NCBI GenBank assembly: GCA_973851085.1
Contig: OZ316775.1
Span: forward strand, 11,036,001-11,100,000
DNA from: Ptychomitrium polyphyllum
Taxonomy: Eukaryota
Direction: 5' to 3'
DNA length: 64,000 nucleotides
The notes beneath the pieces are model-generated. The model was not told the origin of the DNA. It did not search any database and saw only the letters and a list, made by a program, of their open reading frames with translations. The translations under genes were made by a program, and so were the position numbers. This document shows, one piece after another, positions 1 to 64,000 of the stretch (position 1 is its first letter; every line of letters starts with the position of its first letter).

Positions 1-5
1 TTCAC

Positions 6-912
<907 letters not shown>

Positions 913-1870
913 GGCGCGCGACGGCTATGGAGTGTCGAGGGAGCAAAAGGAACGACAGCAGCGCCGGGAAAGAACTTCTGCCCTTGCAGTCTTGGGGTTT
1001 GTCTCGGCTCCCCCCAACCCTAAAACCCTCCTACCCGGTTCTGCAATAACCAGGTTGATGACGCTGGCTCCCGTGTACCCGCTTCAGACCCTGGTTTGGT
1101 AGGACGAACCGTCCTACCAATTGAGAAATCGACGGTTGCAAGGGTTGCATGCTTCGAACCTGCGCTTTATCCAAACCAGCCAATAGCTACCGGTGCCTTA
1201 CACTTCGCTTTCTGGAAAAGTATATATGATAACGGTATCGGGTGAAATTAAATTCCACATTATTTGCGTGCTTTGTTGATTTTATGGAGTAAAACATACA
1301 TGTCGTAGACAATATCGGTTTTATGACACTCCTACTAAAAGTAACTTGAGGTAACAACTCTCACTGGGAAGAGGTAAAAGGATTTAGTGAATGTGGATCC
1401 TGTGAAGAGTGTCGTCGACCTTAAGTTCTCAAAACGACTCACCCCGGGGCGTCCGCCCTGCGGCTGATACCTGGACGATACTCGTGCAATACTCGTCTCA
1501 TACTGGTGTGGTACCTAGGAGGCAAGGCGAAGAATAAGGAACAAGATGGCTGCGTTGCGAGCAAATTTCACAACAGAGCGACATAGCCATGATATTTTCC
1601 AAGGTTTGGCGCAACAGACTTTGAATTACATTATGGCTACCAACACAGAGCTTCTTTGATTCCATCTTTCATATCTTTGCAAGAATAATCGCTGGCTCCG
1701 AGTTTTTACTTGAAATGGTTTTCGATTAAATTGAAGGAGGTTGGACGTTGGAGGTTGGAGGTTGCAGTGGATGATTGCTGGAAGGGAGAAGGATTGCTAA
1801 TTGTTGTGGAGGTTTGGAGCAGTGGTAGTTGATTAGGGTTGAGGTGAAAGAGGAGGGGGCGGTGAGGCCG

Positions 1871-4800
1871 ATGACGACCGCTGTTTGGCAGCCGCAGTGG
1901 GGGGAGTTGAAGCAGATTTATAGATTGTTGGAGCAGTATCGGTTACCAACAGTGGATCAGTCGCACATTTGGCAGCAGCACCAGCGCTGTAGTCAGCTGC
2001 CGGATTTCAACAATTACCTTGCGTTTATTTTGTGTCGTGCTGAGGTTTTTATCATTTGCCTCTGCCTCTGCCTCTGCTGTGATGATGATTTTGATTGCAC
2101 TGATTATGAGAGGGGAATGGTTGCGATTGTGATTCTTCTTCAGCTTGATGGACTGCGGTGCTACAGAGAGTGATTTGTTAGGTCTCCATTTGCATCCGAT
2201 CAGTGTGTTGTGTAGTTATCCTCTTGGCATCAATGCGAGCCTTTTACGGAGCTGGAGCGACAGCATTCGTATAGTAGACGGCATTTCAAGATAACTCCAG
2301 CCTCATGAAAGCATCAAGCTGCTAAGATTCCTATGAAAATCAGTCTCAAGGGCAGACACTCAATCGGACTCTATTTAGGGCTTTTTTTGTGTGAAGCTCA
2401 TGTGCGATTTTTGTAATTGGCGTTTGCATTATATTTTTCTACAACTAATATGAATGAATTTTACAAGAAATGGTGGAATTTTCGTTAGGCCTCTGCAATC
2501 TTGTAAGTTTGTTCTATGGTTCTTGATTCTTGATATGGTAACCCGTGGTTTAGTAGTAGCCAAAGCAACGCGTAAACATGCATTGTGATTTATACGTTCA
2601 TGCGCAGCTAGTTATTGTCGACAATATGAAACTGAGTTTTAATATCGCACTGATCGTCCCGTAGTGGTTGCCATTCAGCACCGATTGATTGTTACATTAT
2701 GGTGGTTGATTGGTCGGAGACTTGCTCTGTAAACCTATGGCGTTTTCTTTCGGAAAAGCAATATCAACTTCGTGACACCGTTTCTTGTTTGTAGGGAGAT
2801 GCTGCCAACATTCGACAAGCAGCAGGTTTGCTGTTGAAGAATAACTTGACGTGCAGATACACCTTGGTCCTTCCTCAACACATCCAGTATATCAAGGCGG
2901 AAGTGCTACCATGTCTTGGATCTCCAGATTTTGGTGTTCGAAGCACTGTTGGAACTATAGTGAGTGTTGTGGCGCAACAAGGGACTTTTCAAGGCTGGCC
3001 GGAAGCACTTCATGCATTAGTTCAATGCTTAGACAGCAATGACTACAATCATATGGAAGGGGCTCTGGACGCTCTTTTCAAGGTTTGAAGTACTTTCTCT
3101 AGTTACCTTAGCATTTCTTAACAAGTAGCTGCTTGACCTGGCATTGTATGAATTGATTTTGTATATTTGCTGCTTAATTAAACGACTTGTGGACACATCT
3201 GCTAGTGTTGTGTGTTTGTGTAGTGTCAAGCTAACCCTGACCACCCGAGTTCGTGTGGATAATTGAAGAGCTTGTTTAAGCTTTCTGTAGAAGGGCGTGA
3301 TTCGATAGAGCTGGAAGCTTTCGCTTTTGAAAGTTGTGATCATTCTACCTTCTGACTATGCAGATTTCAGAAGAATTACCTGAAATATTGGACATGGATG
3401 TGGCGGGATTATCAGAACGTCCTATTACAGTGTTTCTTCCTAGATTGCTCAAGGTGTGACTCAGACTCTGAAGCTGAGATTGCGAGGGAAAGAACTCCAG
3501 TTGTTTTCAACCGGCGTGAATCAAGAGCCCTTTTGTCCGTAAGGATGCTGTTGTAGGTTCTGAGATTGCCACATATACCAAGCTGCTGCTTTGTTTGGGG
3601 GAATGGGGATGATAGAATGATACTTTTAGTGTATTTTGACATGTTGGATTTCAGTGTGCACCTTTGACCCATTCCGTAAGTCCTGCAGTTTTTCACCTCA
3701 GAACATGCCGTGTTGCGGAAATTGGCACTGGGTACCGTCAACCAATTTATTGTTCTTATGCCAACTGTAAGTTATGGTCCTCTTCATTCTTAAACTTAGC
3801 CTTAGTAAGCATTACTTCAGATTGTAGAAAACAACTAGTTTTGTTTGGAAATGTACGATGGAAGTCTGCTGCTGTCCAAATTTGTGTTACTGCACTTACA
3901 GTGTTAGTGTCGTGAGCACACATGTCATTACATTGCAGCGGACTCAATATACTCTATCGCAAATTATCATTTTCTTCACTTGTATGGGGACTATGAAATG
4001 ATGTGTTTGTGTAGAGTAGTTTTTATGGGCCCACAAGATTGAATATTTAAGAACGTGTTTTGTTAAGGTACTATTTATCCACATCGACAACTACTTACAA
4101 AGCTTGTTCTCATTAGCGAATGATAATTCACCAGATGTTCGGAAATTGGTAAGTATTACTAATATACTACTTGTCAAGTCTCATCTACTCCTAAGGTGTA
4201 TTTCACTCTACTTGATTTCAAATGGTATCGCATCGGAATACCTGAAAATATGGGGCTTTCGAAATTGTAAAAGTACGTCTGCTTGATGAAAAACCAGACT
4301 TCATGATAGGATCTTTTGTAGATTGTGTCATACAAACTAGCGGTCACAGTACTCATTACCCAAGCTTGTTTGATCAATCTTCTCTAACACCAGGTGTATC
4401 TGGATGGAGCAAACAGGTCTGTGCTGCTCTTGTGCAATTGTTCGAAGTGCAGCCTGATGTCTTGGAGGTATATGCCAACCGTAGACAATGAGTGTGGTAT
4501 TTTCACAACTTGCAATTAGCTGAGGTTAGATACTGTTCGGAGGTAAATTTGTGGTTTTGTTGACCACGTTTTTTCAAATTTCCAAATTTTAGAAAGTGTT
4601 GACTGGTGAGAAGGTAGTATTGTTGCAGTGCTATGCGAGCTTTAATGAACACTTCTAATTTAATTTCACGGTGCAGCCTCATATGCGGGATGTGATTGAG
4701 TATATTCTGCAAGCCAATAAGGATGCTGATAAAGACGTGGCTTTGGAGGCCTGCGAATTTTGGTGGGTTAAGATAGTACAAACTACTGAGTTCCTAACTG

Positions 4801-7800
4801 AGCATCTTGATAAATTCATAATTTGGAGCTAGTCTAGAATCATCACAGTAACATCAACATGCCTGATTCTAAACTGAAAGGTTTGTTTCGCAGGTCCGCA
4901 TTTTGTGAAGCTCAACTACCAAATGACTTCCTCCGGGAGTTTCTGCCTCGTCTTATTGATGTAAGTTCTAGAAATTTTTGGATTTTGAAAGTTTGGTTGA
5001 AATGTATAGTTAAAATTTGGGCACCCACTTGTGATGATGTGTATGGTGGAATCCTGTTTCTTAGTTTTGCTCATCTGTACTTAACATTTTGGCGAACTAA
5101 CATATGCAGATATTGTTAGACAACATGGCATATGCTGAGGACGATGAGGCTTTGCAAGATAATAGTGTAAGAAGTTTATTTGGAAAGTCATAAATATTCT
5201 GGTACATATGCATTTTGTATGTTCAGCTTTTAAAGTTATTTGAAATACAACTGAATAGGTCATTTTTGAGGCATTTATGGTGTATTTTGAAACTTTGCAG
5301 GAGGATGAAAGTGTACCTGACAGAGAACAGGTAACGTCAGTGTGCTGTGGCTGTGGTTGTTTTGTAGCTGATGTATTTAAATTCAAGGTATCGTCGCAGA
5401 TTGTAGCAAAGGGCGAATGTTTACGTCTGCTATGCTATGTTTCTTGTTTACCATGTTCTCAGCAGGATGGATGTCTAATTTTTTATTATTTACTTTTTGT
5501 TTACACTCTGTGGTAATCACACTAACTCGGAGCAATGGACTGTGTGAAATGTCAAATAGGATATTAAACCAAGGTTTCATCAATCACGCTTTCATGGGGC
5601 TGATAAAGCCGAAGATGATGAGGTGGTGTCTTTGGAGTGCCACTTATCAATGCTAGCTTGCTCTTTCATCCCTGGGGTCAATTCTCACCTGGTCTTTTGA
5701 TGAGTTATGAGCAAAGACATAAAGTCAGGTGAAGGAATGATGTTTCTTTTGCTGTTCTATCTGCAGAAACAACTCAAGGAAAAAATTTATGCACAGATAC
5801 AGCCTCGAACAGGCGCTTCACATGTGATGGTTTAAGTTTAAGAAGGCTCTTATTATCAGCTTCTGTGAATTAAGTATTCAAGAGGGTTACTCAATTTTCG
5901 AAATTCTCATTTGATAATTCTTTCCTTCAGGAAGAAGACGATACCATAAGCTCCTGGAACTTGCGAAAATGCAGTGCTGCTGGACTTGATAATTTATCAA
6001 CTGTGTATGGAGATGATATTCTTCCAGTCCTTATGCCTCTAGTGCAAGTACGTGCCCTTGTACTGTGCAGGCTGATCAGTGGCAGTAAGCTAAAACTGTA
6101 TCTTTGGGTGGTTATTGTATTGTGTTCATCATGCTCGTTGGCTTTTTGCCTTCTCGTAGGAGGCCACAGATATCTAGAGTAACATTGATGACCTTTAATG
6201 CTAAGTTCTATGCGCACTTTGTGCCTTGTCTTTACTAGCTGGTGATCCTATTTAAATATTGTGGTGAACAACGGCCATGCTACGCCACGCATTGAGAGAA
6301 GTTCTAAGTTTTATTTCTGTCCTTACTTACAAAGGGAACCTGCAGGTGAGACTTGCTCTTAGAGAGGATGCTCGTTGGGAAGAGAAAGAGGCAGCTATTT
6401 TGGCTCTAGGAGCAGTTGCTGAAGGCTGCATATCTGGACTTTTACCCCATTTAGGACAGGTTGGACAGTAAACCTTCACCATTCTGCATGTTTGACTACA
6501 ATCTTTGTCGCATATGAGCTTAGAGACGTAGGCTCGATATTACATCTCCATGTACATGCTTCTGCAGCATTCCCAGGGATCACTACACTTGGCCTTGCTC
6601 AATTATCTAAATTTTATGGTTTCTCTTACAATCTTTTTTCGAAGCATTGTCAGTTGTTTGCTTCTTGTTAATTATGGGTTTAGATAATTCGAGATGTTAT
6701 GATGCTCACCGTTTTTGGTCATTCAAATTGACTCGTGAATTTCTTGTTTATTGTTCAGATTGTTACGTATCTTGTTTCCTTCATGGAAGACGGATGGCCA
6801 CTTGTACGAAGTATATCGTGTTGGACTTTGTCGCGTTATACTAAATGGATTGTCCAGGTATAATATAATCATAAAGTTGATATAGAGCTCTTTTAGGCGC
6901 TCAAAGTTCTTCACAGATATTGAATATTGTCAGAGAAGAGAGCTTTGATTCGGGGGTCTTAAAGCCGGGTTTTAAATTTTACATATATCACTCTGACGTT
7001 TAATATTTGTCCAAAATTGTTCACCAAAACCCTTCATGAATAGGTAGCACAGACCCCAGAAGGACAACCGCAATTTGATGCAGTACTCACCGGGTTGCTC
7101 AGGCGTATTCTGGATAGCAACAAACGAGTACAGGGGGCTGCGTGCTCTGCATTTATCACCCTGGAAGAGGTGTTTTAGCTGAATCTTCGGACCCGTGCAG
7201 CTTGGTCATTACAAGAGTTTCTGTCACATGAAAAAACATTTATTAACTATTAACACATTAGAAGGTCACATGTTGAGCTTGAAAATTCACCCATGGTTTC
7301 TGACCACTGACAAGTATAACCATAGTTTTACTTATATTTCGACGACCATCCTGTTTTTTCATGTGCAGGAAGCTGCTGAAGGCCTAGCACCTAGGCTGGA
7401 AATCATACTGCAGCATCTTATTTATGCCTTTGGAACTTATCAGGTACATTGTAGGAAACCGATATGCATGCTTGCCTGGCTTCCTCAATATTCGTTGGTC
7501 ATTATTTGTTCTCAAGGGCATACGCAAATCGTTTAAATAACCAAAATCGATAGGATTTTTGCCAAAGATCCATTGATCAATCCTCGGGTAGAAATATGCT
7601 ATTTAATGCATTGAAATCTAAGTTTTTAAGACTAGGAGACAGGACTAAGGTTTCAGAGGCGTTGGTCATTTCCCCAGTTTTGTTGTACTTTGCCATCTAC
7701 TTTATTCTAGTTTGCTTGATTGTGGTTCAAACGTTTACCATCTTCAAAAATATGGTGAAAAGTTTGTGAATTAATGGCAAATGTGGTCCATGTTTCTTGA

Positions 7801-10800
7801 TATAGCTCATCAGCTCCTCTGTAGTTGTGGAGTCTGCTGTCAAAGCCGTCGATATTTTATAAATGGGTTCAACTTTGATCGTCATTGTTGATTTGGACAG
7901 AGCCGAAATCTTCGAATTTTATATGATGCTATCGGTACATTAGCTGACGCTGTTGGCAGTGAACTTAACAGTGTACGAAATTTCTCAACTTTGCTTCTTG
8001 GTTCCATTTTTGAGTGCTTGTAGAGAGTTCTGTGATGTTGTAGATGACGTAAGTCTTTGCTGCGTTGCACTATTGTAGCTATATGCCCTAAGGCTACATT
8101 TTCAACTCAAAATTGATTGTCTGGTTCTGCAGCTGAAATACTTGGAAATTCTAATGCCTCCATTAATATCCAAGTGGCAGCATTTGCCAGACTCTGATAA
8201 GGACTTGTTTCCCCTGCTGGAGTGTTTTACTTCAATAGCACAGGTACTCACACATTCTTACTCTTGTTCTATATGAATAAGTCCCCTCTAATATATTAAG
8301 CACTTCTAATACTAGGATTGGCCATATATATACATGCAGCAGGCAGTCCTATCCGTTTCCTACCTAAATGAAGTCATGGTGCAAGCTATGACTTTTTATT
8401 TCTCCACAGCCTCATCTACTGTATGAGATACGCAGTTGAAGTCTGAAAGCTAACAGCATATATGAGTGGTGACAGGCTCTTGGCTTAGGTTTTACCCTGT
8501 ATGCAGAACCTGTGTTTCTTAGGTGCATCAATCTCATTTATACACATCAAATTGCAAAGGTACTTATCTCATAGTAGTGGCTGCTAAATGTGTTTATTGT
8601 TTTGGCTATGAAATTACTGTTTTGCACTGAATGACAGTTTGTTAAAGGATAATATCAGTAATTTATGTTTGTGTTTTAACGTGCATGCAGACGGATCCTC
8701 AGAGGGCTGGTGTAAATTATGACAAAGAGTTTATTGTCTGCTCCTTAGATCTACTATCTGGTATTGCAGAGGGCCTTGGCACTAGCATTAAGACCTTGGT
8801 AATATTTTAACCTTTATTTGCTCATGAGAGAATGCATTTGATGGCTACATTTAAATCGTTCAATATGCTGTACACTGGTGCGTATGCGTTGCTACATTAT
8901 CGTACTGAGAATGTAATGTTATTAATCGAATAGTATCGATTGTCAAAGGTTTGTGTACCATTGTTAAACTTATAAAAACTAATGTTATCAGGAAGTACCT
9001 CTTGCTTTTGATATCCATCTATAGAAACTAGTTTGGCCTACAATAATTTGCGAATTTAGTGTAATGAGGGTTGCTTGGCTGATCACAATCTTACAGAATC
9101 CCCGTTGTTCTTTACAATTTTTGTGGTTGCTATATGGTTTAGGTCTTAAGAAGTGATCTTCGGGACCTCTTACTTCAGTGTTGTGCCGATGATGCCCCGG
9201 ATGTGCGACAGAGTGCTCTGGCTCTCTTAGGTGACCTCGTTAAGGTATAACATCTTGTGAGGATGGTTTCTGGTCAATATTCTGTTCGCTGGAGTAATGT
9301 TTTGTGTTACGTCGTATAGCACATGCTTCTTGCTTCACCCATACCTCAAGTAGGTCATATCTGTATTAACACGGTTCGTGCTCGTTAGCAGGCATGCGTA
9401 GTTCATTTGCAACCCCGCCTTGCAGAGTTTTTAACACTTGCTGCCAAGGAGCTGGTATGGTTCAGGAATCCATTTGCCAAGTATCTATCGAGCATCCTCT
9501 AGAGTACAGTATAAACATTTGCTATCCACTTGGTTTCTTATTCAGTAGTCAGTGTTTGCAACTCGTAGCATACTAACGAGTTGTATCGGTGGTGAGTATG
9601 GCAGGGACAAGATGCAAAAGAGAATGTTTCGATCGCTAACAATGCTTGCTGGGCCATTGGTGAAGTCGCCATCAAGGTATGTCTCACCGGTTCTGCTACT
9701 TGTCGATTTAACAAGCGGGAAGTATATCACTTTTCAATAACATCAATCAAGTTTAGAATTGATATCATAATGCTAAAAATCATTTTACTCATTAAAGGTC
9801 TTGTTTTACTCATCTGTCTTTTATCTGCTGTCTCATGCTCTCCTTCTAGTCAGTCATTTAGGTGATGGTGTGATAAATGTACGAAGATTGGTTTTATACA
9901 TTTTTTCCCATGACTAGAACTTTAGGGTGTGTTGTTAACTATACTTCTGATTGATGCAGGTTAGGAAAGACATTTCACCCATTGTGGTGACCGTCATCTC
10001 ATCACTTGTGCCCATTCTTTCCAACACTGAGGTATGTTGAGATTGTTAATGTTAATGTGAACGCAAAGTGATGAAGTTGGGTATGAAATTATCTCTAGAT
10101 GTTTTTAAACTTGAGTATGTTTGTACCGCACCTGATCTCAGATGAACTGGAAAGTTTTGATTGAAAATCGAGATGAATGTTCAGGGTCTAAACAAGTCAC
10201 TTTTGGAGAACAGCGCCATCACCTTAGGCAGACTAGGATGGGTTTGTCCCGAGCTTGTGGCTCCGCACATGGAGCATTTTATGAGGTCTTGGTGTAGCGC
10301 ACTCTGCACGTAAGTTCCCTCCCAATCTCTTGCAATTTCTCTACTTTCAGTTTTTTTAAAATCTTACTTTGCTGACATGTGTTCTTGAAAAACCAAAGCA
10401 ATTCTTCAAATTTGTCAAATATAATCTACTAATAGCACATCGATGTGTGAATATGGTATGCTGATTCTTTTTCATTTTCTTTCTGCTGATTGGTTCTTAA
10501 TAACCTCTTGCTTCAGGATACGAGACGAACTCGAGAAGGAAGATGCATTCCGGGGCTTGTGTGCTATGGTACGCTTGATCTGTGTAATTATTTAAACTCC
10601 TTGTGTAGTGAATTAAACCTGATTTAGAGTTAATTACAATAATGACTTAGCTTCTCATATTGTTATGTTTGATAGCTTGTTGCAGTTGGTGTTCAAATCA
10701 ATAATGACACAGGCCCTTTCATATTTATTAACCTTTTTGTTTGGGTTGTTGTTAGGTTCGATTGAACCCAGGAGGTGCTGTAAATTCATTTGCTCCAATG

Positions 10801-11512
10801 TGTGGAGCCATCGGGAGTTGGCATGTAAACAATTTCTTACTGAGATGGGCTCCGAGCGTCTTTAATGTTGTTTCTCATGATACTGAAAATCAAGAGTTTC
10901 TGTCCAGTCACTCCAGGCTCTATAGTAGTAAATTATCAGAGATGCTTCGTTTTTCTGTGTAAAATTACGGTGGCGCTGCTTCTGCTTATACGCTAGCCTC
11001 TTGCATTTATATTGGGACTTACTCCTGCAAAGGTCTCTCTACTTTTGAGAGCTTCTAACTCCGGAGACCTATTTGGTGGGGTTCGAATTGAAAGAGATTT
11101 TAATTTTGAATGGACCTTGCAACCGAGTTATAATTTATCCTTCTCTTTTTTGATACAGGAAATGCGGAGTAAAGAGCTCTTGGTAGAGATTGCGCAAGTA
11201 TTATGTGGATGTAAGCAGGTATAACTTCTTCCTTCCAGCTTTGTGGTTAAAACCAGCTGAGGTGCCTTAGTTATGCCACTGGAATCCTCTATCCTCTTAC
11301 TCTAGCTGTTCCTCGGTAGAGAGTTCCTCGACTGCTCTTAGACTTCATGTTCTTGATTTCTTGATCCTTCCAAGCTTGCATCATATTTGAGATAAACATG
11401 ATGGAAGATTACTGTATTGCAGATGCTTTGTCAGTCTGGCTTGTGGGAACAGTATTTTGGAGCTCTAGATGGGGTGTTGCAAGAGAAGCTAGCAAAAACA
11501 TACGCACTTTGA
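1871..11512 (+). CDS. TRN1: Transportin-1 (importin-beta family, HEAT repeats), more than 20 exons
   Basis: Starts MTTAVWQPQ...[15 protein letters not shown]. Internal exons include [24 protein letters not shown], the acidic loop [17 protein letters not shown]...[25 protein letters not shown] and [14 protein letters not shown]. The last exon, 11423-11512, reads [29 protein letters not shown]. Boundaries are GT-AG. Confidence 0.95.
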
Positions 11513-12202
11513 GATTTGTAACCAGTAATTTTTACTTTCAGACTGCCCTGTACTTGCTCGTAAGTCCCACCAAACGGCCGCGGCGCACTTGGATGCATAT
11601 TGCTCATTCAAGTTTGGCTGTCCGACAATTGTGGTGTCTTCGTAGCTTAGACTTTGGGATATTCGTTAACGTCTGAGTGATTAGTACAATCGGGGTTTTA
11701 GTGTTTCTGTATCCAGTAGGCAACTTGCCACCTCATGTATTGGAAGCGAAAGGGGAGAGAATGTTAGGAGGCGTTAGTTTTGTTGCAGGGAGGTTCTCCT
11801 CTAGTTTTCCTGCTGGAGAGAAAGTAGCTGAAGGTTAGTTCAGTATTCTACTGATGGTCCTAGCATTTGAAGGATAGTAGGTGATTACATTTGGTCTCTA
11901 CCAGTATAGCAGCCACAGTAAGTCCTATCACACGTATGTGCCATAGTTAGTACATGTAACGGAGACAAAGCATTTACGAAGCTTGATTTCTTCATCAATA
12001 CTATGTCATCATATTTAGTAAATCATGCGCTGTTGGCGCATCAATGTCTCTTCAACCACCTCACATGACACTCATGATATTTTATGTTATGTGGGGCTAG
12101 TGCAATAGAACACGGTACAATAAAAAGACAGGACATTTTTCCCTTCTTTTCCTATCTTTCTTATGACAAAAAAATCTTTGCAAATTTATGATTTCCTAAG
12201 AC

Positions 12203-13366
12203 TTACAAAGAGTGATAGAACAGCTCTAGCTTCTCCCGGAGGTGTTGGTCGGACCCTAAAGCCGGCGATTTGACGTCCTTCCAGATGAGGGGAGCGCGAA
12301 CCGCCAGCAGGCGACTCATGGACACAATCTCATCAGTAAGCGGGTGCTTGGCCTGAGGGCGATACACTTGCACTCTGTCCAACTCGTTGCCCTTCTGCAG
12401 GTGATGCCTAGCGGGGACAATGTTCCCCCACCAGTACTCACTCATAACTCTAAAAATCATGCCCCAGTACCTCTCGTCTCGGTAGATCCGAAAGATGGAG
12501 CTCCCGTTCACGCACCACACGTAGAAATCCATCCATTCTCGATCAAAAATCTCTAGCAACCCCTGCGCCTGCGGCATGTAGTAGTGCGGGACAGAGGTCC
12601 ACGGAGACCCCGTCTCGGGGCTGCCCTTGTTGTGAGGGCACTTGACTTCCAAAACACCGCCTTTGGAGTAAGTTCTCGAAAGGCTGGCGTCGATGAGACC
12701 GTCAGGAGATGCGCCAAGCCACCCATGCAAGTCGTCGCCCTCCTTGTAAATCTTGAACGCCATCTGTTCCACGAGGTTGCCCGTCAATTGCTTGTAGCGC
12801 TCAATAGCGCCGGCTTCTCGGTTCGTCCCCCACACCGTGGCGGGATTCCCTGCGAACGGCTTGCGCAGGCCCAGCTTCTCCTCCCAGAGCTCGCCTCTCC
12901 CGGCCTTCCAAAAGCCTAAAGCGTTGCCGAATGCGCTGGCCGTGATGCGGCCCTTGCGCAGGCCGTGCCACAGCTCCGTCCTCTGCTGCAAATCCGCTGG
13001 AATCGCAAGCGCCCCAGTTCGGTCGTCTCCCGCAAACTCAACCTCCAAACCAGCCAAGCCGCCATTCTGAAGATTGGAAAGCCCACCGGAACACTGCGCA
13101 TCCACCGCACCACTAAACCGCCGTCTTCCTCCTTGCCTCGACAGCCTCAGAGTCCCAAAGCCTGTACAGAAGAAATCGCCCCGCCCGCCACGCGCAGCAG
13201 CCTCCCTTTGCACCAAACTCCTGGTGACAGCACCCGGCGGCCTGCAAAGGCCATTAAGCGGCATTTCACCAACCTGAGCCGCAACCAGGACTGCGAGAGA
13301 ATCCACTCTCACAACGGTCGAAGCCTCGAACGCCACTGAAGGGACGCCAAGCCTGCGCATCCACAT
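12203..13366 (-). CDS. YqaJ-like viral recombinase / lambda-exonuclease-family PD-(D/E)xK nuclease, with a possible N-terminal targeting extension
   Basis: 387-aa uninterrupted ORF with QQRTELWHGLRKGRITAS, WGTNRE, LGASPDGL, LEVKCP and YYMPQAQGLLEIFDREWMDFYVW, the YqaJ motif series. A probable 5'-UTR intron lies at 13608-13373. Confidence 0.88.
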   Translation of the reverse strand: MWMRRLGVPSVAFEASTVVRVDSLAVLVAAQVGEMPLNGLCRPPGAVTRSLVQREAAARGGRGDFFCTGFGTLRLSRQGGRRRFSGAVDAQCSGGLSNLQNGGLAGLEVEFAGDDRTGALAIPADLQQRTELWHGLRKGRITASAFGNALGFWKAGRGELWEEKLGLRKPFAGNPATVWGTNREAGAIERYKQLTGNLVEQMAFKIYKEGDDLHGWLGASPDGLIDASLSRTYSKGGVLEVKCPHNKGSPETGSPWTSVPHYYMPQAQGLLEIFDREWMDFYVWCVNGSSIFRIYRDERYWGMIFRVMSEYWWGNIVPARHHLQKGNELDRVQVYRPQAKHPLTDEIVSMSRLLAVRAPLIWKDVKSPALGSDQHLREKLELFYHSL

Positions 13367-15316
13367 TCAAACCTGTGCACACCATCCAACTCTGAACCTT
13401 GACACCTCAGTGGGTCTGCGAATCCGGACCGCGGCTAATCGCTGTTCCCAGCTTCTCCTGTTGTGCTGCTTTCGCAAGCGCATCGCAAATGATCTTTCGA
13501 CGCTTCGGCTGCCAAAGCATCATTGAAAGTGCCGCGTGGGGCAGTTCTTTCAAACCTCTGGGCGGTCTGGAAATGCGAGGGGCACTTCTCATGGATGAGT
13601 TTCTAGACCTTCAGTATCCTGTGTTGTGTGCGTATAGGGCCACGGTGTAAGGAGAAAGGAAGGGCTCTTCAAGTTCACGACGGCTACTTTATATTTCTTT
13701 CCTTGTACTTCTACGACTTCCAGCATGCATAGTGATTTGAAGTGATAAAGAGACCATGTTTTCGTTGATTGAGTTCAAGGAACATTCTAATAAGATTTCG
13801 TTTTTTTAAATCCATGAAAAAATGTTGCATCTGTTGCATAAAATTTGTTACATCTGTTACAATCATTCCATCGCCAAGTATGTTTGGTTACCAATCTGAG
13901 GTGATGATGACAAGGTAATCCACGTAGTTGTTGAGAGTGCTGTATGGACATTGATTTGTGATAAACATTATGGTTTTTCTTTTCCTTAGAAGCAAACACT
14001 TTTTTAAGCAGGGGTGTTTGCTATATATCTCCATTAAAATAGACCTCCACCACTTAGAAATTTTGTTTACTAGAAAATTTGATCGAAAAAATGTTCTTCA
14101 TATTGAAGAAAGATGGTCATAGAAGGTTGGGGCCTTCATAGCAAATCATTTAATGAAATAGTTGATTGGGATCTTGAAAATAATCTACTCAATCCAATTG
14201 TAATACGGGAGCTCCAACCCCCAGCATCCCATTGAAAGGAGTCACTTAATGTTGTCACAAGTTGTTAAAAGAAGAGATATTCCAGCATCAAAAGTAAAAC
14301 AGAAGGATACTAAAGTGAAATTCTGACTCCATAAACTGAAATTCTGACTTCATAATCAAAGACATGAAATTGGCTGTGGGCCTTGAGGTTCTATGTCTGA
14401 ACACTGAATTCCGGTTGTCAAGGTTTGATCACTACGCGTCGGCATATACCTTGATGTGAGATTTGGTAACGTGCAAGAACAGACTATGTAAGCCTCTTTT
14501 CGGCTTTCTCTAGGGCAGTTCACTTCTGTAATAACCATCTGGATTCTTGTTCTATTAATAGGCTGAGCTCTAACAGGAATATGTGGAGGGTAGCGAGACC
14601 CATGTCATTGCACAAGCAAACCATCACTCACGTAGAGTGCGTCAACGGAAACCAACTGGTCAGACCAACAACATGCATTTCAATAACCGTGCCTTAAACA
14701 ACACAAAATAAAAATGATTGCTCATACAAACTTGTGCACTACCCTTCAGAGTTACTATACTCCCTCTCCCTCTCCCTCTCCATCTCTCAGGCCTCAAAGC
14801 CAAATGTTGTATCCAAACGAAGCTCGTAAAAGAAAGGGGATCAGTTGCAACAAAATAATTGCGGACAGAGTTGATAACAAATTTTTGAAACGAAGAATTA
14901 GATTGCTAAAGTTTGAGCAAATAATGTGCAGTAAGGGCACCTATCATTCAAAAACAGCAATACTTTGTCCCAAGAGTTTGCTGTGAAACACATACATTCT
15001 TCGCTTCTTTCTAACCCATGATTTTACTACACATGCAAGCGGTCAGCTTGTCACTAGGACCTTCACAGTCTGCTGCACCTTTCTGAGTAATTGGCAGCAA
15101 TTTTGACAAATATCAAAGGAGTTAGAAGATTTCCTTGTAACAAGTAGGAAGATCACGGGTTGATCCCCACCCCAGCTGCTTGTAATGGAGCGCTTGAGGA
15201 CAGTAACCTATATTACCAGCCCTTTGTGACTAGCTTGCCCAGAATATCGGTGTCAGCAGCAAAAAGAATCTGAGAGCTGCTTAGCTTTTGATGTCCTTAA
15301 CTGTTGAATGTGATGC

Positions 15317-19326
<4,010 letters not shown>

Positions 19327-19758
19327 GGCTGGCGTCCTCAGAGGATACGAGCGCACCCACACCCAACACAAGCGAGGTCTGGATGATCAGCTTCCGCTGC
19401 AAGGCTGCGAAGCTTGAGACGGCGATCAGGGGTGCAATGCGACGGTTTTGCTGAATTGGGGGGGCCTGACACCAGCGCAGCAATCGTAGTGCGCGAGGGA
19501 TGCGAAGATGGAGATGGCGGGCGTTGGCTTGCACTGGTCGCGTCCCCGCGATCGCGAGAGTGCTGCCCCTGCCGACGGACGTCCCCTGCTTCTCCCTTCT
19601 CGTCGCCCTCGCTCGTCGCTTCTCGTCGACGTCCTCGTCCTTCATCTGTCGTCTGTCGTCGCCGTCGCTCGTCCGCCGTCGCCGTCGCCGTCCGCGTCTT
19701 TCGCGTGCATAGCATCGTTGGGACTCCCCTTGGACTTCCTTGGACTAAGGTTCCCTTT

Positions 19759-19790
19759 GGGTCAACGGGTCAACGGATCAACGGGTCAAC
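19759..19790. repeat. Four tandem 8-bp units GGGTCAAC (one is GGATCAAC) upstream of the enolase gene
   Basis: Read directly: gggtcaac gggtcaac ggatcaac gggtcaac. Each perfect unit contains TTGACC on the minus strand. Confidence 0.85.
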
Positions 19791-19849
19791 AATTGGAAAT
19801 GGTGACTAAGACTAGGAGCAATCCTAGTAAATGAGCTTTGAAATGTTAT

Positions 19850-21600
19850 GGGCTTTGAAAATTAAGGAAAAGATGCGGTGTTTATTTGCACATTATAAAA
19901 ATGAATGGTATTGGAATTTTTGTAAAGATATTTAATGGATGTGGATTTTAAATGGATAACAACCTACATTCTTTTAAAATATTTTATATTATTGGTATTT
20001 TCTATTAAGGGATTTAAGGAATATATTTTATTATACAAAAAGTTATGCAAAATATTTAGTTTAGTATACTTTAGCACCATTAAATCTAAATGCTTAGATT
20101 TACTATATGGTTGGATCTAAATGATAGATTTGGCCTATAATTTTTTTATTAAAATTTGAAAAATAGACATTGAAATTGGATTTGCATTACATCTTCTTAA
20201 AACATCATAGTTTGTATAAATTCTATTGATTTTATAGATTTTATCTTATGGATTATTATTGTTCAAATAAAAAATCATTCTATGAAAAAAAAGTTTTTTT
20301 CAATAATATCCATTTCAAAACAATTGAATAATAAAATCAATGAACATTTGAATGCGTTTGTATTTATTAATAATTTTGATGCTATCTTATGGCTCTAAAT
20401 TCAAAGTGTAGTTTTCTATGAATACTTTGTAAATGTGGTTATATTGGAAATTAAATAAATATATTATAATTAAGATATGTGATTTATATTTTTGCATTAA
20501 TTATATTCATTATTTGATTTTATCATTTCAAATCTATAATTTAAGAATTGAGTATAAGTAAATAAATTATTTGAATGCAATTAGTGTGTATAATTCAAAT
20601 AACATTAGTTCAAAAATGTTATGAGATATTTTGTAAATGAACATCATTATAGTAAATGATGTTTTTGCAATTTGATTATAGTTGTGCAAAAAATTATTGG
20701 AATATTTGTGATGTAAGAATTTCCAAATACATGTTATTAATTGTTACAATTACTATAATTAATATTTTTATTGACAATATATTGTTGATATGATATTATA
20801 CTTAGTAGTTTTATTGTAAATAAGTATGAAATATAAAAGAATTGTCAAGGCTATTCTTTCATTTATTATATACACATTACTATCATTTATAGCCTTTTAT
20901 CAATTATATTACATTTATAAATAATATTATAACAAAACCTGTTTGCTTTGAATTTCTTTTCAATTATTGTCCATGAATATTTAATATGTGATTTAAATGC
21001 ATTTGAATGTAATGTTCGAGTGTCCAATGAATGTGGTCATGAATGTATTTGAAATTGACCTCTGACCATCTTAAAATATTTGTGTGGTTCAAAATGTATG
21101 TAGACTATTCAACATCCAGTCACTTTCAAATCCTTCAATCATCATTTGTACTATAATGGAATTGCATTTGAACTGCATGCATGATTGTACGATATGCAGT
21201 CACCTTATAATTGTTGTAGCCATAATTGTACCTAAGTTTTACATTGTATTCAAATTATTGTATGTTAGTTGTAATTTAAATATCAAGTAATTTTGATTAA
21301 TTAACAATTTTAAAAGTTAACAATAAGCATAATGGTTCTAAAGTACTGATTCTCCTCATGTAATTTACAAACTCTTGAATAGATATATCAAAATAGCCTC
21401 TTTTCCCTACAATTAGATTAGATCTCATTTCTAAAATATGTTATGTTGATTGAGAATGACAATTTTTAATATGAGGGTGGTCTTTAATACACTTACCTTA
21501 TATCATGCGTTTTCTCATACTTTTAAGCATAACTCCAATACCTCTGTGCAATCACCCCAATACCTGGCTTGTGTCAGTGAAAACTTACCACTCTCAAAAC
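19850..21600. other. AT-rich, CpG-poor intergenic block between divergent ENO3 and UBP25 promoters
   Basis: Abrupt switch from GC-rich promoter sequence to AT-rich sequence with almost no CG. No recognisable protein in its short ORFs. Confidence 0.7.
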
Positions 21601-22860
21601 TGTAAAAAAAGTATTTCAAAACAAGAATCCAAAGAAAATAAGTCCCATCATGAGGATCATCAATAAAACGGTACTGTCACAGCGTTACCCGCGACGAAGA
21701 TGGAATTCATGAATCCTAATATTAGTTAAACAGATTAATAAAAAGTAAAAAATAAAACCCCGCGGACTTGCTTTTTTCAAAATCTCCCTGCCGCGATCGC
21801 GCGTCGGCGCCAGGGCATCATGACTCCCACCCCCACGCACCCACCACACGACGCGCACGTGCGGCAACAGGACAAACTACGATTGCCCCGATGAGACGCC
21901 GCGCCGTGACGTGCCGCCCTGTTCCGGCACAGCATGCCCCTTCGCGTCAGCGGCCATCTGAGGATACAATGCAGCAAACCTCAGGGACGCCGCATCGCGC
22001 CGCGCGTACGCGCGACGGCCGTGACTACCGGCGGCGGCGGCTGCAAAGCTGCCGCAGCAGCGCCACTCCCACCACGACCGTCACGAAGAGGCCGCGACGA
22101 TGGCGAACTCTCTTTTCTGCTCCGGCTGGCACATGGATGCCTTGCATCGCAACCCGCAGACTGCACAGCACGAACATCAACACCAACATCACCACACCTC
22201 GGAATAAACCGCAACATCAACCACGCTGTCGAGGTAAAAAGTTCACACAAACTGTAGACTGCGCGGTAGTGCGGTGTGGGGTTGCGTTTGCGAACCTCTC
22301 GTTGCTAACTTTGCGTTTGCCTTGCCTTGCTTTCCTTCGCTTCCAGTTTTATATTCTATTATGGGCAACACCAGGCTTGCTCTGCCATGGGGGAGGAGAA
22401 TCAGCATGTGAGGAAGGAAAGTTAGGAAACAAGCACCAACACACATGACGCGGGGGTCTGACCTTGAAACTTGAATGTGGGTGGAGATGAGAGACAAGAG
22501 TGTTGTGCAGTGATGATGGGTGGTGATGATGGATGTCGTCCGTGCAGTGCAGCAGCCCCGCCATGTTCGGTGTGTTCATGTTGATGTCCGTCTTCGTTTC
22601 TCGCATGTGTGAGTGATTGGGCAACTTGTAACGTGTTGGGTGTCATCTCTCCTGCCACGCCGCCATTACTCCTGGGGAGGGAGGGAGGGAGCCGTTCTCC
22701 CGCTTCTTTTTGTTCCGAGGGAGGGGGAGTTCATTGGGTGCTCTGTATTTTTGGGTTGCCAGTTTTTCGTGGTTTTGTGGGGTTTGCTTTCTTTGGGGTC
22801 GGGAGGTCGTGTATAGGGGTAGGTGTGAGGGTGAAGTGAGAGAAGACACTTCGGCGGGAG

Positions 22861-22861
<1 letters not shown>

Positions 22862-22891
<30 letters not shown>
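22862..22891. repeat. (TG)15 microsatellite upstream of the UBP25 start codon
   Basis: Perfect TG dinucleotide run read directly. Confidence 0.95.
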
Positions 22892-22896
<5 letters not shown>

Positions 22897-23371
22897 CTGT
22901 GTTGGTTGACCTGGTTTTTGTTTTGGTGTTGGTTGGTTGCATGGGTGGAGGTTGTGTTCTTGGGATTGAGGCGTAGAGGGAGTTTAGGTTTTGTGTACAG
23001 TTGGAGTGGGGAAGAGGACTTCGGTTTGCGTGTGTGGGTTTTGAAGTGGGGGGAGGCGATCTGGAGTGGTGCAGGAGGCCAACCGAATGGAGACAGAGCA
23101 ATGATGTGCGGGGCGAGGGGAGAGGCGTTGGAATGATAGTGAGGTTTGGCTGAAGGGGGAGGACGTGGGGAGGGGTTCTGGCGTGCTGCGTTCAACAGGG
23201 GGTGGAGTTTGGTGGACCATGCACATGCGACTGCGGGTGAGTCCCGTGAATGGTTCTTCAGCGGCGGAGCACGTGACCGGGGTTATCTTGCCTGTTGCAG
23301 GGCCGGGCGATGCTACCCTTCTGTGTGGAGCCTCCTCGTGTGGGGCCTGAGAGTACCGAGGTGCACCACAC

Positions 23372-26300
23372 ATGGCTTGTCCGTCACTTCTGCCACCTCT
23401 CTATGTCACATGGCAGGCTGGCCCGGTGCCTCGACGAAAGGGGGCGCCTCTGGGTCTGAAGAATCTGGGAAACACATGCTACCTCAATAGTGTGTTGCAA
23501 TGTCTTACGTACACGCCTCCGCTGGCCAATTTTTGCGTCCTCAACCTTCATTCTAATCTCTGTACGTTACCTGTTCTCCTTGTTCCTTTTGTGCTTCAGT
23601 TTCTTTGTTTAGGATGTGTTTTGGTTCTGTGATGATTCGACTCTTAGAGAGAGTGGTATTAAACTGGTACGTGCAAGAACCTTTAACAGAAGAGTGTACG
23701 GGCTTTGCTGAGAGTGACCACCGCACTCACTCGGAGGGGTTCTTGCAGGTAATCAATTGAATGGAAAGAACAACAGTAATTGCCCCTTCTGCTTCTTGGA
23801 GAAACGGATTCAACGTTCTTTGACAATAGAGTGTGCTATTGATGCGCCCGTTAAAATTCACAATAGACTGCAGTACTTTGCAAAACATTTTCGAAATGGT
23901 CGCCAGGAGGATGCTCACGAGCTCCTTCGATATGCAATGGAAGCCTGCAATCATGTTTGTGTGCAGTTGCACAAAATTGTGTATGGGAGTAGAGTTTCTG
24001 TTAAGCAGGGAGCTGCAAAGGCATCCAAGGAGGAGCCAAATACGGTTGTGAAGGAGATTTTTGGAGGTCTTTTACAAAGCCAAGTTAAATGTCTCTCATG
24101 TAACACTGAGTCTAATAAGCTTGACGACATAATGGATCTCAGTCTTGATATTGTGCGGTTGGGCTCACTGAGCGAGGCCCTCTGCCGCTTCTTTCAACCG
24201 GAGGTGTTGGATGGTGACAACAAGTACCGCTGTGACCAGTACGTTCAAAGCACTACCTGACGTTTCTCTTTTCTCTTCCCAGAAATTTTTGGCTAGGAAT
24301 CTTTTCGAGTTAACAAAGCTTGTTTGGTTTTTCCAGTGTTATCTAAACTTATTGTTGCATGTGTGAGCGTTACTTTCCTATTCTAACCGTAGGATAGACC
24401 TCATGATGTGCATACGGGTAAAGTTAATTTAAACCAGATCCCTCTCTTTTTGTTCACTTGCAGGTGTAAGAAGCTTTCTCCTGCTCGTAAGCAAATGTCT
24501 GTGTATCGGGCACCCAACGTACTTGTCATTCAAATGAAGGTAAAACTCGAGACGTGTCTAAAGAATTCCCTATAATATATCTGCTGTACTAACACAGCGA
24601 TGCTACTCTTAGCGACAATTATAGAGCATGATCAGTGTTTGTGTATGCATTTACTAGTATTTGTTTAGTCTGTGTTAGATGAGTAAGTATGTATCTTCTT
24701 ATGTTCATATGTATTATACCATCTTGTACGACATCAGGATACAATATTTTTTTCGCTTGCAGAGATTTGAAAACATTTATGGAGGCAAGATAGACCGCCA
24801 TGTGCATTTCGAAGAGCGCTTGTGTCTTGCAGGCTACATGTGCAGGGCTGGCAAGGTATGTCTATTTGTTGATTATCTTTTCAGGTTGTGCTTTCTGTGT
24901 TTAGTACGGATGACATTGAGTACGGTAGTATCAATCAAAGAAAGTTAGGTGATTCACCATATCCCATGGCCATTGTAAGTCATTATCCTGGTTTCCTTCT
25001 CACAAGGTTGCTATACACATTCATTCAAATAGTTAAATTTTGAATTACTGTTTGAAAGGAAATGGTCGTGAGTTTTCTGTATCTGATATGGAGGCATGTG
25101 GTGGGCAGGATGCACGTCCGGAGTATTCTCTTTATGGCGTTGTTGTCCATTCAGGCTCCTCACAGGACTCTGGACACTATTATTCTTACGTCAAGGTATT
25201 TTTAAAATTTCATTAATTTAATTTGTTAAGAGGCTGGCAAAGTTTAGCAGCTGTGAGTGAAGATGTTAGACAAGTCGGAGTCAATGTTTACAATTCTAAT
25301 CTCTAATTTTGTTTTTCTCCCTTCAACTGTTGAAACTAAAACATATTTATATTGCTCGTGCATGTCATTTTAATATTGAAATGTATGTTTTTCCCCTTTG
25401 CGTTACTCATTGTTGTTTGATAAGACTTTAAACTTCACTTTCTATGCTCATTAGCCATATGATTTGTGACAGGAATCTGGCGGGAGATGGTATTGTTGTG
25501 ATGATGCCAGTGTCTCGCAAGTCAATGCCCAGACAGTTCTGGCAGAGAAGGCTTACATGCTGTTTTATGTCCGGACTACTCTCAGTCCGAAGATTCCGAA
25601 GGACATTTGTGGTGCTTCGATCACCCCACAGCCAACGTCTTCAGACACCCAACTTTCAACAACACTTTCTGGATCCACAGTTGGGCATAGCAACGGCACA
25701 AATGGCAGTTTTAATAGAGTTGTATCCAAGCCTCATTTGAAGTTTGGAAGCATAGCAGCGTTTAATGGACGTTCTACTTCTGTAGTTACTAACGGTGCTG
25801 AGCACTCTGTTAATGGGAAGTCAGAGACCAAAGTCCGACCTCACAATAGTGAGTCTCCAGAAAGCAATGGTCTTTCAGGAAGTGACCAGGTGTCGTCAGC
25901 GATGACAAAGCTTGAACCCATTGATATGCCAGTGTATGGACCCCAACCTCGACCGAGTCCTGGTACAAGTTTTACACAAGGTGTACGAGCTGCGATTTCA
26001 CGTTTACCTATATCATCAATATTAACAGATGGTCTTTCAGCTGTTTCTGGTCAGACCCAGGTCACAGTGAATGATCCTGTTGGAGATACTTCTGTTGCCA
26101 ACTTGAGGCAGAACCGTTTTTCTTCTGAAGAAACAAGCTCCTCTGTTTTGGTAAATTCTTACTCATTGTGTATAGTTTGCATCTTGGTCGTGAATCTTGG
26201 TTTTATTTAGTTGATAATGGTGCAAAATGCATTGCTGATTGCCAGTAGTTTTGGTGAGAACTAGGTATTGTAGTTACGGCGCAGGATTACTTTTGTTACG

Positions 26301-27388
26301 TTTGTTTGTGAGTCTGGTTTGGTGATGTTGTTAGAGTACTGGCAATAACCGGCGGCCTTAGTATTACAAGGAGAATGTAGTAACTTCGCATAGGTGCTTA
26401 CCCTTTGCTTCTTATCAACATTTGTGGCACAGGGAAACCACGGAATTAGAAACAGGAAACTCTTGTCAGACGAGCAGGACAAGGTTCTTCCAGAGGATAG
26501 GAAATCAGGCCAGAAGAGGCTGCGTGAAGAAGGTTGTGGCTCTTCGTCTGCAGCAGCTGATGTAAAAGGTGTTGGTACTTCAGGAGACGTGATTGAGAAG
26601 CCTTTTCCCTCAAATATGGAGCACGTGTCCGAGCTTGACAAGTTAAAAATGTTGTAAGTTATACATATTTTTTTGAAAAACATAACCTCCATTAATATCT
26701 TATGCTGTCACAGTTTTGGCACTACAGTTAAAGCTGGTTAATTATCGTTCCCTTCAACTCTAAGTAAGTAAGGAGTCGGTTGGAATCTACCGCTTCATGT
26801 TCAATCACGAGGTTTTATGTTGTGTTTGATCTCCTATTTTGATCAACAGATAATGATTCTTGTGGTTGTGTTAATTTTGTGAAACTGATGTCTGTTAACA
26901 GGCTTGCCAAGGAAGGTCGAGAACAGCTGCAACGATCTGGATGGTGTGAGAAGTTAAAAGAATCAATGCGGGCTGCCAAAAAACAACGTGGTGATCAAAT
27001 GAGTTCTAAAGAAATAGATAAGGCGATGATCAGGTACTTCTGACTCCTCATTTCATTGATGTCATTTCAGTTTTTGTAAAATAGTGTATTTGGTATTCGA
27101 AGTTCTGTGATTATCCTTCGAGGGTTATGTGTCATAAAGGCGTTGATATTGCAGAGTTTGATGGTATAGGCCGCTTGTGAGAGGATTATATAGTTGCAGG
27201 TATAGAAAGCGAACACATTGGCAAAGGAGCTCGAGGTAAGCCTTACCGATGTTATTTTTTGTCTCGTATCGTGCAGGAAACAATTGATTGTGGATGTTCG
27301 AGAAGATTTCAAACTTCAGGTTCCCAGAGCTTTGAAAGAGCACCTCGTGGGGCAGCTACGTACTTTTTTTATGCCTAAAGAGAGCTAG
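23372..27388 (+). CDS. UBP25: Ubiquitin-specific protease, UBP25-like (peptidase C19, USP36/42 group), multi-exon
   Basis: Cys box [32 protein letters not shown], then [23 protein letters not shown] and the His box [19 protein letters not shown], then [10 protein letters not shown] and AYMLFYVR. A Ser-rich linker follows. The last exons are 26902-27033 and 27277-27388, ending RTFFMPKES*. Confidence 0.9.
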
Positions 27389-28894
27389 ACGGTAATGTTC
27401 AGTTGCAACCTGATATATGCAAGTCGCTGCAGTATTGAGGGTTATATTTCAGCCACATTTAAGTTGTGTTCCTTGGGTTGTGACATTTTGCTCTGGAATT
27501 TATTGAGAAGATAAGGACTTGGTTGGTCTCTTGCGTTGTATTTTCGTTCGGTTATTTCACGCATCATGTGCATTCTTGCGCAATAGGTGGCTAGGGAGTT
27601 GTAGATTAACAACTGCAAAAGGGATGCTGAATCTTGTTTGGTTCTCCCCTCCTTATATCTGGGGCCTGGGCAGAGCCTTCTGGAGTAGCGGATGTAGTCA
27701 GATTCATTGAAGTGTAGCTGAGTTGAATTATCAATGAGATGAAAAAAATGTCACGAGGAGGGAATAAGGCTCTAACTCGTAGATGATGGGAGAGTGCTTG
27801 TAGAAATTGGCCCCTGTTTAAGAAATTTCAGTACATCTACATTTTGAAGTAGCTATTGTGTACAAAACGCCGGTGGGTGAGACAGTCAAACGCAGGCAAC
27901 TTCATAAACAGTTGAACCTGCTTTGGATTGATGACATTCTAAGAATTTACTTCAATCATTTTATTGACCGAGTCCCATTGTTGAGATGACATTGGTTGCA
28001 GGTTAGAAATTTTGTTCCATCGCACAGTTGAATTTGAGTATTCCTGGAGGATTTGTGCAGTCCACACTTTGGTGTATTGTAATCACTACTTTCTGACAAG
28101 TTACTAGTTAAGAACCAACCCGTCTTGGATAGGCAGAAGGTGTCTCGCCTAAATAGTATCTTGGATTTATTAGGAATAAATTACCTTGTCTTTGATGCTT
28201 GTTCTTCTGTGGGTCTGACTCCTGGATGTATAACGATTATTTATGTGCTTGGTGGTTTGTGCTGCCTCAAGACCAATATTTCAGCAAGGCAAATTGGGGA
28301 GTTGGGGCATGCCTTCGTTTGCCTCTGGAGTCAGGACATTCAATCTTCTGAGCGTAGGTCTTCAAAAGTTTTAGTTTTTCTAATCAGACACTTAATTCTG
28401 GCAGTACTGTTTGCAACGTCCAGTTTCAACACATTTATGTCGAATTATTACTTAAACTGGAAAAGTACGGTTCAAAATTTGAGAAAGATTCTAAAAATTG
28501 ATGACAGTATCTTCAAGGTTATATGTTCAAGGTGGCTATGGTATTCTAGGACGGTATGAGCGGCTTTTCCCATTTTTAGGTGATAAGTAACCTGAGTCAT
28601 TGCTAATATTTTGGATCTGAAGTTTTAAAAAGCAAATCATCCAATTTCTTCACTAAAACCACATTGTCACACTTACAATATAGTCACTCGATCTGATATT
28701 CTTCATGTATAAATTATATTCTGTGAAAAATATGGTGTGAACAACACTTTTGATGTTTGATTGACACCTTGTAACTTCTTGTTCAAGTGATGTGAATGAT
28801 GTGGAGATGGCAACGGACATTGACAGCAAACGAACTCTTCGTGGCTAAGTCCACAGTAGTGTACAGCAATGTTCTATCACGTTGTGGTCTCTGT

Positions 28895-30494
28895 TCATTT
28901 CTTATCACTTTTTTGCTTTGCCTTGTGTATAAGAAGTGCAGCAATTTGCTTCTTTGTGACTGCATTATGCTGTGCATTATGCTGTGTGTCTATGACACGT
29001 GAAGGCCTCTTTTGATTTGAGCCTGTTGGCTTGTGAAAACCTATGCGCCCCCAGTACAACATGCTGCCTACCAGCAGGCAACTTGTTGCCAATCCAAGTC
29101 CCCAGAATGTAAATGCACCTGATAGTTGGATACGTCTCCATGCGTATAGACACCATATGTAAGAATATTGGCTCATACAGGATACTACCTGTGTACTGTA
29201 CTTACTCTACACAACATTCTTCAGTGACCCCTCTAACACCTGTTATGCAAAGGAATCATTCCATGCCTCCATGCAATCACTCTCACATGCCCTTGTTATC
29301 ATTTACTATCAACTTCCCACTTTGAAGGTGAGGGTGTGTTGCTTTAACTCACAAAGAATGTTATGTAACTAAGTATCTAACATGACTTTTCAAGTCATTG
29401 AAACTTAGTACATCCATATTATTCCTTTTCTCACATGAATTCATATAAAAAAAGACCAATTTTATGGAAACTCTATCTCAAAAAAAAAAGGATTTTTACT
29501 AAACTTTCCACAAAATTTTAGAATTGCCAAATTTATTGAAAAAGTCCAAGTTTGGTAAGAACCTTGTTCATTATATTAAGCTAAGTGTAAATTTTTGTGG
29601 ACCTTCTATAAAATTGGTTCTCACATATGTGAAGCTATATGAAAAAGAATAATTTAGCTCTTTGTATAAAATAAAAGTGTTGTTTCTATCACTAGAAAGA
29701 AAGAAAGCAAAATTAAAAAAATCCAATACAAAGAAATTGACACTTTTTACATTAATAGGTGTAATATTAAAAATCATGGATTTTTTATATATATGTATAG
29801 TTCCATGTATATTATAATCAACTTGATTTTGAATTCTTTTCATTTATATTATAAAACCAACTTATTACCATAACTTTACTACAATCTTCAATGCTAAATC
29901 TTTCCAAACCTGAATATGCACGAGTATTAGTTGCACGCCGTGGATTGTAAGCATGAATGATTGTCCTAGATTCTCGAGTAGTAATGAGCTCGTAGGCATC
30001 TTTAATACGCAAAAATTCAATACTGCCTTTTGGATGTAAGTCTGGATGGCTATCTTTATTAATTAAAAATGCCAAGAATTAATGATCTTATTAATATAAT
30101 TATCTTGTATATAACATTATCACTATAATTTCCAAATACAAATAAATACCATATTTATATTCATTATTATGAAAATTATAGGCATTACTATTATTTGCAA
30201 AATTTCTAATATTAACTTTCATATAATGCAAATTTCAAAAAAGATAAACCATTTTAAAACTAATCGCCAATAAGCCGTCTTTATTTCACACAAACTTGCA
30301 TTGTTTTTCAATCCTAATGTTTGGTAGGCCGCACCAATAGCATCTTGGGCATAATTGCGTTGTTGTGTATATGCTGGAAAATATCTTATAAGGTGAGGAA
30401 GAGAAGGTAAATCTTGAAGGTTTAACTTATAATTTCCTTCCTTTTTTAACTTCCAATATCTTTTCATTAAAATAGTAATATGTTGAAAAGCCAT
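28895..30494 (-). CDS. Small J-domain (DnaJ type III) protein with a C-terminal hydrophobic segment, 3 exons
   Basis: Exons 30494-30250, 30049-29869 and 29188-28895 join in frame with GT-AG. They give AYQTLGLKNNASLCEIKTAYWRLVLKCHPDLHPKGSIEFLRIKDAYELIT (HPD motif), then SGAFTFWGLGLATSCLLVGSMLYWG (TM-like) and a basic tail. Confidence 0.8.
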
Positions 30495-33400
30495 TTAAAA
30501 TTTGCAAAGAATTGACATTAAGAATTTTTAAAATTTTTTTTGTAGAATATTGAATACATTTGAATATTTTTTTGATAAATTTTTTTTAAGTTATATTTTA
30601 AAAAATCCTTCATATTATTGTTTCAATATCTATTCTTTATGATTTTGAAATATTTTTAAAAGATATTTTAGTGATAGTTTTACCAAAATGTACAACCCAA
30701 AAATCCATCAACTTGAAAATAGTTGAATAACATTTTTTTAATATTTTTTAATTAATTGTTATTTTCATTATTAAATTTATAATATCATTTAATAATATAA
30801 ACAAAATTAAAAATATGTCTCTAATATAATTCAATAATAATATGATGAAGGTATTTTTTTTGTCTTAATCAAAATTCCAAAATAATTGAAATCTACAAAT
30901 TCTATCATGTATTTGAATATTTTATACTATAATACATAATCATAAAAAAAATCTAATGTTATGGATCTTTATAGCTACTATTTATATTTGTGAATAAATT
31001 TTTTACAAAGATAATTATTAAACACTAGTTTTACAAATGAAGCTATAGTTTGTTTTTTTTAGTAAATTTTCATTTAAACCAAAGAAATTATGTCATTCTA
31101 TTCAAAAGAACATGTTAAAGTTTTGGTTTAAACTAACATTACAAGATGAATGACATTTTCAGTTTCATTTTATAAATTTATAAACTATATTATTCATTAC
31201 AAATAAATATCAGTATGATTATATATATAAAGCACAATTAGGTCACACTTTAAGAAAAATGGTGCAGGTATCATAATCAATAGATCATTGTCATAACAAT
31301 TCATTATCTTATTATTTGGTTATTTATATTTATTGAATTATCACCATTATCCATCCATGTTCCAATGATATAAGCATCATATTTAAATTATTAGTAATAC
31401 TGTAGCAGTGTTGATTTATGGTATGACCTAATAGTGCCATCTTAATATACAAAATATATCATTACTATTAACAACCTTAATTAACTTAATTATAACTACA
31501 ATCAAATAGAAGCAATATTATTTTGATAAATTGACTTTTATATATTAAAAATAAATTAACTTCAATCAACTTCAATAAATGTTTTAAAAATATAAGATAA
31601 CATCATTTTTATGTATAGCCATTAATTTGGACATGCATTCAAAATTGGTTTTTTTAAAAAAAAAATTGAAATCTGATTTGTTGTTGCCTACACAAACCAT
31701 TGAAGCTTGTAATATTAAGAGATATCAACAAAAAATAGATGATTTAAAGTATCATGTTTATGTTCAATTTTGACATCAAATAATCACTCTATAATATTTA
31801 TTATTATTTGTCACATTTCTTATACTTTGGATTCTTTAAAAGGTAAGGCATCATTCAAATTAATTATTATTTCAACATTAAAGTTAATTTAAAAGTATTT
31901 TTGAAGTTTTCAATAAAATGGTTATTGTAAGGAAAAAATGCAAAGTATAAGCATAAATAAACGAGTAAATGTAAATATAAATATGCAAAGTTTAAGATTT
32001 TTTAAAATAAAAATAACTATATGCAAATTATACATTATATAATAAGATAAGTGATGAATTGATTAAATTTTATTCAAATGATAGATAAGAAATGTTTGAA
32101 AGTGGTTTAATTAACAAGTATTGATTAGATTGTATGTTTAAAAAAAACAATGTCGATTAGATTTGCATACATTTTTTTCAAAGAAATAAATGGATGTTGA
32201 TAGTTTTTAATTACAAAATGCAATTTTGAGTACAACTTGTAAATAAGATGGTTGTTTTCAAGGTTTGTAGTCTAATTTTATGCTAATTAAGCATTAAGAT
32301 TTGATAGTTCTATTAATCAATTTAGACATTTATTTATAGACTTTATGATTTTGAAAATTTCACATTGTTTTTCCATTGTTACTCTATTATTACCTTCAAA
32401 GGCTATAAAATCTTCAATTTCATGCTTTCAAAATCACCATTCTTAACTTAAAAAATAATTGTTTTTTCTAAAATATTGAAAGACAAAAAAGTACCAAATT
32501 AAGATCAACATTATTCTTTCTTTTGCACACTATTTACATCAAACATTTATAGCTTTTATATTTAGCTTTAGCAATTAAAAGTGAAAAGAATAACAATGAA
32601 GATATAGTTCAACAAATTGCACAACAAGCAATAAGTCAAAGTCTAAATGAATAAAACAAAATAGAAACAAAATATGGAAAACTTGAATGCGCATTATAAA
32701 CAAATATATACAATTTTTCATCTATTGCACAAGGTTACAAGGTCCAATTATATGTTATTAATAGGCGATCAATTTAAATGAATGTTTACAAAGAATCAAT
32801 TGAAGGCGTTGTTTAGAAGAGGTCAATTTAAGGTGGTTTTTAGAAGGCTACAATAAAATCTGATTTTTAGGATGTATTAAATATGTTTATTTGAAGCAAC
32901 TCCATTAATAGTATATTTAAGGTTATATTGATTATAATTGCTTATTCTACAACTAAATAAGGTTGTATTTTTTCAAAAACATATATAAGATTTTTTACAA
33001 TTACTAAAAAGTTCTTTATTATTAATCTCATATTATACCATAATAACCTACAATTGACATTTTTAAATGAACATTATAAATAATTTTATAATTTTATGCA
33101 ATGAAGGACACTTGTCAATTGCATCCAATCTTATCTGTGTAAATTACCATCATGCTAAATGAAATGAATAATTTAACTTTGTATTTTTTGCCAATTCTTT
33201 TTTAAATATGTTCTTTTATCTCCAATATCTTATCATTATTTGAATAAGGTTGTATTAGCTTTTTTGACATCATATCATATGTTTTCAAAATACATTCATG
33301 CCATTTTATTTATATCCTTGCAAAGATCTTTAAAGATTTTTAAATCATTTGCATTCTTATGTTTCAATTAACAATCACTTATAGTGACATCAAGATAATG

Positions 33401-34908
33401 AATGATTGTATTGACCTACAATTTTGAAACATGGACTAAAAACCATTTACGATAACATCTCCTTAAATAGATAAAAATAGCCATCTATAATATATTAAGT
33501 ATCATAATTATTGTAGAATTTGCAAGAAACAAAATTGAACAAGAATGCACAATAAACATATCTTCAAGACACAAAAAGAAATTATGTACACTTAAGTTAG
33601 GCTATTTTTTATTCCATAGAGGAAGAATCCAAGACTACAAGTATATAAAAAAACCTAAAGTTTTACTAAATGATTACACCATCATCTCCAAGCAAACTTT
33701 ACCAAACTTTTTTTCTTAAACTACACTTATAACAGTTGATTTTGCAAAGAATGCCAAGTAAACCAAGCTTCTCTATTCAACACCTCTTCTAAACCCTAAT
33801 TGACATTTAAAAACCAACTAACATGAAGTTTATACTACATAGATGGAAAACCCCTAAATTAAATTACACTCCATCCATTTTAAGTGATTTGGCACTCTAC
33901 ACTACAAGGATTTAAGATAGTGACACAAAACTATTGTATGAACTTGTTGTTCTTGTGTTTACATTAAAAAACCTTCTGCATTAAATTTAGTATTTTTAAA
34001 GAATTCCATAGATATGACTATTACAGGGAGAAATTTTGTACTAAGATCCCAAAGTACTTTAAAGATTTATAGGTACTAATTAAAAGTTGTGAGATTCCAA
34101 AGTTGTACACATTTTTCTATCAAAGTTTCCTCACATGTGAGAGAATACCATGTCAATCCACTCTGATTTTTTTATTGCAGTAATAAAACCCCATTCGTTT
34201 TTCAAAATTACAACACCATCAGAGATCATTGTCAAAGGAAAAAAAGGACACTATACTATACCGCACCTTGCTTTCCTTCTACATTCTCCCACCACAAACT
34301 CAACATGGAACTTCAATTAATTCATCCTCCCTTACGAATAAAATCTCAGTAGTTGAATGACAGGCTGCAGTAAAAGTGGCAACTCAGCCTTATGTCACAT
34401 CAAAACTGCAGAATGGGTTGTCCCATTTATGACAAAAGCTACTCCATTTGGCTTGTCCTGTCGCCCCACCCATTGTCCTTCATCCGCAAGCCTAGATCCT
34501 CATCCTGTCGCACAAAATTCATCCTTCCACACAGAATTCATCCTTCGCGTCGCGCAAGCTTTCGCAGTCCATCACGAAGAGACGCACTCCGTAAAAAGTC
34601 TTTCTTTCGCTTTCGCTGTGCAAACAGTCTGCATATTCTTTAAAGTTGCAAACTGATGTCTAGCGCATTGCGACTCTTCACGACTTTCTGCTTTCTACAA
34701 ACATCTCAAGCTGGTTGATTGATAGTGCCGTTGTAGCTAGAGCTAGTGTCTCCTTCGTTCTCTGATTTTCTCACAGCGATCTGTCTTTTCTTCTTAAGAG
34801 ATGGCGCAATTGGTGTCAAGGTAACTGCGATCAGCTCTTTCTCAATTGTTGGTGTTTTATGCTTGTGAGGTCGGTCGGTTGATAGATCGGCTCTGAGAAG
34901 AAGCGCAC

Positions 34909-37900
34909 ATGAGGAGGAGGAGTCTAGCGATGGCGGACCTGGAGCAGGACCTTCCAGATGAGGTGAAGCAGGAGCGAGAAGAGCTCGAGAAGCAAATCAG
35001 GACGAGCAAGGCGTTGCAGGCCATGGAGAGGCAGCTGCACTTGTCGCCTGCAGTTGTGATGCCTGTGTTGCTGAGGCTGCTCAAGGTGAGGTAGATGATA
35101 TTTCACATTTTAGAGATTGGGTGCTCCGTTCTCAATTTCCGTTCGGTTTTCTGAATTTGCTTAGTCTCGGAGTGAGTGTTTATGTGCAGACATATGAAGG
35201 GGAGTGGGAGCATATCGAGTATAATCATTATGAGGTTCTGGCTGATATGATCTTCCAAGAGCAGGAGACAGCGGTGAGGATTTTCATGTTGTGGTGTTGT
35301 GGGTGCAATGTGGAAGTTTTGGAACGTGAGGGAGTGCAGTTGTTTGTGTTGAGTTCGAAGTTGGTAGCTTTGGAGGTTTGCTTTGTTGGTTTGTGAGGGG
35401 TGGGTGAAATGGGTGATTGAGCCACTGGTGTGCAGGAGATGGAGAAGGCACCGGGGTCGTCGAGCGGGAGGAAGAACGGGAAGAAGATAGCTGTGCAGAC
35501 GATAAGAGCCGGCACGACAAGAAGAGCTCCAAGACAATCGAAGAAGGTGGAGAGTGATGACTCTGAGGAGGACACTCGCGCGCAAGAGCTAATCCGGCGC
35601 AGCAGACGCGTACCCGCAGAGGCTTTCACTCACGCTGCGGACATGGCGACGTTCGAGCGTGCTGTAGTTGCCAAACGGAATCGGGTTGCGATTGCCCGCT
35701 GGGGTAAAGCAGACGACAACGACGAGCAAGCTTGGGAACTACCGCTCGCCCTGCCGAGCCCTCTTGCGCAAATCGCGCCTCCGCAGGTAATTCGACCAGT
35801 TCTACCTCTACGTTTGTGCAGCACTCCTGCCACTATCGTATCTGTCCAACGCTTAGTCCCCCTAATCAGGCTGCTTGCTCTGGTTTCTTGAGCAGCAATG
35901 CCGATCTCCTCAAAGCGGAGGAGGACGACGAGAGCTGCGACATTTATCAATAGGAGTACAATCTGTCCAAGAGGCGACTGGCGTGAACAAACATACCCAG
36001 ACCGAGGCGGCAGTTTTTGATGCATTAAACCATCAGGAGCTATTCCAACCCAAGGCAATCGTATGCTACGAAGAACCAGTTCAACCCACGGCGATTGCAC
36101 AGCAGCCAATCGTGCAACCTCTGGCAGTTGTAAAGCAGGAGGGTGCAGAAGCTCTTGTCTTTCTGCCCGCTGCTGAAGTGCGCAGACAGCTTCTCAACCG
36201 TGTTGGTCCATCTGAACCAGTTCAATGCAAGACGCTCTCCGGCGAGATATGTGCCAAATGTGAGAAGCCCAAACTGTCGGGCTCTCCGGTTGTCTCTGCT
36301 GAAACTCTCAAACCGGTTGTAGCTGATTCATCTCGGAAATCGCTTGTTTTCGATCCTGCGAATGTGAAAATAGAAGGACAAGTGTCTAGCAAGGGGACGA
36401 AATGCCCTCCCTTGATGTGCTTAAACCCTGAACCCTTGCAAGTAATGGTGCCAACTTCGCCTCAACTCTTAGAGCTTGCTTTTATAGAACCGTCAGCTCA
36501 ACACTTCGAAGTAATAGAGGCAAGGGCGATGGAGGTTCACACTCCTGAGCCTCTGCTTTTGACGTTTCCTTCAGAGGCTCTTGCAAATAAAGGTGGTGCT
36601 GCCGGAACAGCTGAAGTCCCGAAGGTGTTGGTACCGTGTTCGGTGAAAACTCCAATCGCAGAGGTGCCGAAGGTGATTGTGCCAGTACCATGTTCAGTGA
36701 AAGCAACGATTGCTGAGATGCCAAAGGTGTTGGTGCCATGTTCGGTGAATGCTCCAATTGAAATGGCAGTAAAAGCAGTTACCAATACTGGATCGTTATT
36801 GGAACCGAAAGCGAACCCTTCGGAGGTTGTTCCTGTTGAGAATCCATTGATGAAAAAGGAGGAAGTGGGGCTTCCCGGCAAGGCCGAAGTGGAGGTGAAG
36901 AAGGCGGAGAGTTCAACGAAGGTGGACGCAGGAGTCAAATGGAAGTTGAAGACTTTCCATCAAGCAATGGCAACTAACAATTCCATCACTGGTATGTCTA
37001 ACCCAAGCTCAGACACAGAATCGAATGTATGTAGCAAAAGTATTGGACAGGTTAAGTCGTCTGATCTAGGTCGTTGTTTTGATTCAGAGGGTGCACTGGC
37101 GGCGCTAGCAAGTTATACCTCTGAGTCTGATACTGAAGACACGGATATGTCACCGCAGCTTGATACGAAAGTGAGAAGTAGCACACCTGCAGAAGGTGTA
37201 GGGGTAGAGCAGGGAAACGGAGAAGCACATGAAGAAACCCACGGAATCTTGCCTCTTGCTAACATGTCTTCCATTAACATCCTCCCAACATTGCCATTGC
37301 CAGCCATTGCACCATTTCAGAAATCTTCAGATGAAGTTGGGGAAGCAGCAAGGAACACTAAAGATTCTGAGATGATCACTTTGAATGTGACCCCTAACGA
37401 TGCAATTGTGGCTCAATCTTCAGCCATCGCAGAAGTAGAAAGAAAGCAATCATCTGAAAGCAACACTAGCTCTGAGTTAAGCAAGAAACGAAAGAGAAGG
37501 CTAATCAAGAAGCACAGACCAGAGCAGGAAGAGCCGGAGGCTGTGATCGAGAAGAGAAGGTTTTGCTATGACCGTGCTGATATCAGCCGAGGAAAGGAGA
37601 AGGTGCCGATCTCTTTAAGTGGTCCTGTTGGGAAGGATTTACCCGAAGACTTCTTGTACATCAGTTCCAGCGTGGTGTTCCAACATGCTCACATTGAGAT
37701 TTCCATGTCCAGAATCGGGGAGGAAGACCGGTGCAGCAATTGTGTGGGCAACTGTCTCGACAATCCTACTGCGTGTGAATGTGCTAGGTCGACGGGGGGG
37801 GATTATGTGTACACGGTGGAGGGCCACTTGTACCCCCACTTTCTGAAGGAGGAGCTCGAGGAGAAGGGAAAATCGAAGTCTATTGTTTTTTGTTGGCCTG

Positions 37901-39480
37901 GCAATTGTCCTATTGAGCGGACCACTGAGGAACCTTGTAAGGGGCACATTCAAAGAAGGTTCATCAGAGAGTGCTGGGAGAAGTGTGGGTGCTCAATGTC
38001 TTGTGGGAACCGTATTGTGCAACGAGGCATTTCTCAAAAATTGCAGGTAAAGCTACACTTTCTTTCACTTTTCTATTGGGAAAATCTTTATGTATCTTAT
38101 TGCATCTTATTAGGTGGAATGTGATTGGCCTTGACCCATTTCGGTGGTTCTTTTTTCTTCTTTTTTTCTCGTAATAAGTAAGGCAAAGCCTTGCTTGGTG
38201 GAAGGGAAGATGGAGTGGCAGGTACTACTGTAACGTTTACTTTTCAATTGGTAGAATCTTTATATCGTTGCATCATTTTGGGTGAAATGTAATTAGTCTT
38301 GGCCCATTTGGATGGTCGATTTTGAAGGGGCAATGGGTTGGGGCAGGTGTTTTGGACAGAAGGTGGCAAAGGCTGGGGCGTTCGAACTTTGGAGCATCTG
38401 CCAGCCGGCACTTTTGTGTGCCAATATGTAGGAGAGATATTAACCAATATGGAGATGTGGAATCGCAACAAAGAAGTTCACCGAACGGCCAAGCATACCT
38501 TCGCTTTGATGCTAGATGCTGACTGGAAGACTGAGGAAATTCTCACCGATGAGAACGCTCTTTGCTTGGATGGTACCTACTACGGGAATGTTTCCCGTTT
38601 CATCAATCACAGGTAAACCTAAATTGTCTTCGCCATAGAAGTGATGTGCAGGCGATCTGCTGAGTTTCTAGTTCTTCTCGTCATAGTTGAAGATAGTTTC
38701 CATGGCTACGTCTGGTGTTTTCAAATTCTATAAACTAATTCATTCTCTGGAAGTTATAGGAGGCATGCAGAAGTGAAGAAACCTGATATAATTCATGAAC
38801 AAATTGCCTTCTAGTTAGCTTACCACTGTAAACAATTGATATTATTTTCCGAAGTAATTGATGTCTATCAGATGTCAGTGAATTTCTTGGTTTTACTATC
38901 CAGAATGTCATTGAAATGTCATTGCAGCTCTAGGCCTTACAACTTTGTTTGTGTTGGGCAGATGCCTCGACTGCAACCTGTTTGATATTCCGGTTCAGAT
39001 CGAGTGCACAGACCGTCATTACTACCATGTACTTATCACTAGCTTTTCATTTCTTGCTTACCAACAAGACATGCATCCTTGTGGTTTCGAATTTTACTAA
39101 ACCTATTAGATATGAGTAGATCCTTACTGGCGTTGGATTGGACACTACTAATGGAACCATTCTCATTGAGTAAATGACTGTTCTCCTCTGCTCTATGTTC
39201 GTGTGTGTAGCTTGCGTTCTTTACTAATAAAGCTGTAAAGGAGAATGAAGAGCTTACATGGGTGCGTCACTAATCTCTCGCCTTCCTTCTCTTTTCGATT
39301 TTGAGCTCCTGTCATTCACATTAGGTAGTAGCAAATGACGGTGTTAACCCCTCTTTTGTTTTCCAGGACTATGGTCTGGATTTTAATGACAAGGATCATC
39401 AAGTTCGAGCGTTTGAATGCTTATGTGGGAGTTCCTTCTGTCGAGGGAAAATAGAAGATAGTGGAAAATCCTGTGTGTAA
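34909..39480 (+). CDS. SUVR1/2/4-type histone lysine methyltransferase (WIYLD + pre-SET + SET + post-SET); exact start codon uncertain
   Basis: WIYLD domain split over two exons (KALQAMERQLHLSPAVVMPVLLRLLK|TYEGEWEHIEYNHYEVLADMIFQ). The large exon 35896-38046 carries DISRGKEKVPISL and a Cys-rich pre-SET (ECWEKCGCSMSCGNRIVQRGI). SET motifs are GKGWGVRTL, YGNVSRFINHR|C and ELTW|DYG. Post-SET is CLCGSSFC, with TAA at 39478-39480. Confidence 0.93.
36610..36759 (+). repeat. Three in-frame tandem repeats (48-54 bp) in the SUVR linker exon
   Basis: They encode AEVPKVLVPCSVKTPI / AEVPKVIVPVPCSVKATI / AEMPKVLVPCSVNAPI. Confidence 0.9.
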
Positions 39481-40108
39481 AGCTTGAGGTATGTCACATC
39501 TCAAAAATGATCTTGATCGCTTAGGGACATCTCGGATTTGTGTTAATCAATTAGTATGAGAACCCCAGTCAAGCCGAAACTGATACCTTTGTTTGTTTAC
39601 TGCAGGACTGTCGATAGAAGGCGTATAAAATGTGTAGTACAAGCTTCAAGCTTTCAACGTTTCAAACCTGGCTCTGTCGGTATTTCACTTGGACGGCTTT
39701 TAGTCGAGCCTAATCTTATGTACAGACTAGGTAGATGGCGTATCATTGGATTCGAATGCGGTCAGTCAAACTTTAGAATCCATTTTTGTTCAACAGCTCA
39801 CGACACAAGTCCATGGGACTCCAAGATAGTAGGGCTCCTTAATTTTCCATAGGAACTCAAACGACAGTCCTAAACATTTATGATAAAAGAACCCCAGATT
39901 CGCATATTGGATCATGTATATGATAACCTCAGTGCAAATTACGTGTTAAAACCCTGCTGATAAGATCCGAAACTACCTGATAAAAAGATATTAAGATACT
40001 AGTCTTCGGTATTTCAACGGAATCATTTATACAATAATCCGTGCAAATGCATAAAAACCCTCCTGTTGGAAAGATATCTACGAGAGTAGCATTTAGTAAT
40101 ATTCTGAA

Positions 40109-41731
40109 TCAATACACCTGCGGCGCCAAACAAAAGCATAACCGTCGGACAGAATCCAGAACATGCTCGTTATGCAGCAGACATAAAGGTTTCAGAGGAG
40201 ACTCATCAGCAGACGAAACCACAGCACATGCTCGATATTGGGAATGTTCCCCGCTAGGCAATGCGGAGAATATAGATGCAATCACTTCATTCGAAAGCAA
40301 GAACCCATTTGGGTCCGTAAGACGTACATAAGTCTCAAACCTATAAGGATCCTTCATAGCCGAGTTCATGTCCAAAGTCTGCATGTTTGCGTCCATAAAC
40401 ACTACATGACCACTTGAAACGAAAGGCAGGAGAGCTTCGCACACAACTGAAGCCAAGCCAGCTCCAAATGTTGCTGAAAAAGCATGTAAATCCAAACCTC
40501 GAGCTAATCTAAGCGAAAGCATGACCGCGTCCAAGGCCCTCTCCTCTTTACTATCTTGTGGACATTCGATGTTACCCCCTGAGCGCTCAAAGCCTTCAAC
40601 AAACTCTCGGTACTGCTTGAACTTCCGAGGTCGTGAAAATCTTTGCCCAGAGACGTAGCTTGTAGATCCCAATCCAAATGCAAAGTACGGCAAGCTGTTC
40701 CAATAGACAAGGTTGTGTTTGCACTGAAACCCTTCCTTGGCGTAGTTGCTGATCTCATAGTGTGCGAAGCCTGCCTCCTGGAGCTTGGCCGATGCCATCC
40801 GATAAAATTCTGCGGCGTTATCGTCGCTAGGAAGAGGCGCCTGCCCTGGTTTGTACCACTTGTTGAAGAGAGTACCCTCCTCAATTTGCAAATCGTACAC
40901 AGAAACGTGAGCAGGGGAGGCTTTCACAGCCTCGCTGATGGAATGTTCCCAATCCTCTAGGGTTTGATGCGGTAGAGAGGAGATGAGGTCCAAGCTCCAA
41001 TTACGTAAGCCACTTGCGTAGATTGCCTCAACAGCTTCGTAAACTTCACTCAAACCGTGCGAGCGGCCACAGGATTTCAGAAAAGCGGCCTGGAAGGACT
41101 GTACGCCCATAGACACTCTGTTCAACCCTCCGTCCATCAATTGCCTCAGAGAATGCACATCAAACGTCCCGGGATCCATTTCCATAGAAATTTCCGCTCC
41201 TGATTCGATACCAAAATGCTCATTCAAAGTTTCAATGATACGAAGCAGGAGCGGAGGTGGGAGAAGAGAAGGAGTCCCGCCACCGAAGAACACTGTCTTC
41301 AAGGGCTTGCTACTATTAACCATGGCCGCAAGACGAATCTCCCGGCACACTAACTCAACATAGTCGGTCATGCTCGCGTCCATATGCGCTTTATTCTCCT
41401 CCGTTCTCTCTCCCACCGCTACAATTGGAAAATCGCAATAGAAGCATCGGCGTCTGCAGAAAGGAATATGAACATATACCGAGGACGGCAGAGCCACAGC
41501 TCCCTCATCCAACACTAAGGGATCCACCACTCGAGACGACGCGAACTCCGCAGCTAAGTCACTCGTTGCATGTGGAATCTGCAAGGAACGAATGCAAGGA
41601 GCAGAAGTCACGAAATTACGCGAGATTGAAGTGAAGGGATGGCGCAGAGAGTGAAGGGAGGTGAGAGGAGGGCTGCAGGGGGAGTGCAGAAAACGAGGCG
41701 GGGGACGTAGGAGGAACAAGAGGCGATTCAT
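40109..41731 (-). CDS. HemN/HemW-like radical SAM protein (probable heme chaperone, RSAD1-like) with organellar transit peptide; intronless
   Basis: YVHIPFCRRRCFYCDF (CX3CX2C), FFGGGTPS, EISMEMDPGT, NRVSMGVQSF and HYEISNY...HNLVYW (HNxxYW, HemW-type). The first ATG, at 41731, begins an R/S/L/P-rich N-terminus. Confidence 0.92.
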   Translation of the reverse strand: MNRLLFLLRPPPRFLHSPCSPPLTSLHSLRHPFTSISRNFVTSAPCIRSLQIPHATSDLAAEFASSRVVDPLVLDEGAVALPSSVYVHIPFCRRRCFYCDFPIVAVGERTEENKAHMDASMTDYVELVCREIRLAAMVNSSKPLKTVFFGGGTPSLLPPPLLLRIIETLNEHFGIESGAEISMEMDPGTFDVHSLRQLMDGGLNRVSMGVQSFQAAFLKSCGRSHGLSEVYEAVEAIYASGLRNWSLDLISSLPHQTLEDWEHSISEAVKASPAHVSVYDLQIEEGTLFNKWYKPGQAPLPSDDNAAEFYRMASAKLQEAGFAHYEISNYAKEGFQCKHNLVYWNSLPYFAFGLGSTSYVSGQRFSRPRKFKQYREFVEGFERSGGNIECPQDSKEERALDAVMLSLRLARGLDLHAFSATFGAGLASVVCEALLPFVSSGHVVFMDANMQTLDMNSAMKDPYRFETYVRLTDPNGFLLSNEVIASIFSALPSGEHSQYRACAVVSSADESPLKPLCLLHNEHVLDSVRRLCFCLAPQVY

Positions 41732-42758
41732 GGCGTCAAGCTTCAACGAAACCCCAAACCCTAGACGTTGAGCTAACGATGTACTTCCTCCCACCACGAC
41801 TCAGTCTCTCTAATGTCACTCCCTCTGGACTTCCTTGTAAGCGCATTTTTGAGATGAAGTTCCAGTGCACTTTCCTCTCCAAAGATGTCACTCCAATCGA
41901 TCAAAAGACGCACATAGCTGCTTTAGGGTTTTAGTTCATAGGAATGAGAAATTTTTCAGCAAAGGTATATATTAAACTAAAACGATCTATCAATTTGTGT
42001 TTTGACCACAAGTGGAGAGTGTCAATTACAAAGAGAAAGTGCTGTGATGTGCGAAAGAGTATCTTAGTTGCACAGCAGTTCTTTTCCCACATGTATTGCA
42101 GATTTCGGCCAAGCCATTCACAAGCTATTATCCTGTTGCCAACTGTATTGCTTTTGCAGACCACTAAATATGCGGAATATATTTCGGTCAGATTCCTTCT
42201 CTCGTTTTTGTGGATGATATTGTCGTTTCAAATGTTAGCAGTGATCAGGGCTCTCTGTAAACCACTTTTACACCAGCGTTCACAGGAGAGTTTTCAGTCA
42301 TCTAGTCTTCTTAGGAGCTACTTAAGAGCTCAGATGAAAGGGACAATAAACGACATTCAATCTTCGACGCTCAGTTTGAGAAAAGCTGGAAATGACGACT
42401 AGGTTTAGGACAGGATGAAGCTCGGAATATTGAACTCGAATTGCTTTTCACTATCGGCGTTACAGCCCTTGGCATTGGACACAGGGATTTCACTACAAAA
42501 TATCAACATGAGAGATGTTGCGAACAGACTTGCAAAACAGGCGAGAAAACAAGCACACAGAGAAAAATGATAGGAGTACTGGAAAAACATTTAGAAACTT
42601 AGTAAAAACTTCAGTTCCAGCACAATCTCCAAAGAATTCTGATACTTCTGTACAGCGGCAGCAACCGCATGTGGTATACAGCCTACATAGCACCTGATCT
42701 TTTCCTGCTCCATCCCCTGCAGATTCGTACATAGCAGCAGAATGCACTTACTCACAAT

Positions 42759-43716
42759 CTAATCCTCGTAAGTTCGGCACTCATCGGTCTCGGGGTTGTC
42801 AGCGCAGTAAGCCTCGAGGGGATCACTAGTAGGCTTCTTGCGGTCGCGCGCGTGAGCAGCCTCAGCACTTATCTCCTCAACCTCGTCCCATGCAACTGCA
42901 CATGGTGCAGAAGTAGGATCTTCTTGGCAAGTCTTCTCAGCCTCAGCGATGGCATTGGCGACCTGCACATATAAAGATCCAGGTCAGACTAAGATGCCTT
43001 TTACAATCGAGAGATTTCGCATCAGAGCAAGAATTTCAGAATTTCCAAAATGACTTACTCTCCGAACTCAAGATTGACCCACTTGTTCAGAATTTTAGAT
43101 AGTCCAAATCAAAGGCTAAGCAAACAGTAATTGTAAACCTGTACTTGCTCAGGATCACAGTATGTGAAAATGCCATGCCATACAACCCTCGAGCAACAAT
43201 TAAAGAGGAAAACGAGCTTGGCTCAAGGAACAGAAACAGTATCTTCACCTTTACGGTCACAGCATCTAAACACGTTGGTGTCATACAGTCTCAAAACTCT
43301 AGCCACTGTCAATACCCGTAACATACCGAACGATGACTAAGCAAAGCAATCTTCACAAAAAGGAAAATCCTTCTAGGCAATTTCTCCAGAAACAAAAAAG
43401 CACTCTAGGGCAAACTCACATCAAAGAAACCGGCACTTAGAACGAAAAATATACACCGCACCGACAATAAGGAAGGTGCCAAATCGCGAACAACAAAGCC
43501 TCAACCTCAAAACTAAAGAACCCAGACACTAACCATATCCTTGGCGTCTTGCTTGTTCTGGGGAGTAGCCATGGCAAAGACAGACAAGCGCCTGTTCACC
43601 TTCACGGGCACCATCCTCACACTGGAGACCGTCGAGAAAGTGCTCTGCGAGAAGGAAGCAACAGGCGCAGCCAACACCGCTGCAGTCACAGACGACGCCA
43701 TAGAGAGGACTGCCAT
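42759..43716 (-). CDS. CP12: Calvin cycle protein CP12, chloroplast precursor, 2 exons
   Basis: Exon 43716-43534 is a Ser/Ala-rich transit peptide. Exon 42962-42759 reads VANAIAEAEKTCQEDPTSAPCAVAWDEVEEISAEAAH...DPLEAYCADNPETDECRTYED*, with the AWDxVEE motif and both Cys pairs. Confidence 0.97.
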
Positions 43717-46700
43717 AGCTCAAAAGATTCGCAGAACTCACTGCAAAGACAACCAAATTCGGCGCAGAACGGCTCAAACGAAGCAGAAGTGCAAGTATGA
43801 TAGGAAATCCAGAGATGGACGTGTGATTGCAAGAAGTATCAGCGCAATCTGGAGGTAGCGATGGCGTGCAAATTGTGGTGGAGGACGGCGCACCTCTGGA
43901 GTGGATGCGTGGAGGGCAAAAGGACTCAGTGGGAGCTTTCATATGTACGCTCGTACGATCTATATCTATGTAATACTCCTCAAATACTGGTGTAATACAC
44001 TGAAGATGCTCTGTCTGTACCTGGGTGTGGTATCCGTCGAAGTAGACGGTCGTCCTTTGTCTGTTACCTCGACTGATATTTATGCAATACTAGTCTGCTA
44101 CTGTGTGCAATATTTTACGATACCATTTCTATACTTAGATGTGGTACGTGGCGAAATAGAAGTTGAGATCCTCTTGCAGATGGCGAACCGACGAACTAGG
44201 AAATCTCTTTCCCTGTGGCAGATGGTATTGTGTAGACGGGTGGATGTCGTTTTGTATGCCCGAAACAACTCCGCGTTTCGTATCTCGAACGAAATCACGT
44301 GAGTGGGGACGAGGAAGCGGGCAGTTTGGAAACTGACGCGCATAGGCTCTTGTATTGGGCAGCTGAGGTTGGGCAAACGGAGGGGTCGTTATTTGGTCTG
44401 CCCACGGAACCCTTCCGCACCACACTTTGCCGGGCGTGATAATTTGAGAAAGCTTCCGATACGGGACGCCGGAGTTTGAAGCGGGACTGCCCGTTGTGAG
44501 CTATGGTTTCGACTCACGCTCGGAATTGGAACCTATTGGAAATTGTGACGAGTGTAATGTCCGCTTTTGGGGTTGGGATTGGCACAGTGGTTGATACAGT
44601 TATACTGTACCGTACTGTATTGTTAATCAGCACCCGTGTGACCCAAATAAAAATTTGCATTTTGGCAATGCTATACATAAGCATTCACCCACATCAAGCC
44701 CCTTCGGATTAAAGGCCCTGATTGGTGGGAGGACGCGGTTCTTTAGAACGACCTTAAAATTTCATCATTACCAAACTATGTGCTTGGCAGTTGATGATTT
44801 GAAAGAAAATTTCATGGCATCATGCATTTATGCAATAGACCTGTTGAGCTCACTGTAGTTGAAAATGAATGCAATCTGTAAACGGCAATAATGAAAATAA
44901 AATCGTTATGCAAAACAACACGCATCGATCATAGATGAAAAAAATTAAATTGGTCACATGTGTTTTAAACTGAAAGATTGTAGTGTTTAATAAAAAATAA
45001 TTAAAAATTTTGACAATTTTTGAGACATGCTTAAAACCCATGTGACCTTTTTTATGAACATAAGGCTTGGAAAATTGGGTTCAGAAAGAATACAAGGCTA
45101 AGGCAGACCGATTTATAGTTCAAATCTTATAAATGTTTTGGAAAAAGGTTTAAAATAATCAAAAAAAATTTTATGATGTATGTATTATATTGTAGTAGGA
45201 GAAAAATTATGTTTTTCTAAATCTATCATTAAGGATAGCAATTATTTTAAAAGATGAATAGAAATTGCTTAACTAGTAGCAAGACAATCTTAATAATGGA
45301 TGTTATTTCCAATTTGGTTTTCTCTGTATTTTGCTCTTTGGATCTAATAAGTCCTTTAATTCTAAACTCTTCATAGAAAATAAAGCTTGTTTATTTTGTA
45401 ATTCTTGTAATATGATTTTTTTACACCCATTGAATAACACATTTTATATTTTATTTGTGTCCAAAAGGTTGATCAAAGATATGTGACTTTACAATAACCT
45501 TTTCAAATAGTTGAAATGAACCACCTTGCCTTTGAAATCAGATATAAAGATATGGAAATTTATTTATTTTCAAATCATAAATACAAATTTTAATTGCAAG
45601 AAAAATAATTAAAGAAATTACAAAAAAGGTACTTATATTTTACATACATTTGAATTTAGTAATTCATGAAGTTTATATAAAAAAATAAATATGTGAAGTA
45701 TGCTAATTAAGAAGTCAATAATTAAAGAAACCCATGAAAATTATCGCAATTTATTTTGGATAACTTAATGCTTTAAGCTATATGTATATTGGTTGCATAT
45801 AAAAAGTCTATTTTTCTTATATGTGGTATTGGAAACTATGACCAAAAAGTATGATAAACAATCATTAAAATTACAATAAGTATATAACGCATAACCATTA
45901 AAACCATTTTTTTTCATTGGAATAATAGGTTATTATTAAACGTTTCTTAATACTTTCTAAAAATTAAAAATACTATACAAGGTGTTACTTTCAAGCCCAT
46001 AATACTTATATTCATATATATTTTAAACATATATTATTTTCCTTCCAATTTCAAATAATGTTTTCATGTAAATTTGGCTATTTTTTTCATAAATTTTAGA
46101 AAACTCTTTTAAAAATTAGAGTTTCCATTAAAATCCCTTATATGAATTCAATATTACTTGGACATCTATTTGCTCAAATTCATTTAATAGCAAACGGCAT
46201 AAATAAAAATACAAATGTGATATTAAAGAAAAATTTAAATAGACTTTCAAACTTATTTAATTCAAATGGTCATTAATTGCATTTCAAATGATAATTTCAA
46301 AATACAATAAAGACCTATAAGTAGCTTTATATTAATATGTGCAATATATTTGTTTACATAAGAAGGCTTTTGAAATTAATGAAACAATCATATGTATGAT
46401 CTATAAATATTATTTTCTCTAATACATTTTGATCATACAATTGAATTCCAATACATGTTATATTGTATTAAAATAAGTTAAAGAATATATAATAATTTGA
46501 AGGAAAATTTGGTATGGAACAATTCAACTTTTGAAGAAAATGCCACATGTCACTTTCCATTAGTTTGGATCATTAAAAAAATGACATATTTTTCAATAGT
46601 TAGTCATCCTAGCATTACATTACCAAAGGCTTTTTTTGGATTTAAATTATATTATTTAAAAATATACTTCCAATGTATATTATTAATTATAAATTTTATG

Positions 46701-47815
46701 GGAGATTAAAATTTCTTAAAAGTCTTTTAAAAAAAAAATCTAATTTCTTTAAACATGTTTATGGTGTACAAAATGAATGCAAATCATAAACCTATATAAA
46801 TGTGTACACATAAATGTATAAAAACATTAATATATGATTTATTGAATCTAACAAAAAGGCTATCTTTTTAAAATGTTTATCTTTTAACAAGTCAATTTGA
46901 CATGTAGTTCAATTAGTCTTAAGCATTTAAGACTTACAACATTAATAAAGGAATGAATCACATAAATGTTTAGAGTATAAATCATTTAAAAAGCTCATTC
47001 TGTAAACAAATTTTGGCTCATCATAACAAATTTTTCATTTTAACAAATTAATAATTTTATTTCATGTTTTCAAAATAAACCTTTTATTTGAAAAATAAAT
47101 AAAAATTAAACACTTCATATTGAAAAAAAAAATCAGAAAATTAATCCAATATAATTGCATACAGTAAGAACTAAAAAATTTCAGCTATACAATTATAGAA
47201 AGACATTGAATTAAAAAAATTAGTATAGTACATTAAACTTGATTCATATTACTTTAATGGAGTATAGTTCATTATTTAGTTTATCCCTTAAATGGTAACG
47301 GTTACTTTTGAAGTATTTATATACTGTAATTATTTTGAGATTTTATTATATATTTTAGATTTTTCTAATGTATGATATAATTAAATTTATCAAGTTAAAT
47401 TTTTTATAAATACTAAATCCAGAAAAATAACTTAATTCTTTAAGCATTTGGCAGGAGTAAAATCAAATTAAAAATAGAAGATTCTAAATAAACAGAAATG
47501 ATTTTGTAGTGGAAATACGGTATGATGATATGTTGGATTATAATGAAAACTTTTAGAGTCTTGTCTTTTCTTTGAATTATAGATTGAAAGCTTTTCATAA
47601 CTTTATGTGACCTTCCATCTCTTTTGTTTTTTTTAAGTTTTAGTAATTACATATGAAGCAAATAAGTTTATTTCATCATTGACTTTTGAATATATATGTT
47701 TTTTTTTTTTTGAGGTCGCACAATATCAAGTATTATAATGCTACAATAATGTTATTGTTAATAAAAATTATTACAAAGATAGATATGTAGAATTACTAAT
47801 TTTAATCAAGCCATC

Positions 47816-50800
47816 ATGGAAATGTGGGAGAAGGATGGGCATCTCAATCAAGAGCTTTATGCGCTTCTACATTTGTCTCCCAGAGCTTCTAATGATGAAA
47901 TAAAACAAGCCTATAGGCAATGGGCACAGATTTATCACCCTGATAAGCATCAAACTCCACAAGTATGTGATATTCTATTAGTGATTTGTTGAATTGGTGC
48001 TTGATATAAATACAAGATTGTGAAATGATATGCATTGACAACAAAAAATATGGCTTCTTTGATTTTATATAATTAGGTTGTAGAAGTATACAATTCCATT
48101 GGGTTCCTTTTAAAATAAGCTTTGTGAAGAAGATTAATAAATAAAATCATCTTATAAATGGATTTTTTTTTATTGACATGTAGATTATTCAAATCACCAA
48201 ATATAAAGCATGTGCACTTGAAATTTTAAAATTTGATGCAAAATTGATTAATAGCCATAATAATGCCATAAATATTAAATATATTGAAATTTAAAGGACT
48301 GTTTTTTTAAATCATGGTAATTGAAATTTAAAGACATTTCAAAATATAATAATTAGTCAATATGGTTAAATGTTATATTTTTTGGATTTGTAATATATTA
48401 CATTCTTACAAAATAAAATAAATGTACAACCAATATGATATAAATGGAAATATCATTGGTTCACAAATTGCTGCTTTGGCCATATTTTGTGATTATTGAT
48501 AGATGCAAGACATTGCAACTGAAAACTTCCAGAAGATACGGGATGCATATGATGTTTTGAGTGATGAACGAAAGCGACAAATATATGATTTATATGGATT
48601 GGAAGGTTTAACTTCGGGTTTAGAGCTTGGTCTAAAGTTGAAATCAAAAGAAGAAGTTAGGGCTCAATTTGAACGCTTACGTCAACGCAAGCAAGAAAGA
48701 AAATTAGATGCTTATGTCCAGCATAGAGGATCTTTCCTTATGAATTTGTCATTAATACCATTTTTGGAATCATATCATATTCCCAATTTGAATGGGTTTG
48801 TTCTTTGACCTTATTTCTAAAAATTCATATATTCAAATTTTTTATGATTTTTCATTAGATTTTAATGAGTTGCATTGTTATACATATACTTTTATATATA
48901 TGCATAATAAAAAAAAATTAATTAAATGATTGAAATCAATTCCGTCATTCAAAGGTAGCATTTGCTAGTCAAAACTTGTCCACTAAAGATTGAAGGAGTT
49001 TGAGCGCCAAAGTTGCAAAATTAGACCCATACCTTCATTCATTCAATGCTTCATGTACTCACTTTCCTTTATTGTTGGTTTTCCACCTTTGGATATTAGG
49101 GTGAGTTCTTCAATTGCTAAAGAATGTTATTTTTAAATTGAATTATTTCATAATGATTTTTATAAATTCAAAATAAAATTTTTTTTTGCATAAAGATATA
49201 TTCTACAATGCATAAAGATGTATTCTACAATGTATAAAAATGTAGGTATATAATTTTAAAGATTTTATACAAATGCATCATTGTATTGACTTTTCACATA
49301 ATGATCAAAAGTTTAGATTTTGGACCTTTATAAAGCTACAATTTGTGGTTATATTTTGTGTGTTTTAGCTTAGATTTTTTTGCTACTAATTACCACGTTT
49401 TATACAAAATAATTAAAGTATAAAAGTACTATACACATATCATTTTTTCTTTTGTAGGGATTTCTTTAAATTTTCATATGTCATTAAAGAATTTTATGAC
49501 TTTGGCACCAGAATGCTAAAATTGTGTTTTTAACTTTTATCAAGTATTTGTATTAATAATCCTTTTCAATTTTTTTCTAAAAATTATAATTATAATTTCT
49601 TTTGTAAGATTTTTTTTAAAACTATAAAGTTTGATTTTCTATCATTTTCTTGAAATCATTGTATATTAGTTTTTTGGATTTTCGTGGAAACTCTAGATTA
49701 TTTGAGCATAGGCTTATATTTTTGTGTATCAACAATCAAATTGGGTTTTTTGAAATCTTTTGAAATACTTGCCTTCAACAAAGAGGATGTTGGAAAACAT
49801 GAGAATTCACTTAAGTACTTTGTTTTAAACATTTTGACATTTTATTTTAATTATATTAAAAGTGATTATTTTTTTAAAATATATAAAATGAATTGTGTAT
49901 ATGTTAAAATAAACCATGATTTTGCAATGTAAACTTTAGAAGTTGACAATTGTTTATTTTTGTGTTTATATAGCATGGCAATGTCTACACAAGTTCAAGC
50001 AAAGGTATCGAAAAACGATACGCTTATATTGGGTGGAAATATGGTTTTAAAGAGGGGTTTAGGAGGAGGCTCTGTTACAATGATTTTGAGGCGTCAACTT
50101 TCACCAATTTCTAGAATAGAAATTGTAACTATGGTTGGGCTCCGCTCCCTTTTAAGCCTTCAAACTTCAAGGTATTTACTGTGCTAAAAAAATCAAATGA
50201 ATCAATAAAAATCTTAGTTTCTAAACTTATATCATATTAACTGAAAGTCAGGTTGTTATAAAATACTTCGAATAATTAGAAGAAAATGCCATGAATCATC
50301 ATTTGGTTGGTTTGAGTTTCTAAGAATCAACATAAGAGTTGCATTTCAATGACTGAATTTCTACCTTAAATTTCTTCTAATGATAACCAAAGATATATGA
50401 TGCTATAAAATCACAGCTCTTGGAATTTTTTTGTGTGGAATCGCCATGGTTCTTAATTTTAAAATGCCCTTTCTTCTTTGACTTGACTTACAAATGTAAA
50501 TGAATCCATGAGTGAACATGAATGAACAAAAGATGGACTCTGAGATGAATAGAATCTTTGTATAAATGAGTTGTTGACATTAAGTTGTTGAACTTCACTC
50601 AATTGAGTGTTCAGCAGCCACTGTTGTAGTTGGTGGTTGCAGACAACTTTCTTCTCATTCAACAGGGACTTTGGGATTATCTGTATCATTGAAAGATGGT
50701 TCGGTAACCTTAGCGAACACTTGGTCACGTCAATTGTCAGAAGACACCACTGGCAATGTAAGTGTGCTCTATGTTTCTTGTATTGCCCCATAGCCAGGGT

Positions 50801-53800
50801 ACCATAATTCTTTTCTTTCTTATGGTTCTTATATGCAGAACTTTACTATATTCAACTTCAACAATTTATTATGCATTTGACGTGGATCTAAAATTTGTAT
50901 TTTTGTTATACTAGAACGTCTTTTTCATTGAAGTTGTTCGACACATATTTGCTAAATTGTTTAAAGCCATGATTGTAAGAAAACTACCTTATTGCTCAGA
51001 ACATGTTTCTTTTATTGTTTGATATGGGTTTGTGTGTGTTGGTTGCCAAGATTTCCAATTGCTCATAAGCATTATGGTTATAATATACAGATACAATTAG
51101 TCGTTGGACCAGAGATGGGAATCTCAGTGGGTTGGCAAAAGCATGGCGAGAAAAATGTTGGCTCGGCTGATGTAAAGGTGTGGATTCTCTATATGTGTAT
51201 AGAGTGGTTCACTTGGAATTAAACATATTATTTCTTTTGACTAGGTGAATTCATTCAAGTATTCCACAACTTCTAGTGTTTCTTCAATACTTTGCTTGCC
51301 AACCAAATGCACAAGTGATGTTGGGATACTGAACAAGTCATATATTGTCATGCATCTTTTAGTACAACAATAAGGAATTCCAAACATGAAGTTGATAAAA
51401 ATGAATGCACAAGTGGTTTATAAATTATAGCATTTAGAGGATTAGCCAAAAATAAACCATTCTTAAATTGTTGGAACACCTCACTCTAACCTAATCACAA
51501 AGTAAAAAATGTATGGTCAAGTACTTGACAATCTTAGAATACAAATATCATTTGTATTCACATTCCTATGAACACAATAATTTATATTCAAATTTTCATA
51601 CTCAATGTACTTACATACCAATACTTACATTTGATATACATTTATGCACATAGTTTATGATAATGATTATATCTTTACAAGAATTTAAAACTTAATACAC
51701 ATTATTTCCAACTCTCTTCATGCATGTTACAAAGAAAGCTTTTGGCTAGCCAAAAATTAAAATCAATAATTTAGGCAATTTTTAATCAATGAATGATCTT
51801 AGAAGTATATTTTAAAAACATACATGTATAAATATGTGTGTGTATACACATGCACTTGCTTTTTTCTAACCTTTATAACTGATTAATTAAGTTGGGATTT
51901 TGAAGGTAGGGCCTACCACAGTTGGAGTATCATGTCAATTTGCTCATCATTTTTCATGCAAGTCTCAAGGTCAACTAAGTGGCAAAATTGGCAGGTCTGT
52001 AAAAGTTTGGCCTTTTAATTGTATTTTGAAATAAAGTTGAGACCAATAAACCAACCTTTTTCTTATAAATTGATCAACGTGAAGTTCTTTTAAGAATTAA
52101 AATAATTTTTATTCGAATTATGTTTTGATGCATCAAAAAATCATAGAGAAGTCATTGGCCAAAAAAAACAAAGACTACTTGAATTGAAAGGAAGGGTCAT
52201 TTTCATTCATGAATCAATGCATGTTTTTTAAATAAATCTACCATAAACTTTGATAATTACTCAAATTTCGTCAGTGTTTGTAGAATAATTTACAAAATTG
52301 CCTCCTTAACTCACATGATTACATAATATAAGGGAAGTGGTTGCTCTAAGTAAAAAATTGTTTGAAAAGTCTTTAAAGTCAAAAATTATTTACCATCAAA
52401 ACTCAGCAAGTGAGTATTAGTACTAAAAACATTGTTCTTTGCTATAGGATCAAAAAATCATTTAGCATCATTTTTAAGCACTAATAAATTTATATTTATA
52501 CACAAGGTTGCATTATGATGTATAGTAAAAAAAATATGAAAAATTAAAATAGCAATGAAATTAAAAGAAATTCAATGTTGGAAGTAGATACAACATAGTT
52601 GTAAAGGTCATGCATGCTAGGAGAATGACAAAGTATGATTGTACAAACAATTAAAATTTGAATGTTTTAGGTAAAATTTGTATCTAGAAAATTATACATT
52701 AGATGTTAATTTTCTTCAATAGTACAAAAAAAAAGAGCCAAAAAGGTTATATTTGTATTAAAGACTAAGTTCTTCATTGTTGAAGACTATCAATATGATG
52801 CTACAATTTTTTTGAATGATTTACTTGTTCTTTTAATATTATTTATCTTTTTCTCTCTTAATTTTTTTTTTATAGTTTTATAGTTTTAAACATTTATATT
52901 TATTTAAGCTACAACTGCATAAAATCATTAGATTATTTCAACAAGCATCACAAAAATTTGCATAAAACTAGATCCTTGTTACTAATATTTTTTTTATATA
53001 CAATAACATTCCAAAACTTGTAGACAATAATAAGGCCACCAAAAAAATCTCTTTGATGAAAGTTAACTTCATTTTGATGTCACAAAGGTATCAAACTAAT
53101 GTGGATATGACATAAATTCATTAAACATCACATGTCATGTCAAAATGACAAAAAAAAGGTGATTTCATGATGGACCTAGATGGTGAACTACATCAAGCCA
53201 CATGATAAAGATTTGGATTCAAAGTCCATACAAATTAGACTTTCTTTGTCATTCAGTAGTCTACTATTGAGTCCATCATTGGATTGGGGAATGAAGTGAA
53301 CATTGGAAAGCAGTATCCAAAGGGGCCATTTCATACCATTTTCTTTCAATGGGATAGAAATCAACTGAAAAAAATCTATAGGGGATGAAGTTTTAATCTT
53401 GTTATAAGAGAAATGTCCAATGTATCCAATCTCAATACAGAAACTTACGAATGCCCAAAGTTTCATCATGAGTGCTGATAATTCTACTTGTATGGAGGAA
53501 GTACATCTACACTTATGCCAAAGTGTGTCCAAATCTTATGGACACAAGTTTAGTGTGTAGCTAGAAAAGACGCTTAATTCCCAACAGCATTTTGGGTACT
53601 CTGTTCTCCTCCTTGCACTGATTTTGACTTTTGCCTGTGGAGGTGATGCAGCACTGGAGTAGAGGTTGAGTTAGGTGGGGAGAGAAGACTTTCAGACCAC
53701 AGTTCGGCTGCCATGCTCTGTGTGCTTGGACTTCAGGTTTTGGCTTTATTTTTCTTATTAGGATGCACTAGTCAATGAAACAGTGTGTCTAGTATTTGAT

Positions 53801-56800
53801 GGCACAGGCAACAGACAGCATTTTCTCTCACAATTTTGTGGTCATTTTGAAGTCCTGCTGGTAGTCTTGCCAACACAACTTGATTGATGTTGGCCCTTGG
53901 GAAGATGTGGAGACTTTTTTCTTGGTTTTGCCACCTGTTTTTTTCTTCAAAGCATAGACGATAAGCTCAGTGGACTGGACACTTCAAACATCCATGCTAA
54001 CAATGTAAAATGTAAGGAACTCAAAGAAGATATGGATTTTTTGGTTAGCACATCCCATCTGTATTGTGGGCATTAGAGGGAAAATACTTTCATTTTTGTT
54101 GGCTCCTTGAATGGGACAAAAACCCTTGTTCTCTCAAATTCTGTAATGATTTCTTGTAAATTATTTTGTTTGAAGAGTCAAGAATTGTGTGGTGTTTTTT
54201 TTTGAATTCAAACTGCATCTTCTGTGATACTGAAAATGCGAGTATAAATGTATTAACATTTAAACGCACTAAAGGTTGAAACTTCCAATATTTTTTAAAT
54301 GAATATGATGTAAAACAGATAGATTATACAGTAGCTATGATTTTGGTGATAGCTACTTCTCTTCTGATCAAACCTTGTATATCACTTACTTGTTGGAGAG
54401 TAAATAAATTGATGGAGTTTACGGCTTCTGGAATTTATATTTCAGAAGAGCCAAAACATATTCCAACCTTTAGAATAAAATTTTGTTAAAGCTCAAGCAA
54501 TCTTAGGATCGAAACAGTGCTTTTGTATATTACATTTCTGATTGCTTAATAATGGCTTAATCTTCTATTTCCTCTGAAAAACATACAGTTGCAAATCCCA
54601 AAATTGTACATTAACAGTTTCATTTTTTCTTTTAATTTAGGGTATATCTTGGAAAATTCGATTCACTCGAGGAGGCCAAAAGTTTGTCATTCCTGTAAGC
54701 GATGTTTTACAAACTAAACGTGCAAATGTTCAAAAAATGATGATTATTTTCTAAAATTATTATTATTATTCAAGTGTTTAGATGTGCAATGCAATGAGAA
54801 TTTTGGGAAAAAAATTCATGTTATAATAACAATTAATCCACCTCAGAAGATCGTGCCAAAGATTGTTTATGAGAATACACATTGAATTGAGGCCAAAGAA
54901 TTGATATACAGGTGCCTTTGTATTTGATCAGATAATGCTTTGTGCAAAAATTAATCCATTCATAGCAGTTGGAGCTTTGGTTATACCATCATCCATCTAT
55001 ACAATTCTAAAGGTACATTCTTTTTTAAAATGGTGCAAAAAATGACTAAAGGGATTTATAAATTTACAAAAAAATTACAAAGGAATTTATAAATCCTCTT
55101 TTGTCATAATATTTTTATGACTTATGATTTTTTTTGAAAACTAATTGCATGAATTTTTGATTTTGTGAAGTCTTATGAAATCTTACGTTTTTAAACATGT
55201 ATTACTTCTTAGAGCATATGAATGAATATTATTGTAAATATGAAATTTATAACATGCATAAATGTTGAATTACTTCTATCATCATGCAATGCAGACCTTT
55301 GTTTATAAACCTTATAATCTAAGAAGGAAAAAAAAAAAGATCATAGAATTACGGCAAGCAACATATACACAAGTTAGTTCTATGTTTCCTTCAAATCTTG
55401 ATTGTACCTCTCTATTTTTCATTAGAAACTTACCACCTATAACATCTATAATATGATTAATAAACTCTAGCTTTCTACAACTCTTTCATAAAACTCATTA
55501 ATTTGATCCATTTTTTTAAATAGCTTTTTTAAATATCAAGTCTTTGGAAAAAAGCCATATATTTGCACAAACTTTTGGAACAAAGAAGGTTAATGCATTT
55601 TAAATACATATAAAGAAAAGTGTAAAAGAAGTATTAATCTAAGAAAGAAACAAGATGATCATGGCATATAAAAATCAAGACTTCATTGTCAAATAAGCAA
55701 TGTTTGGTTATGCAAATTCATGGTCTACAGTGTAATTTTTAAACCATTCTCAATTCAATAGACTTTGAATGTCAATATCATCATAATGCAACATGGAAAA
55801 GTCATAATTTGTGTCCATAAAATTTTAATATAAACCATGCATTTATTTTCTTTAATCTAGGTTATGGAGGCAAGGGCTTCTTCAGAAAAGTCACAATTGC
55901 TTTTAAAGAGTGTAGCAGAAAGGAAGAAACAAAAGCAAGCCCAACAGAAAGGACTCGTCATTCTTGTTGCCATATATGGTGATATTAAAGCATATGAGCA
56001 AGGAACAAATTGTATGGACAAGTCTGCAAGCACTGAAGATGACAATGCAGATCTACCTCCTCCCTATTTAGATGTTGCAATACCAATACAATTCTTGATC
56101 AATGACTGTGGACAACTTCGAGTATACATTTAGTTTTATTCTTTAAAATATTATTTTCCCCTCATTCATTGTATTCTAAGTGCAATATTTAATACAATAC
56201 ACTGCTTTAATGTTCATATGTTATGAGCAATCAAAAATTTCGAAATCAGATGCAAATGGTGTAAATTCATTAAATAAAAAATTATATAAATTGTACTTTA
56301 GTTGGTTTTTTAGCACATTGAGTTTAAATCTATTTATCCATGAAAAGTTATTTTGTTACTTTTTTGGAGGATCACCTTTTGAATTATATTTCTTGATGTC
56401 ATGATAGCTACACAAAGGAGTAAAAAAAGCAGGTCTAATGGGCTTTTGTGACCCATGTCCTAGTGAATCTAAGCAGTTGAAGGTGGTATACAGTTACTTA
56501 GGCCACCACAATGAGGTATTTTAATATTTTTTGTTTTTATATTGGTATTATATCATTATCTTTAATTTTTAAATGTCATGAATACTATGCATGTAAGAGC
56601 TTTGTAAAACTATCTATATTAAATACCTTGTTACCAGTCAAAATAGAAAATGGTTCATTTATTTTATGTCTTCAATCAATTATGTAGATTGAATTTACAA
56701 TTGGTGGAATGAACATTTTGATATATGTTCTAGGAACAAAAACAAGTGTCTTGGAATTACATTGATATATTTGTGACATAATATTCATAAATGTAGGTTA

Positions 56801-57039
56801 TTGTTGGAGATTATGATGAATTGCAAATACCTCAAGAAGTGCACAAAATACAATGTTTTATTCCAGAGAACGTTGAACAAGTAGATCAACGATCCTTCTC
56901 TTTTCTATGCTTAAATATAAGTAGTGTAATTTTTACTGAAGTCTACATTAATGCGTATGTAATTTTTAAAATTATATCCTTCCATTCATATTTAAAAAGA
57001 ATTGTTTTTCTAAGATATTCTTCAAAAGACATTGAATAA
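47816..57039 (+). CDS. OWL1: OWL1/ATJ13 (DNAJC11-like) J-domain protein, about 13 exons in AT-rich introns; 3' end is either the stop at 57037-57039 or a splice at 56880 into the downstream gene
   Basis: Exon 1 [32 protein letters not shown]. Exon 2 [39 protein letters not shown]. Later exons [68 protein letters not shown] and [18 protein letters not shown] (DUF3395-type C-terminus). Confidence 0.9.
53188..53532 (-). mobile_element. Possible degraded Ty3/gypsy integrase fragment inside an OWL1 intron
   Basis: The translation contains [11 protein letters not shown]...[14 protein letters not shown]...MDFESK, a weak echo of the integrase GLLQPLPIP...LPxSxGxxxILVVVDRFSK pattern. No LTRs are seen. 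Confidence 0.35.
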
Positions 57040-57270
57040 TTGTATAATTTGTTGTCTTCAAATTAAAATAAACATAATTTTGTGATTGTAAAAATTCAAA
57101 TTTTATAATCATGTATGATGCAATTTTATCGTAACCATTACAATCAATCCAAGCTTGGTTCACGATTCATGTAAGAAGCTGAATAATTGAACTGAAAAAA
57201 TTAATTTAATTATGTATAAACATACAACTCCTATTCAAATAAAAAATTGGCAAATCTTTTTTTTATTTAG

Positions 57271-60200
57271 GTGCCCTTAAGCAATTCATATTGTGATAAT
57301 CCACTTCATGAGCCCAACCCAAGATTGATATCTTCAGAGATTAAAGAAGAAAAACTAGAACAATGTATTGCAGTTTCTTCTAATGAGCTTAGAGAAGAAC
57401 AATCAAAGATCAAAGAATTAAAATTTGAAAATAGAAAAAAATATGATATTCAAAGAATACATAATTTTCATGTAAAGTGCAAATCAACAAAGGTTGAAGG
57501 TGTAAAGTATGTAGGGCATCCTATATTTGCTAATAAAAAAAAGAAGGATAGTTTAGAAGATGGACATTTTCAAAGATTTTATAATTTTGTATCTCCCAAT
57601 CAAAAATTTAACAAAACATCTGATTCTCAAGAAGTCCATAAATTTTTGTTTATAAAAGAAGATGTACAAAGTATTGTTTCTCATGAAGAAGTTCATGGAG
57701 TTATTATTGAACTTGTAGATAGTTTGTACATGGCACTAACACAGTGCCAAAAACAAAGCCTTGATAAAAAACCAATTACTAAGGTTATTGTTGAAAAACA
57801 AAAGTCATTGATCTTGACATATGAAGATCTAACAATGGCTTTTCATATGGGAAATTTTTCAAATAAAAATATTTCTCTTATAGAAGTTGTAGACAAATAT
57901 AATGTCTTAAGAGGAGCAACCACTAATTCTATGTCACAAAACCTAGATATATGGTCAAATGAAGCACAAAATATGGGTCTTGGATGGGTTCCAATTGACA
58001 ACAATGCAACTGGATTTCAAGTAGAATCAATTCAAGCTTGGCTTGTAGCCTTGATCCTCATTCATGAATCTCAATGTAATATAAAACTATGTAATAGAGT
58101 GGATTTTAAGTTTGGAATTGATGCTCATACCATTAAAAATAGTCATATTGAAATTTTTGAAGTCATGGTTGAATTGTTATATAATCCAAGTCCCCTATCT
58201 TGTATAAGTGTTGCCAATTGGAAAGGCAAAAATCAACAATGGAATGATTTTTTTTCTTACATAGCCAAAACAACAGATTCCAAAAATATTCTTCATCAAT
58301 TAGGTGCAGTTTGTGAGGATGGATTAAAAATAGATGATCGTCATTTGGATGTCACATTTATAGAGTGCCATCATATGGCATTTTATTGTTCATCTCTTTA
58401 TAGAAACCAAACCAATGGTTTTGAAAAACAATTTTGTCCTTGGTGCACTATTTCTCATCAATCTCAATGTATTGTAACAATGGACCACAATATTGCGGCA
58501 GATGACACCATTAAAGCTTTAAGTTCAACCTACCATATGCGACCTCAATTATTAGTGGTATGCATTTGCATGCACATCAATGCTTAACTTTTTCATTCCA
58601 TTGCATTCAACCATTTGTTGCAAGTGTTGTTTATTTTGTATATTTGAGCCATTGTATAAACATAATGAAGTGATGTTTTGCACAATATTATTTTATGATG
58701 ATAAATACAACCATTATTTCGTTATTTCTATGAAACTAAGAAGTAAATTGTATTGATACTCAATATTTTTCAAAATCCAACATGTAGGAACTCAATGCCT
58801 TTCTTGAGAATCTTCATTATGAACACAAAATACATGAATTTCTTCCAGATTTAAAATCTGTAATTGTTTTTCGCCATTGGCCCATGAATTGTAATAATAT
58901 CTATAAGGTATAAATTTCGCCAAGTATACATAAAAAAAAACAAAATTTACTTAAAAATAATAAACATTTATAAATTTATGAATCAAATATTAAAGACATG
59001 TTGAATTGAATTACTAGTGCCTACAAATTTCACCTCAAACAAAAAAAAGTTCTGCTTATTAAAACTCAATATTATCTAATTGAAGTTGGATAACGTATTT
59101 TAAAAATGTAACAGAAATTTAAATACATATAATGAAATACCAATCTTTTAGTACTCTCTGAAATTGTAAAAATTATTTAGTTATTTATATCAATTATGAA
59201 GGATCATTTTTGGTGTCATATTTTTGCATGTAGCTTACACCAGGAACTATGCTGAATACCTATTGTGCTTGTCATGCACTTACACAAACCATATCACATA
59301 TGATAAGAACACTTGGAATGCAAGCCCAACAGTATGACCAACTGCATAAAGAAACACAATCTCAATTTATGTTGCTTTGGCAAGCTCTGACCAATCCACC
59401 ATTGCTTATAGAATGTGAGATTGACACACAAAGACCCACTAACAAGGAAATCAAGTATGATGAGTTTGATGAAGAAATTGCAAACCATATTCTGAATAAT
59501 CATGAAAAGCTCTTTGAGGTAAATAGTAATAAATAAAATGATTTTACTATGCTTTATAAAAAAGAACATTAAATGATGCACATGACTTTAAAAATGATTT
59601 GTACCGAGTGACATGAAAAAAATTGCTTTACTTACTACATTAACAAATACAATTTATAATCTAAAATAGAGTATTTTGATTTGCAGCTTCAATTATGTGG
59701 ATTCGTTACTGTAACAAGATTTGCTTATTAATATTTTTTATGGCTACCTTATCATATAAAATTATTTGAATTACAAATGTAAAGCATAATTGAATATTGT
59801 ATCATGATATTTTAATAAATAATAGGTAATAGAAGAAATACCTACGCTTGAGATATTTGTGTATACAAAACGTATGTGGGGAACTTATTGTTGTTTCAAT
59901 AAATTACAACAAATGAGCCTTTCCCATTCTCCAACTTCACAAGATGAAAGGTACAAACTCCCATAAACACATAAGATTATTACTTTTTTTTGGTTATAAT
60001 CATTTAAATATTAACAAAAATTTGAATATTTTCTTTCCTTGTGTTGCCATAGCTTGGTGGTGGTAGCAAGAGAATTCCTCTACTATGCAACAAAAGCACT
60101 TGGTGAAGATGTAACACTTTACATTCACATTCAAGGAGCTCATGCGGACCAATTTCAATATATGTTGCCCTATCCTATAGGCCGATTAAAAAACTCAGTT

Positions 60201-63200
60201 TGTCATTCAACTCCTCTTGAAGTTTTTTTTGGTCTACTTTATTTTCTTTTCTTTTTTGTAGATTTATGTTAATAAAAACACCATGTCATACCAAAATTTA
60301 CATTTACATGATGTATGGAACAGGCCATGCAAAGAAAACATAAACTGTACAATGATATTTCATTGGTTATGTGTACAAACGATGGTAAAACAGATTTTTA
60401 CAACAACAAGAATATGTTTGGATTAGATACAGAAATGATTGCTCAGTATGTTTGTCTAAAAATGATTGCCATGCCAACACTTCAGGTACAAAAAAATTGT
60501 ACGACGTGTCGCTTTTGAAGCTCTTGTAAATAAAAACAAGAATAGAAACTTTCAAGTATCAAATTTTACGTTTATAAAGTAGCTTTTCACCAATTAAAGT
60601 ATGTAGTTTACATTTTTGGACATTTCTTCTAACAAAGTAAAAACATTAGACTGAGCATGCAAGTTCTAATGTAATCACTGAATATCACATTGACCTTTAA
60701 ACAGGAACTGAAAAAACAAATTGAATGTTGGATCCCGTGGTCAATGAGGTCTTTTTTACATTGCCATTTCAAACAATTAGGATATGTTGCAATTTCTATA
60801 GATGAAGCAGAAAAGTTAGCTGAACATTTGCCAACTACAACTGCAAATCAAGTTTTTTGCTTGTTTAAGACTTGGTCCGAATATTATTTGAAAAACCGCT
60901 TTGAAAACGAGGTAGATTTTATTTTTAAATTTGAAAGTATTAAAAATAAAAGTATAATGTTAAAATAAAATAAACCATAATCTATAAAAACATGTTATAT
61001 ATTGAATGTTAATGATTAAACTTACACATAATTATATGTTATGTTTAAAGATTGGAACTCAATTTATTTACAATGGAAATAATACTGCATTTTGATGAAT
61101 TCATTGCAGCTTTTGCAATTACCTGAAGAATCATTTATATCAGAATCCAATCTTATACAAGATGGAGTTGATATAGAGCTGTCAAATATCACCCAAAAAA
61201 ATGTTGTTGAGGAAAATTCGTATACCTGTATGAAAACTCAAAATAAAAGTGGCTCTTGTTTAAAAATATGTAATAATGAAATGAATGATTATAAAATCCC
61301 AATTTCTATTGGAGTCCTTTGTATGGAAGAAGCTTCACATCCCAATAACTGTGAAAACTTATTCAATCATTGCGATACACAAGTAGATCCAAAATGTTTA
61401 AATAATGAAAGTTGTGAGACAAATGAAACTATTCATCAAGAAAAACATGAAGTAACAAACATTGATAGTGAATGCAATTTTTTTTTAAATAGTATAATTA
61501 ATAGTATTCTTAAAAATTCATTTGAAGGAAGGATCTTAAGCAATAAAGATAACAATCTTCACAAACAGTCTCTTGCAATTTCAAACATAAAAACAATTTC
61601 AAATGTGGAAGAGGCAAAGCAAAGCATTTTTAGAGAATATTATAATTTGAAACAAAATATAGAATATAATCAAGGTATTCAAGAGAGAATTCCAATTGAG
61701 TTTCATGAAATAAATGACAATGAAGTTAAAGTAAATTTTCTTTATCCATTGAAAGATTTTGCACTGCAAACATCAATAGTTGATTTGTATGAATCAAAAT
61801 GTCAATCTTTTGATGTTGTTGATACAGAAAAATCAAATAATAAACAATCATTACAACGTTTAAAAGATGAAAAATTACAAGAAGTATTGTCTTCTAATGT
61901 ATTTAAAAAGATCAATGCTAGTGAAGAATTGTCATGTTCTAGTAATAAATGTGAAGATAACAAACTTACATATACATTAGATAAATCTTCAAATTTAACA
62001 TTGGAAAAGCCTAAAAATCTTCAATTTCAAGATTATTCTAGTTTGATTTTAATGGTTGATTTGCAAGGAATTACAACAAATGTTCTCACAAAAAACTCAG
62101 AAAGCTTAATAGAACTTAATGGTGGTTTAAATACAAAGCATGAAAAATTCCTTGATACAAAATTCCATGTTGAAGAACACAATGTAATTAAACAAGATAA
62201 AAAATTGGAAGCTTATATATTTGAAAAAAATCTCCAAGATCTTCAATGCTTTGCTAAAGATTCACAATCTGTATTAGAAACCGCAAAAGGTAGTGATGAT
62301 GATATTAGTAGATTGACTATAAACGAGAATTTTGAATATATTAATTCAAAGAATTTGCCACAGAAAAATGAAATTGAACTCAACAAAATTCTAGTTAATA
62401 ATGTTAATAAATTAAAGAAAGATAAAAAAAATTATGTTGATTCAAAAGCTCTTGATATAGAAGCTACCAAGTCAGATAATATTCATCAATCATGCAAAAA
62501 AATCAATAAAGATACTATATTAAATAAAAAATTGCATATAATCCCACAATTTAAAGCAAAAAAAATTAATGAAAATAATGCTATTAAATCATCTACTTTG
62601 AAAAATATAAAAGAATTGAAAAATTATGCAATTAATTGTTTAGATAATTTAGATCCTGCATTAACTTTAGAAACTAAAGAAATAATGTATTCTTATCTAA
62701 CAAATAAGAGCATCATCAAACAAATAAATAATCTTGAATGTTGTTCTTTATTAGATGAAAATAAGAAAATTGATAAACATATCAATAATTTTGAATCCCT
62801 TTTAAAATCAGGCAAAGATAAGAACTTTGATGATAATGATTTATGTGCAACACACTTTCATAACAAAATTATAGATAATTACAATTATGTGATTTACAAT
62901 GGATGTGAAAGTTCGTTATCTCAAAGTCATTCACTTATACCAGAAGATGGTGGAATTTTGAAAAATAAAAGATACACGAATGATGACATCATGCATAATG
63001 AAAAATCATTTAAATTAAAAAGTTTTGAAAGATCGTTAGATTCTTTATTTGAAAAATCTCGCACTTTCAAAAAACTATATATGAAAAAAACATGTACTCA
63101 ATATAATTCATTAAAACCATCAACACCTCCACCTCTACATACTTTGTCTACAACCTCAACAAAAGTAAGAGTGCCTTCACCAAAAGTGGATACATTATAT

Positions 63201-64000
63201 CCTTGTAACCCATATCCTTTTTCTAAGGAAGACTTTATTAAGGAAAAAATTGAAAGATTACATCCTTATAAACCGTGTTATCATAAAACTCATGGTTTTG
63301 ATAAGAAGAAATCAAACAACAAATCAAATAAAACTAAATTAGAATCAATAGATTATTCCACTAAACACAAGTTTCAAAGACAACATGTTTCTCAACCATT
63401 ATGTAAGATGAAAAAAGAAACTATGACAATTTCATCTCCAAAACAAGATTTGTACTTAAAACCTAATGGCATCCAAAATAATGAAAAATTTCATGAAATT
63501 AAGAAACCAGAGTCAAGTTTGCAATGTTCCAAAAAATGTAAATTTATAAAAGCTGATAATGCCTTTCCTGAACCCAAAAAATTAAAATCTTTGCATGTTG
63601 AACATGAGTCTACTGAAAATGAAATTTTTGTACCATTTGTATTTGATGATGCAAGATTCTTTATGCCAAACAAACATGATGGCATTCAAAATTCAAACGC
63701 TTCTTGTGATGAAGAACAAGAGAGAGTTTCATTAAATTCAAAAAAGAAGGTAACGGTTAATCCAAATGATTATATAATCTTACCAAGTAGTTTGCAATGT
63801 CAACAAGTCCCTACATGGGTGGCCATGGCAGATTCAAAATTTGTTACACAAGACGATAGTGGTAATTTCAATTATGAAGGTCACAGAAATCAAGAGCCTT
63901 ATTACAATGAAGTTGTACAAATTTGCCACCATCCTTTAGACACATCTGTAGAATTAAGGATTAAGGATATTGATTTGCAAACAGCACCTTGCAAAGGAAC
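57271..64000 (+). CDS. Multi-exon RAG1/Transib-like transposase-derived protein with LysM-like insert, homeodomain-like exon and long low-complexity tail; 3' end outside the window
   Basis: Phase-compatible GT-AG exons 57271-58557, 58788-58907, 59234-59518, 59826-59950, 60053-60197, 60324-60485, 60705-60911 and 61110->64000 give one open frame. Motifs in order: FKFGIDAH, NPSPLSC, FCPWC, CACHAL, TLYIHIQGAH, PIGRLKNS|AMQRKHKLY. The exon structure is well supported; the family call is by eye. Confidence 0.72.

Follow-up and report, generated by a model that had tools for sequence, protein, structure and literature searches.

What is the gene that runs through position 57271 of this 64,000-nucleotide stretch (the window), and has its plant host put it to use? 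An earlier note proposed an intact, intron-rich gene domesticated from a RAG1/Transib-like transposase. We favour the view that the gene is domesticated and belongs to an undescribed RAG1/Transib-like family that carries LysM. Our whole reading, to which we assign a probability of about 0.6, is a plant gene derived from such a transposase that would no longer cut DNA, would be spliced to a DnaJC11 gene and would serve as a DNA-binding regulator or scaffold.

Gene structure and the upstream DnaJC11 gene

Eight exons, all with GT-AG borders, run on the forward strand from 57271 to past 64000 and form a single open frame of more than 1740 aa, with seven intact introns and no stop codon across these 1740 residues. 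The six exons described earlier do splice in frame, including across 60197/60324, but the limits given for the gene (57271..60485) need revision, as 57271 is a splice acceptor rather than a start and exons G and H continue beyond 60485. The word "intact" suits the frame but not the catalytic triad, because the positions matching RAG1 D708 and E962 hold His368 and Gln657.

The agreement of the spliced exons with relatives exceeds chance: exons 2-6 score 192 (300 shuffles: mean 48.5, maximum 76) against P0022, a marine-transcriptome relative without introns that aligns with the window protein over 484 aa, and 96 against a second relative, P0025 (shuffle maximum 79). BLASTP places the spliced protein at 22% identity over 504 columns, in an alignment that spans the exon junctions. 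Pfam and PDB sequence searches name nothing in exons A, F and G, and the Pfam search names nothing in exon H; a SANT/Myb assignment for exon G found no support in these searches.

Table 1. Features of the transposase-derived gene and of the DnaJC11-type gene upstream (RAG1 equivalents are predicted)
Feature	Position	Strand	Remarks
DnaJC11-type J-domain gene, exons 1-12	47816..56515	+	likely 5′ half of fused gene; HPD motif intact
DnaJC11 exons 1-6	47816-47962, 48503-48795, 49974-50171, 50643-50757, 51091-51177, 51906-51994	+	
DnaJC11 exons 7-12	53652-53736, 54641-54694, 54932-55012, 55295-55372, 55861-56121, 56408-56515	+	
Last DnaJC11 exon	56797..56958	+	no stop at domain end; phase 0 donors 56881, 56959
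Exon A	57271..58557	+	aa 1-429 of transposase-derived part; starts at splice acceptor; first Met aa 154; conserved linker, pre-RNase H region, RNase H strands, CxxC, LysM first half
Asp284	58120..58122	+	first catalytic Asp; RAG1 D600 equivalent; kept in 10/10 close relatives
NPSPL motif	58183		exon A
His368	58372..58374	+	second catalytic Asp position; RAG1 D708 equivalent
CxxC, Cys389/Cys392	58435..58446	+	zinc ligands (codons 58435/58444); both Cys kept in 10/10 close relatives
Likely LysM domain	58480..58871	+	about aa 404-457, right after CxxC; split by intron 58558-58787
Exon B	58788..58907	+	aa 430-469
Exon C	59234..59518	+	aa 470-564
His483	59273	+	exon C; RAG1 H795 equivalent
Exon D	59826..59950	+	aa 565-606; helical zinc-domain part
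Exon E	60053..60197	+	
His631/His636	60126, 60141	+	exon E; zinc ligands
PIG motif	60174		exon E
Exon F	60324..60485	+	
Gln657	60330	+	exon F; catalytic Glu position; RAG1 E962 equivalent
Exon G	60705..60911	+	aa 709-777; no family match
Exon H	61110..64000	+	more than 963 aa, K/N/S-rich, open past window end; no family match

Upstream lies a DnaJC11-type gene whose exons are open in frame and all GT-AG, with matches to PF00226 (E 3e-11) and PF11875 (E 4e-16 and 9e-12). Its 13 exons make up a complete copy of such a J-protein. It departs from other DnaJC11 genes in that no stop closes its domain, in being AT-rich and CpG-poor, and in standing in frame with the transposase-derived exons; together the two parts chain into 21 exons and more than 2300 aa without a stop. 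The same sequencing runs contain another DnaJC11 copy, whose introns differ in length. The gene shares one evenly covered 43.6-kb contig piece with this plant-type DnaJC11, so we rejected contamination as its source.

Several observations bear on whether the two parts are one gene. Exon A has no start codon for 153 codons, a stretch whose chance of staying open is about 7e-6, and its Met-free beginning is conserved in six of eight relatives, above all 200 shuffles. Between 56881 and 57230 there is no in-frame mini-exon starting with ATG. Both halves have a CpG observed/expected ratio of 0.26 and GC3 of 0.30 and 0.24, against 0.69-0.77 and 0.46-0.75 nearby, and GC drops from 0.29-0.33 to 0.19 after 56958. 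We predict that the transposase-derived exons are probably fused to the DnaJC11 gene. No relative of 752-2145 aa was present among 185 candidates, a length range that the 2300-aa fusion exceeds, and literature searches, which covered few subscription papers, returned no J-domain/transposase chimera.

The same dead, domesticated gene might instead be a separate one, arranged head-to-tail behind DnaJC11 with a first exon of its own or a start at Met154, which we consider unlikely, though worth serious attention. The DnaJ frame does have a stop of its own at 57037, to which the last DnaJC11 exon reads through if unspliced, and ATG-started, in-frame mini-exons are possible upstream of 56881, one of them at 56578, whose donor at 56593 is strong. 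Most relatives also carry a Met near aa 142, and two of them, P0008 and P0009, begin with Met, with N-termini that do not match that of the window. However, the gap from stop to acceptor spans only 231 bp and holds no in-frame ATG exon, and the 141 aa ahead of the shared Met are conserved and open, with P0005 free of Met over 128 upstream residues. Under the fusion that we prefer, a transposon copy would have inserted directly after a spare copy of DnaJC11 and then lost its ends, and splicing would have bypassed the DnaJ stop. An inverted-repeat search over 44000-64000 gave only AT-rich pairs of low identity, which agrees with the earlier statement that no terminal inverted repeat lies upstream; the 3′ end of the gene lies beyond the window. 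No heptamer-like site occurs in 56881-57270, and no RAG2-like kelch gene, of the kind linked to RAGL/ProtoRAG, lies upstream within the window.

Fold, family and LysM insert

The predicted fold of exon A points to RAG1 and Transib. The best Foldseek match has an E value of 3e-4, all four matches at E<=0.001 are HzTransib (PDB 6PQN/6PQR/6PQX/6PQY; PMC1131882), and the rows to rank 42, among the matches listed, are RAG1, RAGL or Transib. In a structure comparison against 48,161 chains (VIA), RAG1, HzTransib and BbRAGL fill the first six places (Z 8.0-9.7, rmsd 4.2-6.1, 152-192 aligned), with the next chain at Z 5.1 and P element at 4.4. The comparison with known structures that had been proposed as a check thus returns RAG1 and HzTransib as the clear best matches. 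The model of P0022 gives 35 Foldseek matches at E<=0.001, led by RAG1 at 7.3e-8, with Hermes at 0.29 and Mu at 0.27, and its residues 257-712 match the RAG1-type RNase H core, pre-RNase H region and zinc domain. This model is weak (mean pLDDT 57; under 50 for residues 708-787, which include the Glu), and the Glu/Gln mapping therefore rests on motifs.

Language-model features (Atlas) place a RAG1 cluster second (score 0.97, 196/256 features), an assignment flagged as doubtful by the tool, with five of the ten best named matches sharing one family. At the sequence level no link was detected: Pfam gave no RAG1 or Transib match in 43 family members, and PDB sequence searches gave none either. The viral fold library returned nothing at E<=0.001. 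The order D, D, CxxC, His, His-x4-His, PIG, E is that of Transib, and these motifs, with the exception of the two altered triad positions, sit where the earlier note had put them. The His-x4-His spacing, also claimed there, holds: with the PIG anchor and 21 residues from His to Glu, the region matches published Transib sequences without gaps (supplement of PMC9435367). The distance from second Asp to Glu is 289 residues with the LysM insert and about 237 without, which falls between Transib (206-214) and RAG1 (253). Fold, language-model features and gapless spacing all support the family call made earlier, and make a RAG1/Transib-like origin of the gene very probable.

We know of no solved structure for CACTA, Chapaev or Mirage, so the RAG1/Transib rows cannot represent these groups, and fold alone cannot separate them. 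A core from another such CMC/Transib branch, with RAG1/Transib on top as the solved members, is nonetheless improbable. It would fit the missing sequence-level link to Transib and a Transposase_21 cluster at Atlas rank 29 (score 0.91, 139 features), but the Transposase_21 (CACTA/En-Spm) domain itself occurs in 0/43 family members, and both the gapless spacing and the intermediate Asp-to-Glu distance favour Transib and RAG1.

The window also likely contains a LysM domain, judging from the alignment of this region to residues 473-524 of P0022. The P0022 region superposes on the LysM structure 5ylg with Z 6.2 and rmsd 1.3 over 46 aligned residues; Pfam gives a weak LysM match, under the cut-off, in 4/43 family members and none in the window's own fragment. 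The models thus suggest that the family likely carries a LysM domain directly behind CxxC, a feature that the earlier note had missed.

Catalytic residues and domestication

The triad, mapped by motif and model, reads D284/H368/Q657 in the window and D/D/E in P0022 and P0025, which both keep the Glu. Asp284 ends the long first strand of the exon A model. All 10 close relatives carry His at the second Asp position, which the P0022 model places where a strand passes into a helix, whereas 16 of the 22 distant rows with a letter there have Asp, which argues that the nuclease is likely dead. Gln657 is known for the window only, because the relatives are single-exon pieces. Neutralising any one triad residue of RAG1 severely compromises cleavage while DNA binding remains, according to the part of the source available (10.1101/698332), and E962Q is, by the titles of PDB entries, the mutant used in pre-reaction RAG1 structures. 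With two of three predicted catalytic residues replaced, the transposase-derived protein is in all likelihood nuclease-dead.

Conceivably, nuclease or recombinase activity was instead kept through a remodelled metal site (Asp284 with Glu365/His367/His368), which would make the gene the plant equivalent of RAG. In 10/10 close relatives, indeed, neither the first Asp nor any residue of the Glu-Cys-His-His motif varies, and none of the other long regions is as well conserved as the RNase H region (37/97 columns invariant). Yet neutral or basic residues occupy both the second Asp and the Glu position, when one such change already cripples RAG1, and behind the third strand the window has Asn where the nine relatives have the acidic Asp; we regard retained activity as quite improbable.

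The split zinc site is complete, with all four ligands (C389, C392, H631 and H636) present. Since zinc site and fold are kept, a non-cutting protein would still dimerise and hold DNA uncut, and Hsp70 would be brought to the DNA-bound complex by the J domain. A role as DNA-binding regulator would have roughly even odds. The open frame, nine close relatives, predicted RAG1-like fold, two triad replacements, likely LysM insert and likely fusion together suggest a tamed, non-cutting enzyme.

In the tree, a branch with support 100/99 and a stem of 0.57 sets the His-type rows apart from the others. Their tips measure 0.02-0.2, against mostly 0.3-1.5 in other rows, and identity is 66% within the His type and 35% among 15 Asp-type fragments, as in a slow-changing, conserved clade at the protein level. 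The second Asp would have become His on the stem of this clade, and the Glu would have become Gln. The gene appears single-copy: a single contig carries it, covered to a depth of 39.7, no alternative letters show across the core, and the copy-number check suggested earlier gave no second close copy at 80% likeness among the 16 of 201 contig pieces listed. Active Transibs have an intact DDE triad, present in P0022 and P0025 and absent from the window gene, and several similar copies, which were not found at this scope; they are also marked by terminal inverted repeats and a 5-bp target duplication. The conserved clade with its fixed Asp-to-His change, the apparent single copy and the open frame bear out the domestication proposed earlier, and a domesticated host gene is highly likely. 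The gene is intron-rich, as had been noted, but this lends domestication little support, since the intron behind the LysM first half seems common to the window gene and Asp-type fragments.

A non-autonomous or recently dead transposon copy without a host role would suit a family that was mobile and decayed somewhere, given its many short Asp-type fragments and P0012, an internally deleted relative, but it is barely credible for a frame that stays free of stops over 1740 aa and keeps its seven introns intact, in a conserved clade with a fixed substitution and no second close copy among those listed.

A profile search returned only P0025 among 7987 candidates, and no loci of relatives were found in the metagenome contigs, viral contigs, prokaryote genomes and plasmids scanned.

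Relation to known systems

RAG1 is the textbook tamed Transib-type enzyme. Domesticated plant transposases include DAYSLEEPER and ALP1, the latter lacking catalytic residues, and to our knowledge those known in plants come from superfamilies other than RAG1/Transib. FHY3/FAR1 and MUSTANG are MULE-derived (PMC4948706, PMC13306707). These four, host genes that act as regulators, derive from MULE, hAT or Harbinger elements, and none is known to be RAG1/Transib-like, LysM-bearing or J-domain-fused.

Transib transposases, among which HzTransib is the best Foldseek match of exon A, share the motif order and the His-to-Glu spacing; the window gene differs from Transib in that no sequence similarity can be detected and in an insert (LysM) of about 62 residues that separates CxxC from His, its altered triad, many introns, likely fusion to a host gene and the absence of visible terminal repeats. 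RAG1 and RAG1L proteins (mouse RAG1, 4WWX; BbRAGL, 6B40; AanRAGL in PMC9435367) provide the top VIA matches. Like RAG1, the gene would be a core of the RAG1 fold in host service, with its four zinc ligands kept and an insertion after CxxC, which in RAG1 is the RAG2-binding sequence (lacking in insect Transibs) and here LysM. RAG1, in contrast, retains its triad and cuts, and no RAG2-like gene, RING or N-terminal RAG1 region is seen in the window.

Tentatively, these comparisons point to an undescribed RAG1-like transposon family of microbial eukaryotes and land plants, with LysM in the RAG2-binding slot of RAG1, one copy of which may have become a host gene in some plant lineage, in an event separate from that behind vertebrate RAG1, and in the form of a chimera of more than 2300 aa joining an Hsp70 co-chaperone to a nuclease-dead RAG1-fold DNA clamp. 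If so, the chimera would connect DNA with the action of a chaperone and possibly with the sensing of glycans, and a second RAG1-fold domestication, as a dead enzyme in a plant, would allow the role of the RAG1 fold to be tested without cutting. The D/D/E relatives P0022 and P0025 would define the undescribed LysM-bearing branch and bear on the origin of the partner-binding insertion of RAG1.

Among the titles and abstracts listed in literature searches that covered few subscription papers, none describes the window gene itself. The earlier remark that such elements are described mainly outside land plants needs qualification, as 39 plant Transib-like matches are already counted in PMC9435367, at least three of them on scaffolds of 3.1-4.5 kb.

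Gene model and its possible fusion to DnaJC11

The transposase-derived exons form a real, conserved gene that is likely nuclease-dead and derives from an undescribed RAG1/Transib-like family bearing a LysM domain. The six exons drawn in the earlier note are borne out by in-frame GT-AG splicing and by colinearity with an intronless relative, and two further exons extend the model, giving a spliced frame of 1740 codons with no stop within the window. The model aligns colinearly over aa 183-667 to P0022, one of two long uninterrupted relatives (1057 aa, from a marine transcriptome collection), and exons 2-6 alone outscore all 300 shuffles against both P0022 and the other, P0025 (897 aa). The last exon (61110-64000) encodes 963+ aa, is K/N/S-rich, stays open at a GC3 of 0.17 and extends beyond the window; no family match was found for it.

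Coordinates of the transposase-derived gene and of two neighbours
Feature	Position	Strand	Remark
Transposase-derived gene, exons	57271-58557 (exon A), 58788-58907, 59234-59518, 59826-59950, 60053-60197, 60324-60485, 60705-60911, 61110-window end	+	GT-AG
YqaJ nuclease	12206-13366	-	ordinary neighbour within 1800-44000
HemN gene	40112-41800	-	ordinary neighbour within 1800-44000

A complete DnaJC11 J-protein gene lies directly upstream, and we moderately favour its fusion to the transposase-derived gene. The last DnaJC11 exon lacks a stop where the domain ends and offers in-frame donors at 56881 and 56959, while exon A begins at a splice acceptor, with its first Met at aa 154. The first 141 aa of exon A are conserved in six of eight relatives tested, and the chance of such a long open stretch in introns of the locus is about 7e-6. 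Joined, the two sets make 21 exons and 2300+ aa without a stop, and CpG and GC3 are low in both halves but not in the neighbouring genes. Against fusion, the two genes could be separate: the DnaJ frame has a possible stop of its own at 57037, a short first exon of its own could be placed at 56578 for the transposase-derived gene, and the DnaJ read-through is open for longer than usual intron DNA, which favours the later donor or a form that stands alone. The two sequencing runs that contain the stretch, both from one sample and neither recorded as RNA, also include a DnaJC11 copy whose introns differ, so the copy in the window may be spare.

By its gene content (a WIYLD/Pre-SET/SET methyltransferase, enolase, importin-beta, a ubiquitin protease, YqaJ nuclease and HemN, all ordinary neighbours within 1800-44000), the window is land-plant DNA; to our knowledge, WIYLD-SET genes are plant-specific. 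The style of the genes would suit a bryophyte host. Two AT-rich blocks have a GC of 0.21-0.34, and lie among genes of 0.4-0.5. The block at 46000-64000 has a CpG o/e of 0.26 across the DnaJ and transposase genes, and that at 30000-34000 holds a weak J-domain fragment (30222-30494, minus strand) below the Pfam cut-off.

Family, predicted fold and a probable LysM insert

Of 1576 candidates, nine are close relatives of exon A, at 47-71% identity; a profile built from these ten sequences and searched against 1.84 billion proteins retrieved 36 at E ≤ 0.001, P0022 and P0025 among them. Alignments of close and distant members match with a probability of 99.8 over 242 columns. The distant members include about 30 short fragments (P0013-P0044) in at least three further groups, and many end where exon A ends, suggesting an intron common to the family. 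One close relative, P0012, carries an internal deletion reaching from upstream of the first Asp to where the LysM half ends and is possibly a decayed duplicate.

At E ≤ 0.001, Foldseek matched the exon A model (aa 180-429, 43 alignment rows, pLDDT 74.9) to four entries, every one of them HzTransib; RAG1 and BbRAGL entries came next. A search of 48,161 chains made without Foldseek put the same three proteins on top (Z 8.0-9.7, rmsd 4.2-6.1, 152-192 aligned), and no other chain exceeded Z 5.1. The weaker P0022 model (pLDDT 57) also matched RAG1 (E 7.3e-8; Z 10.4, rmsd 7.9, 299 aligned), and RAG1 clusters lie close to both halves in Atlas, a language-model feature comparison. The best viral fold match of exon A is a 200-aa Sylvanvirus protein (BFVD A0A3G5AI30, E 1.4e-3). 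We know of no solved structure for CMC-clade transposases other than RAG1/Transib, and this lack of competitors weakens the fold ranking. None of the sequence searches linked the family to RAG1 or Transib, and Transposase_21 was found in 0 of 43 members.

Transib sequences in the supplement of one study have His-x4-His, then a PIG motif, with Glu 21 residues past the second His (PMC9435367). The window protein reproduces this spacing without a gap, as the earlier note had proposed, but the catalytic Glu is replaced by Gln. The RAG1/Transib-like call stands on fold and motif spacing, and we file the gene as an undescribed RAG1/Transib-like branch rather than a proven Transib.

From the CxxC to the next conserved His, the window protein has 91 residues versus 29 in one Transib (PMC9435367 supplement). 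Residues 473-524 of P0022 match LysM structures (5ylg, Z 6.2, rmsd 1.3, 46 aligned; 4s3j, Z 6.2; 4uz2, Z 5.8); this stretch aligns to aa 404-457 of the window protein, where an intron interrupts it, and Pfam LysM is weakly detected in 4 of 43 members. As two papers describe, the RAG1 zinc domain contains a RAG2-binding sequence absent from insect Transibs (PMC1131882, PMC9435367), and the LysM would occupy the same slot.

Literature searches found no description of the gene, of a LysM-bearing DDE transposase or of a DnaJ-transposase fusion. A 2005 paper reports no Transib in plant genomes (PMC1131882), and a later count gives 39 plant Transib-like proteins (PMC9435367). At least three of these come from angiosperm scaffolds of 3.1-4.5 kb and have insect-like motifs; a search of the supplement found no moss or liverwort name.

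Catalytic site, probable domestication and proposed role

P0022 and P0025 have intact triads (D345/D431/E722 and D320/D404/E711, counted from motif starts), and the corresponding window residues are Asp284, His368 and Gln657. His occupies the second position in all ten close sequences; among the 33 other rows, the 22 with a letter comprise 16 Asp, four Asn (one poorly aligned), one Ile and one Thr, with no His. The Gln is seen for the window sequence alone, and its mapping rests on motifs because the P0022 model is unreliable in that region. When one triad residue of RAG1 is neutralised, cleavage is severely impaired and DNA binding persists (10.1101/698332). Together with the four zinc ligands, all kept in the window protein, these replacements point to a core that is likely folded and non-cutting. 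At 58231, an acidic residue past the third strand is Asn in the window and Asp in the nine close relatives; the position is possibly the counterpart of RAG1 E662. In the zinc site, P0022 has neither Cys, and P0025 retains one Cys but no His; the site seems dispensable in their branch.

In a tree of 32 of 43 rows (11 omitted for low coverage), the ten His-type sequences form one side of a branch with support 100/99, a long stem and short tips, and the remaining rows mostly have long tips, as for decayed copies. The His-type sequences average 66% identity with one another, versus 35% among 15 Asp-type fragments. In sequencing run X1, possibly the window's own source, a single contig among the best 16 of 201 pieces spans 52200-64000 at depth 39.7, which is not a copy number, and there are no alternative letters over the core of the gene at 80% likeness. 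Consistent with the earlier note, which saw no upstream terminal inverted repeat, no convincing inverted repeat was found in 44000-64000; the 3′ end of the gene lies beyond the window. Scans of metagenome contigs turned up no locus of any relative. The many introns noted earlier are present but are weak evidence of domestication: many Asp-type fragments end at one point after the first LysM half, so that this intron seems older than domestication.

As a dimer, the non-cutting core would bind DNA and act there as a regulator or scaffold, by analogy with other plant transposase-derived genes that act as regulators (PMC4948706), and the J domain would bring Hsp70. The protein might instead be a brake on related transposons, but its long conservation better fits a host role.
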